Below are positions 1-64,000 of a stretch of 64,000 bases of DNA, piece after piece; within the stretch, counting starts at the first letter, position 1; each line of letters begins with the position of its first letter. The stretch comes from Candidatus Bathyarchaeia archaeon. Its GTDB lineage: Archaea > Thermoproteota > Bathyarchaeia > Bathyarchaeales > Bathycorpusculaceae. A model generated the notes under the pieces. It saw only the letters and a program-made list of their open reading frames with translations, was not told the origin of the DNA and did not search any database. The stretch lies in contig JBEKKK010000004.1 of the NCBI GenBank assembly GCA_050010755.1, positions 108,498 through 172,497 of the forward strand, read 5' to 3'. Position numbers and translations under genes: made by a program.

Positions 1-1
1 C

Positions 2-664
2 GTGACCGGCCACACAGGAACATACCATGGACTTTCAACTTCCGTTGGAGTTTGCACAGCCTATGGAACTATCGACAGGGACAAACTCATAACACCTGGC
101 GGCGCTAAGCCTGGAGATTACGTTTTCTGCCTAAAACCCTTAGGTCTAGAGGTCGCCGTCAACCTCGCCCTTACTCGCAAGACACTGGCAAAGAAGCTAT
201 TCGCTGAAAAGACGAAGGAACTGGAAAAACTTGTACCTATGCAGAGTTGCGCTCGAGAAGCTTTACTTCTCGCAGAAACGTGCGACGTTCACGCCATGCA
301 TGATGTCACTGAAGGAGGCTTGACCGCAGCTTTGAACGAAATGGCTGAAGCTTCCAATGTCGGTTTCAAAATAGACTTTGAAAAGATTCCAATCAGCGAC
401 GAAGTGCAAAAATTGATGAGAGGTTTTCATTTGTCAGAAAAGCAGCTCTTGTCGATGTCATCTACTGGAACAATTTTGGCTGCCGTCGGTCCGAATGGAA
501 GAGAAAAAGTCGAATCAGCGATGTGTCAAAGCAATGTTCAAGCAAACGTCCTAGGCATTTTCAGAGAGGACTCGCGCCGAATTCTGACAAGAAACCGCAA
601 AGAGACCTCCTTCCCAAAAGTTGCGCACGATCCTTACGCGATGATTCTCTCGGGAAAACTGTAG
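2..664 (+). CDS. AIR synthase-related (PurM/HypE/ThiL superfamily) protein, 5'-truncated by window edge
   Basis: GAKPGD, HAMHDVTEGGL and SSTGTIL motifs typical of the AIRS C-terminal domain. Confidence 0.8.
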   Translation: MTGHTGTYHGLSTSVGVCTAYGTIDRDKLITPGGAKPGDYVFCLKPLGLEVAVNLALTRKTLAKKLFAEKTKELEKLVPMQSCAREALLLAETCDVHAMHDVTEGGLTAALNEMAEASNVGFKIDFEKIPISDEVQKLMRGFHLSEKQLLSMSSTGTILAAVGPNGREKVESAMCQSNVQANVLGIFREDSRRILTRNRKETSFPKVAHDPYAMILSGKL

Positions 665-1419
665 ACGTTCATCCTTCTACCTCGAACAAACCCAACTAGA
701 GTAAGCCCCGCATCTTTGGCAATGGCAATGCCGGAGTCTATGGCAGCAGCAAGCGAAGCCACTATCGGCAGACCAGTTTTCGCAGCCTTGAGAACAATAT
801 CGCTGGTCAACCGCCCACTCAAAGCAAGAAAGCAATTGCGAACGTCAATTTCCTTCATGATGCATGAACCAATCACTTTGTCAACAGCGTTGTGGCGACC
901 AACATCCTCAGCGAATGTGACGAGCGTTCCATCGGTCGCATATATTGCGGCAACGTGCACACCTCCGGTCTTCCTGAAAGTCTCTGCAATGAAGTTTAGA
1001 CGGTTGACGCAATTCGACACTGTTTCGGCTTTGACCTTCACGTCTGACTGTATCTTGCTGAGCCCCAAGCTTGGTTGATAGGGTGTGTTGCTTCCGCAGG
1101 CTGAGAAGATGACGCGGGAGAAATGCTGCGACAGTTTCAGGCGCTCGTCAATCTTGACATCAGCTCGCAGGTTGATCCTGCAAACTCCTTCCTTTTCCTT
1201 CAGGTCCACTCCCTCAATCTCGGCCATTGACTTCACTACTCCTTCAGAAATAACATGCCCAACTGCCAGCTCCTTCAAGTTTGATGGCGAACAGAAAACT
1301 GTGACGTACCGAGTCCTGTTCAGAAATATGTGCAAGGGCTTTTCTTCAGCCACGTAATCCGTCGTCTTCTCAGCCTTTTTGGGCGATACGTCAATTCTTA
1401 CGATGTTTACCTTGGGCAT
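634..1419 (-). CDS. fdhD: Formate dehydrogenase accessory sulfurtransferase FdhD
   Basis: EEKPL, SACG, TGGVHVAA, EDVGRHNAVDKVIG and LSGR motifs; ATG at 1419 (GTG at 1428 is an alternative). Confidence 0.93.
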   Translation of the reverse strand: MPKVNIVRIDVSPKKAEKTTDYVAEEKPLHIFLNRTRYVTVFCSPSNLKELAVGHVISEGVVKSMAEIEGVDLKEKEGVCRINLRADVKIDERLKLSQHFSRVIFSACGSNTPYQPSLGLSKIQSDVKVKAETVSNCVNRLNFIAETFRKTGGVHVAAIYATDGTLVTFAEDVGRHNAVDKVIGSCIMKEIDVRNCFLALSGRLTSDIVLKAAKTGLPIVASLAAAIDSGIAIAKDAGLTLVGFVRGRRMNVYSFPERIIA

Positions 1420-1424
1420 GGGAG

Positions 1425-2303
1425 TCACTTCTTTAGCTCGGAGAACACGAAATCCAGAATCTCATCGGCTATCTTGACGCGAGTGACTGTTTGCAAGCCT
1501 CTCCATCCGGGTTGACTGTTAACTTCGACAACGATCGGTCCTTTTGGGCTTTCGAGTATGTCAACTCCAGCTATCTTGCAGTCGATAAGCTCAGCTGATT
1601 TAATGGCTATTTCTTCAACCTGTTTCTCCAGGCTTATCGCTACAGGGCGGGCCCCCTGGCTGTAGTTGGTTTTCCAATCCTGCGCAACCCGCCTCATAGC
1701 AGCCACGACCCTATTGCCCACCACGAAGGCTCGCAAGTCAGAGAAGCCATGGTGCACAAATTCTTGAAGGTAAATCACCCCATGAGAGAACCTAATCGCC
1801 GTAAAAACCGTCGAAGCGACTTCACGATCGTTGATTCTCGTGGCTCCAACTCCCCTAGAGCCGAACACGGGCTTGACAACCACATCTCCTCCCAGCTCAT
1901 CAAAAGCCTCGAGCGCTTCCTCGATATTTTCAGTCACAGCTGTCCGCGGAACGGGCAGACCGTTCTCCTCCAAGATGGCAAGGATGTCGTACTTGTCAAC
2001 ACAGTGCTCGATGGCCTCTGCGGGATTTATCACGTACAAGCCTAAACGTTGAAGCCTGTACAAGACGTCCATCCTGAAAACCAACTCCTCGAGCGACCCC
2101 TTACCAATCGGACGGACGATCAAACAGTCCAGCTCTTCACTGAGTTTCAGGTTTCCAGACTCCACGAACGGCATACACCCCACGTGAGCCATTATACTAG
2201 GGAAACTGAAACAAACGTACGGAGTGCCACGCTTGTCCAAAGCTTCCCGCAACTGGGCAGAACTGTAAGAATTTGGGTTCCTCGTCGCGATTCCAACCTT
2301 CAA
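1425..2303 (-). CDS. RimK-family ATP-grasp ligase, probably tetrahydromethanopterin:alpha-L-glutamate ligase (MptN-like)
   Basis: VVKPVFGSRGVG, YLQEFV, DLRAFVVG, WKTNYSQG and EVNSQPGW motifs; context next to mch/fwd; TTG start with GGAGG. Confidence 0.8.
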   Translation of the reverse strand: MKVGIATRNPNSYSSAQLREALDKRGTPYVCFSFPSIMAHVGCMPFVESGNLKLSEELDCLIVRPIGKGSLEELVFRMDVLYRLQRLGLYVINPAEAIEHCVDKYDILAILEENGLPVPRTAVTENIEEALEAFDELGGDVVVKPVFGSRGVGATRINDREVASTVFTAIRFSHGVIYLQEFVHHGFSDLRAFVVGNRVVAAMRRVAQDWKTNYSQGARPVAISLEKQVEEIAIKSAELIDCKIAGVDILESPKGPIVVEVNSQPGWRGLQTVTRVKIADEILDFVFSELKK

Positions 2304-2376
2304 AAACGATCCCTCCGTGGGCTAAGTCTTTGAAAGATGCCACTTGGCTGTCTTAAAGTTTCCGCGCGAATAAACC

Positions 2377-3306
2377 TTAGAATTTGTGAATGTAAGGGAT
2401 CAACTCATTGGCGTTGTCGAACTCTTTGTCGAGTTTCACGTCCAAGTAGGCCCCGAAGGCGTTGAAGTATGGCGGACCTTTTCGCGAAAACAGGGTCAAA
2501 ACCTTGCCGTCGTGGTTGATCTTGAAGCCATCCTCGCAGGGTTCATGCCCCCTTATCAGAATCTTCGCGTTCAACTTCGCCAGCACCCTGTCTGTCACAT
2601 TCTCGCCGAATAGGTTTCCTGCACCTCTGGACGATGCACTTGTTTCCTCAACTAAATCGTCAGGATCGCTCCATAGAATCTCCTCTAACAAAGAGCGCTT
2701 GGGATGCAAAGTGTGGGCAGAAGCCATGTCCTCAACCGTCCTCGCTTCTTTCGGCAACCCGCCGTGTACCATTAAATATCGTTCTTCAACTAGCACCGCG
2801 TTGTATAAGCTTTCAAACAATGCACGAACTGCGGTGTACGCCTCGGTCCATTTCTTTCCAAATCTTGCTTGAAACTGGTCTGGCAAATCGTGTGGGGACG
2901 GCATGAGATCTTCTGGGCCTTCATGGTTGCCCCGCATCAGGATAACCTGGTTTGGATGGAGCAGTTTCACCTTTAAAACTGTATAGTAGGTTTCCGCTGG
3001 GTATGCTCCTCGGTCGCCGTAGTCGCCCAGAAATATAAGGATGGATTCGGATGATTTGTCGATTCTTTCGAGAATGTTGCTGTGCTGCAGGATATCTATG
3101 AGGCTCTCGAGATCTCCATGCAGGTCGCCGACGACGAGGGCCTCGCCTTTCGGGTCAACCTCTATGAGTCTGCCTTTGACGCGAAGGTTTCCCACTCTTC
3201 CGTCTTCTTTTTTAAGCAGTTCAGTAGCCTGTTCGACTGTCTGGGTGAATTCTGAGGCGTCAATTTCCAGAGCTTCTTTAACGATTTGTGAAAGGACAGT
3301 TGGCAA
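2377..3306 (-). CDS. Serine/threonine protein phosphatase, PPP family
   Basis: GDLHG, GDYGDRG, RGNHE, HGG, LWSDP and IRGHE motifs. Confidence 0.92.
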   Translation of the reverse strand: MPTVLSQIVKEALEIDASEFTQTVEQATELLKKEDGRVGNLRVKGRLIEVDPKGEALVVGDLHGDLESLIDILQHSNILERIDKSSESILIFLGDYGDRGAYPAETYYTVLKVKLLHPNQVILMRGNHEGPEDLMPSPHDLPDQFQARFGKKWTEAYTAVRALFESLYNAVLVEERYLMVHGGLPKEARTVEDMASAHTLHPKRSLLEEILWSDPDDLVEETSASSRGAGNLFGENVTDRVLAKLNAKILIRGHEPCEDGFKINHDGKVLTLFSRKGPPYFNAFGAYLDVKLDKEFDNANELIPYIHKF

Positions 3307-3319
3307 GAATTATCTCAGC

Positions 3320-4600
3320 TTATTCGATTTTGACGGTTTTGTTCAAAGAGCTGAGGATGTTCTTCCCTATCTCGGACTTGTGATAGCGGATCTTCTCTAA
3401 CGTCTCCTCTTGTGCTATTTTGACTGAGGCTTCTTCTGTCTCCACTACGGCTCGTTTTCTTGTCAGCTCTTCGACGTGGGCTTGGATTTTTGAAAGGTTT
3501 TGCTGCATAGCGGTTACTTCTTCCGACGTTGAAAGTTCAGTCTTGCGGGTCATTGCGTCCCTGCTCTTCTGGTGGAGATATGCCAGAATGTTTCTGTTCA
3601 CGATACTGTCTATGGTCTGTTCCGCCTTTCGTATTTTCTCTGGTTTCAGTTTCAGTTTCCCCTCGGAGATGGAACGGTCCAGCTTCATGAGTATCTGTCT
3701 CAGTAACGGGTGCCCTGGAGCTTCGGTAGAAAATGCCTCGAACGGGTTTTCCACGTACTGGTAGAGTTTGCTGAGTTCTTCTGGGTTCAAACCACTCCCT
3801 GTTCCATGCGTTGCGAGCGATTGAAGTTTTATGAATGGTTTTTGAAGGTGCTGTAAGCTGTGCTTCACTTCCATGCTCAAGGAATCTATTTCTGTTCCTG
3901 TTTGATGCAGCTGGCCGATACTTCCCCGGCTTCTCAGTTCAGCCATTTTCTGCTTTGCTTCATCTATTTCCTTTTCGATGCGTTCCCTATCGTTTCCAGT
4001 TTTCGCCATACGTTCTCCGAGACCTGTTAGCTGTTGTTCCAGTTCAACCAGTTTATCGATGAGCTGAAAAGTCTCTTCAAGAGTCTTGGTCTTGACGTAT
4101 TCTTTCGTCAGGAAATTCTGAAGATCTCTCAGAGATTCTTTTGCCCTGTCAAAAATGGCTTGGAATCTTCGCCTGTCAAGAATGAAGAACGGCGAGATTC
4201 TCGGGAACCAATTTCTAATATCGACATCGATAACGTTGAAGACTTTTTGCAGTTCTTGAATGAAGTCGCTGAAGCTGTCGTATGAAACCTTTTCCGGAAC
4301 TTTGAGTTGTCGCATTCGTTCAGAGAAAAGTTTGCCCAACCTGTTCAGCGCTCTGGCCCTCCGATAGGTCTTCATGTTCCTTTTTTCAATCTCTCTAGCG
4401 CTGTTATCCATAAGCATCTTGGAAACTTCAGAAAGACTCTCCAGCGTCCGGCGCATCTCGTCGATCAGTTTCTGAGCTCTAGCGTGAACAGGAATGAAGA
4501 CAGATCCCGTTTCTTTCTCAAGCCATCCTTTGATGTCCCTTGAGGAAAACTTCAGCGTCTCCGACAAAGACTTTCCCATTACCAAAATATGCACACGCAT
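3320..4600 (-). CDS. Long coiled-coil hypothetical protein
   Basis: 426-aa helical, E/K/L/Q-rich ORF with heptad character; 13 nt upstream of the phosphatase. Confidence 0.75.
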   Translation of the reverse strand: MRVHILVMGKSLSETLKFSSRDIKGWLEKETGSVFIPVHARAQKLIDEMRRTLESLSEVSKMLMDNSAREIEKRNMKTYRRARALNRLGKLFSERMRQLKVPEKVSYDSFSDFIQELQKVFNVIDVDIRNWFPRISPFFILDRRRFQAIFDRAKESLRDLQNFLTKEYVKTKTLEETFQLIDKLVELEQQLTGLGERMAKTGNDRERIEKEIDEAKQKMAELRSRGSIGQLHQTGTEIDSLSMEVKHSLQHLQKPFIKLQSLATHGTGSGLNPEELSKLYQYVENPFEAFSTEAPGHPLLRQILMKLDRSISEGKLKLKPEKIRKAEQTIDSIVNRNILAYLHQKSRDAMTRKTELSTSEEVTAMQQNLSKIQAHVEELTRKRAVVETEEASVKIAQEETLEKIRYHKSEIGKNILSSLNKTVKIE

Positions 4601-4701
4601 ATTAATCTAATCTTTCAAACTCGTCTTCTAATCGTACCCTTTTCTGGGTAGTTACTCTTAAATAATCACTTGCAACATTGGCTTTGCCAAGAAGCGAAAG
4701 A

Positions 4702-5260
4702 CATGAACACAAGAGACCTGGCAGCCATAGCAATCTTCAGCGCGCTTGCTATCGTTCTTAACTTTACGATTAGAATCCCCGACCCCCTTGCGACGTTTCT
4801 CGTTTATCAGATATGGGAAATACCCATATTGGTAGCTTTTTTTCTATTCGGATTAACGGTGTTGTTTTTTGTAACTGGCATAAACCTCGTTATTCTTTTC
4901 TTGTTCTTTCAGGGGGCTTCTATACTGGGTCCGGTATACTGGCTCGCGGCCTGGCTGAGCATGATGGCCGGCATAGGACTCATCAAGTTATTGCTGGATA
5001 GATTTGCTGTGAAGAACGTCGCTGTTACAGCTGCCCTTTACGCTGCATTCGGAGTTGCCTTTAGAACTGCAGTTATGGTTCTTGTCAATTATTCGGTCCT
5101 TCGCTTTCCGCCGCCATTGGGTTTCAGCTATCCTGAGCCGGTTATCCTAGGCCTCGTTCCGGTACTAGCGTTTTTCAATGCAACGTTGGCTCTGTACACT
5201 ATTCCAATTAGCTATTCACTCGCACGATTTGTAGCCCGAAACATCAGGACATCTATATAG
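4702..5260 (+). CDS. ECF transporter substrate-binding (S) component
   Basis: N-terminal 'TRDLAAIAIFSALAIVL', about 5-6 TM helices, 'FNATLAL' near the C-terminus; start placed near the MNTRD methionine (ORF track begins at 4670). Confidence 0.75.
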
Positions 5261-5324
5261 ATAGCTTCTGGCATCCATTGTTTAGAGAGGTAACAGAAGC
5301 CAAGTCTGTTGACCATTGGCAGTT

Positions 5325-6290
5325 TCATTTAATATCGAAGGATCTTCTCAGTGCGTCGGGGTTTATTTTGCCTACCTGAAAGGTGTTTCCTGTTCTTGCG
5401 TTGTTAATAGCCACAACTGCTGGGGCAAAGAGGTCTGGGTCAATTTTGTAAAAGTCGTACTTTGCTTCTTTGAATATTTCTATGAAGGGTCTCCCGTAGG
5501 CTTCGGACGCCGTGGACGGAGCTTTTTTCGCAATATCCATCAGTTTTTCGTCGTCCTCATGCTCAACGATGTAATAGGCAGTTCCGCCGTAGAGGATAGC
5601 GTCATTAGTCCTCGCCATTGCCCTCACGAACTTCGGATGAATAGGGGAAATTGGCGCACACCCTGAAGCATAAATAATCACATTCGGATCTAATCCGAGC
5701 CTTCGGAGTTTGTGGATCCCTGTTTCGATTATCCTGCCTGAAACTTGAGTCGCTCCAGCCAGACTGGCTGTCGGGGTCAAGACGATTGCCAGATTTTGAG
5801 GTGGGATTTTGCAGTCTCGCGCGAAACCATCTACAACATTCGCTGGCGGACTCTTTTCAGCTTCAAGCACTATGATTCCTTTGTTGAAATTGTCCTCGTA
5901 TCCGATTTCTCCGTAGATGTCCTTCGGCTTCTGTGCCAGTGCTCTTGCCGGTCCCGAGCCTATTGCGAAATACCCATCTTTGTTTATTTGCCATCCAGCA
6001 TACTGTGAGCCTAGTGTTGCAATGACTGGATGGTCTGAATATATTTGTATTGAGGGTAGGTCTAGGTCTCCGTACTTTTGGTGAGTTATTGCGGCTTTTG
6101 CGCAACCTCCCATGCAGATCTCGGTTATGATTCTTCCCGCCTCAAACCCGCCGCGGGCATTCGCTCCTGCGTCGATTATAGTGGTTCCCGAATCCGTTTC
6201 TCCGATTTTGATTCCGTAGACTTCTGCGTGTTCAACGAGTTCGTCCAACAGCTTCCATGCCTGTTGATTTACGCTCAACGTTTTCTTCAT
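5325..6290 (-). CDS. mch: Methenyl-H4MPT cyclohydrolase
   Basis: LGSQYAGW, GSGPARALA, QVSGRIIETG, AMARTNDAILYGG and FYKIDPDLFAPA motifs. Confidence 0.96.
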   Translation of the reverse strand: MKKTLSVNQQAWKLLDELVEHAEVYGIKIGETDSGTTIIDAGANARGGFEAGRIITEICMGGCAKAAITHQKYGDLDLPSIQIYSDHPVIATLGSQYAGWQINKDGYFAIGSGPARALAQKPKDIYGEIGYEDNFNKGIIVLEAEKSPPANVVDGFARDCKIPPQNLAIVLTPTASLAGATQVSGRIIETGIHKLRRLGLDPNVIIYASGCAPISPIHPKFVRAMARTNDAILYGGTAYYIVEHEDDEKLMDIAKKAPSTASEAYGRPFIEIFKEAKYDFYKIDPDLFAPAVVAINNARTGNTFQVGKINPDALRRSFDIK

Positions 6291-6303
6291 CGGGTTTTCT
6301 CCT

Positions 6304-7128
6304 TTAGAGGAATTTCTCGTAAGAGTTTAGATGTGGATTTTTCTGTTTGGAGACATAAAGCTTGCCGTTTCCGTTTTCCACGCGGTCTCCGAGAAAGACG
6401 TAGAGGGGTCCTTCGGCCACTTCGTTTTCTTCAATTTTTACTTTCGGTCTGATGCCGTCTATGGTGAATGAGGGGAGTACAGACTCCAGGTGCCCTCCTA
6501 CTATGATTTTGCCGTCTACCATGCATGCTCCTGTCCTTCCTTCACAGTTTCCTTGAACGTAGATTGTTCCGTCATGCATGCGGAAGCCAGCGAATTGGCC
6601 TGCATTGCCATAGATTTTGATGATGCCCTTCTTCATATTCGCTCCCACCTCGGTTCCAGCGTTTCCCCGAATGATTATTCTTCCCCCGTGCATGCCCTCT
6701 GTGCTTCCCCGGTAAGGGGCGCCCAAGTAGTCGCCTGCGCTTCCTTGAATTTCGATCGTGCCCCCCTTCATCATCGAACCCGCCCATGCTCCGGCGTTTC
6801 CGTGAACGGTAATGCTGCCGCTCTTCATCTCTTCGCCGAGGTGCATTCCTGCGTCGCCGTTGATTGTTATCTCTCCGTTCTTCATTCCTAACCCGATTCT
6901 TCGAACCTGGCTGACGTCTCCGTAAACGGATATGGCTGGGATGTCAGGGCTGTTTTCTGTTTTGACTTCGTCAATCTTGAAGAGTTCACAGAGTTTTTTC
7001 TGTTTGTTGCCTTCCCAAACTTGCAAAGCTTCGATTTCGCTCAAAGTCTTTCCTGAGAAAACATCCGGGTTTATGCACTCGGCTTGGACTGGAAACCTGA
7101 AATCCTTCAGAGGGCGCAGGTTTATCAT
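6304..7128 (-). CDS. fwdC: Formylmethanofuran dehydrogenase subunit C
   Basis: GxxMxxG beta-helix repeats, GAPYRG motif; operon context. Confidence 0.95.
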   Translation of the reverse strand: MINLRPLKDFRFPVQAECINPDVFSGKTLSEIEALQVWEGNKQKKLCELFKIDEVKTENSPDIPAISVYGDVSQVRRIGLGMKNGEITINGDAGMHLGEEMKSGSITVHGNAGAWAGSMMKGGTIEIQGSAGDYLGAPYRGSTEGMHGGRIIIRGNAGTEVGANMKKGIIKIYGNAGQFAGFRMHDGTIYVQGNCEGRTGACMVDGKIIVGGHLESVLPSFTIDGIRPKVKIEENEVAEGPLYVFLGDRVENGNGKLYVSKQKNPHLNSYEKFL

Positions 7129-8820
7129 TTATACACTAGCCTTCACGGTTATCGGGTTCAACCCCTTGAGGTGCTCCCCGCTTACAGGATAGTTTTCGTA
7201 CTCAACTGTCCAATACTCTTTGAACCTTCTCTTCATGTCATCGGTTATTCTTGCAGGTTCGGAGACCTCTACGTCAAGCCACATCGTGCGGCCGTCAACG
7301 TGCTTGAGAACCGCGCCGTCCCTGACAACAAGCTCTCCTCCTTTTATGGTGTAGGCGGCGCGTCTGAACGCTCTTCTCACGGTTCTGTACTTTCTTGAAA
7401 TGTCGGTTGTTTCGGGGTTTACGTTGTAAACGGCCACGTCAGCGTCGGCTCCTACGCCTAGATGTCCCTTGTTCTTCAGACCTAGGGCCCTGGCTTGTCC
7501 CGCCCTCGTCACAGTTGCGATTTCGTAGAGGCTTAGCTCCCGATCAATCGACGGCAGAAGGCTTCGGCTGCGCGCCCGAGCGTTGATTCTCTTCAAGCTT
7601 GCTTCTCTCGCTTTCTTGCTTATGAGCCAAGCGATAATCTTCGGATAAGCCGTGAAAGGCCCCCCGTTAGGATGGTCTGTCGTCATCAATATTCTCCAAG
7701 GATCCTTGATGAGGAGGGCCAGTTCTAGGCCGATGGACCACTGGACCGCATGAACGTAGCTTTTACGATGGTAACGGAAAGGCACGATGCCCCCGCTTGT
7801 CTCGGTTTCCACATCATGGTTCACCCACTTGTTCCCGGTGAGTCCATAAAGCGCGTATTGGAATGGGCCGTCAGCGGTCATGGTTGTCGTGTCCGTGAAT
7901 ATTACTTGACCCATATCCATAGTCGCGTGAATGTGACCGTTCATGTAGGTTGCTATCTCTTCTGCTCCTGACTCCAGTGTTCTCCAGTCATCGCCCTTGA
8001 ATGCGCTGAATTGACAGTGCGTCAAATGAATTACGGGCTTGTCTCCGGTTGCTAGGTCTTCGACGCACTTCAGAGTTTCTAGGGCGGTTGTGTAGTTTCC
8101 CGGCTTTCCGAGGTTGTTTGCGTGAACGTGAATTGTGTGTGGAAGGTTCAGGAGTTTGTTTGCTTTACACAGCCCGCGGATGATCTCTCGCGGCGTCGTA
8201 CAGAAGTGAGGGACCTGATCGTCCAGATCTTTGACGTTTTGGCCGAAGCCCCAAGCTTCAAGTCCACCTGGGTTGACGATTTTTATGGCATACCCTTTCG
8301 TCGAACTCATAATCCAAGCGATGTGTCTCGCGCATTCCTCGATTTTTCCTTGGGCCAAGTATTCAAGTGCGAACCACCAGTCGCCCAGAAGCGGGTAAGA
8401 AGCCTTGTCAAGCATCGGGGTGTCGTTTAACTCTTCGTGTGTGTGCTTCGCCTCCAGAGGCGGCATAGATGGGTTCATTATCGTCGTGTACCCCATTCTG
8501 GCGTAGCGGTAGCCCGTGGTGAACGTCGAAGGAATAGAACGACCGACTCCAGCCCTCGTCACTGACGTTTTTGATTCAAAATCTCTGAAGTGGTCTTCGG
8601 GCCTCAGAAGTCTCCCTGTGTTGACCTCCGAGCCAGCGATGTGAGTGTGAATATCAACGCCGCCGGGCATAACAGTCATTCCAGAGGCATCGATCTTTCT
8701 TGCTCTTCTTGCGCTGACGCTTTCGACGATTTTTCCATCTCTGATGGCGATGTCCATCTTTTCGCCGTTGACACCGTTCAGTGGGTCGTAGACGAAGCCG
8801 TTCTTTATTAGAAGCTCCAT
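7129..8820 (-). CDS. fwdA: Formylmethanofuran dehydrogenase subunit A (amidohydrolase)
   Basis: PGGVDIHTHIAG, RPEDH, KIVNPGG, HANNLG and TTDHPNGGPF motifs. Confidence 0.97.
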   Translation of the reverse strand: MELLIKNGFVYDPLNGVNGEKMDIAIRDGKIVESVSARRARKIDASGMTVMPGGVDIHTHIAGSEVNTGRLLRPEDHFRDFESKTSVTRAGVGRSIPSTFTTGYRYARMGYTTIMNPSMPPLEAKHTHEELNDTPMLDKASYPLLGDWWFALEYLAQGKIEECARHIAWIMSSTKGYAIKIVNPGGLEAWGFGQNVKDLDDQVPHFCTTPREIIRGLCKANKLLNLPHTIHVHANNLGKPGNYTTALETLKCVEDLATGDKPVIHLTHCQFSAFKGDDWRTLESGAEEIATYMNGHIHATMDMGQVIFTDTTTMTADGPFQYALYGLTGNKWVNHDVETETSGGIVPFRYHRKSYVHAVQWSIGLELALLIKDPWRILMTTDHPNGGPFTAYPKIIAWLISKKAREASLKRINARARSRSLLPSIDRELSLYEIATVTRAGQARALGLKNKGHLGVGADADVAVYNVNPETTDISRKYRTVRRAFRRAAYTIKGGELVVRDGAVLKHVDGRTMWLDVEVSEPARITDDMKRRFKEYWTVEYENYPVSGEHLKGLNPITVKASV

Positions 8821-10284
8821 TCACTTCACCTCTGTTGGGAGTTTCTTTCTCTTTTTCACTTTCCTTACCTCCAGCAGCAGTCTTCTCAGAATTTCCTCGT
8901 CCGACAAAACCCCTCTGGGAGGTTCAACAACTTTCTTGAGCGGAAGAGGCACGTGATCCATGCGGTAGGCTGTTCCACTAGCTTCTATTCCAACGAAGGC
9001 CGAGGGGAATACGATGTCAGCCATCTGGCTCGTCGCGTTCATGTGTGGATCTATGGCTATCAGGGGATTGTTCACCAGGTGTTCAGCTGCTTTTCTTGGA
9101 AAGTTTGAAACGGGGTCTGAAGCGATTACTAACGCCGCATCTGATTCTTTCCGCAGGAGAACATCGATGGCGGAGGTCTCTCCAGGATTGTACCTCGGAT
9201 AGCCCAAGGAAAAATCAACTGCGTAGGGGTAGCCCGTCTGCCACAGGAAAACCGTGTCTGCGCCCGAGACGTTGAAGTGTCCTCGCATGGGCATTATGAC
9301 GAATTTGGTTCTTGCGTTTAGATCGCGAGCTAAGTGCAACGCCGCGTCTACATTCCGCAGTTTGCCCTTGCTCATGGTAAGTCCAAGACCGAAAAAGATG
9401 ACTCCGAAATTGCAGCCGACCATTGCTTCAGAGACTTCTTCCAAGTATTCAACGGGCACGCCAGCGACCTTGTCGGTCTCTATTTCTTGATCCCGAATCA
9501 GAGCTCTGAAGGCTTGCAGAAGCTCATAATCCTTGTTGGGTTCAACCTGAATGAAGTAGTCGGCGATTTCTGCCGTTCTGGTCTTTCTGACGTCTATCAC
9601 TATCAGTTTTCTGCCGGCTTTCAGGATTGCGGGACAGGGTCCGCGTTCAACTGGCGTTGATGAGACGGAAATTTTCTTTTTTGGCGAAACTTGTCTCAGT
9701 GCACTCTCGACTTTTTTCTTTGCCGTTGCGGCCTTGGTTCTTGTGACGTAGGATCTCCATTCGCTTCTCTCAAACTTTCCTTCAGATAGCGTCGTATACC
9801 TCTCTATGTGTCGGGGATGAGCACTCCAGGGGTTGCTTCCCCAATAGATAACTAGATCCGCCCTGTGTCTTATCTGCCCCAACGTGCATGAAGCAATGCC
9901 AACGTCCTGAATGCCCAAGACTGAAGGGCCGTGGCACACGGTTGACGTGTTGTCAATTACTCCTCCAACCTCCTCGGCGAGTTCGATGCCCACGCGTGTG
10001 GCTTCGCAGCTCGTGGAACTCCAACCATAGAGGAGGGGATAGTCTGCGTCAGCAAGAACTTCGGCAGCTTTGACGAGGGCTTCCCTGAAGGGCACTTCGA
10101 CGAGTGTTCCGCTCTTTCTGATGAGCGGCTTCGGAAGCCGGTGTCCACTGTAACCTAAGAATTTAGATTCGCACATTGAACAGCCGTTCTTGACTTTGAC
10201 AATTCTCTTGTTCTTGATTGTCAGCTCTATGTCGTCGCAGAGACTTCCACAAACTGGACAGGTTACAGCCCTTACAATCGGCAT
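8821..10284 (-). CDS. fwdB: Formylmethanofuran dehydrogenase subunit B (Mo/W-bisPGD), Cys-type
   Basis: CPVCGSLCDD, TVCHGPS, HPRH, MRGHFNV and YRMD motifs; ATG at 10284. Confidence 0.96.
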   Translation of the reverse strand: MPIVRAVTCPVCGSLCDDIELTIKNKRIVKVKNGCSMCESKFLGYSGHRLPKPLIRKSGTLVEVPFREALVKAAEVLADADYPLLYGWSSTSCEATRVGIELAEEVGGVIDNTSTVCHGPSVLGIQDVGIASCTLGQIRHRADLVIYWGSNPWSAHPRHIERYTTLSEGKFERSEWRSYVTRTKAATAKKKVESALRQVSPKKKISVSSTPVERGPCPAILKAGRKLIVIDVRKTRTAEIADYFIQVEPNKDYELLQAFRALIRDQEIETDKVAGVPVEYLEEVSEAMVGCNFGVIFFGLGLTMSKGKLRNVDAALHLARDLNARTKFVIMPMRGHFNVSGADTVFLWQTGYPYAVDFSLGYPRYNPGETSAIDVLLRKESDAALVIASDPVSNFPRKAAEHLVNNPLIAIDPHMNATSQMADIVFPSAFVGIEASGTAYRMDHVPLPLKKVVEPPRGVLSDEEILRRLLLEVRKVKKRKKLPTEVK

Positions 10285-10285
10285 T

Positions 10286-10693
10286 TTATCCCTTCCCGAA
10301 CTGCTCTCTGAGAAGTTCACTCAAGCCGAGAACCGCTTTATCAGGAGCAGCCTCGATTTCCGCTGGAATGCCCTTTAGAGAAGGCATGCCGACGCTGTCA
10401 GTTTCCGTGCTGACGACTCTGTTTGCCCAGACACCATAAGGAATAAAAATTACGCCCGTATGTGGTCCTCTCGGAGATTTCAAGGCCTTAAGAATCACGG
10501 AACCATTGTCTGTCGAAACACGAACATTGGTTCCTCCTCGTATCCCAAGCTTCTTCATATCCACAGGGTCAACGTAGCAAACCGCAACACTTTTAAAATA
10601 ATCTTCCGAAGCCTTCCCACGTTCTTTGCCCACACCCTGCTCTATCGTTCGCCCAGTCAACAAAGTAACCTTAAGCTTCGAATTCATTTCCAT
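10286..10693 (-). CDS. fwdD: Formylmethanofuran dehydrogenase subunit D
   Basis: LLTGRTIEQG, IPYGVWAN and GMPSLKG motifs. Confidence 0.94.
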   Translation of the reverse strand: MEMNSKLKVTLLTGRTIEQGVGKERGKASEDYFKSVAVCYVDPVDMKKLGIRGGTNVRVSTDNGSVILKALKSPRGPHTGVIFIPYGVWANRVVSTETDSVGMPSLKGIPAEIEAAPDKAVLGLSELLREQFGKG

Positions 10694-10956
10694 CCTTCGA
10701 CCACAGCTTAACCATCTATACTGAAGCTTGAAAACCCCTTTCAAGTTAATTCTGACTATTCAATCCGACTAGTTGATGCGCTGAATCAAAGATTCTCCTA
10801 CGCATTCCAACAAATTAAACTTGCCGTCAGATAATGCGAGAAACAGTCATTGAAGTTGATAATTTCGAAAAACAGGCCTTCCGGATTCTGCCAGGTCATT
10901 CTAGACACCTGGCCACTCGTAACCTCAACTATTTGTCCATTGGCAAACCATGAAGA

Positions 10957-11439
10957 CTACAGGTAAGGTCCAAAAACAAAAGGATTTCCCGTGCCTTGGT
11001 TTGTCAGCCGTACTTGGATTGCGGTTTCTATGAATATATAGGCCATTAGCGCCAAGGCCAATCCGATTATTAGCAGCACGTAGGCCTTTCTGGGCTTGTA
11101 GACATAACTTGTGCTTCGATGCATCGCCAGTAGTCCGATCGCTCCCAGAGAATAGGCAATTGCGACGAGCATGCTGTCGCTCAAGAATTGTTCGGGACCG
11201 GATGGAGCGCCAATGACATACCCGAATGGGAAGAAACCCGCCACTGGTGGCCTCAGGATCAAATCATATACACCACCCGCGAAGAGAAAGACAGCAAGAG
11301 CAATCGCTAATGTTGGCACGACGAGACTCGACCAATTAACAGTTGTGATTGCCCGATTTATCCTCAATGCTATTTTATGAAAAATCTTCCTGACCCAGAA
11401 GGACATTGAAGAAAAACCCCTTTTAACAGTTCCGCTCAT
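10957..11439 (-). CDS. Three-TM membrane protein resembling OSTC/DC2 (OST3/OST6-family C-terminal domain)
   Basis: 'FLFAGGVYDLILRPP ... EQFLSDS ... YSLGAIGLLAMHRS' parallels the OSTC pattern GGIIYDVIVEPP...QYIMEG...GGLGFIILDRS (recalled, not aligned). Confidence 0.6.
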   Translation of the reverse strand: MSGTVKRGFSSMSFWVRKIFHKIALRINRAITTVNWSSLVVPTLAIALAVFLFAGGVYDLILRPPVAGFFPFGYVIGAPSGPEQFLSDSMLVAIAYSLGAIGLLAMHRSTSYVYKPRKAYVLLIIGLALALMAYIFIETAIQVRLTNQGTGNPFVFGPYL

Positions 11440-11793
11440 AATTGATTCTCCGCTTCAATCAAACGCTGGGCCATCTTCTCCTTCACGCTTGTCCAAAGAT
11501 TCTACGCAATCTCCCTATAATAATCTTGTTAATTGCGATTTTGATTGATTCTGTGGTGCTTTTTTATTAATTTGATGCGTTTATCCAGTTTATTAGCTGA
11601 CAAAAGAATATGGGAACGCAAGCAAAAAATAGCCTGACAGAAAACGTTGTTTCCGAAGTCATTTGCGTCGAGAAAAGAGTACACTCCAACCCTGAGGTAT
11701 GCACGGCATCACACCCGAGAACATAGATTGATAATCACTCCATAACCTTATGAAAGGTCGAAAGTGATACTGTTTGAGACGGCGAATAGATGG

Positions 11794-12825
11794 ATGAAAG
11801 CTCGAGAAGGCGATTTGATAGAAAGTGAAGCTAACCTGATTTTCGATGTCAAAGGCCTAGTCCACCCTCCTAATCGAGTCGTCGCCTTCATCCGTTATTT
11901 TCCAGACGAGAAAGGCAACAGAACGAGGGAAGGGAAGCATTTTGGCAAGGTCTATTCTCTTCCGAGAAGATACGCACTCTTGAAGGAAAGGTTCCCCGGA
12001 TACCTTGTCTATGACCCTGTTTTTGATGAAACTCTGTGCGAAGTCCCAGCCGAAAATGTCAAAGAAATCTACAAGCCAGCTGACAAGCTTCAGGAACTGC
12101 GCAAGTCCAAAAATCTGGATCCGGTTCAGGACAAGGCCCTCCGATTTGCCGAACTCTTGAAAGAAAGCGCAGGTATCAAGTGGAATAACTTGGGGATTTC
12201 AGGTTCCATCATGGTTGGACTTCACACGGCAGAGTCGGACATCGATCCTGTCGTTTATGGCTCGGAAAACTGCAGGAAAGTGTATTCGGCATTGAAGAGC
12301 ATGTTCGAAAACGGGAACGAATCCGTCAAGGCTTATTCAAAGAAGGATATGAAAGCGTTGTTCGACTTTCGTTCGAAGGATACTGCAATAGGGTTCGAAG
12401 ACTTCGTACGAATGGAATCGAGGAAAGTGATGGAAGGCAAATTCGACGCAACGGACTATTTTGTCCGCTTCGTGAAAGACTGGAATGAAATTGACGAAAA
12501 CTACGGGGATGTTCAATACAAGAACGTCGGCAACGCGAGGATAGAAGCCACCGTAATCGATGATTCAGAATCAACGTTTACCCCATGCACCTACAAGGTC
12601 GAAAATGTCAAGCTGCTCGAAGGATCGAAAGTCGACCACATCGAGGAAATTGCGTCTTTTCGAGGCAGATTCTGTGAACAAGCCAAAGAAGGCGAAACCG
12701 TGTTGGCACAGGGAAAGGTCGAATGCGTCACACTTCGAAGGAAAAATAGTGAACATTTTAGACTCTTAGTCGGAGGCAGGCTTACGGACCATATCGTTCT
12801 GAAGCATCGAGTCCATTCGAGCTAG
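11794..12825 (+). CDS. Predicted nucleotidyltransferase, COG1665-type, paralog 1
   Basis: GISGS...SDID catalytic motif; N-terminal 'EGD..IFDVKGLVHPP'; C-terminal OB-like 'CEQAKEGE...GKVE'. Confidence 0.8.
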   Translation: MKAREGDLIESEANLIFDVKGLVHPPNRVVAFIRYFPDEKGNRTREGKHFGKVYSLPRRYALLKERFPGYLVYDPVFDETLCEVPAENVKEIYKPADKLQELRKSKNLDPVQDKALRFAELLKESAGIKWNNLGISGSIMVGLHTAESDIDPVVYGSENCRKVYSALKSMFENGNESVKAYSKKDMKALFDFRSKDTAIGFEDFVRMESRKVMEGKFDATDYFVRFVKDWNEIDENYGDVQYKNVGNARIEATVIDDSESTFTPCTYKVENVKLLEGSKVDHIEEIASFRGRFCEQAKEGETVLAQGKVECVTLRRKNSEHFRLLVGGRLTDHIVLKHRVHSS

Positions 12826-12900
12826 CGAGTTCCCGTCTTCAACTGCGAGCGGGTATAGCATATTCCAGGCGGGGCATTTGAGAGAATGTGCAGGAGTGTT

Positions 12901-13974
12901 TCACATTCTGGCTACTTTCAGAACCTGTTCATAATATCTTGGACAATAGGTCAACGCTATTTGGAAGCATTGGTCCTTGTCGCCAGTGACTTCTTCGAGA
13001 TTTCCTTCGACGTAGATGGTTTCGTCTCTGAAAGCTTGCATTCGGAATTCTTCCACGTAAGAGATAACTCGTTTGACTTGTTGAGCTTGTCTTACTCCCT
13101 CGAGGATTTTCAACGGTTCGATGTTGTAGACTGATGGAATGAACGGAGCGTCCCTATCATCTCTTATTCGAGCAAACAGCTTTACCCAGCCTCGCTGCAG
13201 GATCTTGTTCGCAGGGTTGTACTCGTTGCGTATCTCTTTCCAATCTTTCACTGGTTCAAACTCCGTCTTTATTGTCCTTGCAGTTCCCTTGTTTTCGAGT
13301 AATGAATAGATGAGTTTCCTCTGCTGATGCCACAGGAATTCCTTCGGAGTGAAGTTTCGAAATCGCCACACCTTTCCACTTATCGACTTGTTTGTTTCAA
13401 ATTCGTTCCGAAGCAGAGAGGACTTGGCCGTGTACAATTCGCCTAGTGTTTTGCGCAGTCTCGCCATGTTTTTTTCACCATAAACTGTGAGGTCGATATC
13501 CGAGAATTCAGGGTGATAGAAACCGTGAAGCATCGACCCGAACACGCCAAAGTTCTTAGTTGACAAACCAGACTGCTCCGTTGTAGTGTCCAAGACGTTG
13601 CCCATTGCTGCAAGAAGGCTGTCCTTGGGTTCGGTTTGAATCAGTTTTGCAAGCACTCTTTCGGGCTTTCGAATGTTTCTGATGTCATGGTTTTTGACGC
13701 CTACGACTTTCTTCTGGAGCATTTCGTGCAGAACCATGTACTGTGGATAGCTCTTTTCCAAGAACTTCCAACCTTCATCTTCGTAGAACTTGTAGAAGAC
13801 ACGTTGCCCTTTTTTTCTGAATGCTTTGGGGTTATCGGATTTGAACACGGCTGCGGGTGCGTATTCAGCATCGCACGCATGGGCATCTGGCGGGTGTGAG
13901 TATCCAAACACTCTGAATATGAGGCCTTCGTCAGTGACGATTGCGTCGCGGTCTCTCAGTTTTGAAGTGGCCAA
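12901..13974 (-). CDS. Predicted nucleotidyltransferase, COG1665-type, paralog 2
   Basis: GVFGS...SDID motif; N-terminal '[11 protein letters not shown]'; TTG start with GGAGGAG. Confidence 0.8.
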
Positions 13975-14984
13975 ATGTGCTCCTCCTCGCTGATGGCCGT
14001 TCCGACTACGACCTGATAAAAAACTTGGCCCGTTTCGACGTTTTTTGCTCGCTCCAGCATTCCTGAAACGCCAATCCTCTCCCCTCTTCGGGCAACGTTA
14101 CGGTAGCAACCAATCATTGAAACAACAGTTTCCGGAACCTTACCTTCGCTAAGCTCTCCCGCTTCTACCACGTCGTAGTCCCCGATTCTGTAAGTGGCAG
14201 GTCGAAACATCGCTTCAGCATCGTCCTGAACCCTGCAGGTGAATTCCACAGGAGTCACGGCGTCATATTGCAGTTTGCCGTATTCTCCTCTGATTTCTTC
14301 GGGTCTCCGAATTGCGTTGTACATGAAAACCTTGTTCAGGTATTTTCCCTTATAGCGGCGACACGCATCTAAACGGTTGCTGAACTTGTAGCTCAGCTTG
14401 CCATTTTCAACGAGTCTGTTTATCGTTGCTTCCAGCACGCGAAAGTTTTTCGCCCCGTAAACGACGAGGTCTATGTCCGATTTTGAAGTGTGCATGTTTA
14501 AGGCCACTGAGCCATGGAGACCGAAATCTTCCAACCCTATTTCTGATTCGGTCGACAGCAAATCAACAAGGTTTAAGCTCATCTTTTGCATGTTATCCTT
14601 GGTTTCAAGCCTGGCCAGATCACGTAGACAGTCCCTAGGAATGAATACCTTCTCGATAGAATCTAGTGGCGCGCTTATGATATCCTTTCTTCTGAAGGGG
14701 CAATAGTAAACGTAGTCTGGGAAGTTATTTCGAAAGGTCTCCAGAAATGTCTGGTAGTTTTTTGCAGTGTACAGGTTTTCAGCTCGGAACAGCTTCTGCT
14801 CTTCATAGGTCCATGTGTTCTCTAAGTATTCGACGTTGAACAGCTTCTGAAAGGTAGCTGGGATGTATTTGAGGAAGGCGAAAACTCTTTTGGAGGGGTG
14901 CTCGTACCCGAAAACGTTGAAGATGAACCCGTCTCGGGTCGTGAAGGTATCTCCGTCTTCGGGAATCCAACGTTTCAGGTCCGT
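13956..14984 (-). CDS. Predicted nucleotidyltransferase, COG1665-type, paralog 3 (non-canonical start)
   Basis: Frame is open upstream of the ORF-track ATG (14591) to an in-frame TAG at 14985-14987 and encodes '[35 protein letters not shown]', homologous to the paralog N-termini; GLHGS...SDID motif. Confidence 0.78.
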
Positions 14985-15088
14985 CTAAGGCGCCTCGACA
15001 TGATGTCGTTCGGAGTGACAAAAAAACCTATCGCAGAAAGCCATAACGCTTTAAGCAGGAGGACACTAAAGCAAATTTGCGTGATTAA

Positions 15089-15580
15089 TTGAACAGCAAC
15101 TTACATCCCTATGTAGTTTTTCTTCCTTCTGAACATAAGGTCAAGGTTCTGAGCGCCATCTTCGGTTCAAAAGCGGCTGTCGACATACTGAAATTCTCGC
15201 TCAAGCAGGGCATTTCGAACAAGATTTACCAGGGCGACCTCGTGAGGAAATTAGAATTTTCGAACAAGACCGTTATCGAAAACCTGAAGTCGCTGACCAA
15301 GCTTGGAATATTAACCGAGAAAATGGAGAAAACCGAGAAGAATGGCCGTATCACGTGGGTCAAAGCCTATCAGCTCGAGAGTGCGGGAAAATGGTTTGCA
15401 CTCTTGTTAGCTGAAGAAAGAGAACTGTCCGACAAGGAGAAGGCGGAAATATTCCAAAGCCTCTTCAGAACCTACCTGCGATGGTCGAAGGATCTCTCCA
15501 AGAAACTGAACATAGATCTCAAAACGCTGGAAAGAGTCTTCACAGAAGAAATGCAGCGAACACAGGCGCGTGAGGCTTGA
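15089..15580 (+). CDS. Winged-helix transcriptional regulator-like protein
   Basis: 'YQGDLVRKLEFSNKTVIENLKSLTKLGIL' helix-turn-helix followed by a wing. Confidence 0.7.
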   Translation: MNSNLHPYVVFLPSEHKVKVLSAIFGSKAAVDILKFSLKQGISNKIYQGDLVRKLEFSNKTVIENLKSLTKLGILTEKMEKTEKNGRITWVKAYQLESAGKWFALLLAEERELSDKEKAEIFQSLFRTYLRWSKDLSKKLNIDLKTLERVFTEEMQRTQAREA

Positions 15581-16104
15581 AGGTGATTGCCATCGGTGTA
15601 GTGGGCGGAAAAAAAACAGGAAAGACCACTACTATTGAGATTTTAACGAGGGAACTCACAAAGAGAGGCTACAAGATTGCAGTGGCCAAACACATTCCGG
15701 AGCCTAATTTTACGCTGGATACAGAACGGAAGGATACATGGCGCTTCGTTCAATCAGGTGCCAAGACGGTGGTCGCCGCATCGGCAGGCGAGATAGCAAC
15801 CATAGAGAAGACTCGCGCAAACCTCTCCCTGAAAGAGATTCTTAAGAGATGTAGAGGCAACGACATAGTTTTCCTAGAAGGCTTCAGAAAACTCTTGGCT
15901 GAGAACAGAAACATACACAAGATTGTCGTTGCAGAATCCGCCCGAGATATCAAAGAAGCGAGTGAGATGTTTATGCCCGTACTGGTCTTCACAGGACCCT
16001 ACTCGCCCGAGGAACCTCACCCTGAAATCCCGTTCATAGACGTACTTAAACATGGCGAAGAAATAGCTGATCTCGTGGAAAAAATAGTCGGAAAAAAGGG
16101 GTAA
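15577..16104 (+). CDS. mobB: Molybdopterin-guanine dinucleotide biosynthesis protein MobB
   Basis: GGKKTGKTT P-loop, KH...D...DTWRF...GA and EGFR motifs. Confidence 0.88.
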   Translation: MKVIAIGVVGGKKTGKTTTIEILTRELTKRGYKIAVAKHIPEPNFTLDTERKDTWRFVQSGAKTVVAASAGEIATIEKTRANLSLKEILKRCRGNDIVFLEGFRKLLAENRNIHKIVVAESARDIKEASEMFMPVLVFTGPYSPEEPHPEIPFIDVLKHGEEIADLVEKIVGKKG

Positions 16105-16257
16105 CATGAGTCATGTTGACGCTAGGCTGTGGGGCTTGGAGATATTATCTGAGGGGAGATGGGAGAAAGGAGATATTCCTAAAACGTAAGGTAACTCTCC
16201 AAACCTTTCCACCCTGCGTTTCAACATGCTCCTGTCACGCGACTTGTATTCATCCTC

Positions 16258-17436
16258 CTAGAGCGCTTTGAAGGCTTCAAACCATCTGTTGTAGAGCGCC
16301 AGCATGTCGAGAGACACACTGGGTTTTCTGTCTTCCAGTATCTGTCTGAAGTCGTCCATCGTTAGAGGTCTCGGTTTGGCCTGTTTGTCTTCTGCCTTTC
16401 CGGACTCGAAGAATTCGCCTATGAGTTTCAGTTGTGCCGATTGGTTGACGTCTCTGATGTCGCTTCCTGAAAATCCTTCTGAAAGCCGTGCTAGCTCGTG
16501 CAAGTCGACGTCAGGCGCCAGCTGTAAGTTGGTCGTGTAGAGTTTGAACATCATCAATCGTGTGTGATGGTCTGGAAGAGGTACGAGAATGCGTTTCTGG
16601 AACCTCCTTATAAATGCCCAGTCCAAGTCCCAAGGCTTGTTCGTGGCACCGATAACGTAGACGTGCAGGTTCTTGCCCTTGTCCATGATTCCGTCCATCT
16701 CTTTCAAAAACTGGTTCCTTACCCTGATTTCGCCGCCGACTTCGTTCGCGTGTTTGCCCATCATCGAGTCTAATTCGTCGATGAACACTATTGATGGCTT
16801 GCCTTCCAAAGCCGATTTCCTGACCGAGCCGAAGAGTTTGGCCACGTTCTGTTCACCCTCACCGAGCCACTTGGACATCACCGTAGCAGCGTCGATAGAC
16901 AGAAAGTTTGCGTCAATCTCTGTGGCGACCGCAGCGGCCAGTAACGTTTTGCCGCAGCCTGGCGGTCCGAACAGCAAGATTCCTCTCGGCCATCCAAGCG
17001 GGAAAAGATCTGGCCTCTGAACCGGGTACACTATAGCCTCTTTCACGGCTTTCTTGGCGGGGTCAAGCCCGACGACTCCGTCCCATTTCACGTTCGGTTT
17101 TTCTATCATTATGAGTTCTTCGTAGGTTGATTTTCCGCCCTCGGTCTTTGTTTCGCCGTCAGCGCCGTTGCATTTGGTTTCGGGCCTCGGCTCGAAGGAT
17201 GTGACGGCGCCCTGTATTGCTTTGATTCGTTCTTGGTAGGCGATTGCTCTTTGTATGTAAACCTTGTTCAGACTGTATTCTGGGTAGAGTTGAACGAGTT
17301 GCAGGAGGCTTTCTATGGCTTTTTGGTACATGGTTATGGCCATGCCTTTCGCCCCCTGCTTATCGAGGCGAACTGCCTCTAGGGCGAAGTTCGTCGCGGA
17401 CTTCTCAAGCTCTTGAGACGCGCTCATAACTTTCAT
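16258..17436 (-). CDS. cdvC: Cell division AAA ATPase CdvC (Vps4 homolog)
   Basis: N-terminal MIT domain (AVRLDKQG...YQKAIE), GPPGCGKT, FIDELD, ATNKPWDLD and RRFQKR motifs. Confidence 0.95.
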   Translation of the reverse strand: MKVMSASQELEKSATNFALEAVRLDKQGAKGMAITMYQKAIESLLQLVQLYPEYSLNKVYIQRAIAYQERIKAIQGAVTSFEPRPETKCNGADGETKTEGGKSTYEELIMIEKPNVKWDGVVGLDPAKKAVKEAIVYPVQRPDLFPLGWPRGILLFGPPGCGKTLLAAAVATEIDANFLSIDAATVMSKWLGEGEQNVAKLFGSVRKSALEGKPSIVFIDELDSMMGKHANEVGGEIRVRNQFLKEMDGIMDKGKNLHVYVIGATNKPWDLDWAFIRRFQKRILVPLPDHHTRLMMFKLYTTNLQLAPDVDLHELARLSEGFSGSDIRDVNQSAQLKLIGEFFESGKAEDKQAKPRPLTMDDFRQILEDRKPSVSLDMLALYNRWFEAFKAL

Positions 17437-18332
17437 TCTCCAGTTTTCAATTCGATTTTTATTTTTCCTTTTGACCCTAGACTTTCTAGGGCTTTCTCGA
17501 TATCCTCGTTCGAGGTTTCCAAGTCAACTGAGCAACGTTCCATATCGATTTGACCGTTGCTCTTCTTGACGTATTCGAGAATGGCATCCTCCAATTGAGG
17601 ATTTTCGAGTTTCAAGGAGATTTCCTTGATTTCGGATTTCTTATAAGAAATGAGGGTTTGGGAAGAATCTCTTCCGGATTCTTCCGAGGTTTTGCTTATC
17701 TTCTTTTCTGAAGAGTTAGACGATAACGCAAGCATTTCTTCCAACGTGGCCCGCTCATTTTCCTGGATTTTCTGAGTAACGGGTGGTTCGGGCAGGTTTT
17801 GGGAGATTCTTTGTTCCAGAAAGCTTGAGACTTGGCTTAGCACTTCTTCGCCGCCTGGCGTCTTTCGGTCTACAGGAATGACTGATTCATCAGCTGTTAT
17901 CTTTGCTGAATAGAGCGTTTCGCTTATGGTGTCGTTGACTCTGCTCAGTTCGGATGAAACGTCTGGCAAGAATTGAAAGAGCTCTTGTGATACATTCTGG
18001 AGAAGCTTCAGAGCGGGTTTTAGATCGATTACTATATCGCTCAGTTCCTTAATTGTCTCGAGTCTGAGGATTACTCGCTCGATGGCCAGCTCTACGCTGT
18101 GAAGAAAGCTGATGATCTTGCGAATTTCGGCGATTTCGTTAGCGTAGATTGCCGCACGATCTTTGTTCTTTGCCGTGACAGCTCCGACGCATGTTTGGAA
18201 AAGGATTTTATCTTTTTCTTTAAGTCTGTAACCAGCCTGTTGAAGTTTGCACTGTTGGACTCTGAGAACTCGTATTGATTTGAATGCTGTTTCACGAAGA
18301 GGTGGAGGGCTCGAACGGAAAAATCCTTTGAT
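17433..18332 (-). CDS. cdvB: ESCRT-III CdvB with MIM2-like motif and C-terminal winged helix (about 299 aa; probable ATC start)
   Basis: Frame open upstream of the TTG at 17969 encodes the Snf7 core 'AAIYANEIAEIRK...LAIERVILRLETIKEL'; LPEPP motif; C-terminal wH 'ILEYVKKSNGQID...IEKALESLGSKGKI'. Confidence 0.88.
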   Translation of the reverse strand: MKGFFRSSPPPLRETAFKSIRVLRVQQCKLQQAGYRLKEKDKILFQTCVGAVTAKNKDRAAIYANEIAEIRKIISFLHSVELAIERVILRLETIKELSDIVIDLKPALKLLQNVSQELFQFLPDVSSELSRVNDTISETLYSAKITADESVIPVDRKTPGGEEVLSQVSSFLEQRISQNLPEPPVTQKIQENERATLEEMLALSSNSSEKKISKTSEESGRDSSQTLISYKKSEIKEISLKLENPQLEDAILEYVKKSNGQIDMERCSVDLETSNEDIEKALESLGSKGKIKIELKTGE

Positions 18333-18366
18333 GACCCTTCCCTCCGCCCGCTATTCTCGTTCCAGT

Positions 18367-19098
18367 CTATATTCCGGTTTTTCCGATTTCCTTCACGTAA
18401 ACGACTACTGGCGGTTCTGGAAGCTCCGACTCAAGCGGTTTTGGTGGCTCAGGGATCCTGTTCTTCGCCTGTTCAACAGATCTGGAAGAGTCTCCTAGCA
18501 GGATGCTGGATAGCTTGCTTGTCGTTAGCTCCAAGTCGGTTTTTTTCATGTGAACTCGCTTGATGTTTTCTTGAATCAGTGAAAAAGCGGTCTCGTAGTA
18601 TTGGATGTCAACTTTTCCTATCTCGTGTTCGATTTCAAGGTTAACTAGGGCATAGTTTAGTGCCTTTGCCTCCTCGTTACATTCTGAGATTTCGTCGTCT
18701 ATTTCTTCTCTCAGAGTCTCTGCTTCGCTCTTGAGCTGAGTGAGAGCGCCATCGAAGGTGCTGTGAAGCTCTGCGTAGAATTCTTTTGGTATTTTCTTTT
18801 TCTCAGAGAGGTCTTTGAGCGCTTGGTCCTTGCGCCAAATGAGGGGAATCTGATCGCTAAGTATGCTTGCTTGAGCCTTTATGTTGGAGATGAGGGTTAC
18901 CTCAGAACCGTTGAACCTGATGTTATCTGAACATCGCTTTAGAAATCTTCCATCGCCCAACGCTATGAAGACGCCGTCGAATTTTCCACTCGGGGTCACT
19001 GCAAAAGAGGCTATCTTACCTATCGGACGTCCGTACTCGTCGTTGATTTGTTTTCCTACAGAAAGAAAAAGGTTGGGGTTTTGTGACATCTTTTTCAT
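18367..19098 (-). CDS. cdvA: Cell division protein CdvA
   Basis: PRC-barrel start 'GKQINDEYGRPIGKI', long coiled coil, 'EHEIG', C-terminal beta peptide 'VVVYV'; position in the operon. Confidence 0.88.
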   Translation of the reverse strand: MKKMSQNPNLFLSVGKQINDEYGRPIGKIASFAVTPSGKFDGVFIALGDGRFLKRCSDNIRFNGSEVTLISNIKAQASILSDQIPLIWRKDQALKDLSEKKKIPKEFYAELHSTFDGALTQLKSEAETLREEIDDEISECNEEAKALNYALVNLEIEHEIGKVDIQYYETAFSLIQENIKRVHMKKTDLELTTSKLSSILLGDSSRSVEQAKNRIPEPPKPLESELPEPPVVVYVKEIGKTGI

Positions 19099-19107
19099 CC
19101 CCTATGT

Positions 19108-19781
19108 TTACGAAGTCTCGGTTGACGATTTTTCGCTTACAGGGGCCGTTGGTAGTCCCGGTATTCCTGGTGGCAGATCTGGGAACTTCTCTTTGACTCT
19201 CTGTTCTGCGACTGTTGCTGCTTCTGTGAGAATTTTGCCTGCATCTTCGTTCACGTTGTCGAAGTTCAACGTCATTCCAGAGCCTGTTCCTGCTTCCATC
19301 ATTATTCCGCTCAGCATGTTGCCGATTTCGCCTAGTTCGCTCTCTGCTTCGGGGAAAACGCTAACTAATCCTGCTCTGACCGATCTCAAGACTCCGACTG
19401 CGGGGCCTAACGTTGAGACTACGTCTCCGAGTTCTGATACGGTGCGTAATCTTAACACGATCTGTTCGAGTGCAAGCCTTGCGTTTATGATAAGTTTCTC
19501 CATCTTGCGAATCTCTGCCAGCTCGTTTGCAAAGACGTTTGCTCGGGCTGTGTCATGCTTCGTGTAGGCGTCAACTATTCTTGCGAATATCGTCTTGTCT
19601 CTTTGGCCGAATCTGTCAGTGGCTTGATCCAATTTCTGAACCTGCAATTCGATTCGTCGAACAGCAAAGTCTAGGCGGGGCTTCAATGGGCCAGGTGGTT
19701 TGACTGCTTCTTTGACACGGTTTGTGAGGGGCTGTTCTTCTCTTCTCGTTTCCCATTTTTTGCTAAATCTTTCTGACAAGT
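19108..19781 (-). CDS. ESCRT-III CdvB1/B2-like Snf7 protein
   Basis: 'ANVFANELAEIRK...LEQIVLRLRTVSELGD...EDAGKILTEA...FPDLP'; TTG at 19781 preceded by GGAGGT. Confidence 0.9.
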
Positions 19782-19854
19782 TAATTACCTCCAGAGACAA
19801 AAGGTCGCGAGGAAGAATCTTATACATTGTTAACATGGCAAAAACATGCTTGTA

Positions 19855-19873
19855 TATATGTGGAGCTATATGT
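19855..19873. promoter_or_regulatory. Direct repeat TATATGT-GGAGC-TATATGT upstream of the cdv operon
   Basis: Seen directly; its 14-nt core recurs exactly at 29534-29547. Confidence 0.4.
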
Positions 19874-20007
19874 CCCAGCGGAAACAGTTTTGGCCTTTAA
19901 TTTTCCAACTAAAAGAGCATGTTGGTGGTTTTCCAAGAATAGACAAAAACGTGTAAGTTAGACTAAAAAGAGGCTTGAATTAATTCCTATCCAAAAAGGT
20001 GAATGAA

Positions 20008-20223
20008 GTGGGTGAAAGATTAAAAATTTTCGTCTTCGTGGCGATCTTGGGATTCTTCGGTGGAATGATTGCAGACTTAGCAGGAACTTACGCGGTTCCA
20101 TGGCTCGCAACTGTCTTGCCAGCGGTTCTCAGCGCACAATACCTGTTGGCGGGACTTGCCGGAGCTTGTCTAACACTGGTGCTAGTAAGCGTTTGGGCCT
20201 ACATTACACCGCAAGAACATTAG
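20008..20223 (+). CDS. Small two-TM membrane protein divergent from the cdv operon
   Basis: Two hydrophobic segments with small-residue motifs; GGTGA SD-like element before the GTG. Confidence 0.7.
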   Translation: MGERLKIFVFVAILGFFGGMIADLAGTYAVPWLATVLPAVLSAQYLLAGLAGACLTLVLVSVWAYITPQEH

Positions 20224-20653
20224 CCTCTTCTCCTTCTCCTTTTTCTTTGTTCGCCCAGCAAAGTTTGGTGCTATAACTCTTCTCCTAGAATAAGGCCTCG
20301 GCTAACAGCAACTCTTATGGCTTTTTTTGGACTCAGCAGCGGAAAAAGCGATCATTCGCCAACAGCGTCTCCGTACCTCGATGACCTCATCGTCCAAGCA
20401 ATGTTACTCGAGAGACGATTTCAAGGTTTTGGTCCATTGGCTGTAGCTTTCAAAACCCGCGTTAAACATGTTCAAACAATACGTCTTTTTGGCGGGCTAT
20501 CGATCCTTCAAGAATGCCCAGACCAGTAATGCATTTTGAGATGGCATTGTTGATAAGTCACGCGATTCCAGGTACTATAGAGAACAACTCCATAAAGCAT
20601 TAATCTTGGCATGAGAAGAGAGAAGATGGGTAGTTAAGAGGAGAGAAGGCAGA

Positions 20654-23344
20654 ATGAACGAGAAGAGAGTTTTGTCGATATCTTTGTTCTTCGTGCTGGT
20701 CGCAGGTTTGTTCCTCGCTGCCAGTCTTTTTGGTTCGGGGCAGGCCAAAGCGTCCCCGCTGGTAGAAATAACATTCAATCAAACAGGCGTGAAATCAGAT
20801 TTTACAGGCATCATTCTGACAGTTGATGGCAACAACTACAATTGGTCACACCTTCCTGTCTCATTCTGGTGGTGCCCTGGCTCAACCCACTATTTTGCCT
20901 ATCAATCGCCCTTGGTGGTCAGGCCGAATGCCAAACGATATCTTTGGACCTGTACAAATGGGCTGTCAACGCATCAGAACGGTTCGATAACGGTTTGTAC
21001 CTCAGGAAACGTGACAGGCAACTACAAAACTCAATACTACCTCACAGTCACTTCTGCTCACGATTCCCCGACTCCGACGAGCGGCTGGTTTGACTGTGGG
21101 TCCAAGATTAAAGCTCTCGTCACATCTCCGGTGTCCGGCGGCTCAGGCACTCAGTACGTCTGCACGGGTTGGACAGGCACGGGAAGCGTCCCTGGTTCAG
21201 GTTCGACGACCACCGTCACATTCACGATTGTCGCGCCATCAAGCATCACTTGGAACTGGAAGACCCAGTACCAAGTAAACTTCAGCCAAACAGGCGTCGG
21301 CATAGACTTCACAGGAACGGTTTTCACCGTCGATGGCACCAACTACACAAGAAGTGATTCGCCAGTGTTCTGGTGGGACAGCGGCTCAACCCACACTTTC
21401 ATGTTCCAGTCACCATTGGTTGTTCCTCCTGGTGTCGAGCAGGACGTTTGGACAGGCACAATTGGCTTGTCTTCGATGCAGGGTGGGTCCATAATTGTAA
21501 CATCTAGCGGAAGTATCGTGGGAAACTATGAGACTCAGGACTACTTGACCCTGGATTCGAATCCATCGGGCGTTGGCAATCAGACGGGCGGAGGATGGTA
21601 TGGTACAGGCAGTTCAGCTCTGATATCGACTGACCAGCAAGTAATCATCATATCCGGCGAGTCACAGTACAAATTTACCGGCTGGACGACCAACAACATG
21701 GCCGAGATAACTGACCCGACGTCAGCGTCAACAACGGTTTTGGTGGACGAACCGAAAACGGTCACCGCAAATTATGCAATACAGTATGCAGTCACCTTCG
21801 GCCAAACAGGCGTGGGCGCAGACTTCACGGGAACGGTTTTCACCGTTGATGGCGCCAACCACATATTCAGTGACTCGCCAACATTCTGGTGGGACAACGG
21901 CTCATCGCACACCTTCGCATTCGACTCGCCACTCGTGGTCGCTGCCAATTCTGAACAGTACCTCTGGACAAACACTAGCGGCTTATCGACGCTTCAAAAT
22001 GGCTCGTTAACGGTTGCCAGCTCAGGAAACGTGACGGGCAACTACAAGACCCAATATTATCTCACGGTAGCCTCGCTATATGATTCTCCAAGTCCGACGA
22101 GCGGCTGGTTTGACGCTGGATCGAACATCAACGCCGACGTCACGTCCCCGGTATCCGGCGGCCCGGGCACCCAATACGTCTGCACGGGTTGGACAGGCAC
22201 GGGAAGCGTGCCAGGTTCCGGTTCGACGACCACCGTCACATTCACGATTGTCGCGCCGTCGAACATCACTTGGAACTGGAAGATCCAATACCAAGTAAAT
22301 TTCAGCCAGACAGGCGTAGGCACAGACTTCACTGGGAATGTGGTTAATGTTGACGGCGTGAACTACACTTTGAGCAGTCTTCCGGTTTCTTTCTGGTGGG
22401 ATCAAGGTTCCAGTCACAGTTTCGTGTTTGGCTCGCCGTTGGAGGTGAATGCCAGCGAACAGTATGTTTGGAATTCGACATCTGGTTTGTCGACGCTCCA
22501 AAGCGGTAGTCTGACCGTGACGGCTTCTGGAAACGTTGATGGAAACTATATGGTTCAGTATCAAGTTACCTTTGACCAGGTGGGGGTAGGTTCTGATTTT
22601 GTGGGCAGCGTGGTGTTGATCGACGGCGTCAATTATTCGAGGACGCAGTTGCCAGCGCCATTTTGGTACGACGGCGGTTCAACCCACAGTTTTGCATTTC
22701 AGACACCGCTTGTCGGCGGCACTGCGACGTACGATTGGAATTCGACAACGGGCTTGTCAACGTTGCAGTCGGCGTCGATTAATGTGGCTGGCCCTGGAAA
22801 CGTGACAGGGTTCTACGCAACCAGTCTGCAAGGTGTTGTCGTGACAAACACGACTGCGCCGAGTTGGACCTATCAGGATATACTCGTGATTCCGCATGAT
22901 TGCGTTAACATCAGCGTTTCGGTGCAGAACACGGGAGCCTCCGCGGAGGAGGTTTGGGTCACACTCTTTTATGATATAGCGGCCAACAAGACTGTAGGCG
23001 CGTACCCTGTGCTGCTGGAGAGTGGCGAAAACTATACGCTTATCTTCGTTTGGAACACTGCATGGGTACCGTGCGGCAACTATACGCTGACGGCAGTGGT
23101 TGCGACGCCCACGAGCTCGAACACTTTTACAGTCGGCAACATTGTCGTCAGAATTGTGGGAGACGTGAACAGCGATGGTAGAGTCGACGTGAAAGACATC
23201 GCGCTCGTGGCCCGCGCCTTCGGCTCCAAACCTGGCAGCATAAACTGGAACCCGGCAGCGGATGTTAACGGCGACGGCGTGGTCAACATGAAAGACATAG
23301 CCCTAATAGCTAGGTACTTCGGCAGGCAGACGAAGGCGTACTAG
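20654..23344 (+). CDS. Secreted repeat protein (Ig-like beta repeats, CARDB-like domain) with C-terminal dockerin
   Basis: Signal peptide; repeated 'FxQTGVGxDFTG...FWWD' and 'SPTSGWFD...CTGWTGTGS' units; GDVNSDGRVDVKD...ADVNGDGVVNMKD dockerin. Confidence 0.85.
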   Translation: MNEKRVLSISLFFVLVAGLFLAASLFGSGQAKASPLVEITFNQTGVKSDFTGIILTVDGNNYNWSHLPVSFWWCPGSTHYFAYQSPLVVRPNAKRYLWTCTNGLSTHQNGSITVCTSGNVTGNYKTQYYLTVTSAHDSPTPTSGWFDCGSKIKALVTSPVSGGSGTQYVCTGWTGTGSVPGSGSTTTVTFTIVAPSSITWNWKTQYQVNFSQTGVGIDFTGTVFTVDGTNYTRSDSPVFWWDSGSTHTFMFQSPLVVPPGVEQDVWTGTIGLSSMQGGSIIVTSSGSIVGNYETQDYLTLDSNPSGVGNQTGGGWYGTGSSALISTDQQVIIISGESQYKFTGWTTNNMAEITDPTSASTTVLVDEPKTVTANYAIQYAVTFGQTGVGADFTGTVFTVDGANHIFSDSPTFWWDNGSSHTFAFDSPLVVAANSEQYLWTNTSGLSTLQNGSLTVASSGNVTGNYKTQYYLTVASLYDSPSPTSGWFDAGSNINADVTSPVSGGPGTQYVCTGWTGTGSVPGSGSTTTVTFTIVAPSNITWNWKIQYQVNFSQTGVGTDFTGNVVNVDGVNYTLSSLPVSFWWDQGSSHSFVFGSPLEVNASEQYVWNSTSGLSTLQSGSLTVTASGNVDGNYMVQYQVTFDQVGVGSDFVGSVVLIDGVNYSRTQLPAPFWYDGGSTHSFAFQTPLVGGTATYDWNSTTGLSTLQSASINVAGPGNVTGFYATSLQGVVVTNTTAPSWTYQDILVIPHDCVNISVSVQNTGASAEEVWVTLFYDIAANKTVGAYPVLLESGENYTLIFVWNTAWVPCGNYTLTAVVATPTSSNTFTVGNIVVRIVGDVNSDGRVDVKDIALVARAFGSKPGSINWNPAADVNGDGVVNMKDIALIARYFGRQTKAY
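21001..22320 (+). repeat. Intragenic duplication with 1020-nt offset
   Basis: About 21001-21300 closely matches about 22021-22320 at nucleotide level. Confidence 0.85.
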
Positions 23345-23450
23345 AGCGTATGGACCCTTTCCATGATTCTAACTGCAATATTTAGCGTGTGAATTAAAAA
23401 ATCATATAAGCTTTGACTTCTGAATAGCTAGTTGACTAGTTTAGTGGATT

Positions 23451-24383
23451 GTGAGAAAATTGAAAGGAAAGGTTATAACTGTTGCGATCTTGTGTGCCTT
23501 GGTTCTTGTTCTGGCCGCGAACACGTTTCCTGCTCGTGCTGCCATTACAAACTGGAATTGGATCGGCGCGATAACAAAGGGAGGTATTGATGATTTCTAT
23601 GGAGAGCCCATAATCGCGTACGAAGAGAACACTACAGCCGTGTTCGTCATAAGTGTTTACAACGATTATGCATTTGCTGATCAGATTAATGTGTCCGCTG
23701 TAAAGGTGGATTTTGATTGGGGGCAGAATTACACGTCGGCTGAATGCAATCTTACGAACCCGTTTGTTATACCTCAGGGTCAATCGCACCTTTTCACGAT
23801 AACTTTTACTGTTCCTTCTGTTTTGGTTGCAAGCAACTACGTACTGCACGGTTACACTGCTTACGTTGAGCAGGTGAACAGTACCAGTGCGCCTCAACAA
23901 TTGGTGCTTCCAACTTGGACACAGAGCGGAACCGGTTTTGCAGTATTTTCGTCAGATCAGGCAGACGCCTTCACGTACCGAGAGCAGATTAATGCTTACC
24001 CATCTACGACGACGATAGGCGGTTTGCCTTTCTTGACTGCTCAAGCAAGAGAATTGATTGTGCAGTCAAGTGCCGCTAAGACTTTAGCAGACAACTATTA
24101 CATTCAAGGAGACTTCAGCGATGCCAAGCAATACTATGGAAAATCGCTCAATTACCTTCAGGACGCATTCTCAAACGAAACACAACAGTGGACTTCGATT
24201 GAGAATTCATTGACCAACCTGATTAACGACGGCGGCAACCTGCTCATGTTCCAAGGATATGCTTGGCTCCTGTTCGGATTCGGTTTTCTATTGATGGGCA
24301 TCGGAGTTCTCATTTACCTCGCAAGAAAAAGAGTGCAGTTCAGAACCGAAATGCCGGCACCGACAACCAACCAAAAACCATGA
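23451..24383 (+). CDS. Secreted protein with Ig-like N-terminal domain, helical region and C-terminal TM anchor
   Basis: Signal peptide, many NxS/T sequons, C-terminal TM followed by RKR. Confidence 0.75.
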   Translation: MRKLKGKVITVAILCALVLVLAANTFPARAAITNWNWIGAITKGGIDDFYGEPIIAYEENTTAVFVISVYNDYAFADQINVSAVKVDFDWGQNYTSAECNLTNPFVIPQGQSHLFTITFTVPSVLVASNYVLHGYTAYVEQVNSTSAPQQLVLPTWTQSGTGFAVFSSDQADAFTYREQINAYPSTTTIGGLPFLTAQARELIVQSSAAKTLADNYYIQGDFSDAKQYYGKSLNYLQDAFSNETQQWTSIENSLTNLINDGGNLLMFQGYAWLLFGFGFLLMGIGVLIYLARKRVQFRTEMPAPTTNQKP

Positions 24384-24484
24384 TCCCCCATTTTTCTTTT
24401 ACAAACCTAGCGCGCGCGAACTTCATTTTTGATTAATTTCGCAACAAGCACGCGTACTGCTTTGGACCGGCTAAGGGCTTTTTC

Positions 24485-25069
24485 TCAAAACAGTTTCGTG
24501 CCGCTGATGGTCTCAACCAAGAAGAGAGCGCCAAACAGAATGAATATTAAAGCTGCACCTATCTTGATGTAACGTTCGGATATGTACCGAGAGACGATCG
24601 AGCCTAGAAGCGACTCGAGACATGTAAGCAAGGTCAGGGCGAGCATTACTCCCAAGAAAACCTGGAGAGGGGCGGCATATTCTGCGGATAAAGCTATTAT
24701 CGCGAGCTGTGTCTTGTCGCCGAACTCTAGGGCGGCTATCATCAGGAACGACGTTGTTACGACTTTTGAGTGCTCTTTGACCTGTACAATACTCCGTTTC
24801 TTGGGGAGCAGTGTATAGATTCCGAAAATGATGAATGCGATGCCTGCCACCAGACTGATCCAAAATGCTGGAACGAAAGGAGCTATTGCTCCGCCTATCA
24901 ATGCACAGACTCCGTCAATCAAGGCGAATGCCAACATGGCACCCAAGAAGACTGATCTCGGTCTGTGTTTGGCACTCAGGCTAATAATTGCAACCTGTGT
25001 CTTGTCGCCGAATTCGGCTAGCGCAACAATCGCGAACGAAGACAGCAGAGGAAGCAAATCTAATGGCAA
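24485..25069 (-). CDS. TMEM165/GDT1 (UPF0016) Mn2+/Ca2+ transporter
   Basis: Two EFGDKTQ motifs. Confidence 0.93.
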   Translation of the reverse strand: MPLDLLPLLSSFAIVALAEFGDKTQVAIISLSAKHRPRSVFLGAMLAFALIDGVCALIGGAIAPFVPAFWISLVAGIAFIIFGIYTLLPKKRSIVQVKEHSKVVTTSFLMIAALEFGDKTQLAIIALSAEYAAPLQVFLGVMLALTLLTCLESLLGSIVSRYISERYIKIGAALIFILFGALFLVETISGTKLF

Positions 25070-25319
25070 AGATATAGCTCCGTTAACTCTGTTAATGTCT
25101 TGGTATCCTTACGGGTTCAAACGATATTTAAATGAGATGCGCCAAGAAACCCTTAGATTAACCAAAGCTGTGCTCTGTCTGCGTTCAGAAGAGCATGCTA
25201 ATCACGCTAAAGGTTTAAAATACTCTGTAGGTAAGCATGTTTAGGTAGGACTTGACTAGGCTGAGGTTCGACTGGCTGAAAAGGGCTTGAGAATTGGAAA
25301 ATGGAGTGGAAAAGAAAAA

Positions 25320-26105
25320 ATGTGCGGTATATTTGGGTTTTATCTGAAGAAGACCTTGCCGCTGGCCAGAGTCTTCAGAATTCTGGAGAAGCTAGAAGTT
25401 CATCAGTATCCTGAGGAACGGCTTCCGCTCGGAGGCTACGGGGCGGGTGTGGCTTTGCTTCTGGAGGACGGTAATATTCTGGTTGAAAAGGTCGGAAAGG
25501 TTGATGGCTCTCCTGCAAGAAAGTTGCCAGAAATGGTGAAAGTTGCCAGAGCTTCTGTGTTGATTGGTCATGTGCGGATGCCCAGTCCAGAGTTTATTAA
25601 AACTGCGGAGCACAAGGAAACTGCACAACCATATGTTGTTGAAAGGGAGCCGAACTTGACCGTTGCCTCAGTGCACAACGGAAAGATTGAGAATTACAAA
25701 GAGATTAGAAAGGCGTTGGGCGGCGCGCACGTTTTTGAATCTGAAAGGTTTGAACTGGTGGACTCGGAGGTGATTCCTCACTTTTTCGAGGAGACCTTGA
25801 GCGAGAAAGAAGAGACCACGGAAGCCTTGTACTCCTTCTTCTGCGCTCTGGAGGGTTCAGGGGCGATAGCAATGCTGCAGTTGGGCGAAGAAGACTCGTT
25901 CCTTCATTTACTTCACAAGGGAAAGACGAGAGGATTGACCGTGTGGACGAACGACAAGAACGAGATCGTCTTCTGCACCAGAAAAGAGGTTTTAAGGAAA
26001 GAGCTCGGCAACGTGCTTTCAAGAGGCAAGTTCAAAGAGAAAGCTTCAATCGGATATAGAGAAGAAGCGGGACTCGTACTTTCGTATCCGCTCTCTTTGA
26101 CGTGA
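25320..26105 (+). CDS. Class II (Ntn) glutamine amidotransferase-domain protein
   Basis: MCGIFG N-terminus, GHVR, HNG and DSEV motifs. Confidence 0.85.
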   Translation: MCGIFGFYLKKTLPLARVFRILEKLEVHQYPEERLPLGGYGAGVALLLEDGNILVEKVGKVDGSPARKLPEMVKVARASVLIGHVRMPSPEFIKTAEHKETAQPYVVEREPNLTVASVHNGKIENYKEIRKALGGAHVFESERFELVDSEVIPHFFEETLSEKEETTEALYSFFCALEGSGAIAMLQLGEEDSFLHLLHKGKTRGLTVWTNDKNEIVFCTRKEVLRKELGNVLSRGKFKEKASIGYREEAGLVLSYPLSLT

Positions 26106-26145
26106 AGAAAAAGGCCTGGCAAAATGCGTTCGTGGTCTGCGAGAT

Positions 26146-29055
26146 ATGCGTGAAGAATCTTCGGATTTCGGGGTTTTCAGTTTATTCGCAAAACCTGTGC
26201 GCTCCGCGGTGGCGGAATTGGGCTTTTCAGAACCCACCTTGCCTCAGAAGATGGCTGCTTCGCCCATTCTAGCCGGGGAGAATGTGCTTCTGCTTGCACC
26301 AACTGGGAGTGGAAAAACCGAGGCGGTTCTTCTTCCCATCTTTTCCAAGCTTGTTCAGCAGACGCCGAGAAAGGGGATATCCGTAATCTATGTAACGCCT
26401 CTAAGGGCGTTGAATCGAGACCTTTTGAAGCGTTTATCGTTCTGGTCTGCCAAGCTCAGCATTTCAATCGAGGTCAGGCATGGAGACACCGAGTTGAAGC
26501 TCAGGAGGAGGCAGGCTATCTTTCCTCCGGACATGCTCGTCACGACTCCTGAGACTCTTCAAGCGATTCTTCCAGGCTCGCGCATGAGACAACACTTGCG
26601 AGGCGTGCAATACGTCGTGGTGGACGAGGTGCACGAACTCGCTTCCAGCAAACGTGGCGTTCAGCTTGCGGTCGCGCTGGAGAGGCTGCGCCAAGTTGCC
26701 AATAAAGAGTTTCAGAGGATCGGCTTGTCAGCCACGGTGGGGAATCCGGACGAAGTCGCACAGTTTCTCGCCGGAACGGAGAGAAGCGTCAGAATAGTGG
26801 AAGCCGTATTGGCAAAGAGCTACCGCTATCACGTCGAGAACCCGGTTCCCGTTGAGGCTGATTATGACTTGGCAAGGACGCTCAACACGTCGCCCGAAGC
26901 GGCTGCGAGGATTAGACGTATTAGGGAGCTCGTCGACAGCCACGAGTCAACCCTGATTTTTGTCAACAGCAGAACCATTGCCGAGATGCTGGGTTTCAAG
27001 TTCAATCAGCTCGGGCGAAAAGACATTGCCGTGCATCACGGTTCCCTGTCGAGGGAGGAACGCTCACAGATTGAAGATCAATTTAAAACCGGCATTCTGA
27101 AGGCAATTGTTTGCACGAGCACTCTGGAGCTGGGAATCGACATAGGCCAGGTTGACCTTGTCATACAGTATCTCTCGCCGAGGCAAGTTAGCAGCTTAAT
27201 TCAGAGAGTGGGACGCAGTGGCCATCGTTTAGACATGTTATCCGAAGGTGTCATCATCACGGCTTATCCAGATGACACTCTCGAATCTGTCGCGGCGATC
27301 AGAAATGCCCAGGCGGGCAGGCTTGAACCTGTTCTCATACAAGAAAACGCTTTGGATGTCCTTGCACATCAGATCGTTGGAGTTTTGATGGACAGGGCAG
27401 AACTGAGCTTGAAAGAGTTTCTGGCTCTGATGCGGCAATCCTACCCGTACCGAAAGCTCACGAAGAACGCCCTGTGGGACGTAATATGCTTTTTAGAACG
27501 CCTGGGAGAAGTAAGGATAGACCAGGAAGGCAAGGGTTTGAGGAAGGGAAGAAACAGCCGAAGATACTACTACGAGAACCTGTCAATGATTCCTGACGAA
27601 AAGCGCTACCCGATTGTCAACGTGATTTCTGATAGGAAAATCGGCAGCTTGGGCGACGAGTTTATGGCTTTGAAAGCTCGCGTGGGCTTGAACTTCATCG
27701 TTAAGGGTCAAGTCTGGCGAATAGTCCAGATTGAAGAGGAAACTGGAACGGTCTATGTCGTTCCTTCGGAAGATCCGCTGGCCGCCGTTCCAGGATGGGA
27801 CGGTGAGATGCTGCCCGTTCCGTTCGACCTTGCCAGGGAGACTGGACAGCTCCGAGAAAACATTGCGAGAGCGCTGAAAGAAACTGGAAAAGCTGAGGCC
27901 GCGGCAGAGGAGCTCGCGGAAAAGTTTGTAACGGACAAGTCTGCGCTGTTGAGCACCGTCCAAGAGGTTGAAGAGCACCTCAAGCAGGGGGCGCCGTTAC
28001 CGACTGACAGGCACATCGTTGTTGAAGGCTTTGACAAGTTTCTGATTGTTCACGCGTGTTTTGGCGAGATGGTGAATCGCACGCTGGGAAGCATATTCGA
28101 CTCCGTTCTTTCTGAAAGAGAAGTCATCGTGGGATGGTGGAACGATGGTTACCACATATTAATTGAGACGCCGAGGAAATTGACGCGGCAAGAAGTTGAG
28201 AACACGAGTGCATGCCTGTTCAACCTCACGAGCAAAGAGGCAGATCAGGCTTTTCAAGCGTATTTGGATTCGAAGTTTCCGTTTTCGTACAAGATGAAGT
28301 TCGTCGCTGAGCGGTTCGGAGCTCTCCCACGTGGGAAGACGATGAGCTACGAAAGGATGAGTCAACTGCGCCAAAGATTCATGAACACGCCCATCCTCGA
28401 TGAAACGCTGCGCGAAGCCATGATTGAGAAAGTGGACATAAGAAAGGCCAAAGAGATCATGCGCGACGTGCGAAACGGAAAAATCAAGGTCAGCACAGTC
28501 TTCAGCCAAGAAAAGCCCACACCGCTGGCATATCACATGCTTGCCAAGTTTTCCGACATGTCGGAACTGATGGCCCCCGAAACACTGCTGATAACCAACA
28601 TAGACAAAATGAAAATGGCGATTGGAGCCAGAAAAGCCTCTTTATTGTGCATGTCTTGCGGCCAATGGGCCGAGGAAAACAAAATCAGAGATCTCGGAGA
28701 ACAGCCCGTGTGTCGAAAATGCGGTTCCAAACTCTTGGCACCCTTATATCCGAGTCAAGACGCGGAACACGTGTACGAAGTGTTGAAGAGAAGACGCGAG
28801 GGCAAAGAAGTGTCCGAGGAAGAACTCAAAGAACTGACTCTGGCGAGACGCACGGCGGACTTGGTGCTGAGCTACGGAAAAAAAGCGGTAATGGCATTAG
28901 AAGTGAAAGGAGTAGGTCCTGAAACAGCCTCAAGAATTCTTGGAAAAATGCACCCCAAAGACGACGATTTCTTCATGGACCTCCTGAAAGCGAAAATCCT
29001 CTACCTCAGAACAAGAGAATTCTGGAAGGGCAGAGAAGAACGAAGAACAGGCTAG
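26146..29055 (+). CDS. lhr: Lhr-family SF2 helicase with Cys-rich C-terminus
   Basis: APTGSGKT, DEVH, SAT, HHGSLS, QRVGRSGH and LDVLAHQI motifs; C-terminal CxxC...CxxC. Confidence 0.9.
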   Translation: MREESSDFGVFSLFAKPVRSAVAELGFSEPTLPQKMAASPILAGENVLLLAPTGSGKTEAVLLPIFSKLVQQTPRKGISVIYVTPLRALNRDLLKRLSFWSAKLSISIEVRHGDTELKLRRRQAIFPPDMLVTTPETLQAILPGSRMRQHLRGVQYVVVDEVHELASSKRGVQLAVALERLRQVANKEFQRIGLSATVGNPDEVAQFLAGTERSVRIVEAVLAKSYRYHVENPVPVEADYDLARTLNTSPEAAARIRRIRELVDSHESTLIFVNSRTIAEMLGFKFNQLGRKDIAVHHGSLSREERSQIEDQFKTGILKAIVCTSTLELGIDIGQVDLVIQYLSPRQVSSLIQRVGRSGHRLDMLSEGVIITAYPDDTLESVAAIRNAQAGRLEPVLIQENALDVLAHQIVGVLMDRAELSLKEFLALMRQSYPYRKLTKNALWDVICFLERLGEVRIDQEGKGLRKGRNSRRYYYENLSMIPDEKRYPIVNVISDRKIGSLGDEFMALKARVGLNFIVKGQVWRIVQIEEETGTVYVVPSEDPLAAVPGWDGEMLPVPFDLARETGQLRENIARALKETGKAEAAAEELAEKFVTDKSALLSTVQEVEEHLKQGAPLPTDRHIVVEGFDKFLIVHACFGEMVNRTLGSIFDSVLSEREVIVGWWNDGYHILIETPRKLTRQEVENTSACLFNLTSKEADQAFQAYLDSKFPFSYKMKFVAERFGALPRGKTMSYERMSQLRQRFMNTPILDETLREAMIEKVDIRKAKEIMRDVRNGKIKVSTVFSQEKPTPLAYHMLAKFSDMSELMAPETLLITNIDKMKMAIGARKASLLCMSCGQWAEENKIRDLGEQPVCRKCGSKLLAPLYPSQDAEHVYEVLKRRREGKEVSEEELKELTLARRTADLVLSYGKKAVMALEVKGVGPETASRILGKMHPKDDDFFMDLLKAKILYLRTREFWKGREERRTG

Positions 29056-29170
29056 ACCGACTCGAGCGGCTGCCTTTGAGATTATTTAGACCTGCGGGCA
29101 AGTGATTAACGACGTATAGAATAGTTCAAGCTCTTGTCGCGCGCAGCGAAAATAGACGTAGAAGTTATTG

Positions 29171-29203
29171 TGTGTGGGGGTGAAGTTTTATCCCACCCAC
29201 ACA
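29171..29203. other. Inverted repeat / hairpin
   Basis: TGTGTGGG...CCCACACA arms downstream of lhr. Confidence 0.45.
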
Positions 29204-29288
29204 AGCGTGTGCATGCCTAGTGTAAAACCGCAGTTACAAATGTTTATTAACCGCGCGGTGTTAACCTATCATTGGAAAAGAGATCGTT

Positions 29289-29468
29289 ATGGTTAGGAAT
29301 TTGAAAGTCATTAGCATTCAGACTGTCAATGGAGAAAAACATTATGTTGTTCGCAGTCTCAAAAGAAATGAAAATCCAGTCAACAGTGAAGATTTTGATG
29401 GGGCTGATATCAGAAGAACCATGAGAAAAGAAGCCTCTGAGCCGCTTCTTCTATTGCGCGCAGAATAA
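29289..29468 (+). CDS. Small hypothetical protein (59 aa), absent from the ORF track
   Basis: MVRNLKVISIQTVNGEKHYVVRSLKRNENPVNSEDFDGADIRRTMRKEASEPLLLLRAE; AT-rich element TTTATTAA about 45 nt upstream. Confidence 0.45.
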   Translation: MVRNLKVISIQTVNGEKHYVVRSLKRNENPVNSEDFDGADIRRTMRKEASEPLLLLRAE

Positions 29469-29613
29469 AACCATCACAGCCTAGTTCAGACAAAAATCTG
29501 AAGTTCTAGCGCTCGCTTTGCCGCCTCCGGTTAATATGTGGAGCTATGTATCGGCCAGCCGCTTAGAAGATGAGGGACGCCCAACTGAACGAAGTAGCCT
29601 GGATGGCTTGGGA

Positions 29614-32118
29614 CTATTTTTGTTCTTTCCTCTTTAGCATATTCTCCAAGAGCGGTCGCATCTTGGCGTTTTCTGCTTGTATCTTCTCCTTGCCTAGAGC
29701 TTGCATTTGCGAGGTTATTTCTTTCACGACTTCTGCGAACTTGATGCCTTCGGCCGCTGAGACGTATTCTACGCGAAGTCTCTCCGGGCTCATGCCGAGT
29801 TTCTGCAGCATCGGGGCCAACGCGTCCATTCGGGCCTTCATCTTGTAGTTTCCGCTGATGTAGTGGCAGTCGTAGGGTAGGTGGCAGGCACCGACCATGA
29901 CCATGCCTGCGCCCAGCCTGAATGCTTCAAGGACAAAGTCTCGATCGACTCTTCCTGAGCACATGACTCTGATGGGTCTTATTACAGAGGGATATTCGAA
30001 TCTGCTCGTGCCGGCGAGGTCGGCGCCGGCGTAGCTGCACCAGTTGCAGAGGAACGCCAGTATCTTGCCCTCCGCGTTTGTTTCCAGCGCCGCTCTTATC
30101 TGGGACATTATCTGCGCGTCCGTGAAGTGTTTCTGAGTTATCGCGTCAGCCGGGCATTCGGCGACGCATGTGCCGCAGCCGTGACACATTGCGCTCATCG
30201 TCTGTGCAACTTGGCCCTCGGGTGCAGTGATGGCGCTGTAGGGGCAGGCTTTGGCGCAAAGGCCGCATTTCACTTTGGTGTTGCGGCATTTTGCTGGGTC
30301 AACCACTGCCACGATGGGCTGGATTTTGTAAGTAGGTTTGGAGAGGATTGTTGATGCTCTTGCCGCCGTTCCCATGCCTTGAGAAACGCTGTAGGGTACG
30401 TCTTTTGGTCCTTGGCATCCTCCCGCGACGAAGACTCCGTCTGACGGCGTGTCTATGGGTTTCAGCTTGGGGTGACTTTCCATGAAGAAGCCGTCGCTTC
30501 CGCGGCTGATGTTGAAAACCCTTGCAACTTCTTCCGAACCTTGACTCGGCAGGGCGGCTGTCGCCAACACGACCATGTCGCTTTCGACTTCGACGGGTGT
30601 GCCGTCTTCTTTTTCTGCACACACTGCGAGTTTCTTTGTTTTCGGGTTTTCGCTCACGTTTCTGTTGGTCAGTTTGACGCGAATGAAGTTGATGCCCAGT
30701 TGCTGGGCCTTCCTGAACAGTTCCTCGTAGCCTTTTCTGTTGGCACGCATGTCCGTGTACAACACGTTGATTTTCAGTTTGTCGCGGTATTTTTCTTTGA
30801 GGAATACGGCGCTCTTAAGTGTGAGCATGCAGCAGAAGCCTGAGCAGTATTCGTACTTGTTCACGTCCCTGGAACCCACGCACTGAATGTATGTGATGCT
30901 CTCGGGCGTCTTGCCGTCCGAAGGTTTCCGCAGTTCTCCAAGGATCTGGGTGTTTGTGTCTATTATTCTCTCAAGCTGCAATGCTGTTATGACATCCTTG
31001 TACTTGCCGAAGCCGTAGTTCGGTAGGTCGTAAGGCTCATAAATGTCGTATCCCGTGGCGACGACCATGCAGCCGACTTCGAGCTTCTCCTCTAAGGGCT
31101 CCTGCGTGAAGTTCACGGCGCCTTCGGGACAGATTTCTTGACATTTCTTGCAGCTTCCGTCCTTGAAGTAAAGGCAAGTTTCCTTGTCGATTGTGTACGT
31201 GTTTGGTGTGGCATAGGCGAATGGTAGGTAGATGGCCTTGCGTTTTCTCATTCCGGCGTCAAACTTGTTCAGTGTTTCAACGGGACAGACTTCGGCGCAC
31301 TTGCCGCAGCTTGTGCACTTGTTCTCGTCAACGAACCGCGGCCTTCTCGTGATGTTGGCCTTGTAGCTTCCTATTACGCCTTCAACGTGTTTGACGTCGG
31401 TGTACGCGAGCAGCTTGATATTCGGGTGAACGGCCACGGCTCCGATTCTCGTGGCCACGCATGAAAACCTTGGGCAGTGAATCTGCTGCGGACAGTTTGA
31501 ACACTCGAAGACTGGAAAGCTCTTTCCTAGCTGAGCCATGTGACCGCCTATTATTTCGGCTCGGTCTACCAGGTAGACTTGATAACCCATTTCTGCAAGG
31601 TCGAGCGCTGAGCTCGCGCCTGCGACTCCTGCGCCAACGACCAACGCCTTGTTGGTAACTGGAACCTCTATGACGTCCAGTGGTTCAAGGAGTCTTACTT
31701 TCGCGACCGCCATCTTTACGAGTTCTTTGGCTTTTTCAGTCGCCTCTTTGGGAGCGTTTTGATGGCACCAGGAAGCAAACTCGCGGATGTTGGCCATTTC
31801 ATACACGAAGGCGTTCAGCCCAGCTTCGGACACGGTCCTGCGAAAGGTAGGTTCGTGCATTCTAGGCGAGCATGCGGCAACCACAACGCGGTTCAGTTTG
31901 TATTCTCTGATGCCTTTTCGAATTTCCTCCTGGCCTGGATCGGCACAAGTGTAACGGTTCGTCTTAACATAGACGACGTTCGGGAGTTTGCGGGCGTATT
32001 CAGCCACTTCTTCAACGTCCACGGTGCCAGCGATGTTGAGCCCGCAGTAACAAACGTAGACGCCTATGCGAGGCTCTTCTGCCTTTGCCGGGACGGCTGT
32101 GCTAGTTTGCCCGCTCAA
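29614..32118 (-). CDS. hdrA: HdrA-MvhD fusion (flavin/Fe-S electron-bifurcating protein)
   Basis: GVYVCYCG, ACSPRMH, GAGVAG, CVGSR...CSGFCC, ferredoxin motifs, then MvhD 'FLCNWCSYAGAD...MCSGRV...DCHY'; TTG overlaps the upstream TGA. Confidence 0.9.
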   Translation of the reverse strand: MSGQTSTAVPAKAEEPRIGVYVCYCGLNIAGTVDVEEVAEYARKLPNVVYVKTNRYTCADPGQEEIRKGIREYKLNRVVVAACSPRMHEPTFRRTVSEAGLNAFVYEMANIREFASWCHQNAPKEATEKAKELVKMAVAKVRLLEPLDVIEVPVTNKALVVGAGVAGASSALDLAEMGYQVYLVDRAEIIGGHMAQLGKSFPVFECSNCPQQIHCPRFSCVATRIGAVAVHPNIKLLAYTDVKHVEGVIGSYKANITRRPRFVDENKCTSCGKCAEVCPVETLNKFDAGMRKRKAIYLPFAYATPNTYTIDKETCLYFKDGSCKKCQEICPEGAVNFTQEPLEEKLEVGCMVVATGYDIYEPYDLPNYGFGKYKDVITALQLERIIDTNTQILGELRKPSDGKTPESITYIQCVGSRDVNKYEYCSGFCCMLTLKSAVFLKEKYRDKLKINVLYTDMRANRKGYEELFRKAQQLGINFIRVKLTNRNVSENPKTKKLAVCAEKEDGTPVEVESDMVVLATAALPSQGSEEVARVFNISRGSDGFFMESHPKLKPIDTPSDGVFVAGGCQGPKDVPYSVSQGMGTAARASTILSKPTYKIQPIVAVVDPAKCRNTKVKCGLCAKACPYSAITAPEGQVAQTMSAMCHGCGTCVAECPADAITQKHFTDAQIMSQIRAALETNAEGKILAFLCNWCSYAGADLAGTSRFEYPSVIRPIRVMCSGRVDRDFVLEAFRLGAGMVMVGACHLPYDCHYISGNYKMKARMDALAPMLQKLGMSPERLRVEYVSAAEGIKFAEVVKEITSQMQALGKEKIQAENAKMRPLLENMLKRKEQK

Positions 32119-34163
32119 GTTTTTCTCGACCCCTTCTTCATCACTGCCTGAATTTGGGCCACAATCTGGCAATCAGAATAGTTCGGCATGGTTACGGCGT
32201 CCATTGGACAGGCGGAGCTGCAGATTCCGCAGCCTCGGCACAGACCTTCGGTGACCTTGGCAACGGATTTCTCCCCTTTTTTTTCAACTTTAATCGCGTG
32301 GTAGCCGCAGGCTGATTCGCAGACCCTGCAGCCGCTGCAAAGATCCTCGTTCACTCTTGCAACGAGTGGCTCAACCGGCCACGATTTCTTTCCCAGAACT
32401 GAAGCGGCTTGAGCCGCTGCGGCGCTTCCTTGAGCGACACTGTAGGGTATGTCTTTCAGGCCTTGGCATGCGCCCGCAAGGAATATGCCTGGCACCTCGG
32501 TGTCGGTTGGTCTTATCTTAGGCTGACATTCCTTGAAGAATCCGTCCTTGTCCAGGGGTATGTTGAGGATTTTTGCCAGTTCGGCCGTTGTCGGTGCCGG
32601 GATGGCCGCGTTCGCGAGCACTACCATTTCTGCGTGTACGGAGACGGGTTTGCCGTCTTCGGTTTCGGCGCAGACTGTGAGGTTTTTGGTTTGCGGGTCT
32701 TCTGTTATTCTTCGGTTTTCAAGTTTGACTCTTATGAATTTGACTCCGGATTTCTGGGCCCTGTTGAAGAATTCTTCGTAGCCTTTGAAGTTGCTTCTCA
32801 TGTCGTTGTACAAGACGTAGACGTCGATGGCGTCCCTGTACTTCTCCTTGAGCATGACCGAGTGTTTGAGAGTGTACATGCAGCAGAAGCCTGAGCAGTA
32901 TTCGTATCTGTTGATGTCGCGAGAGCCTACGCATTGCATGAAGGCTACGGAGTGAGGTTTCTGTGCGTCTGATGCTCGAATCACCTTTCCGCCTGTTGGG
33001 CCAGCTGCGAGTATGAGCCTCTCGAACTCCATTGCGGTGAACACGTTCGAGAACTTGCCGTAGCCAGTCCACGTCAAGTCTTTGGGATCGTACATGCTGT
33101 AGCCAACGGTTACAACTATCGCGCCGACGTTGACGTCGATCTCTTCGGGCTTCTGGTCAAAGTTTATTGCCTCTCGGGCTCCGCAGGCGTCGACGCACTT
33201 GTAGCATTCGATGCAATAGTCGCGGTTAATAGTGTGCGTAAGCGGGACAGCTTGGCCGAACGGGATGGATATAGCCTTTCTCGCGCCAAGGTACAAGTCC
33301 GCATAGTTGGGGTATTCTATTGGGCAGGCGTCTCTACATTCACCGCAGCCAGTGCAGTTTGCCGCAATGACGTAACGGGGGTTTTTGCGGATTTTGACGT
33401 TGAAGTTGCCGACGTATCCTTCGACTTTCAGCACGTCGGCGTAAGAGATTATTTCTATGTTGGGGTGTCTGCCGACGTCAACCATTTTGGGGCCTTCGAT
33501 GCATATGCTGCAGTCGAGTGTTGGAAACGTCTTGTCCAGCAGTGCCATGACTCCGCCTATGGTTTCCGTTTTTTCAACCATGTAGACCTTGAAGCCCATG
33601 TCGGCAAGGTCCAGAGCGGCGTTGATTCCCGCGATGCCTCCGCCGATAACCATGACCTTCTTTGTCATGGGCAGTTCTATGGGCTTCAACGGTTCGAGAA
33701 GTCTTGCTTTTGCAACGGCCATTCTTACAGTATCCTTTGCCTTCTGGTTTGCCTCTTCAGGCATGGTTTGGTTACAGTAGGATGTAAACTCTCGGATGTT
33801 CGCCATTTCAAAGAGCCATGGGTTTAGCTCTGCCCTAGACACGCAGCTTTGGAAGGTCGGTTCGTAGAGTCTCGGTGAACAACCGGCCACGACGACGCGG
33901 TCTAACTTGCTGTTCTTTATGGCGGCTACTATTTCGTCCTGGCCTTGACGGCTGCAGGGATAACTCATGCTCTCAGCGTGCACCACGTTGGGCAGGGTCT
34001 GGGCATACTTTGCTAGAGCGTCAACATCTATTATCGAGGCTATGTTAGAGCCGCACTGGCAGACAAAGACTCCGATTCTCGGGCTTTCCGTCTCGGGCCC
34101 GGCTTTCTTCTGTCTGGGCTTTGGTTTTTCTCTGGCAGTGCTCTTCATGGGTTTCTTAGACAT
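32115..34163 (-). CDS. hdrA: Heterodisulfide reductase subunit A
   Basis: GVFVCQCG, GGGIAG, KTFPTLDCSIC, CVGSR...CSGFCC, inserted and C-terminal ferredoxin domains. Confidence 0.93.
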   Translation of the reverse strand: MSKKPMKSTAREKPKPRQKKAGPETESPRIGVFVCQCGSNIASIIDVDALAKYAQTLPNVVHAESMSYPCSRQGQDEIVAAIKNSKLDRVVVAGCSPRLYEPTFQSCVSRAELNPWLFEMANIREFTSYCNQTMPEEANQKAKDTVRMAVAKARLLEPLKPIELPMTKKVMVIGGGIAGINAALDLADMGFKVYMVEKTETIGGVMALLDKTFPTLDCSICIEGPKMVDVGRHPNIEIISYADVLKVEGYVGNFNVKIRKNPRYVIAANCTGCGECRDACPIEYPNYADLYLGARKAISIPFGQAVPLTHTINRDYCIECYKCVDACGAREAINFDQKPEEIDVNVGAIVVTVGYSMYDPKDLTWTGYGKFSNVFTAMEFERLILAAGPTGGKVIRASDAQKPHSVAFMQCVGSRDINRYEYCSGFCCMYTLKHSVMLKEKYRDAIDVYVLYNDMRSNFKGYEEFFNRAQKSGVKFIRVKLENRRITEDPQTKNLTVCAETEDGKPVSVHAEMVVLANAAIPAPTTAELAKILNIPLDKDGFFKECQPKIRPTDTEVPGIFLAGACQGLKDIPYSVAQGSAAAAQAASVLGKKSWPVEPLVARVNEDLCSGCRVCESACGYHAIKVEKKGEKSVAKVTEGLCRGCGICSSACPMDAVTMPNYSDCQIVAQIQAVMKKGSRKT

Positions 34164-35097
34164 TCTGCTCCTCCTTCAGGCCCATTCTCTTCTTAACGGA
34201 TTCTCTCGCCTTCAGAGAACGCTTGGCTTTCAGTTCTTTGGTCATGTCGGTTGGCGAAGTCAGTCTTTCCAGAGCCTTGTTCCAAGCTCCCGAACGGACT
34301 GCCGTATGGTGGATGTGAGTTCGCTTGAAATCAAGCGCTTTATCAACCGGACAGACGATTTTGCAGGCTCCGCAGTAGACGCAGAACATTTCGTTTTCGT
34401 GTACCTTCTTGTCACTGTCAGAAAGGTAGAGTGCACCTGTAATCGGACAGACGTCCAGACAGTCTGTGCATCCTTCGGGACAATTTTCGCGTCTGATAGC
34501 GAGCTTCCCTGAAAAAATTCTGCGCACGTGCATTGCGCCCTGCGGAAGCTTTGCTTCGCATATCCCGCAGCATGGACAATGCTCCTTGTCGACTTCAACC
34601 TTCATCCTGAGCGCATTCAGTTCGGAACTGCTCAGAGAACGGGGGTCTTCCACCAGTTTTCCTTCGGGAGTCGAATACTGGACTCTTATTAGGTTGATGG
34701 GGCAAACATTCTCGCTTTTGCTAGGATCCACAGGGAACTTGGTGGCGTCAACTTTGACGTCGCGGATTAGCTGAGGAAAGCTTTCCTTGTCAAGAACTGA
34801 TAGAAGGTGCTTTCCGTCAACGGTTACGGAAATCGCCCCGTACGGGCAAGAAATGTCGCAAATCCCGCAGAAGTTGCATTTGGATAGGTCAACATCGACT
34901 CTGGCCTTTCGGGCTTTCTCTCCGAGGGCTTTTGGTTGTTTTTCTATTCTGATTGCTTCTTTCGGACAGGCAAGACTGCAGATTTGGCAACCGACGCACC
35001 TGTTCTTGTCAAGGTTGAGCCTGTAATTCTTAACCTGCATAACCCACTCTAGACAGAGTTCCTTCGCCGTGTCTCTCTTCAGCCTTTGAAACGGCAT
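34156..35097 (-). CDS. Polyferredoxin, FwdF-like
   Basis: Multiple CxxCxxC...CP motifs including a CPEGCTDCLDVCP-type motif. Confidence 0.75.
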   Translation of the reverse strand: MPFQRLKRDTAKELCLEWVMQVKNYRLNLDKNRCVGCQICSLACPKEAIRIEKQPKALGEKARKARVDVDLSKCNFCGICDISCPYGAISVTVDGKHLLSVLDKESFPQLIRDVKVDATKFPVDPSKSENVCPINLIRVQYSTPEGKLVEDPRSLSSSELNALRMKVEVDKEHCPCCGICEAKLPQGAMHVRRIFSGKLAIRRENCPEGCTDCLDVCPITGALYLSDSDKKVHENEMFCVYCGACKIVCPVDKALDFKRTHIHHTAVRSGAWNKALERLTSPTDMTKELKAKRSLKARESVKKRMGLKEEQNV

Positions 35098-35477
35098 TAG
35101 TCAACGCGCCCTCCAATCTCCATGCAACAGAGATCATGACCGAACATTCCAGATGCAGAACCGCTGAACATCATTAACGAGTGATCCTTCCTTGTGGAAT
35201 GGTTTGTGAGGTCAAACTCTTAATATAAACTACTATGCCCAGAATTAAATTGCAGTTGCCATCCACAGATACATTCTTCTCCCTCATAGGTTTACCCCTC
35301 AACCTTTGCGGCAACATTGCGTAAGTTTTTCATGGGTAATAAGGATTACTAGATATCATGAACAAAAACATCATAACAACTAAAGAACCAAAGAAACGTA
35401 ACTGTGCCATGAAGCAAGTTTACTATTTTGTTTGTTTTCCTTGGTTCTTACTCCGTCTGAGCAAATCAAATATCGTG

Positions 35478-36029
35478 CTATGCTTTGGTGCAGACTGCCA
35501 CGTAACACTTCAAGCCTTTATCCCTCATTACTATGATGTTTAAGCCTGCGTTCTTCAATGTCTTTTGAAGTTTGTTTTTCGTGAAGATTTTCTTCAAGCC
35601 TGTGACGACTATCAACGCGTTGTCTTTGACCATGCGTCTAATTTCGTTCAGCGTTTCAGTCTGACTAGGCACGTTCTGAATAACGGTGACCGCGAAAGCC
35701 CTGTCAAATACTTTGTCTTTCAGGGGCATGTGGTCTGCGTCTGCACAGACCAGATGCACGTTTGGATGATTCCTGGCACGTTCCTTCGCCTTAAGCAGAG
35801 TTTTTGAGGAAACATCTACGCCGACGGTCATCGCTGCTTTGTCGGCGACGTAACCGAGCAAGATTCCTGTTCCGCATCCAACGTCCAGCACCGTCTGTGC
35901 TTTAACTTCAACGTGTCTGAGTGCAGCCTCAATCTTCGCAGCTTGTTCCTCTGCGTATCGGGTATCGTAGATTTGCGCCGTGGCATCATAACGTCGCATG
36001 ATGTCTCGTTTTTTCTCCCAAGCAATCAT
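35478..36029 (-). CDS. Class I SAM-dependent methyltransferase
   Basis: VLDVGCGTG and 'CADADHMP' motifs. Confidence 0.88.
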   Translation of the reverse strand: MIAWEKKRDIMRRYDATAQIYDTRYAEEQAAKIEAALRHVEVKAQTVLDVGCGTGILLGYVADKAAMTVGVDVSSKTLLKAKERARNHPNVHLVCADADHMPLKDKVFDRAFAVTVIQNVPSQTETLNEIRRMVKDNALIVVTGLKKIFTKNKLQKTLKNAGLNIIVMRDKGLKCYVAVCTKA

Positions 36030-36075
36030 CGCAAGCCTTCAGAAATCTTATGAGTTAACATGTCTTCTAAGGGTA

Positions 36076-36882
36076 TTGGCGAAAGACGCTTTGTCAGGTT
36101 TCAGGCCTTTAACGGTCTTGGTTGAGCCGAATGCTTCGCAGGCTGAAGAGGTCGCAAAAATGGCGATTTCCAGCCATAGGATACTGCTCGTTATCGGGAA
36201 GTGTTCAGTCGATTATGTTGGCAGGGCAAAGTCAAAACTCGAGCCTGGCGAACGCATCCTCATAGTGAAGGCTGACGGATCGCTCCTCGTTCACCGTTCA
36301 ACGGGTTATGAACCGGTCAACTGGATGCCCGGAGGCAACGTCATCTTCCACATTCAAAGCAGAGAACAGACACTGGAGATACGGGCTGTGAGGCAAAAGC
36401 CCTCAGAATCCGTCAGAATCGTTTTTGATGCCATTCGGCTGGTCACAGAGTTGAGTCTCTTGGACGCCGCAGAATTCTCGCTGTATTCGAGCGAAGAGGA
36501 CATGCAGAAGGCCGTGCTGCTAAAGCCTGAGCTGTTAGAAGAAGGGTTCAAAGTCATAAGCTGGGAAAAAAAGGTTGAACCGGGCTTCATCGACGTGTAC
36601 GGTACAGATAAGGATGGGAGACTTGTCGTCGTGGAGATTAAGCGGAGAACGGCTGGGAAAGACGCGGTGCTTCAACTGGCCAAGTACATGGAAGCGATCA
36701 AAAGCAGAGCAGATCGCGAAGTGAGAGGAATACTCGCATCCCCTGACATCGCAAAGGACGTTCAAAGACTGCTGGCAACGTTCGGCTTAGAATACAAACA
36801 TCTGGACCCACGAAAGTGCGCCGAAACACTCCGCCGAGCCGAAAACAGAAAATTGGCAGAGTACTTCGAAAACACAAACTAG
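36076..36882 (+). CDS. nucS: Endonuclease NucS/EndoMS
   Basis: YVGRA, KADGSLLVH, PVNW, SEEDM, ID...D...VVEIKR and QLAKY motifs; C-terminal PIP-like 'NRKLAEYF'; start uncertain. Confidence 0.93.
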   Translation: MAKDALSGFRPLTVLVEPNASQAEEVAKMAISSHRILLVIGKCSVDYVGRAKSKLEPGERILIVKADGSLLVHRSTGYEPVNWMPGGNVIFHIQSREQTLEIRAVRQKPSESVRIVFDAIRLVTELSLLDAAEFSLYSSEEDMQKAVLLKPELLEEGFKVISWEKKVEPGFIDVYGTDKDGRLVVVEIKRRTAGKDAVLQLAKYMEAIKSRADREVRGILASPDIAKDVQRLLATFGLEYKHLDPRKCAETLRRAENRKLAEYFENTN

Positions 36883-37096
36883 CTGTTAGGTCCCTCGAAA
36901 AATTCTTCTTTTCTCCACTTATCAGTTCAAGGGAGGCAAAAAGATTCAGGTTAGACTGGTAATTGTGGCGCATCATGGCTTTCATCTGAATTTAGATACT
37001 CTTGAACAAATTGTTTATAAGGATGAACGTAGAGGATAGATTCAGCGTGTAAGAAGTAGTTTTCTGCACAGCAAATGGTAAGGAGTTGAAAAGTTA

Positions 37097-37234
37097 ATGT
37101 ATGAGAAAGAGATGCATAAGGCAGTCTGCGCTGATTGTGGAAAGGAATGCGAAGTTCCCTTCAAACCCGACGGAAGCAGACCGGTTTACTGCCGAGAATG
37201 TTATGCTAAGCGAAGACCGCCGCGCCGGTACTAG
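37097..37234 (+). CDS. CxxC-x17-CxxC zinc-ribbon small protein (45 aa), absent from the ORF track
   Basis: MYEKEMHKAVCADCGKECEVPFKPDGSRPVYCRECYAKRRPPRRY; AGGAG SD; T-rich tract downstream. Confidence 0.9.
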   Translation: MYEKEMHKAVCADCGKECEVPFKPDGSRPVYCRECYAKRRPPRRY

Positions 37235-37866
37235 ATTATAAGCTAACATCTTTACAGATTTCAAATTACCTTTCTTTTTTTATTATTAACACATTTTAGA
37301 AACAGCCATTTTCTTCGTCCCCATCCATTTTCTAGACGAGGAGACGAAAGGCTAGAAGGAGAGGAATAGAATTACGTCTGTTATTTTGCCCTGCAAACCT
37401 GCCGAAGGAGAGTTGTTTCGAGGACGAGCATGCTCGATTGTGTAGAGGTTGCTTCTCGTCTTTATCTGTGGGTTGTGACAAGGTGTGGACAGCTGGTGCT
37501 AAAAAGCCAGAACGTCGCACAAAGTTCAGTGGGTTTCGATCTTTTGCAGGCTATCTTGCTCCTTTTTTTCAACGGAAGGCTGCAATCATAATGTTTGGTT
37601 TTTCGTTTTTTCGCTTTAGGCATACAGATCCATTGTTAATTGCGCTTTTTCCGTTTTTAAGATGTCAGAATCATGAATTCTTAGTGTAAATACTGACTGC
37701 ATCTTCATTTTAAGCAACCTCTATTTTCATCACGAAGCATCCCGAATACTCGACTCTGCTGTAACGTCAGTCGACGATTTGGATTACTTTCTCTTCTCTT
37801 GACAGTCCCTACCGCTATTCATAAAAGGCAGAGCGAATATTCTAGCATGAGGTTAAGAAAGGCAAG

Positions 37867-38010
37867 ATGCCCAAAGATCCTGTTTGCGGCGCAATCATGG
37901 ATGATAAGACGGCAAAATTCAAGATAACCCACGACGGAGAGACATATCACTTTTGCAGTGTGGCCTGCAAGAAGAGATTCAAGAGGCACCCGGCGAAGTT
38001 CATAAAGTAA
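37867..38010 (+). CDS. YHS/TRASH metal-binding small protein (47 aa), absent from the ORF track
   Basis: MPKDPVCGAIMDDKTAKFKITHDGETYHFCSVACKKRFKRHPAKFIK (DPVCG...YxFCSxxC signature). Confidence 0.88.
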   Translation: MPKDPVCGAIMDDKTAKFKITHDGETYHFCSVACKKRFKRHPAKFIK

Positions 38011-38152
38011 AGGAAACGTGTGCTTCAAAAAGACGCCTGACATCGACTATGTATTTTTAAGAGGAAGCGGTTTGCGTTTGCCGCGCAGGGCACGAATTGT
38101 TTGGGAAATATAAATTAGCCAGTTCGGCTTTTGCCCTTGACTGTTGATGTGT

Positions 38153-38692
38153 ATGAATCTGTGGAAGGACATCCCTGTGGGTGATGACCCGCCCGTGTTG
38201 TTGAACATGGTCATCGAGATTAGGAGCGGTTCGAGGGACAAGTATGAGTATCGGTCTGAGTGGGAAGCCTTTGTCTTGGACCGCGTTGTACCCTCATCGG
38301 TGGTTTTTCCGGTTGAGTATGGCTTTGTTCCGCAGACATGGGCCGAAGACGGTGATCCATTGGATATTATGGTGTTAAGCTATGAACCGCTGGAAGTGGG
38401 CTGCATAGTCAAGGTCAAGATGATTGGAGCCTTGGTGGTTGAGGACGAAAAAGGCGAAGACGCCAAAGTGCTCTCGGTGCCCGTGAGCGAGGCGCGATAC
38501 GACGGTTACCACGACATTACAGACGTGCATCCGCACATGCTAAGGGAGATTCAGGAGTTTTTCGAAACGTACAAACGGTTAGAGGCGCACAAGTGGGTAA
38601 GGTTTAAAGAATGGAAAAACGCCAAAGAGACAAACCAGATAGTAACTCAATCTATGGAAGCATACAGAAAAATGGTAGGACTAGGCAAGTGA
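38153..38692 (+). CDS. ppa: Inorganic pyrophosphatase, family I
   Basis: KYE, LDR, YGFVP, DGDPLD and FFETYK motifs. Confidence 0.95.
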   Translation: MNLWKDIPVGDDPPVLLNMVIEIRSGSRDKYEYRSEWEAFVLDRVVPSSVVFPVEYGFVPQTWAEDGDPLDIMVLSYEPLEVGCIVKVKMIGALVVEDEKGEDAKVLSVPVSEARYDGYHDITDVHPHMLREIQEFFETYKRLEAHKWVRFKEWKNAKETNQIVTQSMEAYRKMVGLGK

Positions 38693-38920
38693 CCCACGCT
38701 TAGACGTGCGGTAGAAAATTTAATATTTAAGATTTAACAACAAGAAAATTATGAAATGGCGCCTCTGCATTTCACTTGCAAGTTTGCCTCTAACATATCC
38801 AATATTGCTTGCCAGTTATTATGTTAGAAAAAACCTGCGCGAAGTGAACATCAAAGAGGTAATAATAAGAAACAAAGAACTATTCTAGCACACCCTCAAG
38901 CCGCCCGCATATCCGTTATT

Positions 38921-40372
38921 CTACACTGATTTGGTAAAAAGAAAATCGGTGATCCGCTTCTGGAAAAGCGAGTTGCGTATGAGTTCGCTTTCTCTTATCC
39001 AGCTTTGCAGGGGAATGCAGAACTGATTTGCTATTCTGCCCAACACTTCGTTGAAGCTGTTGTAGAGTAGGGGTTTTTGCCGCATGGCATTCCTGACGTT
39101 TTCGCGCACTTGCCACACGCCCACGGGCATTATGTAGCCGGGGTGAGCCTCGCGCAGGACTATCACTGTTGCCTGCCTTCTTTCTTTGACGAGCAGTTCA
39201 CAGACGGCAAGACGGGCGGCATAGTAGCACCCGCCGATTTGGGCGTAGGTTGTCCGTCGGTCATTGCCTTCCCAATCGGAGAACAGGACAGCCTGTTTGC
39301 CGTCTGGGTTCCAGACAGTTCCAGGGTACCATGCCTCAATGGCCTCATAACTCCACTCTCTCGGCAGCATCAAGACTTCAAACTGGTTGTCCAGGTACGT
39401 GGATTCGTAAACGCGGTACTCGTTTATCTCTGGGAATTGTTTGACCTGCTCCATGAGGTTTTTCGAGATTATGTCGTCTACCGCCGTGATGCTCCATCGG
39501 GTTGGCACTAAGCGCCGGTTTTCTTCCATTCCGAAGGCGCCGACGCTGAACGCCTTCTGAATTCTTGTTTCAAGAACGCCCTTGTCGTAGAGTTCGAGCA
39601 CAGCGGGGGCGGCCTTCAGGTCAGTGTCGCTGTAGGCCTTTTCAATCTGATGATCCCAGCTCGTGTTCGACACGTTCAAGTCGCGAATCGGTGCAGAAGG
39701 CCCGAAAGGCTGGATTTCGTCGCTCAGGAATATGGAACCGTGAGGCTTTTTGGTCAGCATCAATTCGACATCGACGGGCTTAACAGCCAATGCTAGTTCG
39801 CGAGTTTTCTCGATTATTTTTCCAGCTTGTTCAAATTCTCGCACGTGAACTCGACGCTTTCCGCGGATTAGCATCGAACGGAAAGCGACAATTTCATCAA
39901 TGGACTTTCCAAACCACAATTCGGGCAGGTCAAATAGGCTTGTATCTTCGTCCACGGGAGGGACAAGCGGTCCGGCGTAGACGTTCGGGTAGCCTATTCT
40001 GCCGATGAAAACGCTCGGTGGGGAAGCCCCAGCAATATTCTCGCTGCTCATCAAAGGAACGCTCTTCAAGTAATAATTGACTTTCACGATGATTGGACAA
40101 CGCGTCTTTCCGCAGAGAAGCCTTGAACCCTTGCACACCACACACAAACCGCTCTTCGAAGCCCTGGCAGTCACAGTCGGACCCATGTCAGTGGCGACTC
40201 CTGAATTCTTTAGGATTTCATGCAACCACGTGTCCGAGTAAGCATGCACCGGTGAGGTAAGGGTCAACTCTTGTCCCTTGGAGAATGATGAGAAGAAGCT
40301 CTTATGTTTTCTGCAATCAGATCCGAGCCGCTTGGCACGGCCTCGCAGCGTGTGTTTTATATTGATTCCCAT
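38921..40372 (-). CDS. nreA: Nre-family DNA repair protein
   Basis: CVVCKGSRLLCGKTRCP, SPPSVFIGRIGYP, LVPTRWSITAVD, GGCYYAARL and PVGVWQVRE motifs; C-terminal PIP box QKRITDFL; true start probably downstream of 40372. Confidence 0.9.
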   Translation of the reverse strand: MGINIKHTLRGRAKRLGSDCRKHKSFFSSFSKGQELTLTSPVHAYSDTWLHEILKNSGVATDMGPTVTARASKSGLCVVCKGSRLLCGKTRCPIIVKVNYYLKSVPLMSSENIAGASPPSVFIGRIGYPNVYAGPLVPPVDEDTSLFDLPELWFGKSIDEIVAFRSMLIRGKRRVHVREFEQAGKIIEKTRELALAVKPVDVELMLTKKPHGSIFLSDEIQPFGPSAPIRDLNVSNTSWDHQIEKAYSDTDLKAAPAVLELYDKGVLETRIQKAFSVGAFGMEENRRLVPTRWSITAVDDIISKNLMEQVKQFPEINEYRVYESTYLDNQFEVLMLPREWSYEAIEAWYPGTVWNPDGKQAVLFSDWEGNDRRTTYAQIGGCYYAARLAVCELLVKERRQATVIVLREAHPGYIMPVGVWQVRENVRNAMRQKPLLYNSFNEVLGRIANQFCIPLQSWIRESELIRNSLFQKRITDFLFTKSV

Positions 40373-40395
40373 CGAACATCTCTGTGGGACTGGCC

Positions 40396-40674
40396 ATGAC
40401 GGATGAAATTCGATACTACAAGGGAAGACACAAGGTGAGAGTTCTGACGGAAAGTCGAGGAAACTGGATAGTTGAAGCCTTAGAAGCCTTCGAGGACACT
40501 GTTGAGGGGGAAAAGGTCAAGGTCAAAGAAGGAGAAAGACGCATCGTGGCCCCAAACCTGCTTCTCCTGAAAGAAGCATTGCCTCTACCCGTCAAAGAGC
40601 ACGAGTACGAATTGAAAATGGAGAAGAAAGTGAAGCGCCTCATCAATAAAGAGGAAAAAGAAAAAACTGCCTAG
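40396..40674 (+). CDS. Small hypothetical protein (beta-rich N-terminus, charged helical tail)
   Basis: Clean ORF with protein-like composition, divergent from nreA. Confidence 0.65.
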   Translation: MTDEIRYYKGRHKVRVLTESRGNWIVEALEAFEDTVEGEKVKVKEGERRIVAPNLLLLKEALPLPVKEHEYELKMEKKVKRLINKEEKEKTA

Positions 40675-40698
40675 TTAACTGGAAGCTGAAATATGGCA

Positions 40699-40809
40699 TG
40701 GCGCCCTGGCCGGGATTTGGACCCGGGTCCTGCGGGCGACAGCCGCATATACTATTCCGGCATCGTGTGAACAGACAACACGAGTGTGACCGGACTATAC
40801 TACCAGGGC
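40699..40809 (-). tRNA. tRNA-Asp(GTC) with a 33-nt D-loop intron (40755-40787), CCA encoded
   Basis: GCCCTGG/CCAGGGC acceptor; TGCGG-CTGTCGC-CCGCA anticodon arm; BHB motif with CCGG/CCGG central helix and TCA/AAT bulges. Confidence 0.92.
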
Positions 40810-40945
40810 TTTCGATGAACCTTTGTTCTTCATGCATATAAGTTTACTTTTTGCTGAGAATGCTTTCAAGCGTACTCCGCGTCCTGGGTTATGAAAACCA
40901 AGGATACACCCTGTGTCCCGACCGACGGTTAAGGTATATAGACGC

Positions 40946-41188
40946 TCAAGGTTGCTGTTCGTCTTTGTGAAGATGTTTTTTTGCGTATTCTTCTTGAAGT
41001 TTTTTGGACATTTGGCCATCTTCAACTATGAACGCCCCGTGATAGCCACAGTTCCTGCACTCCCAAATTGACCAAAGCTGCGGTAGCCCGCGAGCCCAGT
41101 AGATTTCTGGGGATCCACATCTTGGACAGAACTTTACACCCCGCTTTTTGGCGTTGACCTTGGTTTCCGGTTTCTCAGTTTCGTCCAA
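40946..41188 (-). CDS. Small zinc-ribbon protein
   Basis: CPRCGS...WECRNCGY; TTG start with GGAG. Confidence 0.8.
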   Translation of the reverse strand: MDETEKPETKVNAKKRGVKFCPRCGSPEIYWARGLPQLWSIWECRNCGYHGAFIVEDGQMSKKLQEEYAKKHLHKDEQQP

Positions 41189-41469
41189 ACGATTTCTCCT
41201 TCCTAATTAGTCAGGATGGTTTTCTGCGACGGTTTGGAATCGGGCTCTTTGAGTCACCATGGATATGCAAAATCTTATTCTAAAAAGCTTTCATTCTTCT
41301 TGAGAAGCACCGATAATATCGTGATTGGCAAAGCGAGAGCTTGCAAACTGATCTGTGTGAAAGCTAACAACGCTCCAAGTCAAGAATATCTTGCGGAGTC
41401 TGGCTTTTTGCCAGTCTTGAAAAGTTAAGAGGGTAAGGTTAAAGTGAAACTGGGTTTCATGTGGTATTC

Positions 41470-42411
41470 ATGATTTCGATTGTCGGTGCTGGAAAAGTTG
41501 GAAGTGCTGCGGCTTTCAGTATTCTTGGGTTTAGGACCAGCGACATCGTTCTTGTTGACATAGCTGAGAATCTGGCTCGAGGGGAAGCCCTGGATATGAT
41601 GCAGGCAGCCCCCGCAATCGAGTTTGACGGCAAGATTAAGGGAACAAACGATTATGGCGAAATGAAAGGTTCGGAGCTTGTCATCGTCACGGCCGGTCTG
41701 GGAAGACAGCCCGGGATGAGCCGGTCTGATCTTGCTGAAAAGAATGCGAAGATAGTCAAGTCAATTGTAAAAGAGGTCGTGAGGTATTGCCCAGCATGCA
41801 AACTCATGATGGTGACCAACCCGGTTGACGCCATGACCTATGTGGCTTACAAGGAGAGCGGGTTTGAGAGAAACAGGGTTTTCGGGATGGGCAACATCTT
41901 GGACACTCTTCGTTTCCGATCTTACATCGCACAGGAACTGGGGGTTTCGAGAGAGGACATTCGCGGGCTCGTCATAGGAGAGCACGGAGATTCGATGGTA
42001 CCTCTCGTAGGACATGCTTCAGTCTCGGGCATACCCATAACTGAGCTGTTGAACGGTGAGCAGATTGAAAAGATTGTGAGCTTGACGAGAAGCTCAGGAT
42101 CAGATGTGATAAAACTCAAAGGAGCTACCACATACGCTCCGAGTGTCGTCATCGCCATAATGGCTGATGCTGTTTTGAAGGGTAGGAACAGGGTTATGGG
42201 AGTCTCCACCTACCTGCAGGGTGAGTACGGTTTCTCCGACGTTTCAATCGGTGTGCCCTGTGTTCTCGGAAAAAACGGTGTCGAAAGAATTGTGGAACTC
42301 AAACTTGATCCCCAAACGAAGGCAGAATTTGAAAAGTCAGTGGCCTCAGTAACTGAGGTCATCGGGAAAACCTACGAAACAGCACTGACAAAGCCAACGT
42401 CTGAAGCATGA
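41470..42411 (+). CDS. mdh: Malate dehydrogenase (LDH-like)
   Basis: GAGKVG, RQPGMSRSDL, NPVD, LDTLRFR and GEHGD motifs. Confidence 0.92.
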   Translation: MISIVGAGKVGSAAAFSILGFRTSDIVLVDIAENLARGEALDMMQAAPAIEFDGKIKGTNDYGEMKGSELVIVTAGLGRQPGMSRSDLAEKNAKIVKSIVKEVVRYCPACKLMMVTNPVDAMTYVAYKESGFERNRVFGMGNILDTLRFRSYIAQELGVSREDIRGLVIGEHGDSMVPLVGHASVSGIPITELLNGEQIEKIVSLTRSSGSDVIKLKGATTYAPSVVIAIMADAVLKGRNRVMGVSTYLQGEYGFSDVSIGVPCVLGKNGVERIVELKLDPQTKAEFEKSVASVTEVIGKTYETALTKPTSEA

Positions 42412-42430
42412 AGAAAATGCAGCAGCGAGC

Positions 42431-42871
42431 CTAGATTGGTTGACTTTTTTCGTGCCTTCTGAGAAACTCGTGCGCCTTTGCGAGCACTTTCTTGGCGTTT
42501 GAGAAAGTGAGTCTAGCCATTGCTTTCTCGTAGCTGAGCCACTCGTATCCCACGTGCTCATAGGATAATCTAACAGCGCTTTGTTTGCTTTCGATGAGAA
42601 AGAAGATGACTTCCTTATACACTGTCCTAGCTTCCCTCCTGTAGACGTAGTTTATTTCTTCCCTGAAACCTTCGATGAATCGGGAATCGTCGATGCCTGT
42701 TTCTTCTTGCAGCTCGCGAAGTACCGTTTCCTTTTCAGTCTCGTGGGGTTCAACTTGCCCTTTTACGTAGTCCCAGTGGCCTGCCTCGTAGTGCAGGAGA
42801 AGATATTGAAGCTCGTCGCTACGCTTGAACACAACCGCTCCACAGGATTTTTCATGCAGGGACATCAGCAT
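42431..42871 (-). CDS. NUDIX hydrolase (Ap4A hydrolase-like)
   Basis: GHWDYVKG...E...RELQEETG Nudix box; LSYEH motif. Confidence 0.9.
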   Translation of the reverse strand: MLMSLHEKSCGAVVFKRSDELQYLLLHYEAGHWDYVKGQVEPHETEKETVLRELQEETGIDDSRFIEGFREEINYVYRREARTVYKEVIFFLIESKQSAVRLSYEHVGYEWLSYEKAMARLTFSNAKKVLAKAHEFLRRHEKSQPI

Positions 42872-42897
42872 GCCTCTTTACTCTTTGCTCTCTCCAA

Positions 42898-43010
42898 TGG
42901 CGCCAGGGGTGGGATTTGAACCCACGCGGCCCCGAGAGGCCACAAGCTCTTAGGCGTTTCATTTGTAAACGTCTCCAGGCTTGCTCCCTACCTGGCTAGG
43001 ATACCCCGGC
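42898..43010 (-). tRNA. tRNA-Ser(GGA) with a 24-nt intron at 37/38 (42949-42972), CCA encoded
   Basis: GCCGGGG acceptor, G73, long variable arm, CAAGC/GCTTG anticodon stem, TTCAAAT T-loop. Confidence 0.9.
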
Positions 43011-43285
43011 GCACCGAACCATGCTTCAAACTGAGCCTTCCCACTAGTTTGAAGTAGTTCCCACATTTCTCTCTGATGAGCAGAACTTAAAGCTTTATCG
43101 TGCACTCGAATCTCAACATGTCTGACCAGCCAGTGCGCTCTGCCTAGTCAATGTACAGAATAGTACAGTATGTCCCTTGTAGGCGCGGGGTATCGGTGTT
43201 AACGTACAATAGAACTTTCTTCTATAAAGCTTAAGAAGTAAAACAGCACATACGGACGTCGGGGAAAAATAAAGGAGAAGGAAAA

Positions 43286-44767
43286 ATGGATAGAAGAAAA
43301 TACGTTAGTTTGGCTTTGCTTGCTTCTCTGTTGCTCTTCGCTCTCGCAATACCGTTTGGCAATGCAGTTATAAACGACGCAAACTCACAAGGATTATTCA
43401 AGTATCACGCAACCCCCGAAGTTGTCGACTTCAACAGGTATGGGGGAACAGGCTTCCTTTACAATACTGTTGTTGAACTTCGCAATGCTTATGATTTGAA
43501 CCCGTTATACGCTGCTGGATTCGATGGAACAGGCCAGACAGTGGTCATCGTCGATGCATTTGGAAGCCCCACAATCTATCAAGACTTGCTATCGTTCATA
43601 GTAGACTACCAGAATACCCCAACTTACTTCAGCGCAAACCTGCCATGGACAACAATGGCTCAAGTGCAGAGTCATGTGAAGATATACTATCCTCAAGGAC
43701 AGCCAGTGTTCGACCCTACTAGCTCAGATGAGCTTGGTTGGAGCCAAGAGACTACGCTTGACGTTTGCATGGTCCACGCGATTGCGCCAGGTGCAAACAT
43801 CGCTTTGGTCATCGCTCCAAGCGACTATGATCTACCGCTTACCCAAGCCGTTCAATATGCGCTTGTGCACCATTTGGGCTCCGTGATTTCCCAGAGTTGG
43901 GGCGACCCAGAATGGGACATAGCCGCGGGTGGCAAGGTCGCAATTAAAGAAATGATGCAGGCTCACGCCACCTATATCCTAGCAGCACTCATGGGCGTAA
44001 CCGTGTTCGCATCATCAGGAGATGATGGCGCATCAAACTTGGCCCAGTATTATCTTGCGCAGCCTTACAACAGCCCGCTGTATCCAAGCTCAGATCCCTT
44101 CGTCGTCGCAGTCGGAGGAACGAACCTCTTCATGACCCGTGCGGATGGCTACCAAGAGGGAACCGGAAACTGGACCAACAGGAACACTGGCTTGGGAAGA
44201 ACAGCACCTGGTGTCACATACAACTACGAGATCGCAGGAAACGATTATGAAGGAATGGCCGCCGACGGATACCCAGCTCCATATGACGCTGTTACCACTG
44301 GCGGAGCTATGAGTCAGTTCTTCTCATTGCCGTTCTGGCAATATGGAATAACTATGACAAATGCTGACGGAACATCATTCAGACCCACAATGCGTTGCGC
44401 GTCGGACGTTTCATTCGACAGCGGAGTCTACGGTGGAATAGGTCCAATACCATGGAGCGTTTTAGGAACTGGCGCAGCTTACATCTTTGGAGGCACTAGC
44501 TGCGGTTCACCTTTCTGGGCCGCTTTGACAGCCATCGCAAACCAAAAAGTAGGCCATAACGTAGGATTCATCAGCCCAATATTATACCTAGACAAGACAA
44601 CTCTCTACAGCAAGGGTGCTTTCCATGACATAACAATGGGCGACAACACATACCCAACGGGCTCCACGATGCTAGGCTATGAAGCAACAAAAGGCTGGGA
44701 CGCACCAACAGGCATTGGTAGTCCTGACGCAACAAACCTGATTCTGCAACTAAAAGGATTCTGCTAA
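43286..44767 (+). CDS. Secreted S53 (sedolisin/kumamolisin-like) peptidase
   Basis: Signal peptide; ETTLD (Glu/Asp), SSGDDG oxyanion, GGTSCGSP nucleophile, GWDAPTGIGSP Ca-binding motif. Confidence 0.92.
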   Translation: MDRRKYVSLALLASLLLFALAIPFGNAVINDANSQGLFKYHATPEVVDFNRYGGTGFLYNTVVELRNAYDLNPLYAAGFDGTGQTVVIVDAFGSPTIYQDLLSFIVDYQNTPTYFSANLPWTTMAQVQSHVKIYYPQGQPVFDPTSSDELGWSQETTLDVCMVHAIAPGANIALVIAPSDYDLPLTQAVQYALVHHLGSVISQSWGDPEWDIAAGGKVAIKEMMQAHATYILAALMGVTVFASSGDDGASNLAQYYLAQPYNSPLYPSSDPFVVAVGGTNLFMTRADGYQEGTGNWTNRNTGLGRTAPGVTYNYEIAGNDYEGMAADGYPAPYDAVTTGGAMSQFFSLPFWQYGITMTNADGTSFRPTMRCASDVSFDSGVYGGIGPIPWSVLGTGAAYIFGGTSCGSPFWAALTAIANQKVGHNVGFISPILYLDKTTLYSKGAFHDITMGDNTYPTGSTMLGYEATKGWDAPTGIGSPDATNLILQLKGFC

Positions 44768-44789
44768 GACACTGGCACAACCAAACTCC

Positions 44790-44806
44790 CTCCCTTTTTT
44801 TCTTTG
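44790..44806 (+). terminator. Oligo-T archaeal terminator-like tract
   Basis: CCCTTTTTTTCTTT just after the S53 stop codon. Confidence 0.45.
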
Positions 44807-44997
44807 CAAAACCAAGCAGCACGCGAGATTGAAAAAGCGACTCCGAGACTTTTCGACGGCTTCGCGGCAGGGCTTGGCAGTTTTTGTCATGGAGCCTCTC
44901 GAGGACAGTTACTTGCCGAGGATTGTCGGAACTCTTTCGTCATCGTCCACGAGAAGAATTGTCCCTTTTTCTGGGTCAAAAGTTTTTCCCGGTATCG

Positions 44998-47964
44998 TTA
45001 ATCGTTATTTTGTAGACGAGAATTCCCTTCTTTGAGGATTGGCAGTCTTATCGTAAATTTAGTGCCTTTGCCGACTTGGCTTGTGAAGCTTATCGTGCCG
45101 CCGTGCCCTTCGATGAGTCTCTTGCAGACGGGCAATCCGAACCCCTGTCCTTTGGATTTCGTGGTGAACAGGGGTGTGAATATTCTCCCGCGGTCTGCCG
45201 GACGAATCCCTACTCCAGTGTCTTCCACTGTTATGACAATCGCTTGCGGATTCTCCTTTCTGAATGCATTTATTGTCAGTTCTCCCCCATCTGGCATTGC
45301 TTGCACCGAGTTAGTGATGAGGTTGGTAAGTACTCTCCTGATTATGGAGGAATCCAAGTTTACAATAGGGAAGTTGTTCGGAATGCCAATTGCAACCGAT
45401 ACGCTTTGGGGAATGCTGCAAGTTGACAATGTTTCCTTAATCAGCATGCCGAGATCGGTCCTGACGAGCGAAGGCTTCACTGGCCGGGCATAATCCTGCA
45501 GGTCAGAAACAATCTTGTCCATGTAGAAAGTGGTCGACTTAACCTCTCTTAATGACTCTTTGAGTTCCCGTTTTTCTTTGGGAGGACAGTTTATTCTGTC
45601 CAGTTGTTCCTGGGCTAAATCGATGTTCCCCACGATGGCTTGTAGCGGATTCCGCAGATCGTGTCCCACCATTGCGGCCGTTCTGCCTATAGCGGCGAAC
45701 CTTTCAGCCTCTCTCAGCTGTTCCTCTGCTCGCACGCGTTCAGTGATATCAAGTACCATCCCCACTGATCGGACGACACGACCGAACGAGTCCCTGATGT
45801 GGTCACATTTCTGTTGAACAACTCTCAGTTCGCCTGTTGATTTCTTCACGACCCTGTGATCGATCTCGTACGTTTCTCTTCCTTTACGCAACGAGGCTGA
45901 ATATGCAGCGTCGACGGCTGCACGATCATCGGGGTGAATTGCATCGAGAAAGGCTTCATACGTTGCTCCGAATTCTTGGGGTTCCAAACCGAAAATCCTG
46001 TAGACTTCATCCGACCAATACAGATGATTCGTCGCTAAGTCAAGTTCCCAACTTCCAAGATGAGCGATCTCTTGGGTCTTACTCAGTCTTTGCTCACTTT
46101 CCAAAAGTGCACTCTCCGTTCTCTTGCGGAGGAACGCCTCGACCACAGCTGGCGCCAAAGCTTCGAGTGCTTCAAGTTCTGCTTGGCTGTAGCCGCCCTC
46201 GCGATTTGCCCCTGCAATTATACCAATAGTTCTTCCTTGATTCTTCAAGGGAACGCATAGAAATGAATTGAGCGGAGGATGATCTGGTGGTAGCTCAATG
46301 CTGTCAGGGTGACTTGCGGGGTCATTCGTGAAGAGGCCTTTCCCGTCTATGATCACGCGGCCGTAAATTCCGTGGATTGGACCGTGCACAATGAACTGGT
46401 GATGACCTAGAACATCAAGCTCTTTGCACTTATCCCAGCCGGGATTGCTGATGGCGATACTTCGCAACTCTTCACCGTCAAACTCGTCAATGAAGCCGAA
46501 TTTGCTTCCAGTAAGCTCTCGAACGACGTCTAGGCACGCCTGTCCAAGCTCGAATTCCGATCTGCTGCTCAAGGCTTCCTGGAAAATCCTGTTGGTGCTT
46601 ACTTGAATCATGTTCTTTAACCGAGCACTTTCTTCAGCTTTCAGGCGATCGGTTATTTCCGTTCCGTAGACGTTGACGTATCCTTCTGTGAGAATGGGCG
46701 TTACCGTAAACAAGAACGAACGGTTGTTTATGGTCTCTAGAAGATCTAGATTCTCCTTGGCTGACAGTGCTCTCTTTACGTGCTGGCGCCAAGATTCAGA
46801 CACACGTTGGCCTGGTGTCATGTTGATCGGTGCTGGAAGTTTTTGGCTTTCAGGGTTTGCATATAGTATTAAGCCTTCCTTGTCGATTCGTAGCACGGCA
46901 TGAGGGTTCTCTGATGGAAACTTTGCGAGACTTATGAATTCTTTCTCCATTCTCTTGCGTTCGGTGATGTCGTGTCCGATAACTAGTGCACCTTCGAGGG
47001 TCCCATCTTTGTAGGTCGGCTTTACGTTGAGAATAACCCACAGTTCCTTTCCACTCTTGGTTATCGATTTGTATTCAACACTTTCATCAATCTTCTCCCC
47101 AGCCAACCCGCTCCGGATTCTGTCTTGGAAACGTTCTCTACTCTCGGGAACCAAGAGGGCAACAGGGTTCATCAAAAGCAGCTCTTCTCTAGAGTAGCCT
47201 GTCAATCTGCACATTGCATCATTCACGCTCTTGAATCGTGGACCATTATAGTCGATCTCAAAGATAGCCGTCGGCGCATACTGCAGGAGCTGTGCGTACT
47301 TTTCTTCATTGACCTTGAGCGCTCCCTCCTCCATCTGTACTCTTTCCAAAATGTCGGCGGCGTATTTGGCGAGCATGTCGAGCAACTCCAGTGTATGATC
47401 GTCCGGCCGATGTGGTGTCTTGTAGTGTGTTGAGAACATTCCGACAAGTTTTCCTGAAGTGCTTACCATGGGTGTAGACTGAACGGCTCGCACACCGGCT
47501 TTGAGGTGAATTGCTAGGCCAGAAGTGCCCACGAAGATTGGGCTTTGCTCAACATTCTCGACTATGATATGCTTCCTCTGCCTAAGCGCGGCACTACACG
47601 TCCCCCGACCTCCCAAAACCTTGTTCCAGTAATCAAGCCACCAATCTGGGAACCCGTGCTGAACCTCAATGAAGAGCTCCTTAGATTGAGGATCGAGAAG
47701 CTGAATATCGCCAAAATCAGCCTTAGAGGTAGCTAACGCTGCGTCGAGGGTCTCGGTCAGAATTGAATTCAGGTTGCCTCTATGCACGAATAATGCGCCG
47801 AGTTTCTGGAGCCTATCAATGGCGCTCAAGTTAGCTTCCAGCGTTTTCTCAACTTTTTTGCGTTTAGCGATTTCTCTCTCCAAATCGACTTTAGAAACAG
47901 TCAAGATCTTCGAGCCAGCACTCATTTTGTTAAGCGCCCGCGGACTTCGCTTTTTCGGTGTCAT
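44998..47964 (-). CDS. Cytoplasmic multi-sensor histidine kinase (GAF-PAS-PAS-GAF-PAS-HisKA-HATPase)
   Basis: VGHDLRNPL H-box, NLITNS, DTGVG, FTPLFTTK and GQGFGL; PAS/PAC and GAF segments. Confidence 0.92.
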   Translation of the reverse strand: MTPKKRSPRALNKMSAGSKILTVSKVDLEREIAKRKKVEKTLEANLSAIDRLQKLGALFVHRGNLNSILTETLDAALATSKADFGDIQLLDPQSKELFIEVQHGFPDWWLDYWNKVLGGRGTCSAALRQRKHIIVENVEQSPIFVGTSGLAIHLKAGVRAVQSTPMVSTSGKLVGMFSTHYKTPHRPDDHTLELLDMLAKYAADILERVQMEEGALKVNEEKYAQLLQYAPTAIFEIDYNGPRFKSVNDAMCRLTGYSREELLLMNPVALLVPESRERFQDRIRSGLAGEKIDESVEYKSITKSGKELWVILNVKPTYKDGTLEGALVIGHDITERKRMEKEFISLAKFPSENPHAVLRIDKEGLILYANPESQKLPAPINMTPGQRVSESWRQHVKRALSAKENLDLLETINNRSFLFTVTPILTEGYVNVYGTEITDRLKAEESARLKNMIQVSTNRIFQEALSSRSEFELGQACLDVVRELTGSKFGFIDEFDGEELRSIAISNPGWDKCKELDVLGHHQFIVHGPIHGIYGRVIIDGKGLFTNDPASHPDSIELPPDHPPLNSFLCVPLKNQGRTIGIIAGANREGGYSQAELEALEALAPAVVEAFLRKRTESALLESEQRLSKTQEIAHLGSWELDLATNHLYWSDEVYRIFGLEPQEFGATYEAFLDAIHPDDRAAVDAAYSASLRKGRETYEIDHRVVKKSTGELRVVQQKCDHIRDSFGRVVRSVGMVLDITERVRAEEQLREAERFAAIGRTAAMVGHDLRNPLQAIVGNIDLAQEQLDRINCPPKEKRELKESLREVKSTTFYMDKIVSDLQDYARPVKPSLVRTDLGMLIKETLSTCSIPQSVSVAIGIPNNFPIVNLDSSIIRRVLTNLITNSVQAMPDGGELTINAFRKENPQAIVITVEDTGVGIRPADRGRIFTPLFTTKSKGQGFGLPVCKRLIEGHGGTISFTSQVGKGTKFTIRLPILKEGNSRLQNND

Positions 47965-48198
47965 AACAATCAGCTCCCCACATTTTCGACAGATGTGATG
48001 GAACGGCCTCTCGAGAATACGAGACGCAAGAATGAGCGCGCCAAGAATATCACTGTAATTGCGACAAAAAGATTAGAAACCGAACCCAGTTTCATTTGCG
48101 GCCTCTCGAATCCTCAGATGAAGATCTATTCATCCCAATCTTTTTAATGCTTTTATTGCTTCCTAGAAAAGCATATTGTAGATTCAGAGACTTGACAC

Positions 48199-49233
48199 TT
48201 GATGAAATCGGACAATGCGATAGAAACGCACAATCTGACTAAAACATTCAAGTCACGGGACCGGAATACAGAGGCTCGAGGTTCCTTTTTCGACCGGAAA
48301 AACCGCGAAATGATAACGGCTATTGATCATCTCAACCTAGAAATCAGAAAAGGCGAATTGTTCGGTCTGCTCGGGCCCAACGGGGCCGGAAAAACAACGT
48401 TGGTGAAAGTTCTTTGCACGTTGTTACCTCCGGACGAGGGAAACGCTATCTTAAACGGCTTCGATGTAGTGCGTCAACAGATGGATGTTAGAAGATCGAT
48501 AGGCGCACTCTTCAGCGTGGGCGAAAGAGGAGCTTTCTGGAGGCTCAACGGTTACACGAACCTCGAATTCTTTTCAGCCATCTACAACGTTCCGAGGAAC
48601 AAAAGACACGAGAGAATCATGGAAGTCCTAGATCTGGTAGGCTTGAGGGATAAAGCCTTCCAACGCTACCAGAGGTACTCGGGCGGAATGAAGAGGAAGC
48701 TGGCCCTAGCGAGGGTTTTGCTCCCGGACACGCCCATCTTGCTTCTCGACGAGCCGACCGTAGGCCTAGACGTCATATCCTCTAGGACTCTGAGGGACTT
48801 CATAAAAAACGACCTGAGCAGAAAAGCAGGCAAGACAATTCTCTACACGACGCACTATGTCGAGGAAGCGTCTCAAATCTGCGATAGAATAGGCATACTC
48901 AACAGGGGAAAGCTTGTCGCTTGTGACACGCCCAACAATATTAGGGGCATAGTGAAGAAGGGCGAAGTGGTTGAAATAAGAGTCAAGTCCATCACAGATG
49001 CCCAAATAGAAACGATTAAAACAATTGACGGCGTGACCGACGTGACCAGTGAGCTAGAAGACTCCGTGCTTGACCTGAGACGATTGCGCCTCCACCTGCA
49101 GAACATAGGCTTTCTGCCGATGGTCTTGGACTTTTTCTTCAAAGAGAAAATACTGCTGATAGATCTGAAACGAGAAGAACCCACGTTGGAGGACGCTTTC
49201 ATAGAGTTAACAGGAAGAAGCCTTGGAAAATGA
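48199..49233 (+). CDS. ABC exporter ATP-binding protein (DrrA-like)
   Basis: GPNGAGKTT, YSGGM, LLLDEPT and TTH motifs. Confidence 0.93.
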   Translation: MMKSDNAIETHNLTKTFKSRDRNTEARGSFFDRKNREMITAIDHLNLEIRKGELFGLLGPNGAGKTTLVKVLCTLLPPDEGNAILNGFDVVRQQMDVRRSIGALFSVGERGAFWRLNGYTNLEFFSAIYNVPRNKRHERIMEVLDLVGLRDKAFQRYQRYSGGMKRKLALARVLLPDTPILLLDEPTVGLDVISSRTLRDFIKNDLSRKAGKTILYTTHYVEEASQICDRIGILNRGKLVACDTPNNIRGIVKKGEVVEIRVKSITDAQIETIKTIDGVTDVTSELEDSVLDLRRLRLHLQNIGFLPMVLDFFFKEKILLIDLKREEPTLEDAFIELTGRSLGK

Positions 49234-50024
49234 TGTCGCAGGAAATCGAAAAGATCTACTACTTCATAAAGAGAGACATCACCTCCTTTTCCAGTTACAA
49301 AACGAACATGACTCTCATGGTCTTGGGCGCACTCTTCGGAGCTTTATCATATGCTTTCTTGGGCAACAACGCCTCCATGCAGAGCGTCCTTAATCTGTAT
49401 CACATTTCCTTCAAAGACTACTTGGTCATAGGAGTCGCCTTCAGCACCTACATAGGCCAAGCACTTACACTCGTTCAGGCAACCGCCACTCCCTGGCAGC
49501 TGGAGGAAGTTTTGGTTTCTCCCACTCGCTTGGGCACTTTCATAATCGGTAGTTCCGCTTGGGGGTTCATATGGAGTACGGTTGTCGTGGTCATATACCT
49601 AGCTGTAGGCTATTTTGCCTTCGGCGTGATGCTCAGCATCAACATCATCGGCACAGTGCTCGTGCTGGGGCTTGGTATAAGTACGCTCGTAGGCTTCAGC
49701 ATGATAGGCGCCGGGATACTGATAGTGGTGAAACAGGGCGATCCAGTCACGTGGCTGATGGGCATATTGACAAGCGTTTTCGGCAACGTTCTCTTCCCGC
49801 CCCAGGTAATGCCCTACCCCCTTCAGGTCGTCTCCTACTTTGTGCCCCAATACTACTTTTTCACGTGCATCAGGCTCATGATGATCGGCAGATCCATACA
49901 ATCTATTCTCCCAGACATCCTCACTCTGGCCCTCATGTGCGCCATAATCCTGCCATTGGGCTATCTCATCTACTCATGGTGCCTAAAAACTGCCAGAAAG
50001 AACGGAACCCTATCCTGGTTCTAG
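49230..50024 (+). CDS. ABC-2 type permease
   Basis: About six TM helices, 'LEEVLVSP' and 'FPPQVMP' motifs; overlaps the ATPase stop codon. Confidence 0.88.
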   Translation: MMSQEIEKIYYFIKRDITSFSSYKTNMTLMVLGALFGALSYAFLGNNASMQSVLNLYHISFKDYLVIGVAFSTYIGQALTLVQATATPWQLEEVLVSPTRLGTFIIGSSAWGFIWSTVVVVIYLAVGYFAFGVMLSINIIGTVLVLGLGISTLVGFSMIGAGILIVVKQGDPVTWLMGILTSVFGNVLFPPQVMPYPLQVVSYFVPQYYFFTCIRLMMIGRSIQSILPDILTLALMCAIILPLGYLIYSWCLKTARKNGTLSWF

Positions 50025-50282
50025 AGCGCGCGCTAGGGGAAAGATTGAAAGACAGCGATATCGTGAGAAGCTATCTTGGAAAAGTGCACAACGTTGTGCT
50101 CTGTAACTTTGTTTGGAGGCCAACAACCACAGATACCGGAAATCCACTTGTTTTGGACAAGTCTTTCCATTTGTCTTTGGCTGTTGCAATCATAATTTAG
50201 TTCGTTACGTATTGTTTTGAAGAAAAGAAAAGCCCCCGCAAATGAGAAGCGGGTAGTCGTGTGTGCCTTTCATATTCTTCTT

Positions 50283-51515
50283 TTATCGTGACTCGAATCT
50301 TTTGGGCCGCGTGGCTTTCTTCTTGTAACATACCATTGCAATGAAAATTGCTGACATATAGAATGGCAAAATGATGAATGATGGAAACTCTGGTGTTACG
50401 ACGATTTGCTGTGCTGGAAATTGATAAGTGAGGTACAGAATGCTTTGGGTGCTGTTGGATTCGGGGAGAAGGGTATATCGTGCCTCAGTTCCGTTTACAT
50501 AAATCGCTACGGTTCCGTTGACCAATGCTGTCGGGATGCTGATTCTGCAGAACCCAGTTGTGCCGTTTTCACCTGACGCATTGAACGCTAGAGCGTTGCC
50601 GTTGAACTGGAAATCGGATATCGTGGAGTTGCAGACTGTTTCAACCGAATACTGTGGCGTGACGTTGAAGCTGTTGAACATGCCCAAGAGGGGATAGTGG
50701 TCAAGGTTTCCCACTTCGTAGGGTCCGACGTTATAGGGAATATTTCCAAAACCGTCATTGTTAGTATTGTTACCGTTGTAGTTGCTCCAGTAGTTTCCGC
50801 CGGACGAGTTGCCGTTGTCCCACGTGTTGGGCCATTCTCCGCTTTCGCCCCAGTTGAACACTTGGATAGAATTGTTGATGAAGTTGTTGTTAAAGAACGT
50901 GTTATATTCGGAAGCAAATAGGTTGACGCCTTTATTGCTACTGTTCACTATCGTGTTTGCTGTAAACATGGTGTTGTAAGCCTCTTCCACATATATGCCA
51001 ACGTAGCTGTTTTCGATGTAGTTGTGGGTTATAACGCTGAGAGTCGGTACACCGACTGAGCATTCTAGGTAAATGCCGTAAGTGTTGTTTATTATCTGAT
51101 TATCAGATATGTAACAGTTCTCGCCACTATTGAGATATATACCAGAATCGTAAAACTCGGTTCCACTGTTTCTGACTGTGAACCCGCTCAGGGTCACATT
51201 ATCAGATATTGCCACAACATTTCCTGTGCCGTTGCCGTCTATGATTGTTGACCCGCTGCCAGCTCCGATAAGCGATATGCTCTTGTTCACGACAACGTTT
51301 TCAAAGAATGTGCCCGGATATACAAAGATTGTTTGCCCATCTAACGTTTCGTTAGCGTTTATTGCTTCTTGAATTGTCGAGTAGTTCAAGCCTGTGCTGA
51401 GGTTGTGAACTGGTAAACTGCTTGATGCCTTCACTTGAGAACTGGTAAACCTCGCAAAAGACAAACAAGACATCGACAAAAGCAGGCAAAAAACAAAAAC
51501 AAATCTTTTCTCCAC
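50283..51515 (-). CDS. Secreted NosD/CASH parallel beta-helix protein with PEF-CTERM-like sorting signal
   Basis: TIQEAIN, GIYL repeats, GGNYWSNY and DHYPL motifs; C-terminal PEF + TM + KKK. Confidence 0.87.
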   Translation of the reverse strand: MEKRFVFVFCLLLSMSCLSFARFTSSQVKASSSLPVHNLSTGLNYSTIQEAINANETLDGQTIFVYPGTFFENVVVNKSISLIGAGSGSTIIDGNGTGNVVAISDNVTLSGFTVRNSGTEFYDSGIYLNSGENCYISDNQIINNTYGIYLECSVGVPTLSVITHNYIENSYVGIYVEEAYNTMFTANTIVNSSNKGVNLFASEYNTFFNNNFINNSIQVFNWGESGEWPNTWDNGNSSGGNYWSNYNGNNTNNDGFGNIPYNVGPYEVGNLDHYPLLGMFNSFNVTPQYSVETVCNSTISDFQFNGNALAFNASGENGTTGFCRISIPTALVNGTVAIYVNGTEARYTLLPESNSTQSILYLTYQFPAQQIVVTPEFPSFIILPFYMSAIFIAMVCYKKKATRPKRFESR

Positions 51516-51521
51516 GTTGGA

Positions 51522-53711
51522 TCAACTCCCGTATGAGACTGATCCCGTTCCGAGTAATGGTTCTGGCCAGTTATCAAGATTGGGCCAGTATATTGCGAGT
51601 GTCCAGTCTGGATCAAAAGTAAAAGCTGAAGTTGTCTGCGGCGCCGTTGGGGTTGGCGACTTTATTATTCTGAACTCTATCTGTGCAAGCGTGCCGGTTC
51701 CGTTGAAACACCAGTTCTCGCTTCCTTGAATGAAGGTGCAGCCCCACTCGATAACTCCGCAGGTGCTGTTGTTAGGTATGGCGCCAACCACTACTGGCGG
51801 CTGAACCAGCGTGTCTCCAGAGGAGGTGGCGCCGTGGAAAACGTTGTCCGAGGGCAACCATGCATTAACAAACTGGAGAGTGGTGTTGTCGTATGTCATG
51901 CCGATTCCCCACGCATAAAGGTCTGTCACGTTGGATACGGTGACGTTTACGAAGAATGTGGAGCCTAACGACGTCTCGTTTGAATAGAATATGAAATCTG
52001 GAGTTCCAATGTTGCGAACCGTGGCGGAAGCGTTCCAGTTTGACGCGTTGCTCTCAGGTCCTGGATTCAAGAAGCTAAAAACTGGTGAGACGGCTGCAAT
52101 TACGGTTGCGTTGTTAGAGATTGTCTGTGCGCCGGTGTTGTCGGTTACTTCCAAATATACGGTGTAGGAACCTACAGACGGGGGCGTGAACGTCCAATTC
52201 GCGTCCGTAGCACCGGAAACTGGAGAACCATCAAGATACCACTGGAACGTGTACGGCAAACTGCCGCCCCTCGCGTTTGAACTGAAAACTTCAGACTGAC
52301 CTTGAATTATTCCGCAATAAGAGGGTGAAATGGATGCAGAAAATGCTGGCAGACCAATAGCGTAAACAGTTCCGTCGCTGGAGGCTGCGAAGACCACGCC
52401 GTTGTCAAAGAATGGAACGGAAAAACCGCCCACGTTGAACTTCCATATTAACGCGCCGTTCGTGGCATTCAAGGCGTAAACGTTATCGTCATTCGAGCCC
52501 ACGTAAACGACTCCGTCAACAACGCAAGGTGAATACAAATAACTACCGCCCGATATCCAACTGCCCGTCTGGTAGCTCCAAATGTACGCTCCTGTTGTTG
52601 CGTTCAAGGCATAGATGCTGCCATCATAAGAATCCAAATAAAGAACTCCGCCGACAACGGCAGGATCATCGCGCACGAAACCCTTAGTTGAGTAGCTCCA
52701 CAGCTGCTGGCCAGTTGAAGCGTTCAAAGCGTAAAGGCCATCGCCGTTTGCGCTTGCCACATAAGCGATGTCTCCGAAAACGGACACGTTAGAACCCCAC
52801 CCGAACAAGTAAGTCCACAAGACTCCGCCTGTGGAAGCGTTCAGGGAATAAACAAGATCTGTTGTCATTAAAAATACATTGCCGTCGCTGATAGCAACAG
52901 AACCCACAGGGTCATCGGCCGTGTAGACCCATTCGAGTGTGCCAGTCGTACTGTTTAGCGCCCAAACGTAGGAATCCCCGGGAACATAATCGATGCCATT
53001 AACAACCGTGGAAGACCCAAAGCGAGCGCCACTGCTCGAGTAGCTCCACAAAACCGTCCCCGTCGTGCTGTTCAGAGCCCAATCCACGCTATCCGAACCG
53101 ACGTAAACGATGCCACCGGCAACAACAGGAGTCGAAAAGTAAGCATCACCTGTTGTGAAGTTCCATACAGTCATACCCGTCGTGTCGTTCAGCGCGTATA
53201 TCGAGCCTTCCAAACAGATGTAGGCTATGCCCTCAGCAAGAGCAGGAGGATTAATGCCCGGTCCGTCGGCCCCGTTTGCTTCAAACCATATGAAGGCCCC
53301 TGTGGAAACATTATAAGCGAAAATCTCAGTAGGAGCGCCAGCAGTCCACCCATTACCTCCAGCTCCTACGCAGACTTCGCCGTCGCCTACGGCTACTATG
53401 CTCTCGCCACCGTTCCTGACAGTCCACAGACTTTGGTTGGACAACTGCACGGTCTGACTTGCATTAGAAGATGTTGGCGTTGAATTTAGCGTGCGTGTGG
53501 CGCTCGACGAAGCCATGGTGCGAATCATGGACCACCAGTATGCGGCAGACTGTATGGTGGAAGGTCCCGAGTTCACGGTAGAACCTGTGCCCTGCCGATT
53601 CGTCTGGTTCTGCGGGACAATGTTGTGAACGGTCACGGCAAAAAGAGAGACTGCCAAAACGACAACCGCAAATTTCAACAGTTCTTTCTTTGCAGAAGTC
53701 AAAGATTTCAT
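51522..53711 (-). CDS. N-terminally anchored PQQ-like beta-propeller + PKD/Ig + C-terminal cohesin-like domain
   Basis: Repeated 'YALNAxTG...W' blades; PKD-like 'YTFQWYLDG...YTVYLEVTD'; 'FFVNVTVSNVTDLYAWGIGMTYDNTTL' cohesin-like segment. Confidence 0.82.
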   Translation of the reverse strand: MKSLTSAKKELLKFAVVVLAVSLFAVTVHNIVPQNQTNRQGTGSTVNSGPSTIQSAAYWWSMIRTMASSSATRTLNSTPTSSNASQTVQLSNQSLWTVRNGGESIVAVGDGEVCVGAGGNGWTAGAPTEIFAYNVSTGAFIWFEANGADGPGINPPALAEGIAYICLEGSIYALNDTTGMTVWNFTTGDAYFSTPVVAGGIVYVGSDSVDWALNSTTGTVLWSYSSSGARFGSSTVVNGIDYVPGDSYVWALNSTTGTLEWVYTADDPVGSVAISDGNVFLMTTDLVYSLNASTGGVLWTYLFGWGSNVSVFGDIAYVASANGDGLYALNASTGQQLWSYSTKGFVRDDPAVVGGVLYLDSYDGSIYALNATTGAYIWSYQTGSWISGGSYLYSPCVVDGVVYVGSNDDNVYALNATNGALIWKFNVGGFSVPFFDNGVVFAASSDGTVYAIGLPAFSASISPSYCGIIQGQSEVFSSNARGGSLPYTFQWYLDGSPVSGATDANWTFTPPSVGSYTVYLEVTDNTGAQTISNNATVIAAVSPVFSFLNPGPESNASNWNASATVRNIGTPDFIFYSNETSLGSTFFVNVTVSNVTDLYAWGIGMTYDNTTLQFVNAWLPSDNVFHGATSSGDTLVQPPVVVGAIPNNSTCGVIEWGCTFIQGSENWCFNGTGTLAQIEFRIIKSPTPTAPQTTSAFTFDPDWTLAIYWPNLDNWPEPLLGTGSVSYGS

Positions 53712-53751
53712 GCTGAAACTTGCACTCGTTAGTCAATATAATGCTATGTTT

Positions 53752-53810
53752 TTATACGGTGGTATAACTTTGTTATACATGAATAACCAGAAATAGTTTC
53801 CCGAGTATAA
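53752..53810. promoter_or_regulatory. Palindromic operator candidate GTATAAC-TTT-GTTATAC with flanking half-sites
   Basis: Perfect 7-3-7 inverted repeat at 53762-53778, plus TTATAC (53752) and GTATAA (53805). Confidence 0.55.
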
Positions 53811-53833
53811 ACCACGATGAGTCTGGCGTCTCC

Positions 53834-54250
53834 TTGACGAAAGAACATGACATCCTGACAGGTAAAACTGCCCAGGTGTACAAGTACGCCGTCAAGATGG
53901 GAAAGCCAGTCGGCGCGAGGGAAGTCCAGAAAGTACTCAATCTAAGCAGCCCCAGACTGGCAGCGTATCACTTGGAGAAGCTGGAAAAAGCCGGACTGGT
54001 GAAACAAACTCCAGAAGGATTCATTGTGGATAAACTCGTGCTCGAAAACTTCGTCAGATTCTATCGGCTTCTTATCCCGAAATATTTCCTTTATTTCGCA
54101 TTCTTTGCCACAGCCATGGTTTTTCAGATAATTCTTTTCGCACCCTTTGGAATAACGGGAGAGTACGTGTTTGCAACTGGAATACTTGCCGTAGCGACGA
54201 CGTATTTCGGGTACGAAACGATCGCAATTTTCTTGAAAAAAGAAATCTAG
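53834..54250 (+). CDS. Membrane-anchored winged-helix regulator (wHTH + 2 TM)
   Basis: 'VGAREVQKVLNLSSPRLAAYHLEKLEKAGLV' followed by two hydrophobic helices. Confidence 0.8.
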   Translation: MTKEHDILTGKTAQVYKYAVKMGKPVGAREVQKVLNLSSPRLAAYHLEKLEKAGLVKQTPEGFIVDKLVLENFVRFYRLLIPKYFLYFAFFATAMVFQIILFAPFGITGEYVFATGILAVATTYFGYETIAIFLKKEI

Positions 54251-54299
54251 GACCGGATCCGTAACGGCATTTTGTCGATTTTCCGCGCGCGCACCGAGT

Positions 54300-56369
54300 T
54301 TACGTCTTTCTCGCTCCTCGAGTGCTATTCCAGAACTTTTCTATCAGTTCTCCGCATTCAGACGGTCCGTTGACCGGTACCATTTCTTTCTGGTAATAGC
54401 TGGGTAGCTGCCTTTTGACGTAAGGTTGCGAAACGCGATTGTCCAACATTACTATGCAGCCTTTGTCACGGGCTGATCTGTGGACGCGTCCGCAGGCCTG
54501 AACGAGCCGAAGAATAGCTGGGGCATAATAGGCATAAGTGCGTCCTCTTCCTGGAAATTGCTGCTCGAGATAGTCAATCAGCGCCGACTCATACGGGTTC
54601 CATGTCGCGAGGGGCAGACCGACTGTGATAACGCATTTGAGGATGTTGCCCGGGTAGTCCATTCCTTCACTTAACTTGGCTCCCATCACACCGTAAAGAA
54701 TGTTACGTGATGAGCTTCTCAACCTGTCGATGACCTCGCTTCTCACAGTGTCTTGACCCTCCAGCATAGTACGCCTGTTCGTCTTGACTAAGGAGGTGAC
54801 TTCGCGCATCAATCCGTAACTCGTGAAGAAGACTGCCAAGTTTCCTTCGGTCGCATGGGATATCGCTTCGATGTAGTCTTTCCATTTCCGAAGCATGACG
54901 TCGCTTCTTTTCTTGAACTCTGAAGACACGTCCTCGGCGGCAAGGATGAGTCTGTTCTCAGAAGGAAAGGGCGAATCAAACTCCTTGAGACAAGTGCGTT
55001 CAGGATTGTATAGCATCAGGTCTCTGTAGACGGTTGGCGGAGAAAGAAAACCGCTCATGAGGATCGAGCCTCGTGCTTCTCTTAAGACGATATCCACGAT
55101 TTCTCTTCCGTCCAGGCTTTTAACCGACAGGGCGATGCGGTTTCGTCTGTCCCTGAGGATCAGGTGCACGTGTTTTGGATCCGCATATTTGAAAAAGTTC
55201 TCGATGAATAAGCCGATGCGGAGATTGTAATTCGAAAGTTTCATGGAACCCGATTTAAGCTGCTCGTTCTTCACGTGCTGGCCGTATTCTTTAAGCGTGT
55301 CAGCAACTTCCTCAGCCGAAACGCCTCTGCTAGCCAAGAATAAGTCGCTGACTTCTTGCAGGTTGAGCAGTCTGAGTTCTTCGGGTCCCAGCGTGGTTTG
55401 GCCGCGCTCGAAAATCTCCTTCATGAGAAACTGCAGATGTTCTTTCACAACCGGGCGAGATTCATGCTCAAAAGCCTCTGTCTCCCTCAACGCTCTTTCA
55501 ACCGTGACCTCCGTGAGCTCATCAGAAAGCAACCCCCTCGCAAAATTCGGCAGATTATGCGCTTCATCCACTATCAAAAAGACCTTTGAGAAGCCGGGTC
55601 CAAAGCTTTTCAGAATCGACTCTCTTATGCCCGGGTCAAAAGCGTAATGGTACGTTCCGAGAAAAATGTTAGCCCTAGGCAGAATCGTCTTCAGGGCTTC
55701 GTGAGCACAAAACCCTCGTTTGGACATGAACTCAACCGATTCTTCGGGGGCAAGAATCCTCCTCCCACACTCCAGAGCCAGTTGCTCCGCCTCTTCCTCT
55801 CTTTCAATATTTTTCTTGAAGAACCTGCAGAAGGGCCGAGTTGAAAGTTCACAGTTTTCCTTTCGCCTCCTGCACTCCTCAAAAAAATCAAGGTAACTGG
55901 CGTCGTCCTTAGTTTTCAGCGGACACATGTCCTGCTTGCTGAAAAAAGAAACACAACAGAGATCACTCGATAACGCCCTCAACTCTTTCAGGTAAATGTG
56001 CAGTTGACTCCTCGTCCTGAAACAAATCATAAGCCTATTGTCGCCGAGCTGAGGTAACACTGCGACCAAAGACGCAATCGACTTCCCTATCCCGCAAGGA
56101 GCACTCCCCACAAACACCTCCCTATTCTTGACAGCCTTGCTTGCTTCCTGAATAAACTCAGCTTGACCCTTCCGCAACTCATAACTTCCAGGAAGCCCGA
56201 TGCTCGTCCGAAACTTCATTCTTAACCGCTGACCGTTTTTCAGCTCGACCTCAGAAAGTCTGTTGCTGGCTATGAGAAACGTTCCACAGTTTATACAAAA
56301 CCGGTTACTCTCATACTCATCCAGAGAATACTTCCGGCCACAACTGCGGCAAACATAGGTCTGAGGCAA
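54300..56369 (-). CDS. XPD/Rad3/DinG-family Fe-S helicase with N-terminal zinc ribbon
   Basis: APCGIGKS, Fe-S cysteines, DEAHN, SEGMDY and QACGRVHR motifs; N-terminal CxxC...CxxC. Confidence 0.88.
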   Translation of the reverse strand: MPQTYVCRSCGRKYSLDEYESNRFCINCGTFLIASNRLSEVELKNGQRLRMKFRTSIGLPGSYELRKGQAEFIQEASKAVKNREVFVGSAPCGIGKSIASLVAVLPQLGDNRLMICFRTRSQLHIYLKELRALSSDLCCVSFFSKQDMCPLKTKDDASYLDFFEECRRRKENCELSTRPFCRFFKKNIEREEEAEQLALECGRRILAPEESVEFMSKRGFCAHEALKTILPRANIFLGTYHYAFDPGIRESILKSFGPGFSKVFLIVDEAHNLPNFARGLLSDELTEVTVERALRETEAFEHESRPVVKEHLQFLMKEIFERGQTTLGPEELRLLNLQEVSDLFLASRGVSAEEVADTLKEYGQHVKNEQLKSGSMKLSNYNLRIGLFIENFFKYADPKHVHLILRDRRNRIALSVKSLDGREIVDIVLREARGSILMSGFLSPPTVYRDLMLYNPERTCLKEFDSPFPSENRLILAAEDVSSEFKKRSDVMLRKWKDYIEAISHATEGNLAVFFTSYGLMREVTSLVKTNRRTMLEGQDTVRSEVIDRLRSSSRNILYGVMGAKLSEGMDYPGNILKCVITVGLPLATWNPYESALIDYLEQQFPGRGRTYAYYAPAILRLVQACGRVHRSARDKGCIVMLDNRVSQPYVKRQLPSYYQKEMVPVNGPSECGELIEKFWNSTRGARKT

Positions 56370-56706
56370 CTAGTCCACAGCATCAGTGAAGCGGACTCCC
56401 AACATATACTTTCTCAGTAAATAACGCGAATCGCCCTCATACTGAAAACTTCCAGATCGATAGTCGAAAATAATGAAAGAACAAACCATGAAACAACAAA
56501 TCCTGAAAGTGCCCAGACAAATCGATTGCTCAGATGCAAATGTCAACATATCTCTGAAAGAGAATGAGTCTAATAGACGAAAAGTGAGCTCCCAAATCGT
56601 TAGAGTAACCAGGGCAAGCGCTAATTGAGATAAAGCTCCAGTCACTATTCGAGATTCATAACGCTTTTACATCATCTTCTTGAATTATTTAAACGGGAGT
56701 GTAAAA

Positions 56707-56877
56707 ATGGTTAATTGTCCAGAATGCGGGAGACCATTGAAAAAGAGCACACGCAAGGCCAGGTACTGGTGCGAAAACGATGCTTGTTCCGTTATATTTG
56801 TTCGACATCCTGACAAGCCGCCCATAATGGAGATCGCCTACAAGGCTAAAGCAAGCTCTCAGCGAAACGATGAATAG
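56707..56877 (+). CDS. Small zinc-finger protein
   Basis: CPECG...YWCENDAC; GGGAGTG SD. Confidence 0.65.
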   Translation: MVNCPECGRPLKKSTRKARYWCENDACSVIFVRHPDKPPIMEIAYKAKASSQRNDE

Positions 56878-57065
56878 CCCTAGTTAGTCGAAGACTTACA
56901 TCAGATTATGCACCAAGGATGCCCTAGGTAAGATCTCACCGAACTTGAACGTCGAAAACGATTGCCAAGCTCCATAACTGATTCTAACGCTGTTAAAATA
57001 GGCCAAAACGAATAAGACGAAGATTTGAGTACAAGAGCGATATCACATAGACAGGGTTAGGTTGC

Positions 57066-57764
57066 TTGAGCAAGAAAACAATCTATTTTCCACATAATGT
57101 GCTGTTGTTCGCAATCTTGCTGATTGTCCTGCTCTTGGTTATCGGTCTCCTTTTTGTCGGAGTTATTGGAATAGCCTTCGCAAAAGTTGGGTTCAACACA
57201 GCCACAATCGCTTTAATCTTGGTTGGCACGTTCTTGGGAAGCTACATCAACATCCCGTTGTTAAAACTCAAGACCACCGTTCCAATGGAAAGAGAAGGGT
57301 ACGTGAGCTTCTTTGGGATTCCTTTCAGAATCCCGCAAGTGGAGTACGGTGAAGCAATTACCGTGTTGGCCGTCAACGTGGGCGGAGCTTTGATCCCTAC
57401 GGCAGTTTCGATATACCTTCTCTATAGAGCAGCGACTCAAGTTGTCGCGTACAGTCTGTTAGGCGTGGTATTAGTTGCGTTTATCACTCGTGCAGTCGCG
57501 AGGCCAGTGAAAGGAGTAGGAATAGTAACTCCGGCCTTGGTTCCGCCGATAGCAGCGGCTTTCATAGCCCTTATTCTTTCGCCGCATTCGCCTGAGATAG
57601 TTGCCTATGTTTCAGGAGTCCTGGGCACACTCATAGGCGCAGACTTATCAAACCTGAATATTATTCCTAAACTCGGGGCTCCAATAGCCAGCATAGGCGG
57701 TGCCGGTACCTTCGACGGAGTGTTCCTAAGCGGCATAATAGCTGTTCTCATCGCCGCCCTCTAG
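57066..57764 (+). CDS. DUF1614-family membrane protein
   Basis: GSYINIP, AVNVGGALIP, GTLIGADL and SIGGAGTFDGVF motifs. Confidence 0.9.
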   Translation: MSKKTIYFPHNVLLFAILLIVLLLVIGLLFVGVIGIAFAKVGFNTATIALILVGTFLGSYINIPLLKLKTTVPMEREGYVSFFGIPFRIPQVEYGEAITVLAVNVGGALIPTAVSIYLLYRAATQVVAYSLLGVVLVAFITRAVARPVKGVGIVTPALVPPIAAAFIALILSPHSPEIVAYVSGVLGTLIGADLSNLNIIPKLGAPIASIGGAGTFDGVFLSGIIAVLIAAL

Positions 57765-58048
57765 AGCACACTTGTTTGAAATGAGTTAAGCAAGGCTGAA
57801 GCAGTGAGTACGTTCACCCTATAGGATATGGTAGCTCCTAGGTGATGGTTTTCGCTGTTAACATTTAGCGCGCGCTATGCTATCACCGGACTGCTAGCAC
57901 GGTGAACCATAGCCCGCCAAGTTAACCGTACCTCCAATAATAACATTTTTGAAGAGGGTGCGACTAGATGAAGCCAAAAAGAGAAGCCTCGTAAGAAAAC
58001 GCAATTCAAACAACCAAGAAAAACTACAGTTAGCAGGAGAACTGAACG

Positions 58049-58696
58049 TTGGCTAAGATACAAACCAATTGGGAGAATTACTATTCGACGCTGAGGCGGA
58101 TGCCCCGAAGAATGATGAAAACCGCCCAATTCATTGTTGATGCTGTTCCAGACTTGAAAAAGCAAAACGTCAAGGCAGTATTGGACTTGGGTTGTGGAGC
58201 GGGCAGACACTGCGTCCTGCTCGCTAACAGCGGCTTCGAAGTCATAGGCATCGATATTTCCAAAAGCGCACTAAGAATTGCGACGGGTTGGACAAAAAGA
58301 GAGAGACTAAAAAACGTCGCTTTCGTACGCGCAACAATGACAAACATCCCACTAAGAGATTGCTGCTTAGACGCTGTAATCAGCATCAGCGTCATACATC
58401 ACGGCTTCAAAAAAGACGTCGAAACAACCATGAAAGAGGTTCACAGAACACTCCAAGAAAATGGCAAGCTCTTGGTAAATTTAGCCTCAGTGAAGGATTC
58501 ACGGTACGGAAAGGGAAAAAGACTTGAGAAGAACACCTACTGGATACTAGAGTCTTATGAAAAAGACCGCTTCGAGGAACTTCATCATTTTCTCACAAAA
58601 CAGGAAGTATCAAAACTGTTGCAAGGCTTTACCAGAATACAGCTTGGAGTTGCAAAAGAAAAACCAAATTACTGGGAGATAATGGCCGTTAAATAA
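58049..58696 (+). CDS. Class I SAM-dependent methyltransferase
   Basis: VLDLGCGAGRH and GIDIS motifs. Confidence 0.88.
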   Translation: MAKIQTNWENYYSTLRRMPRRMMKTAQFIVDAVPDLKKQNVKAVLDLGCGAGRHCVLLANSGFEVIGIDISKSALRIATGWTKRERLKNVAFVRATMTNIPLRDCCLDAVISISVIHHGFKKDVETTMKEVHRTLQENGKLLVNLASVKDSRYGKGKRLEKNTYWILESYEKDRFEELHHFLTKQEVSKLLQGFTRIQLGVAKEKPNYWEIMAVK

Positions 58697-58746
58697 GCCA
58701 TTCGCGCTGTGCATCACCGGACCGCGAAGCAACGCAAACTGTAGTC

Positions 58747-59787
58747 TCATATGTGTTGTCCGAAGTTTCTGGCCACCAAAGCGATGTCTCTCATGTTGAC
58801 TGTCCCGTCGTTGTTGAGGTCCGAATTGGGATTCCAATTACTTGAGCCAGGCGTAGAGCCGAAAGCTCTGGCAATCAGGGCTACGTCTCGCATGTTAACC
58901 TGCCCATCAGGCCAACCGCTTGAACCCGTGACATCGCCAATTAATGACACTATCACCCAGCCGGCAGTGCAGTTGTTGTTTGCGGTGTTGGTTTCGCCGG
59001 GAACAGGCCAAGCGTAAGCGCTAATCGTATAATTGCCATACGCAAAGCCCGTGGTGTTCCATGTGAACGTTACGTTCGCAGAGTTTCCGCTTGAGAGAGT
59101 GACGTTTGCGGATGAGATGTAGCTCGAGTTGGCGTAGACCGTGACATTGAACGTTTCAGCGTTGCCACCGAAATTTGCGGCTGTTGCAGTGATGTTCCCG
59201 CCGTATCCTCTGCTTATGACTGTCTTGGCTAATGCGAATCTACTCACTGCTACGTCATGACTCGGAGCGGTTACGTTGACTGTCCCGCTGAAATCTGAGT
59301 GAGAAATCGGCTGTCTCGGGATTTCATTGTCCCCGAGAATTGACTCAGCGAGCGGTAATGTTAAGTTGCTAATACCTGCGCCCACCGCCATGAAATTGAC
59401 TGTGAGTATCACTCCATTGCCATTCACTGAATAATCACCTTCGATTGTGGAGTATGCCGACAAACAGCCACACGTGCTGTTGTAATTGTCGTTAACGGTC
59501 TCGCTGAAATACGTGCCCAAAGCGCCGGTCGATTTCAAAAACGAACCTTCAACCGCATTTGTACAGCTTAGGATAGCATTCACATAGTAAAGGTTCAACT
59601 GCCAAGACGTAAAATTGACAACATTCGTCACGTTCACGTTCACGCTGAAAGAGGACCCCGAAATTGTGGTGGAAACTGGCGGATCAACCGCTATTGCAGT
59701 CGAAGGTTGTGCGGATGTTCTGTAAACCGACAATGTTGACATGGATAAAAATAGTATGATGCACACTAGAACAGGTATCCTCTTCAA
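58747..59787 (-). CDS. Secreted cohesin-like + CARDB + dockerin protein
   Basis: Signal peptide; 'FSVNVNVTNV...WQLNLYY...EGSFL' cohesin-like; 'HDVAV...GETNTANN' CARDB; GDV...DGQVNMRD / DLNNDGTVNMRD dockerin. Confidence 0.85.
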   Translation of the reverse strand: MKRIPVLVCIILFLSMSTLSVYRTSAQPSTAIAVDPPVSTTISGSSFSVNVNVTNVVNFTSWQLNLYYVNAILSCTNAVEGSFLKSTGALGTYFSETVNDNYNSTCGCLSAYSTIEGDYSVNGNGVILTVNFMAVGAGISNLTLPLAESILGDNEIPRQPISHSDFSGTVNVTAPSHDVAVSRFALAKTVISRGYGGNITATAANFGGNAETFNVTVYANSSYISSANVTLSSGNSANVTFTWNTTGFAYGNYTISAYAWPVPGETNTANNNCTAGWVIVSLIGDVTGSSGWPDGQVNMRDVALIARAFGSTPGSSNWNPNSDLNNDGTVNMRDIALVARNFGQHI

Positions 59788-60010
59788 CGCTCCTTTCTCC
59801 CCTTTAATTTGCGCTAAAAATATGCTGTAACGATGATATTTAAGACTTCAGGAACAAACTTCTACTTCTAAAAAATACGCGCGGGTAATAGCCATGGCCC
59901 AGACTTAAAGCAAGCATCTTTCTTTTGCCCCTTAGGTTACAAAGTCTGTGTTTGTGTCGACAAAAAAAGAGGTTTTAGCAGCTGCCTTGCTGCGCAACTG
60001 CATGTCATGA

Positions 60011-61219
60011 TCACGGAAGAACGTCGGGTTTGTAATAGTAGTAGTTTGCAGCGACTATAACTAGGTCATAGATGTCGATGATATTGTTGCTGTCCACTTT
60101 GACGTCGTATTTGGCTGCTGGACCGCTGGCAGTCGATTGGTCAAAGTAGGCTGCTACGGTCGAAAGGTCGAGGATGTCGACATGGCCGTCGCAGGACACA
60201 TCACCTTGGATCAAGTTGACGGGCACCGTCACAGCTGTTGGCAGCGTGACTGAACCGATAGATGTCGTTCCTCCACCCAACGTTAGGCTTCCTGTCGTTG
60301 TCTCAAGCGAGATGGTGGCGCTGAACTGGTTCGGTGAGGTTGACGTTTTCCATATGTGCGTGCTACGTTGATCGAATATTATCTGGAAAGTCAACGTGAA
60401 CAACAGTCCACTGCTGCCATGGTATGAGCCGCCTGAGCTGAGCGAAAGATGAACGACGCCTGATATACTGGTGTCCACTGTCGGCGTTGCAAGAACATAT
60501 GGGTCTGTAGGCTGGACTTGCACAAACGTTAGGAATTCCGAGCTGTAGTCCACTCTGAGATCGTAGCCGGTAAGTGGTGAGTTGGTGTTGATGTTGGTTG
60601 CGTAAACCTGAACCTCAACATATTTCCCAAACTCATAGGGCTTATTCGTGTTAGGGTTGACTTTAGTGAATGTGATGCCCGGCGTTATGGCGCTCATGGT
60701 GTATGTTCCATCATTGAATGTTGGAGTGATAGAATTCGCGGCTGAATCACTGAGCTTGACGTTGAGTGGGTCGAACTGGATTGGTGTTGAATGAGGTAAG
60801 TTGTCTGCCTCTACTATGTTGAATGTCAGTGTGAAAAGCGTGGCTGATCCACTGAACCCCGGTGTGCCCTCCTTAACTGCTGCGAATCTGACGTAGCCAT
60901 CACCAGTCTGATAGGGTGGCGTCAAAGGCTCAAGGTAATGGCCAGCGAAAACTGTGTTAAGGGAACTGTCGTCGAGACTTGATAAAGTTATCAGCGAATT
61001 GTCCCATGTTATTTTGATGTCAAAGCCAAACAGATCGCTAACATCACTAATATTCACGGGCACTGTAAAACTAGTGCCCACGTCGCTCGGAATCTTTGCA
61101 ACCGATGAAATAGATAGCGTGGCTGTGCTTGCAGATGCTCTCTGAATTGTAAGGCCAAATGTGAAGATGCTTGCGAAAAGCAGTAGCGTCAAGATACTTG
61201 CTAGATATTTTGTTTTCAT
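60011..61219 (-). CDS. Secreted protein with two cohesin-like domains and a dockerin
   Basis: 'FTVPVNISDVSDLFGFDIKITWDNSL' and 'VEVQVY...GYDLRVDYSSEFL'; GDVSCDGHVDILD...IIDIYD dockerin. Confidence 0.83.
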   Translation of the reverse strand: MKTKYLASILTLLLFASIFTFGLTIQRASASTATLSISSVAKIPSDVGTSFTVPVNISDVSDLFGFDIKITWDNSLITLSSLDDSSLNTVFAGHYLEPLTPPYQTGDGYVRFAAVKEGTPGFSGSATLFTLTFNIVEADNLPHSTPIQFDPLNVKLSDSAANSITPTFNDGTYTMSAITPGITFTKVNPNTNKPYEFGKYVEVQVYATNINTNSPLTGYDLRVDYSSEFLTFVQVQPTDPYVLATPTVDTSISGVVHLSLSSGGSYHGSSGLLFTLTFQIIFDQRSTHIWKTSTSPNQFSATISLETTTGSLTLGGGTTSIGSVTLPTAVTVPVNLIQGDVSCDGHVDILDLSTVAAYFDQSTASGPAAKYDVKVDSNNIIDIYDLVIVAANYYYYKPDVLP

Positions 61220-61340
61220 TTTCCTCCTTTCTCCTTCTAATTTGCAGTTTTAGCAATAGATAGTGTTTGTATTTAAAGGTTCAGTAACATGGTTCTATCA
61301 GGCCTTGTTATAAGGAAAAGAAGGATGGATGTTAGTAGGT

Positions 61341-64000
61341 TTAGGTATATGTGTAGCCGAAGTTTGAGGCAACCATTACCAAGTCGTATAGGTCGATAAT
61401 ATTGTCGCCGTGCAAGTCATAGGCAGATGCAGTGGGCCATGTTGAATCGCCCTGCTTGACGTCGTAGAATCCCGCTACCGTTGCTAGGTCAAGAATGTTC
61501 ACAATGCCGTCGTTGTTTAAGTCGCCACGGATGGGTAGGAACTTGAAAGTAACATTGTTCACGCTAATCTGACTGAGTCCGCTCTCTTGGTATACAAGTT
61601 GTTGAACTTCTGAGCTGAGGCTGGCGTTGTGGAACCATATTTGGCCATCTAACTCGTTGACTTGACCTTGTTTCCATATCATTGTCGCAATGTCTTGGAA
61701 CGTGATGTTTAACAGCCAGCGGTTTCCACTCACGGAAGCCCCAACTACATGTCCTTCAAGTATGCCGTTTACCGGGTCGACACTAGTGATTGTTCCTGAA
61801 CCCAATTCTCCCCACGAAACGCTTACGTAGCTCACCAATGTGGGATTGTAGAGTATTGCAAAGTTGAAATCATCAACAGCTATTGCGTTGGTCACGTTCA
61901 CCTGCAATGTGAACTGCTCGCCATATTTTCTACAGATCATCGCGTCTGGAGACATCTGAAGCAGGGGTTGATACTGTGGGCCTCCGCTAACATTGTATAT
62001 TACGCCATGACCGAAACCACTATCTCCGGACCCTCCTAGGCTTTCAACGCCTACATACCAGCAGTCAAGTGTGTTATCACTGTTGATAATGACGTGGCCG
62101 AGCTCATCGACTGTGAAACTCAGTCCTCCTGCTTCACCTCCCTCCCACGTCCCTGCTGCACCAATTGGAAGTATCGGATTATACGGAGAGAAGGCCAAGT
62201 TTGTCCAGTCCCCAACGCGGCAATATGCGACACCGTCTTCTCTGTAGTTGCCCGTCAAAGTCAAGTACACAGAACCGCCGTATATGTACGTGTAGAGCGG
62301 AGTGAGCAACGAGCTATCCCAGCCATGTCCTTCAGGGACAAGAACGTTTTTCTGTAGATACGTCCAGGTTAACCCATCTGAAGAAGTTAAACAACTCACG
62401 GATGTGGGACCGAGGTACCCTATCCAGTATGTTGAGTTGACGCGCGCACATGAAAACTCCGGGTTGGCGGGGCCTGAGATGACTGGATTTCCTGAATACC
62501 GAGTCAAGTTACCTACCATATAGCCACCGCTCCCGTCAGGTGCAATATCAAGAAATACCAGACCTACTCCAGACCCGGCTTGGTAGTAAACCCAATATGT
62601 TCCATTGATTTTTATGTGGGTGGTTGTCCAGCACAACTCTCCGCCTTCCCATGAATTTGGCACAACAGACAACACTGGATTTCCGGCATATTTGGTCCAG
62701 TTGAGGCCATTGCTACTCCACGCAAATCCGGCTTGTCTTTGCCCTATTGGCGCCCCGTTGTAAAGCATGAAGTAGGTTTCAAAGTCGCGGTCATACCATA
62801 TACATTCATCGTACACCCATCCTTTTTCCCAAGGTTGGGAAGCAACAAAATCTGTGCGTACACGATCAGCCACGCCCCCCGTGAAGTTGATTACTACTTC
62901 GACGGACCATTCATACTTCCCCGTCAAGCCAGAGACCTGTGCTGAAGCTGTAACGTTGAATACTCCAAGATTGGTGAATGTGCAGTTCCATGAAGCAGTT
63001 TGCAGGCCATAATCAACTTGCTGCTGCAAACCGTTCATGTACCAAGTTGTGTCCGCTGACATGACCCAAGATACCTGAAACGCTTGTTGACTTCCTCGAT
63101 CAAGCGTTAACATTGTCGCAGGTGATGCGCTAGTAACGTTCAATGATGATATCGTCTCGAAACTGAATGTCTGGTTGTTCCAGATTCCAAATGATGGGTC
63201 TACCACAGACACCTGCCAAGTGTAAGTGGTGTTAAGTTGGAGACCACTGACGCTTACAGAGTATGTGCCGCTGTAGACGCCCGTACCACTGCCTGAACCG
63301 GTGTCCGGAGTCGTAGTGACATAATAGTTCATCGAATCGTTCAGATAGTCTGTCAAATCAAAGCTGAGCTCAGACAGCGAGGGACCGACTGTTGCGCCGA
63401 TAGCTGGCGAGGGGTTAGAGATGCTCGGAAATTTGAGTGAGAACGTTTCTTCAGACCCAACGCTGTAGAACGATGAAGGCGATTGTTGGTTACTATATTC
63501 TGTTGAGATCCACGACGCACTCCGGACTATGTTTGAAATCCGCACCTCATCAACCGTACCGTTCCAGAAATGGCTATAACCGCTGTAGTTTCTTGCACCT
63601 ATTGTCCTATAGTTAGGGTCATTGGAAAAATAGCTGCCAACGCTACTCAATGTCTGCGCTGCACCGTTAAGATAAAAGCCGATACTGCTTGCGGTTGTTA
63701 CAGCGTCGCACCAGTAAGCCCAAGTTCCGGCAGTCAGATACGCACTGGGAGTCCCCAACCCGTATCTATACGCATCGTTTCCAATGACTATTTTGTTCTC
63801 AGTGTTGTATATGCCCATGCTGACTCCGCTTCCGCCCGTTTCTGTTCCCTCAAAAGCAATAATCGCACCATCTTGTACGAGTGTGGCGGGGTTTGCCCAA
63901 CACTCGATAGTGTAGGGTGGTGACAACCCGAATGGAATAGTAGCATAGGAGCTGGAACCGTCGAAGCCGGCAGCACCATCAATCTTCCCAGTCACGTTGT
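61341..64000 (-). CDS. Large secreted protein (5'-truncated): LamG/ConA-like + Ig + five-bladed glycoside-hydrolase-like propeller + cohesin-like + dockerin
   Basis: 'GTVDEVRIS...WISTEY' LamG; 'YFMLYNG...GFAWSSNGLNWTKYAGNPVL' propeller repeats; 'FTLQVNVTNA...ILYNPTL'; GDLNNDGIVNILD dockerin. Confidence 0.82.
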   Translation of the reverse strand, partial: NVTGKIDGAAGFDGSSSYATIPFGLSPPYTIECWANPATLVQDGAIIAFEGTETGGSGVSMGIYNTENKIVIGNDAYRYGLGTPSAYLTAGTWAYWCDAVTTASSIGFYLNGAAQTLSSVGSYFSNDPNYRTIGARNYSGYSHFWNGTVDEVRISNIVRSASWISTEYSNQQSPSSFYSVGSEETFSLKFPSISNPSPAIGATVGPSLSELSFDLTDYLNDSMNYYVTTTPDTGSGSGTGVYSGTYSVSVSGLQLNTTYTWQVSVVDPSFGIWNNQTFSFETISSLNVTSASPATMLTLDRGSQQAFQVSWVMSADTTWYMNGLQQQVDYGLQTASWNCTFTNLGVFNVTASAQVSGLTGKYEWSVEVVINFTGGVADRVRTDFVASQPWEKGWVYDECIWYDRDFETYFMLYNGAPIGQRQAGFAWSSNGLNWTKYAGNPVLSVVPNSWEGGELCWTTTHIKINGTYWVYYQAGSGVGLVFLDIAPDGSGGYMVGNLTRYSGNPVISGPANPEFSCARVNSTYWIGYLGPTSVSCLTSSDGLTWTYLQKNVLVPEGHGWDSSLLTPLYTYIYGGSVYLTLTGNYREDGVAYCRVGDWTNLAFSPYNPILPIGAAGTWEGGEAGGLSFTVDELGHVIINSDNTLDCWYVGVESLGGSGDSGFGHGVIYNVSGGPQYQPLLQMSPDAMICRKYGEQFTLQVNVTNAIAVDDFNFAILYNPTLVSYVSVSWGELGSGTITSVDPVNGILEGHVVGASVSGNRWLLNITFQDIATMIWKQGQVNELDGQIWFHNASLSSEVQQLVYQESGLSQISVNNVTFKFLPIRGDLNNDGIVNILDLATVAGFYDVKQGDSTWPTASAYDLHGDNIIDLYDLVMVASNFGYTYT

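Follow-up and report, generated by a model that had tools for sequence, protein, structure and literature searches.

A predicted archaeal Pol-beta-type nucleotidyltransferase family, clustered as three paralogs in a Bathyarchaeia genome, and its possible role in methanopterin-type cofactor assembly

Three neighbouring genes in the window (the whole 64,000-nt stretch of Bathyarchaeia DNA analysed here) are predicted from their sequences to be competent enzymes belonging to a single ancient family of archaeal Pol-beta-fold transferases. This archaeal nucleotidyltransferase family is abbreviated NT below, with NT1 to NT4 and a methanogen type as its subfamilies. We consider it about 45% probable that its members would act as phosphodiester-forming transferases in side-chain assembly of methanopterin-type cofactors, with chemistry like that of CitX and MdcG.

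Gene layout and the NT3 start codon

NT1 (11764..12825, + strand; subfamily NT1) is a 353-aa ORF with a GTG start. The earlier note had the cluster begin at 11794, which is an internal ATG of NT1; the upstream GTG at 11764 is the start. NT2 (12901..13974, − strand; 357-aa ORF) and NT3 (13956..14984, − strand; 342-codon stop-to-stop frame) are the downstream and upstream genes, respectively, of an NT3->NT2 operon, whose genes run on the same strand, with the last 19 nt of NT3 overlapping the start of NT2. NT1 and NT2 are convergent, with a gap of 75 nt. Divergent from NT3, and starting 104 nt from it, is a wHTH gene (15089..15580, + strand) with weak Lrs14/Sta1-like and HTH_27 matches. It overlaps by 4 nt with mobB (15577..16104, + strand), which scored 99.3 bits against TIGR00176 (cut-off 76.2) and 88.8 bits against PF03205. 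On the other side of the cluster, NCBIfam models identified the formylmethanofuran dehydrogenase subunit genes fwdD, fwdB and fwdA (10744-7129, − strand), with TIGR03121 and TIGR03129 above their cut-offs and the FwdD model below its cut-off. The earlier note had thus described the surroundings correctly: two paralogs overlapping as an operon with the third converging on them, a divergent wHTH-mobB unit about 100 nt away, and the fwd operon on the opposite flank.

A 160-aa membrane protein ORF (10957..11439, − strand) sits where most relatives have an ABC transporter, a CitG homolog and a FolT-like ECF-S gene; no similarity was found between this protein and the FolT-like ECF-S protein. The CitG gene is absent from the window, and the only CitG homolog of the genome was found on another contig. 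Additionally, NT1, NT2 and NT3 are the sole NT copies in the source genome (2.19 Mb).

All three genes had been called intact. This held for their open frames and retained motifs, but NT3 lacks an ATG, GTG or TTG start and its frame opens with ACG (14982..14984, − strand) directly after an in-frame TAG. The first conventional start codon in the frame does not occur before 14591, and its use would mean the loss of the conserved N-domain. A Shine-Dalgarno-like GAGGCG (14991..14996, − strand), presumably functional, lies 6 nt upstream of the ACG, and most relatives have GAGGTG or GGTG at this position. Among 24 NT3 orthologue regions of taxonomic family f1, the start position was ACG in 20 and ATG in 2, and in 4 of the 24 the ACG was directly preceded by a stop codon. 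Moreover, NT3 and a same-genus orthologue were 82% identical across all 342 residues. Based on this orthologue comparison, the conserved ACG behind the Shine-Dalgarno-like motif is most likely the NT3 start codon.

Motifs and predicted structure of the family

The three window proteins are only 24-29% identical to each other, and all retained G146-S147 and D159-x-D161 (NT2 numbering), as expected from the earlier description of diverged paralogs that keep the catalytic motif. The G-S and D-x-D residues were also retained in every aligned row of NT1 (32/32), NT2 (27/27), NT3 (22/22), NT4 (16/16) and the methanogen type (24/24). Additionally, NT1, NT2 and NT3 contain the hG[GS] motif followed on the next strand by [DE]h[DE]h, by which the Pol-beta-like nucleotidyltransferase superfamily is recognised. 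NT1 orthologues formed one clade (SH-aLRT 99), and NT2 orthologues among Bathyarchaeia records reached 91% identity.

PF01909 (NTP_transf_2) matched NT2 (25.5 bits, E 1.7e-5) and NT3 (24.1 bits) above its cut-off, no PF01909 match was obtained for NT1 at E 0.01, and 59 of 60 family members matched at E <= 1. The family shares PF01909 and public names with generic archaeal proteins annotated as NTP_transf_2 or DNA polymerase beta domain; its orthologues are named 'predicted nucleotidyltransferase', 'nucleotidyltransferase domain-containing protein' or 'DNA polymerase subunit beta'. Unlike those generic proteins, it has N and C domains beyond the Pfam match, which spans only ~40 residues. These two domains are covered by no Pfam or NCBIfam model, the family is unnamed in both, and no solved structure or model of either collection covers the full protein length. 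A full-text literature search for 'COG1665', the name under which the genes had been placed, gave no match.

The AlphaFold (AF2) model of NT2 (pLDDT 94.8) was divided into an N-terminal beta-barrel (residues 1-112), a Pol-beta nucleotidyltransferase core (113-245) and an OB fold (257-357), in agreement with the core and C-terminal OB-like domain proposed before. All fold scores of these domains fall in the range that the tool gives as common for unrelated chains. With this reservation, the core aligned to CutA, Trf4, GLD-2, TUTases, TdT, pol beta and MenT1 (VIA Z 6.2-6.7), and the scores, although in that range, agree with the G-S and D-x-D motifs in pointing to the alpha-beta-alpha-beta-alpha-beta core expected of the superfamily. 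The OB domain matched SSBs, editosome OB proteins and the AspRS anticodon-binding domain (Z 5.9-7.0). The N-terminal barrel had no clear structural match; its best matches were Lsm/Sm proteins with Sm/KOW-type barrels, and these were weak (Z 4.2).

Conservation, neighbours and co-occurrence

In 37 of 41 relatives the triad was kept together as a cluster. Clustering of the paralogs was strongly conserved in the form of two ancient operon pairs, NT3->NT2 and NT1->NT4, and would fit a sequential or heteromeric system. The association with mobB, the wHTH gene and fwd mostly reflects synteny within a single taxonomic family, and outside that family it is patchy. Of 17 f1 loci, 16 had fwd genes no more than 20 kb away, and f14 and f39 loci showed this linkage too. 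The mobB gene was adjacent in 11/17 f1 loci, 1/3 other-family loci of the order and 0/20 distant loci, and the wHTH gene was a conserved neighbour in f1 that also turned up in single loci of f7 and f39. Of the gene-neighbourhood conservation that had been proposed as a check, the paralog clustering stood, whereas the mobB/wHTH/fwd linkage was conserved mainly in one family and is weak evidence.

The most widely shared NT neighbour was a CitG-family gene (17 genomes, 5 families). Among genomes with both positions listed, CitG lay <=5 kb from an NT gene in 24/52 genomes and 11/18 families; these included Sulfolobaceae, in which NT and CitG overlap in one operon, the operon of S. acidocaldarius being DUF1464-NT-CitG. 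In relatives it is the NT1 copy that neighbours the CitG homolog and the FolT-like ECF-S gene, and in Bathyarchaeia the FolT-like ECF S-component (TIGR04518, E 1.4e-10, below cut-off) is located between CitG and NT1. The archaeal CitG homolog scored 62.8 bits against an equivalog cut-off of 280, far below both the CitG and the MdcB cut-offs. In methylotrophs, according to PMC3615186 and the gene table of PMC11533326, the H4MPT island mch-orf5-orf7-fae contains the CitG homolog as its orf7. Other neighbours differed between lineages. Genes for Ftr and Fwd adjoined NT in families f3, f7, f14 and f39. Of the 20 Halobacteriota loci retrieved, 9 had NT next to DUF2098 and the GTP cyclohydrolase gene mptA (TIGR00294, 455 bits), as did Methanolobus, the MptA neighbour being a feature of Methanosarcinales-type loci. 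In Methanobrevibacter, NT was found beside DUF366 and a PTPS-family gene, and in Methanospirillum-type loci beside a Sua5/YciO/YrdC-family (YrdC-like) gene.

In samples of two phyla that contain methanogens, NT was single-copy in every one of the 101 Methanobacterium-phylum genomes, and 118 of the 151 Halobacteriota-sample genomes carried it, likewise as a single copy. In the latter sample it occurred in 117/126 Ftr-positive and 1/25 Ftr-negative genomes; no NT was seen in 9 Ftr-positive genomes. Both NT and CitG were present in 84 of 201 Thermoproteota genomes, NT only in 7, CitG only in 10 and neither in 100. CitG was also present in 29 of the 33 NT-negative genomes of the Halobacteriota sample, indicating that the NT-CitG pair is not obligate. 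A beta-RFAP synthase match (E 1e-10) was missing in 26 of 91 NT-positive Thermoproteota genomes, and the source genome (93% complete) gave no such match at this threshold. Because related genomes are not independent, these co-occurrence counts overstate the support that they give.

A candidate role in methanopterin side-chain assembly

A link to a pterin-type cofactor is favoured by the CitG, MptA and FolT-like ECF-S neighbours together with the Ftr co-occurrence. Of the options raised earlier, this speaks for a cofactor substrate on the pterin side; the molybdopterin context suggested by mobB and fwd, whose linkage is conserved mainly in one family, is not favoured. CitX and MdcG are the phosphoribosyl-dephospho-CoA transferases of apo-citrate lyase and malonate decarboxylase, respectively; they are partnered with CitG and MdcB and carry a Pol-beta-type G-S and D-x-D motif. 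These pairs, CitG/CitX and MdcB/MdcG, are models for the proposed triphosphoribosyl-donor chemistry. A CitG-family gene lies close to NT in many relatives, though not in the window, and the reaction proposed for NT is the same as that of CitX and MdcG: a triphosphoribosyl donor would pass a 5-phosphoribosyl-X unit to a hydroxyl, and PPi would be released. Unlike CitX and MdcG, NT proteins are about twice as long, have an extra N-terminal barrel and C-terminal OB fold, and would use a small hydroxy acid or cofactor intermediate as acceptor in place of the serine of an acyl carrier protein. No such protein acceptor is evident, and no acyl carrier protein gene recurred among the NT neighbours of the examined loci. 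CitX/MdcG models did not match the three window proteins at E 0.01 and were absent among the 25 listed of 29 Pfam families matched by the 60 members (E 1).

From the paralogy, motifs, predicted fold, conservation, neighbourhoods and co-occurrence observed, we infer the following pathway, substrate and mechanism. The family would help to assemble the side chain of H4MPT-like pterin cofactors. Upstream of it, the archaeal CitG homolog would use ATP to attach a 5-triphospho-alpha-ribosyl group to the precursor's ribitol. NT would then catalyse a reaction in which an acceptor hydroxyl attacks the alpha-phosphate, PPi is lost and a phosphodiester is formed; for H4MPT the acceptor would be (S)-2-hydroxyglutarate. 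Methanogens would need one such enzyme and have one copy. Bathyarchaeia and related Thermoproteota keep three or four old paralogs in the two operon pairs; these would act as heteromers or would add groups, in succession or as alternatives, to a pterin that is more elaborate or is salvaged. To our knowledge, several steps of tetrahydromethanopterin side-chain assembly have no assigned enzyme, and a full-text literature search that combined methanopterin with either CitG or triphosphoribosyl brought up no paper assigning one. A fuller version of this proposal is tentative and, taken as a whole, doubtful: NT would be the missing enzyme of the last side-chain step of methanopterin biosynthesis, joining the CitG-made triphosphoribosyl intermediate to 2-hydroxyglutarate in a CitX-like manner; the paralogs of Bathyarchaeia and allied Thermoproteota would build an undescribed, more elaborate derivative; lineages lacking RFAP synthase, such as that of the source genome, may start from a precursor imported by the FolT-like ECF component; and NT3 would be translated from a conserved ACG start, rare in archaea.

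The fold matches could also be read as pointing to RNA. Under this explanation, a serious rival although we regard it as clearly less probable than the cofactor role, NT proteins would be RNA-directed nucleotidyltransferases for 3'-end tailing of tRNA or small RNA, or for nucleotide-type RNA modification, with the OB and Sm-like N-domains holding the RNA and the paralogs serving different RNAs. The SSB-like and anticodon-binding-like OB domain, the resemblance of the core to the RNA-specific CutA, Trf4, GLD-2 and TUTases, the weak Lsm/Sm matches and the Sua5/YciO/YrdC-family neighbour of Methanospirillum-type loci are consistent with it. Poly(A)/poly(U) polymerases (Trf4, Cid1, CutA, GLD-2, TUTases) were indeed the best structural matches of the core (rmsd 3.3-4.2 A, 90-97 residues aligned), and a weak MTPAP-like_central match occurred in 24 of 60 members. 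However, these scores lie in the range common for unrelated chains, and the pol beta, cGLR and MenT1 cores scored the same as the RNA-specific enzymes. NT also differs from these polymerases in its flanking domains and its exclusively archaeal distribution: the model has an OB fold where Cid1/Trf4 enzymes have a PAP-associated domain, which Pfam did not find in the window proteins or among the listed families of the 60 members, and their central-domain architecture is likewise absent from NT. NT resembles TiaS (tRNA-Ile2 agmatinylcytidine synthetase) in combining, within one multi-domain archaeal protein, a nucleotide-using catalytic domain with a C-terminal OB fold; NT lacks the zinc ribbon of TiaS and, unlike TiaS, is not universal in archaea. 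TiaS-related Pfam families did not match the window proteins at E 0.01, and TiaS was absent among the fold matches listed for the NT2 model. An RNA role would leave unexplained both the recurrent CitG, MptA, FolT-like, Ftr and Fwd neighbours and the near-absence of NT from Ftr-negative genomes.

Much less probable is a role with MobB in maturation or insertion of the bis-MGD (W/Mo) cofactor of formylmethanofuran dehydrogenase, in which the OB fold would be a Mop/TOBE-like binder of oxyanion or cofactor. The fwdDBA and mobB genes flank the cluster here and in most f1 loci, and MobA-like genes (f13, f17) and FdhD (f1, f39) adjoin NT elsewhere, yet MobB adjacency fades outside f1 and the OB matches are SSB-type, not Mop/TOBE. 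Sulfolobaceae have NT and CitG, yet the control S. acidocaldarius shows no Ftr; in the Halobacteriota sample, 24 of 25 Ftr-negative genomes lack NT. Least credible of all is that the paralogs produce nucleotide second messengers as part of a CD-NTase-like or MNT-toxin-like system for signalling or virus defence. Weak PADLOC oligonucleotide cyclase and PDC-S09 matches over the core (E ~1e-3, 15-18 bits) and weak Foldseek rows for CdnC (E 0.02) are confined to the generic core and far below family level; the single-copy, syntenic occurrence across both phylum samples is a housekeeping pattern rather than that of a defence island, and no effector, HEPN or sensor gene recurred near NT in the examined loci.

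Considering that all genomes sampled from the Methanobacterium phylum have NT as a single copy and that NT has neighbourhood ties to CitG and MptA, the family is a testable candidate for a pathway with missing enzymes, and Methanococcus, Methanosarcina and Sulfolobus acidocaldarius are tractable hosts. The conserved ACG start of NT3 would offer a clear natural example of archaeal initiation at a non-canonical codon. If the proposed methanopterin side-chain role is true, the paralog expansion in Bathyarchaeia would suggest that a sediment lineage abundant worldwide has novel C1-carrier chemistry.

Gene order and paralog subfamilies

The host genome comprises 2.19 Mb in 8 contigs (93% complete), and the closest named protein records to the window were from Bathyarchaeia. 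On the minus strand, ORFs and family-model matches identified fwdA (7129-8820), fwdB (8821-10320) and fwdD (10286-10744), and between fwdD and NT1 lies a membrane protein of 160 aa that matches DUF6962 weakly (10957-11439, minus strand). The nucleotidyltransferase genes were mapped as ORFs for NT1 (11764-12825, plus strand) and NT2 (12901-13974, minus strand) and as a stop-to-stop frame for NT3 (13956-14984, minus strand), which bears out the spacing and orientation described in the earlier note. Family-model matches placed a winged-helix protein (15089-15580) and MobB (15577-16104) on the plus strand. The mobB gene is followed by a cell-division cluster (16258-19836, minus strand), also found by family models and including cdvC (Vps4-like AAA ATPase; NF041006, E 1e-154), a 178-aa gene, cdvA and cdvB (Snf7-like), which is syntenic with the NT cluster throughout the window's own family, f1. 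A promoter and terminator scan with bacterial models found sites no commoner than in shuffled sequence.

NT1, NT2 and NT3 are the sole members of the NT family in the host genome. Their pairwise identity is 24-29%, and their alignment contains 47 invariant columns, including G-S, D-I-D and the N-terminal I-F-x-V-x-G-x-x-H-P. In a set of 41 genomes from the genus, the family and the order, 37 contain the NT family, usually as three or four adjacent copies, and completeness is 77-98% in the four that gave no match. Old subfamilies were resolved in a quick maximum-likelihood tree (midpoint root, SH-aLRT support only), namely NT1 (99), NT2 (100), NT3 (100) and NT4, the last of which was lost in family f1. 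The overlapping operon NT3-NT2 occurs in families f1, f7, f22, f27 and f33, and an overlapping operon NT1-NT4 in f13, f14 and f28. The catalytic motifs are kept in every subfamily, so none of them looks like a dead regulatory copy. In one relative (L054, G030:C23), the NT2 orthologue at 7279-8345 (minus strand) was called as two ORFs (7279-7857 and 7866-8345) and was matched by the family search in two segments, one of which contains an internal TAG; either a disrupted gene or a fault in the assembly may account for this.

The cluster described in the earlier note, which regarded all three genes as intact, is real, with the reservation that NT3 has no ordinary start codon. Its frame begins right behind a TAG stop, and the first ATG, GTG or TTG lies at 14591, 131 codons in, where initiation would remove the conserved N-domain. 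Over its full 342 residues, the frame shares 82% identity with same-genus orthologues, indicating that it is under selection. Upstream regions of 26 distinct orthologues (24 from family f1 and two from other families) were compared. An ACG located 5-6 codons ahead of a conserved Trp and 6-8 nt past a GGTG/GAGG motif was present in 20 of the 24 family-f1 regions (window 14982-14996, minus strand; loci L003-L055). ATG occupies exactly this position in two regions (G004 and G009), a stop codon immediately precedes the ACG in four, and 11 regions contain no canonical start from the last stop (or within 20 codons) to the Trp. In the pair of orthologues from outside family f1, the start is GTG or ATG. 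Initiation at an upstream ATG in another frame followed by a frameshift was ruled out, as this ATG is not conserved (e.g., ATA in L037). Judging from its conservation in the sequences, the ACG most likely initiates NT3. A full-text literature search found nothing relevant on ACG start codons in archaea.

Domain structure

The NT2 model, built from a 60-sequence alignment, reached a pLDDT of 94.8 and a pTM of 0.91. Residues 113-245 form the Pol-beta-type core (VIA Z 6.2-6.7 to CutA 6ywn, Trf4 3nyb, TUTases, pol beta and MenT1), and residues 257-357 form an OB fold (VIA Z 7.0 to SSBs and MCM N-domains). The whole model had no Foldseek match at E <= 0.001, and its matches across VIA were per domain only (Z <= 7.0). 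Modelled alone, the N-domain scored a pLDDT of 93.4, and the fold search returned no convincing match from which a fold could be assigned (best VIA Z 4.2, to Lsm5 over 66 residues with rmsd 3.1; Foldseek E 0.47). Sequence searches of solved structures with the single protein and with the 60-sequence profile gave nothing significant (best E 0.049), and the ESM Atlas returned only 'hypothetical protein' clusters. Pfam covers just about 40 residues of the NT proteins (NTP_transf_2), no NCBIfam model represents the family, and public records carry generic names; a full-text search for 'COG1665' gave no paper. The predicted NT3-NT2 complex (orthologue alignments) scored 0.00 in a run without controls, which is uninformative on binding either way.

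Conserved neighbours and co-occurrence

Twenty loci of the order, 17 from family f1 and three from other families, were searched with the window proteins. Within family f1, Fwd genes lay within 20 kb of NT at 16 loci, and the wHTH gene and MobB were neighbours at 13 and 11; at the three other loci, there was only a weak FwdD at one, and the wHTH gene and MobB at one each. In 20 more distant loci (15 genomes, 10 families), MobB was never adjacent to NT and Fwd was adjacent in f14 and f39, so this linkage is largely inherited synteny. The paralog clustering described in the earlier note is conserved, whereas the mobB/fwd linkage holds mainly within family f1, and the emphasis on mobB and molybdopterin is not supported.

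When all neighbours were clustered, the most widely shared was a protein of the CitG (triphosphoribosyl-dephospho-CoA synthase) family, found in 17 genomes of families f1, f3, f7, f27 and f39 and usually accompanied by an ECF S-component. The latter (L044:7510-8262, plus strand; equivalents in L040-L054 and L068) best matched the folate model FolT in NCBIfam, at 41 bits, below the cut-off. It lies between the CitG homolog and NT1 in 12 genomes of families f1, f3, f7 and f39, often beside an ABC-2 transporter pair; the S-component is missing at the window locus. The common block reads CitG, ECF-S and NT1 forward, NT2 and NT3 reverse, and wHTH and MobB forward. In the window's genus, the CitG/ECF-S part is missing, and the sole CitG homolog of the host genome is on contig 1. 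Where the window has the 160-aa membrane protein, between fwdD and NT1, relatives possess transporter, CitG and ECF-S genes spanning about 4 kb, which indicates a deletion or rearrangement in this genus; that protein as a degraded ECF-S gene was ruled out, as it has no similarity. Additionally, Ftr occurs among the NT genes in f3, f7 and f14.

Among 201 Thermoproteota genomes, the NT family was present in 91 and CitG in 94 (both 84, NT only 7, CitG only 10, neither 100), counts that, like all co-occurrence counts here, are inflated by shared ancestry. According to the listed coordinates, 24 of 52 genomes, from 11 of 18 families, have CitG and an NT gene no more than 5 kb apart. Two Sulfolobaceae genomes each have one diverged NT gene, which falls in NT4 and overlaps CitG within an operon that reads 174-aa gene, DUF1464, NT, CitG and metallophosphoesterase. 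Methanogen genomes were located by an mcrA primer scan, and five named methanogens each had exactly one NT and one CitG gene, not adjacent. In the Methanobacterium phylum sample, all 101 genomes had NT as a single copy; the Methanospirillum (Halobacteriota) phylum sample comprised 151 genomes, 118 of them with NT. In the latter, Ftr was found in 126 genomes, comprising 117 of those with NT (the one exception showing a weak split hit) and 9 of the 33 without NT, 24 of which lacked both. CitG occurred in 145 of the 151, including 29 of the 33 without NT; NT was therefore nearly always accompanied by CitG (116/118), but the reverse was untrue.

Pterin genes adjoin NT in methanogens. In 9 of 20 fetched Halobacteriota loci and in Methanolobus, NT lies beside a DUF2098 protein, which may correspond to the aldolase MptD, and GTP cyclohydrolase MptA (TIGR00294, 455 bits), and the block MptA, DUF2098 protein and NT is conserved at L209-L217 and L207. 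A full-text search on MptD, COG2098 and DUF2098 found nothing useful. DUF366 is a constant divergent neighbour in all three Methanobacteriales, with a PTPS-family gene also at the locus in Methanobrevibacter. In Methanospirillum-type loci, a YrdC-like gene and a Cas4-like gene adjoin NT.

A possible role in methanopterin side-chain assembly

From ATP, CitG builds an alpha-linked 5-triphosphoribosyl adduct, whose phosphoribosyl unit the Pol-beta-motif enzymes CitX and MdcG then pass to a hydroxyl, releasing PPi. Tetrahydromethanopterin (H4MPT) carries a 5-phospho-alpha-ribosyl group on ribitol, phosphodiester-linked to 2-hydroxyglutarate; methylotrophs make the dephospho form, dephospho-H4MPT. 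By analogy, the simplest reading would be that the NT family performs a CitX-like step of the H4MPT pathway, which would explain the single NT copy in methanogens, the one-way dependence of NT on CitG, the pterin genes beside NT, and the absence of NT where Ftr is absent. The archaeal CitG homolog differs from CitG/MdcB in not being a true orthologue (62.8 bits versus a cut-off of 280), and Pfam models gave the NT proteins no membership of CitX or MdcG. The H4MPT gene island of methylotrophic bacteria reads mch-orf5-orf7-fae (PMC3615186), and three successive genes of Methylomonas are annotated as methenyl-H4MPT cyclohydrolase, alpha-L-glutamate ligase and triphosphoribosyl-dephospho-CoA synthase (PMC11533326), which makes orf7 a homolog of CitG. 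Full-text searches found no paper joining CitG with methanopterin, and nothing relevant on triphosphoribosyl-dephospho-CoA with archaea and nucleotidyltransferase, or on methanopterin with hydroxyglutar and phosphoribosyl.

Beta-RFAP synthase (TIGR00144) was found in just 65 of the 91 NT-positive Thermoproteota genomes. The host genome has no match above the cut-off, though two Ftr genes and Fwd are present, and 26 of the 91 likewise have none. Either another, non-orthologous enzyme or precursor salvage supplies the aryl-ribitol part of methanopterin, or the family is tied less closely than proposed to the de novo synthesis of H4MPT; the FolT-like transporter does no more than hint at salvage.

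Of the roles offered in the earlier note, the pterin cofactor has gained most from the CitG, MptA, FolT-like and Ftr neighbours and the co-occurrence with Ftr, and we give methanopterin-type side-chain assembly a probability of roughly 0.45, with the exact step less certain still. An RNA substrate would be equally compatible with the OB fold, the Sm-like barrel and the RNA-enzyme-like core, and an RNA-directed activity, although unlikely, is the next reading in weight. Maturation of a W/Mo cofactor, to which the MobB neighbour had pointed, is improbable, given the absence of MobB from the distant loci, and a part in signalling or defence is very improbable. The remaining probability falls to something not yet considered.

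One locus, L079 (G122:C1:400959-404825; about 97% identical to a Sulfolobus acidocaldarius record), is a tight overlapping five-gene operon of a 174-aa unknown, DUF1464 (PF07318), NT, CitG and a small metallophosphoesterase; a full-text search found nothing relevant on DUF1464. The paralogs clustered in the window form an old and conserved set within an uncharacterised family of archaeal enzymes that is widely distributed and for which the L079 operon offers a tractable model locus.

What the first reader, a model, noticed from the sequence alone, without database searches (positions are those of the whole stretch)
58747..64000. Archaeal cohesin-dockerin assembly: tandem secreted proteins each carrying both cohesin-like and dockerin modules, one with a glycoside-hydrolase-like propeller
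Seen: three consecutive minus-strand genes end in a duplicated EF-hand dockerin and also contain one or two cohesin-like beta-sandwiches. The largest adds a LamG domain and a GH43/32/130-like five-bladed propeller. The window also encodes a dockerin-only repeat protein (20654-23344) and a cohesin-only, N-terminally anchored propeller protein (51522-53711). Established: cohesin-dockerin pairs build bacterial cellulosomes, and an isolated pair is known in Archaeoglobus fulgidus. Inference: subunits with both modules could chain head-to-tail, with the two-cohesin protein as a branch point, forming a self-polymerising surface meshwork for polymer degradation or adhesion. This differs from the scaffoldin-plus-enzyme hierarchy.
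Basis: partly seen in the sequence, partly recalled or inferred. Interest (0 to 1): 0.85.

Follow-up and report, generated by a model that had tools for sequence, protein, structure and literature searches.

The report
Cohesin–dockerin surface protein cluster, Bathyarchaeia
Three neighbouring genes of an uncultured archaeon encode secreted proteins that each carry both the plug (dockerin) and the socket (cohesin) that bacteria use to build cellulosomes; the arrangement is real and conserved but has precedents, and who binds whom is still untested.

Summary
Three minus-strand genes (A 58747-59787, B 60011-61219, C 61341 to beyond the window end) encode signal-peptide proteins with Pfam cohesin and C-terminal dockerin modules. 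B models confidently and matches solved cohesins at TM about 0.8. C carries LamG and a five-bladed propeller of the GH130/117/43/32 clan.

The organism is probably Bathyarchaeia. Relatives have the same or larger clusters, and protein A's family has at least 1631 members.

New here: the dockerins come in two types, and each follows its own kind of beta-sandwich with no linker. One type follows a CARDB domain (A and the 896-aa protein). The other follows a divergent cohesin (B, C). No cross-pairing was seen. This resembles bacterial type II X-module-dockerin dyads, which are also the nearest solved relatives.

- No binding was shown.
- B's second cohesin may not be a free socket.
- A role in polymer degradation rests on one unassigned propeller.
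- Proteins with both modules, and multimerisation through them, are already published (ANME archaea, R. bromii Amy4, A. fulgidus).

Verdict: new member of a known kind, moderate interest.

The parts
59710..59787 (-). Protein A, predicted Sec signal peptide (residues 1-26)
   Evidence: Read from the translation: basic N-terminus, hydrophobic core, small residues before the predicted cleavage site. No predictor was run.
59266..59709 (-). Protein A, N-terminal 'free' cohesin (residues 27-174), class Coh_A
   Evidence: Pfam Cohesin 25.1 bits, E 2.3e-5, when scanned alone. The family profile hits type II cohesins 3l8q (3.6e-6) and 2b59_A. The Atlas structure row matches a cohesin cluster at TM 0.83 by target.
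58945..59265 (-). Protein A, CARDB Ig-like module (residues 175-281), joined to the dockerin without a linker
   Evidence: Pfam CARDB E 1.6e-6. The family profile hits CARDB-like solved domains 2l0d, 3idu and 2kl6. Dyad rule.
58750..58944 (-). Protein A, C-terminal dockerin, type alpha (residues 282-346)
   Evidence: Pfam Dockerin_1 1.3e-9. phmmer to 2y3n_B 7.4e-9. Family profile to 2y3n_B 1.1e-13 and to X-Doc type II chains 2b59_B, 3kcp_A, 4wi0_B and 4u3s_B. The second Ca loop is canonical; the first has a 5-residue insertion.
61130..61219 (-). Protein B, predicted signal peptide (residues 1-30)
   Evidence: Translation. The AF2 model has helix 2-20, then pLDDT below 50 at residues 22-28.
60686..61129 (-). 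Protein B, first cohesin (residues 31-178), class Coh_B1
   Evidence: Pfam Cohesin, best stretch 40-173, whole-protein E 1.5e-18. AF2 pLDDT above 90. Foldseek matches to single cohesins at TM 0.77-0.81 by target, including A. fulgidus 2xdh.
60215..60685 (-). Protein B, second, dockerin-adjacent cohesin (residues 179-335), class Coh_B2
   Evidence: Pfam Cohesin 31 bits, E 3.4e-7, when scanned alone. hhalign to the Coh_B1 family 97.3%, E 2.7e-11. The last strand (330-335) runs straight into the dockerin loop.
60014..60214 (-). Protein B, C-terminal dockerin, type beta (residues 336-402)
   Evidence: Pfam Dockerin_1 19 bits, below the gathering score. The family profile hits 2y3n_B (4.6e-4), 5k39_B and 2b59_B. 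Loop 1 acidic positions are conserved (D340 52/52, G345 52/52, D351 51/52). Loop 2 has K at position 3 in 38/52, and the window's copy has a 2-residue insertion at columns that are gaps in 42 and 41 of the 52 sequences.
63504..63962 (-). Protein C, LamG/ConA-like lectin domain (window residues 13-165)
   Evidence: Pfam Laminin_G_3 3.6e-13.
62892..63425 (-). Protein C, two Ig/fn3-like beta-sandwiches (window residues 192-369)
   Evidence: AF2 model of P0056 residues 378-555, pLDDT mostly 88-95, all-beta. Only weak fn3 hints in Pfam (E 0.043).
61959..62891 (-). Protein C, five-bladed beta-propeller of the GH130/117/43/32 clan (window residues 370-680)
   Evidence: 2059 relatives at E<=1e-3. 40 of 40 sampled relatives have partial GH130, GH32N and/or GH43 Pfam matches. 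The profile hits GH130 7fip at 1.4e-30. Foldseek 4onz TM 0.60, 3r67 0.53, 5a7v 0.49 by target. Its own Pfam hit is not significant.
61542..61958 (-). Protein C, dockerin-adjacent cohesin-like module (window residues 681-819), class Coh_B2
   Evidence: Pfam Cohesin 23.6 bits, just under the gathering score of 24.1. My Coh_B2 HMM scores 51 bits. The AF2 model is weak here (pLDDT 52-78; P0056 residues 956-1007 below 50).
61344..61535 (-). Protein C, C-terminal dockerin, type beta (window residues 822-885)
   Evidence: Pfam Dockerin_1 23.4 bits, above the gathering score. 2y3n_B 5.4e-4. Two 12-residue loops, with H at position 3 of loop 2. AF2 pLDDT about 90.
23159..23320 (+). Dockerin type alpha of the 896-aa repeat protein (gene 20654-23344), preceded by a CARDB-like module
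   Evidence: Pfam Dockerin_1 6.7e-13. CARDB E 0.0033. My CARDB_A and Doc_alpha HMMs hit adjacent stretches.
51621..51980 (-). C-terminal cohesin (class Coh_A) of the 729-aa protein (gene 51522-53711), which has an N-terminal hydrophobic segment: candidate cell-bound socket
   Evidence: Pfam Cohesin 24.4 bits, E 3.7e-5. blastp to the A cohesin 2e-7 and to B cohesin 1 8.5e-6. N-terminal hydrophobic stretch seen in the translation.

Best explanation
A, B and C are secreted subunits of a non-cellulosomal cohesin-dockerin assembly system that is widespread in Bathyarchaeia.

Each protein ends in a two-module 'plug': a beta-sandwich joined without a linker to a C-terminal Ca-loop dockerin. There are two plug classes. 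CARDB + dockerin-alpha occurs in A and in the 896-aa repeat protein. Divergent cohesin + dockerin-beta occurs in B and C. In sequence and layout both resemble the X-module-dockerin dyads of bacterial type II systems.

The N-terminal cohesins of A and B, and the C-terminal cohesin of the 729-aa protein with an N-terminal membrane segment, are the free 'sockets'.

Proposed working: plugs dock, Ca2+-dependently, into free sockets of other subunits. Cargo is then strung in short chains that end on a cell-bound socket. The cargo includes C's DUF2341-LamG-Ig-Ig-GH130-like propeller, the 896-aa repeat protein, and in relatives Kelch propellers, GH113, GH43, NosD-like beta-helices, and PKD or InlB-B repeats. 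The likely result is a display layer of glycan-binding or glycan-processing modules on or around the cell.

Shown: module identity, fold, predicted secretion signals, two dockerin classes with fixed neighbours, and conservation of the cluster.

Inferred: that binding occurs, which pairs bind, chain length, anchoring, and the glycan-related role.
For: Modules: Pfam. B modelled at pLDDT 92.5, pTM 0.75. Foldseek matches to cohesins at TM about 0.8 by target, and to CipA CohI9-X-DocII (3kcp, 4fl4) and a type II cohesin dyad (3l8q) as top multi-domain hits.

Nearest solved relatives by profile are type II modules: X-DocII chains 2b59_B, 3kcp_A, 4wi0_B and 4u3s_B, and CohII chains 2b59_A, 3l8q and 2bm3. 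The 4wi0_B and 4u3s_B alignments extend back into the CARDB region.

Two classes: blastp groups the A, B1 and 729-aa cohesins together (E 2e-7 to 9e-6) and sets B2 and C apart. The dockerins split into A + 896-aa versus B + C.

Dyad rule:
- Window: 2 of 2 alpha dockerins follow CARDB, and 2 of 2 beta dockerins follow Coh_B2.
- ORFs of 17 archaeal loci: alpha follows CARDB in 13 of 19, Coh_B1 in 1, none of my models in 5. Beta follows Coh_B2 in 14 of 21, none in 7. There were no cross-pairs.
- Fetched homologues (a biased set): 120 of 125 and 72 of 73.
- 239 of 242 dockerin hits lie within 15 residues of the C-terminus.

Cassette on varied cargo: C's last 30% is 62-73% identical to the C-termini of Kelch, GH130, LamG and DUF2341 proteins.

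Conserved cluster: L001 has six consecutive same-strand genes that all carry a dockerin, five of them with a Pfam cohesin hit (all six by my own HMMs). They include a B orthologue (58%), a DUF2341-LamG protein upstream and an A-like gene downstream. Homologues of A, B and C share the same longest-contig lengths in 8 cases; this is a hint only.

Secretion: N-terminal signal-like sequences and no C-terminal anchor. N-X-S/T sequons number 13 in A and 19 in C.

Native gene content: GC of 0.47-0.50 across 58-64 kb is like the rest of the window.
Against: - No interaction was demonstrated.
- B's dockerin is below the Pfam threshold, and its second loop carries Lys at position 3 (38 of 52 family members) plus a 2-residue insertion in the window's copy, so one Ca site may be defective.
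- A's first loop has a 5-residue insertion.
- C's cohesin-like module is borderline in Pfam and poorly modelled.
- I could not inspect model coordinates. 'Rigid dyad' rests on the missing linker and on pTM 0.75 only.
- The class HMMs were built from the A and B families, and the loci were retrieved with B-family patterns, so the dyad counts are not an independent sample. In 12 of 40 locus dockerins none of my models lay upstream.
- Whether the 729-aa protein's hydrophobic segment is an anchor or a cleaved signal is not established.
- The propeller reaches no GH family threshold.
Confidence: 0.55

Rival explanations
1. Self-polymerising meshwork. Each subunit's dockerin binds the cohesin of the next copy or of a neighbour, giving open head-to-tail polymers, with B as a branch point because both its cohesins accept dockerins. 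One variant has A and B alternating: cohesin A takes dockerin-beta, and cohesin B1 takes dockerin-alpha.
For: - A, B and C all carry both modules.
- Having both modules is common in the lineage: 25 of 60 module-bearing ORFs in 17 loci.
- A-type and B-type genes recur together (contig-length coincidences).
- Precedent: the Amy4 dockerin binds Amy4's own cohesin (PMC4611034).
- Within proteins, Coh_A goes with Doc-alpha (7) and Coh_B1 with Doc-beta (13), against 2 + 2 mixed.
Against: - B's second cohesin is part of a conserved fused dyad and may not be free.
- In bacterial scaffoldins the resident cohesins and dockerin are usually non-cognate (recalled knowledge), so co-residence does not predict self-binding.
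- Co-occurrence of types can reflect common descent alone.
- No evidence of polymers.
Confidence: 0.2
2. No intermolecular assembly. The dockerin-adjacent sandwich and the dockerin form a closed, Ca-stabilised C-terminal unit, possibly with the dockerin bound in cis. The 'free' cohesins act as generic Ig/CBM-like adhesion or glycan-binding modules of cell-surface glycoproteins.
For: - Linker-less junction and a high pTM for the multi-domain protein B.
- Degenerate second Ca loop in beta dockerins.
- Cohesin scores for A and C are marginal.
- The cargo is lectin-like (LamG, Kelch, PKD).
- Cohesin-fold modules occur on unrelated bacterial proteins such as secretins and LysM proteins.
Against: - Dockerins are C-terminal in 239 of 242 hits, and free cohesins are abundant in the same loci. 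This is the pattern expected of a plug-and-socket system.
- Archaeal pairs are reported to bind (as cited in PMC9012536).
- The nearest solved relatives are binding-competent type II pairs.
Confidence: 0.15
3. A true cellulosome-like machine for plant polysaccharide breakdown: B is a mini-scaffoldin and C a dockerin-borne glycoside hydrolase.
For: - C's propeller belongs to the GH130/117/43/32 clan.
- Related loci carry GH113-CARDB with a dockerin motif, and GH43 and GH130 proteins with the cassette.
Against: - No cellulose-binding module, no multi-cohesin scaffoldin and no cellulase in the window.
- The propeller reaches no GH family threshold.
- Most cargo is non-catalytic.
- The 'enzyme' C itself carries a cohesin-like module.
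Confidence: 0.05

Closest known systems
Archaeoglobus fulgidus non-cellulosomal cohesin-dockerin pair (cohesin structure 2xdh)
   Same: Archaeal and non-cellulosomal. 2xdh superposes on the B model at TM 0.80 by target, rmsd 2.5. It is cited as a case where a cohesin-dockerin pair presumably gives multimerisation (PMC4611034) and as verified to bind (PMC9012536).
   Different: A. fulgidus has a single isolated pair. Here it is a lineage-wide expansion (A family at least 1631 proteins) in conserved multi-gene clusters, with two dockerin classes and fixed upstream modules. That one A. fulgidus protein holds both modules is recalled, not checked; the original papers are not held.
ANME archaeal dockerin/cohesin proteins (Chadwick et al. 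2022, PMC9012536; Timmers et al. 2017, PMC5244752)
   Same: Archaeal proteins with one dockerin and several cohesins (up to five), called scaffoldin-like, with many dockerin-bearing non-CAZyme cargos. The proposed role is surface attachment or adhesion (passages). B (two cohesins + dockerin) and the 585-aa L001 protein (three + dockerin) have the same layout.
   Different: The phylum differs (Thermoproteota-type rather than Halobacterota) and so does the cargo (LamG/DUF2341/propellers rather than ABC substrate-binding proteins and S-layer domains). The dyad regularity is not described there. I did not open their supplementary domain tables (S4 Data).
Ruminococcus bromii amylosome, Amy4 (PMC4611034)
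   Same: A cargo protein that carries both a cohesin and a dockerin. Its dockerin binds its own cohesin and those of partners, and a separate cell-bound cohesin protein (Sca2) anchors the set.
   Different: Amy4 is bacterial, binding is experimentally shown, the cargo are GH13 amylases, and only one protein has both modules. Here nearly all subunits have both, and nothing is shown experimentally.
Type II X-module-dockerin / cohesin pairs of bacterial cellulosomes (C. thermocellum CipA XDocII-SdbA: 2b59, 3kcp, 4fl4; A. cellulolyticus: 4u3s, 4wi0)
   Same: These are the best profile matches for both the dockerins and the free cohesins and the top multi-domain Foldseek hits. An Ig-like module directly precedes the dockerin.
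   Different: Here the upstream module is a CARDB or a cohesin-family sandwich, not the bacterial X module. The proteins carry one to three cohesins, not nine. There is no SLH or sortase anchor. Packing of sandwich against dockerin was not verified.
GH130 beta-mannoside phosphorylases/hydrolases (7fip, 9fj8, 5a7v, 3r67, 4onz)
   Same: Five-bladed propeller. The profile of C's relatives hits 7fip at 1.4e-30. Fold matches at TM 0.49-0.60 by target.
   Different: C itself gets no PF04041 hit. The blades are unusually regular repeats. It is extracellular and fused to lectin, Ig, cohesin and dockerin modules. Catalytic residues were not assessed.

Membership tests
Cohesin (Pfam PF00963) | HMM score at or above the gathering score (24.1 bits) | tested here: met
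   B cohesin 1 (whole protein 67.8 bits). B cohesin 2, 31 bits; A cohesin, 25.1 bits when scanned alone. 729-aa protein, 24.4 bits. Exception: the C module at 23.6 bits is just below.
Cohesin (Pfam PF00963) | Flattened jelly-roll beta-sandwich superposable on solved cohesins | tested here: met
   B model against 6kgc_A, 1g1k, 2xdh, 3ul4, 4uyq and 5nrk at TM 0.77-0.81 by target, rmsd 2.4-3.4. The output does not say which of B's two sandwiches was aligned. A's Atlas model matches a cohesin cluster at TM 0.83 by target. C's module is poorly modelled.
Cohesin (Pfam PF00963) | Binds a dockerin, Ca2+-dependently | not testable with these tools
   Needs recombinant modules.
Dockerin type I-like (Pfam PF00404) | HMM score at or above the gathering score (22.9 bits) | tested here: met
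   A 38.5, C 23.4; 896-aa protein 49.1. Exception: B at 19 bits is below. 5 of 55 B-family members carry a precomputed PF00404, and the B family profile reaches solved dockerins at E 4.6e-4.
Dockerin type I-like (Pfam PF00404) | Two tandem F-hand segments, each a 12-residue Ca loop with acidic or amide residues at positions 1, 3, 5, 9 and 12, followed by a helix (definition recalled) | tested here: inconclusive
   In A, B and C one loop is canonical. The other deviates: a 5-residue insertion in A's loop 1; K at position 3 plus a 2-residue insertion in B's loop 2; H at position 3 in C's loop 2. Three helices are present in the models.
X-module-dockerin dyad (type II/III) | Ig-like module directly N-terminal to the dockerin and packed against it | tested here: inconclusive
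   Adjacency without a linker holds in 4 of 4 window dockerins and 27 of 40 locus dockerins. The 4wi0_B and 4u3s_B alignments run into the CARDB region. Packing could not be seen because no coordinates were available; pTM is 0.75 for B.
Cellulosome (system) | Scaffoldin with many cohesins plus a cellulose-binding module | tested here: not met
   At most two cohesins per protein in the window and no CBM hit. At most three in L001.
Cellulosome (system) | Dockerin-borne plant-cell-wall hydrolases | tested here: inconclusive
   Only C's unassigned propeller in the window. GH113, GH43 and GH130 cargos occur in relatives.
Cellulosome (system) | Cell anchoring by an SLH or sortase-linked cohesin protein | tested here: not met
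   No SLH or sortase signal in any of the 46 window ORFs scanned with Pfam (3, 43). The possible substitute is the 729-aa cohesin protein with an N-terminal hydrophobic segment.
GH130 (Pfam PF04041) | HMM score at or above the gathering score (26 bits) | tested here: not met
   No PF04041 hit for C's propeller even at E<=10. Only GH43 at E 0.042.
GH130 (Pfam PF04041) | Five-bladed propeller fold | tested here: met
   Foldseek 4onz 0.60, 3r67 0.53, 5a7v 0.49 (TM by target). Five repeated blades in the consensus of relatives.
GH130 (Pfam PF04041) | Catalytic Asp and phosphate- or water-activating residues in place | not tested
   I had no residue-level structural alignment, so no claim is made.

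The most novel reading that the evidence does not exclude
The cohesin-dockerin-beta cassette is a self-complementary building block. The dockerin of one cassette inserts into the fused cohesin, or the B1-type cohesin, of the next. Together with A-type Coh-CARDB-Doc-alpha subunits this forms a scaffoldin-free, Ca-dependent protein polymer: an archaeal extracellular matrix or sheath. The polymer would be decorated with lectin and propeller cargo and tied to the membrane through cohesin proteins such as the 729-aa one. That would be a new principle of archaeal cell-surface construction, in one of the most abundant uncultured archaeal lineages.
Probability: 0.15. Interest if true: 0.75.

Novelty: new member of a known kind. 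Interest (0 to 1): 0.42.

Why it matters
Bathyarchaeia are abundant and mostly uncultured, and almost nothing is known about their cell surface. A large, conserved plug-and-socket system would explain how they hold glycan-binding or glycan-processing modules at the cell. It would also offer a set of possibly orthogonal archaeal cohesin-dockerin pairs for protein-assembly engineering. The fixed pairing of each dockerin class with its own upstream sandwich is a concrete, testable rule for predicting specificity. In kind, however, this is another non-cellulosomal cohesin-dockerin system like those noted in A. fulgidus, ANME archaea and R. bromii.

Tried and rejected
- Complex prediction, A cohesin (27-174) against A CARDB-dockerin (175-346), both as slices of the 81-row alignment A3. 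Verdict 'no answer': score 0.00 in both runs, controls not run. This is neither for nor against binding.
- The listing of cluster members for housekeeping proteins and A, B and C, to get source names for the taxon: the database was switched off, and the query was not repeated.
- Peer et al. 2009 (PMC3035643), the survey of non-cellulosomal cohesins and dockerins, is not held. What it says about proteins with both modules is known to me only from citations and recall.
- Single-sequence PDB search with B found nothing significant (best E 0.13 and 0.35). Only the family profile reached cohesins and dockerins.
- NCBIfam has no family for A, B, P0056 or the 896-aa protein.
- My guess that the NosD-like protein ends in a PEF-CTERM sorting signal got no NCBIfam support at E<=0.01.
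- Pfam on C's propeller alone was not significant.
- Literature searches for cohesin or dockerin in Bathyarchaeota or Bathyarchaeia returned 6, 4 and 20 papers. I read passages from five of them; those mention the terms only in passing or in their reference lists. The other listed papers I judged from title and abstract start only.
- I considered a recent transfer from bacteria and set it aside. GC is uniform, and full-length relatives above 35% identity are all in Bathyarchaeota/Bathyarchaeia records. B-like layouts at 26-28% identity do occur in Poribacteria and Thermoanaerobacterium, and one at 37% in its best segment in Anaerolineales.
- Not checked: the closed collections (metagenome and viral contigs).

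Full report
**What is there**

The region holds three minus-strand ORFs: A (58747-59787, 346 aa), B (60011-61219, 402 aa) and C (61341-63998, 885 aa, running off the window end).

Pfam on the whole proteins gives:
- A: cohesin, CARDB, dockerin.
- B: cohesin (two stretches), dockerin.
- C: LamG, cohesin, dockerin.

Some scores fall below Pfam's gathering thresholds: A cohesin 21.9 against 24.1, B dockerin 19 against 22.9, C cohesin 20. Scanned as isolated domains, A's cohesin (25.1 bits) and B's second cohesin (31 bits) pass, while C's (23.6 bits) just misses. A profile-profile comparison of B's two sandwiches across 52 family members gives 97.3% probability, E 2.7e-11, so the second one is a true cohesin homologue.

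A's dockerin matches cellulosomal dockerins directly (2y3n_B, 7.4e-9), as does C's (5.4e-4). Single-sequence search with B found nothing significant.

The database holds C's full-length form, P0056 (1071 aa, 100% identical). It adds an N-terminal hydrophobic helix and a DUF2341 domain that lie outside the window.

**Structure**

B, modelled with a 52-sequence alignment, gives mean pLDDT 92.5 and pTM 0.75. Foldseek against the PDB puts at the top the CipA CohI9-X-DocII fragment (4fl4, 3kcp) and a type II cohesin dyad (3l8q). Single cohesins superpose at TM 0.77-0.81 by target, including the A. fulgidus cohesin 2xdh (0.80, rmsd 2.5).

P0056 models at pLDDT 74.9. It is good for DUF2341, two Ig-like sandwiches, the propeller and the dockerin. 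It is weak for the LamG linker region and for the cohesin-like module (residues 956-1007 below 50).

**The propeller**

Pfam finds nothing significant in C's propeller (GH43, E 0.042). An exhaustive search finds 2059 relatives at E<=1e-3, 466 of them at <=1e-10. Many are 300-450 aa with four or five matched stretches.

All 40 of 40 small relatives that I sampled carry partial GH130, GH32N and/or GH43 matches. Their consensus shows five regular blades. A profile dominated by these relatives hits GH130 beta-1,2-mannoside phosphorylases best (7fip 1.4e-30, 9fj8 8e-30), then GH117, GH32 and GH43. Foldseek on the model gives 4onz 0.60, 3r67 0.53 and 5a7v 0.49 (TM by target).

Family membership is not met, and catalytic competence is open.

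**Organism and context**

The window encodes:
- CdvA and Vps4.
- Methenyl-H4MPT cyclohydrolase and formylmethanofuran dehydrogenase-like subunits.
- HdrA/MvhD-type proteins.
- NucS and Nre (all).

This gene set fits a TACK-type archaeon with the archaeal Wood-Ljungdahl branch.

The best related loci for B are all Candidatus Bathyarchaeota/Bathyarchaeia MAGs: L001 at 58%, L002-L008 at 35-43%. The Atlas clusters nearest to A are 'Archaea 100%, commonest Candidatus Bathyarchaeota'. An independent lookup of housekeeping proteins could not be made.

GC is even across the window.

**Other module-bearing genes in the window**

- An 896-aa repeat protein (20654-23344) ends in a CARDB-like module plus a very canonical dockerin (6.7e-13).
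- A 729-aa protein (51522-53711) has an N-terminal hydrophobic segment, an S/T-rich stretch, a PQQ-type propeller, PKD and a C-terminal cohesin (24.4 bits).

**How common it is**

- B has 55 relatives of the same length at E<=1e-3; 53 of the 55 carry a precomputed cohesin domain.
- A has at least 1631 relatives, mostly Coh-CARDB-Doc proteins of about 340 aa. One is named by NCBI 'dockerin type I domain-containing protein [Candidatus Bathyarchaeia archaeon]' and one by JGI 'CARDB/Dockerin type I domain/Cohesin domain'.
- C's last 30% (cohesin + dockerin) recurs at 62-73% identity on proteins with Kelch propellers, GH130, LamG/DUF2341 and InlB-B repeats, and at 47% on a GH43 protein (P0078). Many of these have a further cohesin in front, which is the same Coh-Coh-Doc tail as B.
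- L001 has six consecutive same-strand genes that all carry a dockerin. Pfam finds a cohesin in five, and my own HMMs find one in the sixth, A-like gene as well. They are: Coh-PKD-CARDB-Doc; DUF2341-LamG-Coh-Coh-Doc; the B orthologue; Coh x3-Doc; Coh-InlB-B x7-Doc; an A-like gene.
- Other Bathyarchaeia loci add NosD-CARDB-Doc, GH113-CARDB with a dockerin motif, and runs of six or more such genes.
- Homologues of A, B and C or cassette proteins are listed with identical longest-contig lengths in eight cases: 17213, 19412, 18629, 20204, 8754, 5191, 13393 and 3903. This suggests, but does not prove, that they sit together.
- B-like layouts at 26-28% identity also occur in a few bacterial MAGs (Poribacteria, Thermoanaerobacterium), and at 37% in the best segment in Anaerolineales. 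Short Coh-Doc proteins of about 200 aa form bacterial clusters in the Atlas.

**Two plug classes**

Pairwise BLAST groups the cohesins of A, B1 and the 729-aa protein (E 2e-7 to 9e-6). It sets the dockerin-adjacent B2 and C modules apart (0.022 to each other). The dockerins split the same way: A and the 896-aa protein ('alpha') against B and C ('beta').

I built six HMMs from slices of the A and B family alignments. I used them to scan all stop-to-stop ORFs of 100 aa or more in the window and in 17 archaeal loci, plus all fetched proteins, 934 sequences in total.

| Set | Alpha dockerin directly after CARDB | Beta dockerin directly after Coh_B2 | Other |
|---|---|---|---|
| Window | 2 of 2 | 2 of 2 | none |
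| ORFs of 17 archaeal loci | 13 of 19 | 14 of 21 | alpha: 1 after Coh_B1, 5 after none of my models; beta: 7 after none |
| Fetched homologues (biased set) | 120 of 125 | 72 of 73 | alpha: 1 after another Doc_alpha, 4 after none; beta: 1 after none |

No cross-pair occurred in any set. 239 of 242 dockerin hits end within 15 residues of the C-terminus.

Within proteins, beta dockerins go with B1-type free cohesins (13, against 2 with A-type). Alpha dockerins go with A-type (7, against 2 with B1-type).

Caveats: the models come from the A and B families, and the loci were found with B-family patterns.

In all four window proteins the last strand of the sandwich runs into the first Ca loop with no linker.

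**Nearest characterised relatives**

Family profiles against the PDB reach:
- Type II X-module-dockerins: 2b59_B, 3kcp_A, 4wi0_B, 4u3s_B, 5k39_B.
- The B. cellulosolvens Cel48 dockerin 2y3n_B.
- Type II cohesins: 3l8q, 2b59_A, 2bm3, 5m0y_A.
- R. flavefaciens ScaC cohesin 5lxv_A.

The 4wi0_B and 4u3s_B alignments start inside the CARDB region. Together with the missing linker, this is why I read the sandwich-dockerin pairs as X-Doc-like dyads. I could not inspect coordinates, so the packing is inferred.

**Ca loops**

In A, B and C one loop is canonical and the other deviates:
- A's loop 1 has a 5-residue insertion.
- The B family's loop 2 has Lys at position 3 in 38 of 52 members. The window's copy also has a 2-residue insertion at columns that are gaps in 42 and 41 of the 52.
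- C's loop 2 has His at position 3.

Loop 1 of the B family is strongly conserved: D340 and G345 in 52 of 52, D351 in 51 of 52.

**Mechanism**

The most likely picture is a plug-and-socket system. Dyads dock into free cohesins of other subunits and, in the end, of a cell-bound cohesin protein, which displays lectin-like and propeller cargo.

Which class binds which socket is open. Cross-type pairing would give alternating A/B chains. In bacterial scaffoldins the resident modules are usually non-cognate (recalled), which argues for caution.

The single complex prediction allowed returned no verdict and is not used as evidence.

**What is known**

- Chadwick et al. 2022 (passages of section 32) describe ANME proteins with one dockerin and up to five cohesins. 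They state that archaeal pairs have been verified to bind, citing Bayer 1999 and Haimovitz 2008, and cite Peer 2009 for wide distribution.
- Timmers et al. 2017 count 80/149 and 77/112 cohesin/dockerin domains in ANME-1 and ANME-2a columns of their table (passages).
- Ze et al. 2015 (abstract and passages) show that Amy4's dockerin binds its own cohesin. [quoted passage not shown]
- Three searches for cohesin, dockerin or cellulosome together with Bathyarchaeota or Bathyarchaeia returned 6, 4 and 20 papers. I read passages from five of them, which mention the terms only in passing or in their reference lists. The rest I judged from title and abstract start only. Within the held library I found no paper describing this system in this lineage.
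- Peer 2009 and the A. fulgidus papers are not held.

**Verdict**

This is a new lineage-level member of the known kind 'non-cellulosomal cohesin-dockerin systems'. Its useful added regularity is the two fixed sandwich-dockerin dyads. Interest is moderate.

Noticed in passing
window 50283-51515 (-): A 410-aa NosD-like beta-helix protein with a signal peptide. It ends in a Pro-Glu-Phe motif, a hydrophobic stretch and a basic tail, which looks like an archaeosortase-type C-terminal sorting signal. NCBIfam gave no sorting-signal hit at E<=0.01. In a related locus the NosD-like protein carries CARDB-dockerin instead (L003), so the same cargo has two alternative attachment modes.
   Followed up: partly
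window 43286-44767 (+): A 493-aa protein with a signal peptide and Ser-protease-like motifs (sedolisin/subtilisin style, by eye). It has no Pfam hit even at E<=1 and no NCBIfam hit. It may be an unclassified secreted peptidase.
   Followed up: partly
window 16258-19836 (-): Cdv cell-division cluster: Vps4/CdvC (AAA + MIT + Vps4_C), a 178-aa ORF, CdvA, and a 242-aa ORF with a weak Snf7/ESCRT-III hit (E 0.0038).
   Followed up: partly
window 5325-10744 (-) and 29614-35097 (-): Methenyl-H4MPT cyclohydrolase next to formylmethanofuran dehydrogenase-like subunits (GXGXG, amidohydrolase, molybdopterin). Separately, two large HdrA-like flavoproteins, one fused to an MvhD/FlpD domain, plus a polyferredoxin. 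This points to an archaeal Wood-Ljungdahl / electron-bifurcation gene set.
   Followed up: no
L002 9983-10940 (+): The B-like gene next to the C orthologue appears as two overlapping ORFs: Coh_B1 alone at 9983-10522, and Coh_B2 alone at 10479-10940 with no dockerin hit. This could be a frameshift, an assembly error or a decaying copy.
   Followed up: no
window 58747-63998 (-): N-X-S/T sequons are very uneven: 13 in A (3.7 per 100 aa), 19 in C (2.1), but only 1 in B (0.2). If these are N-glycosylation sites, B would be an almost unglycosylated subunit among glycosylated ones.
   Followed up: no
window 59788-60010 and 61220-61340: Both intergenic regions upstream of A and B contain an A/T-rich box that, on the coding strand, resembles an archaeal TATA box. 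This suggests separate promoters rather than one operon. It was not tested.
   Followed up: no
window 20654-23344 (+): The 896-aa dockerin protein consists of about seven internal repeats of roughly 100 aa with no Pfam family (only the CARDB-like module and the dockerin are recognised). Related loci have InlB-B-type (Flg_new_2) repeat proteins in the same clusters.
   Followed up: partly
window 23451-24383 (+): A 310-aa protein with a signal peptide and a C-terminal transmembrane segment, directly downstream of the 896-aa dockerin gene. It has no significant family hit. It may be a membrane partner.
   Followed up: no
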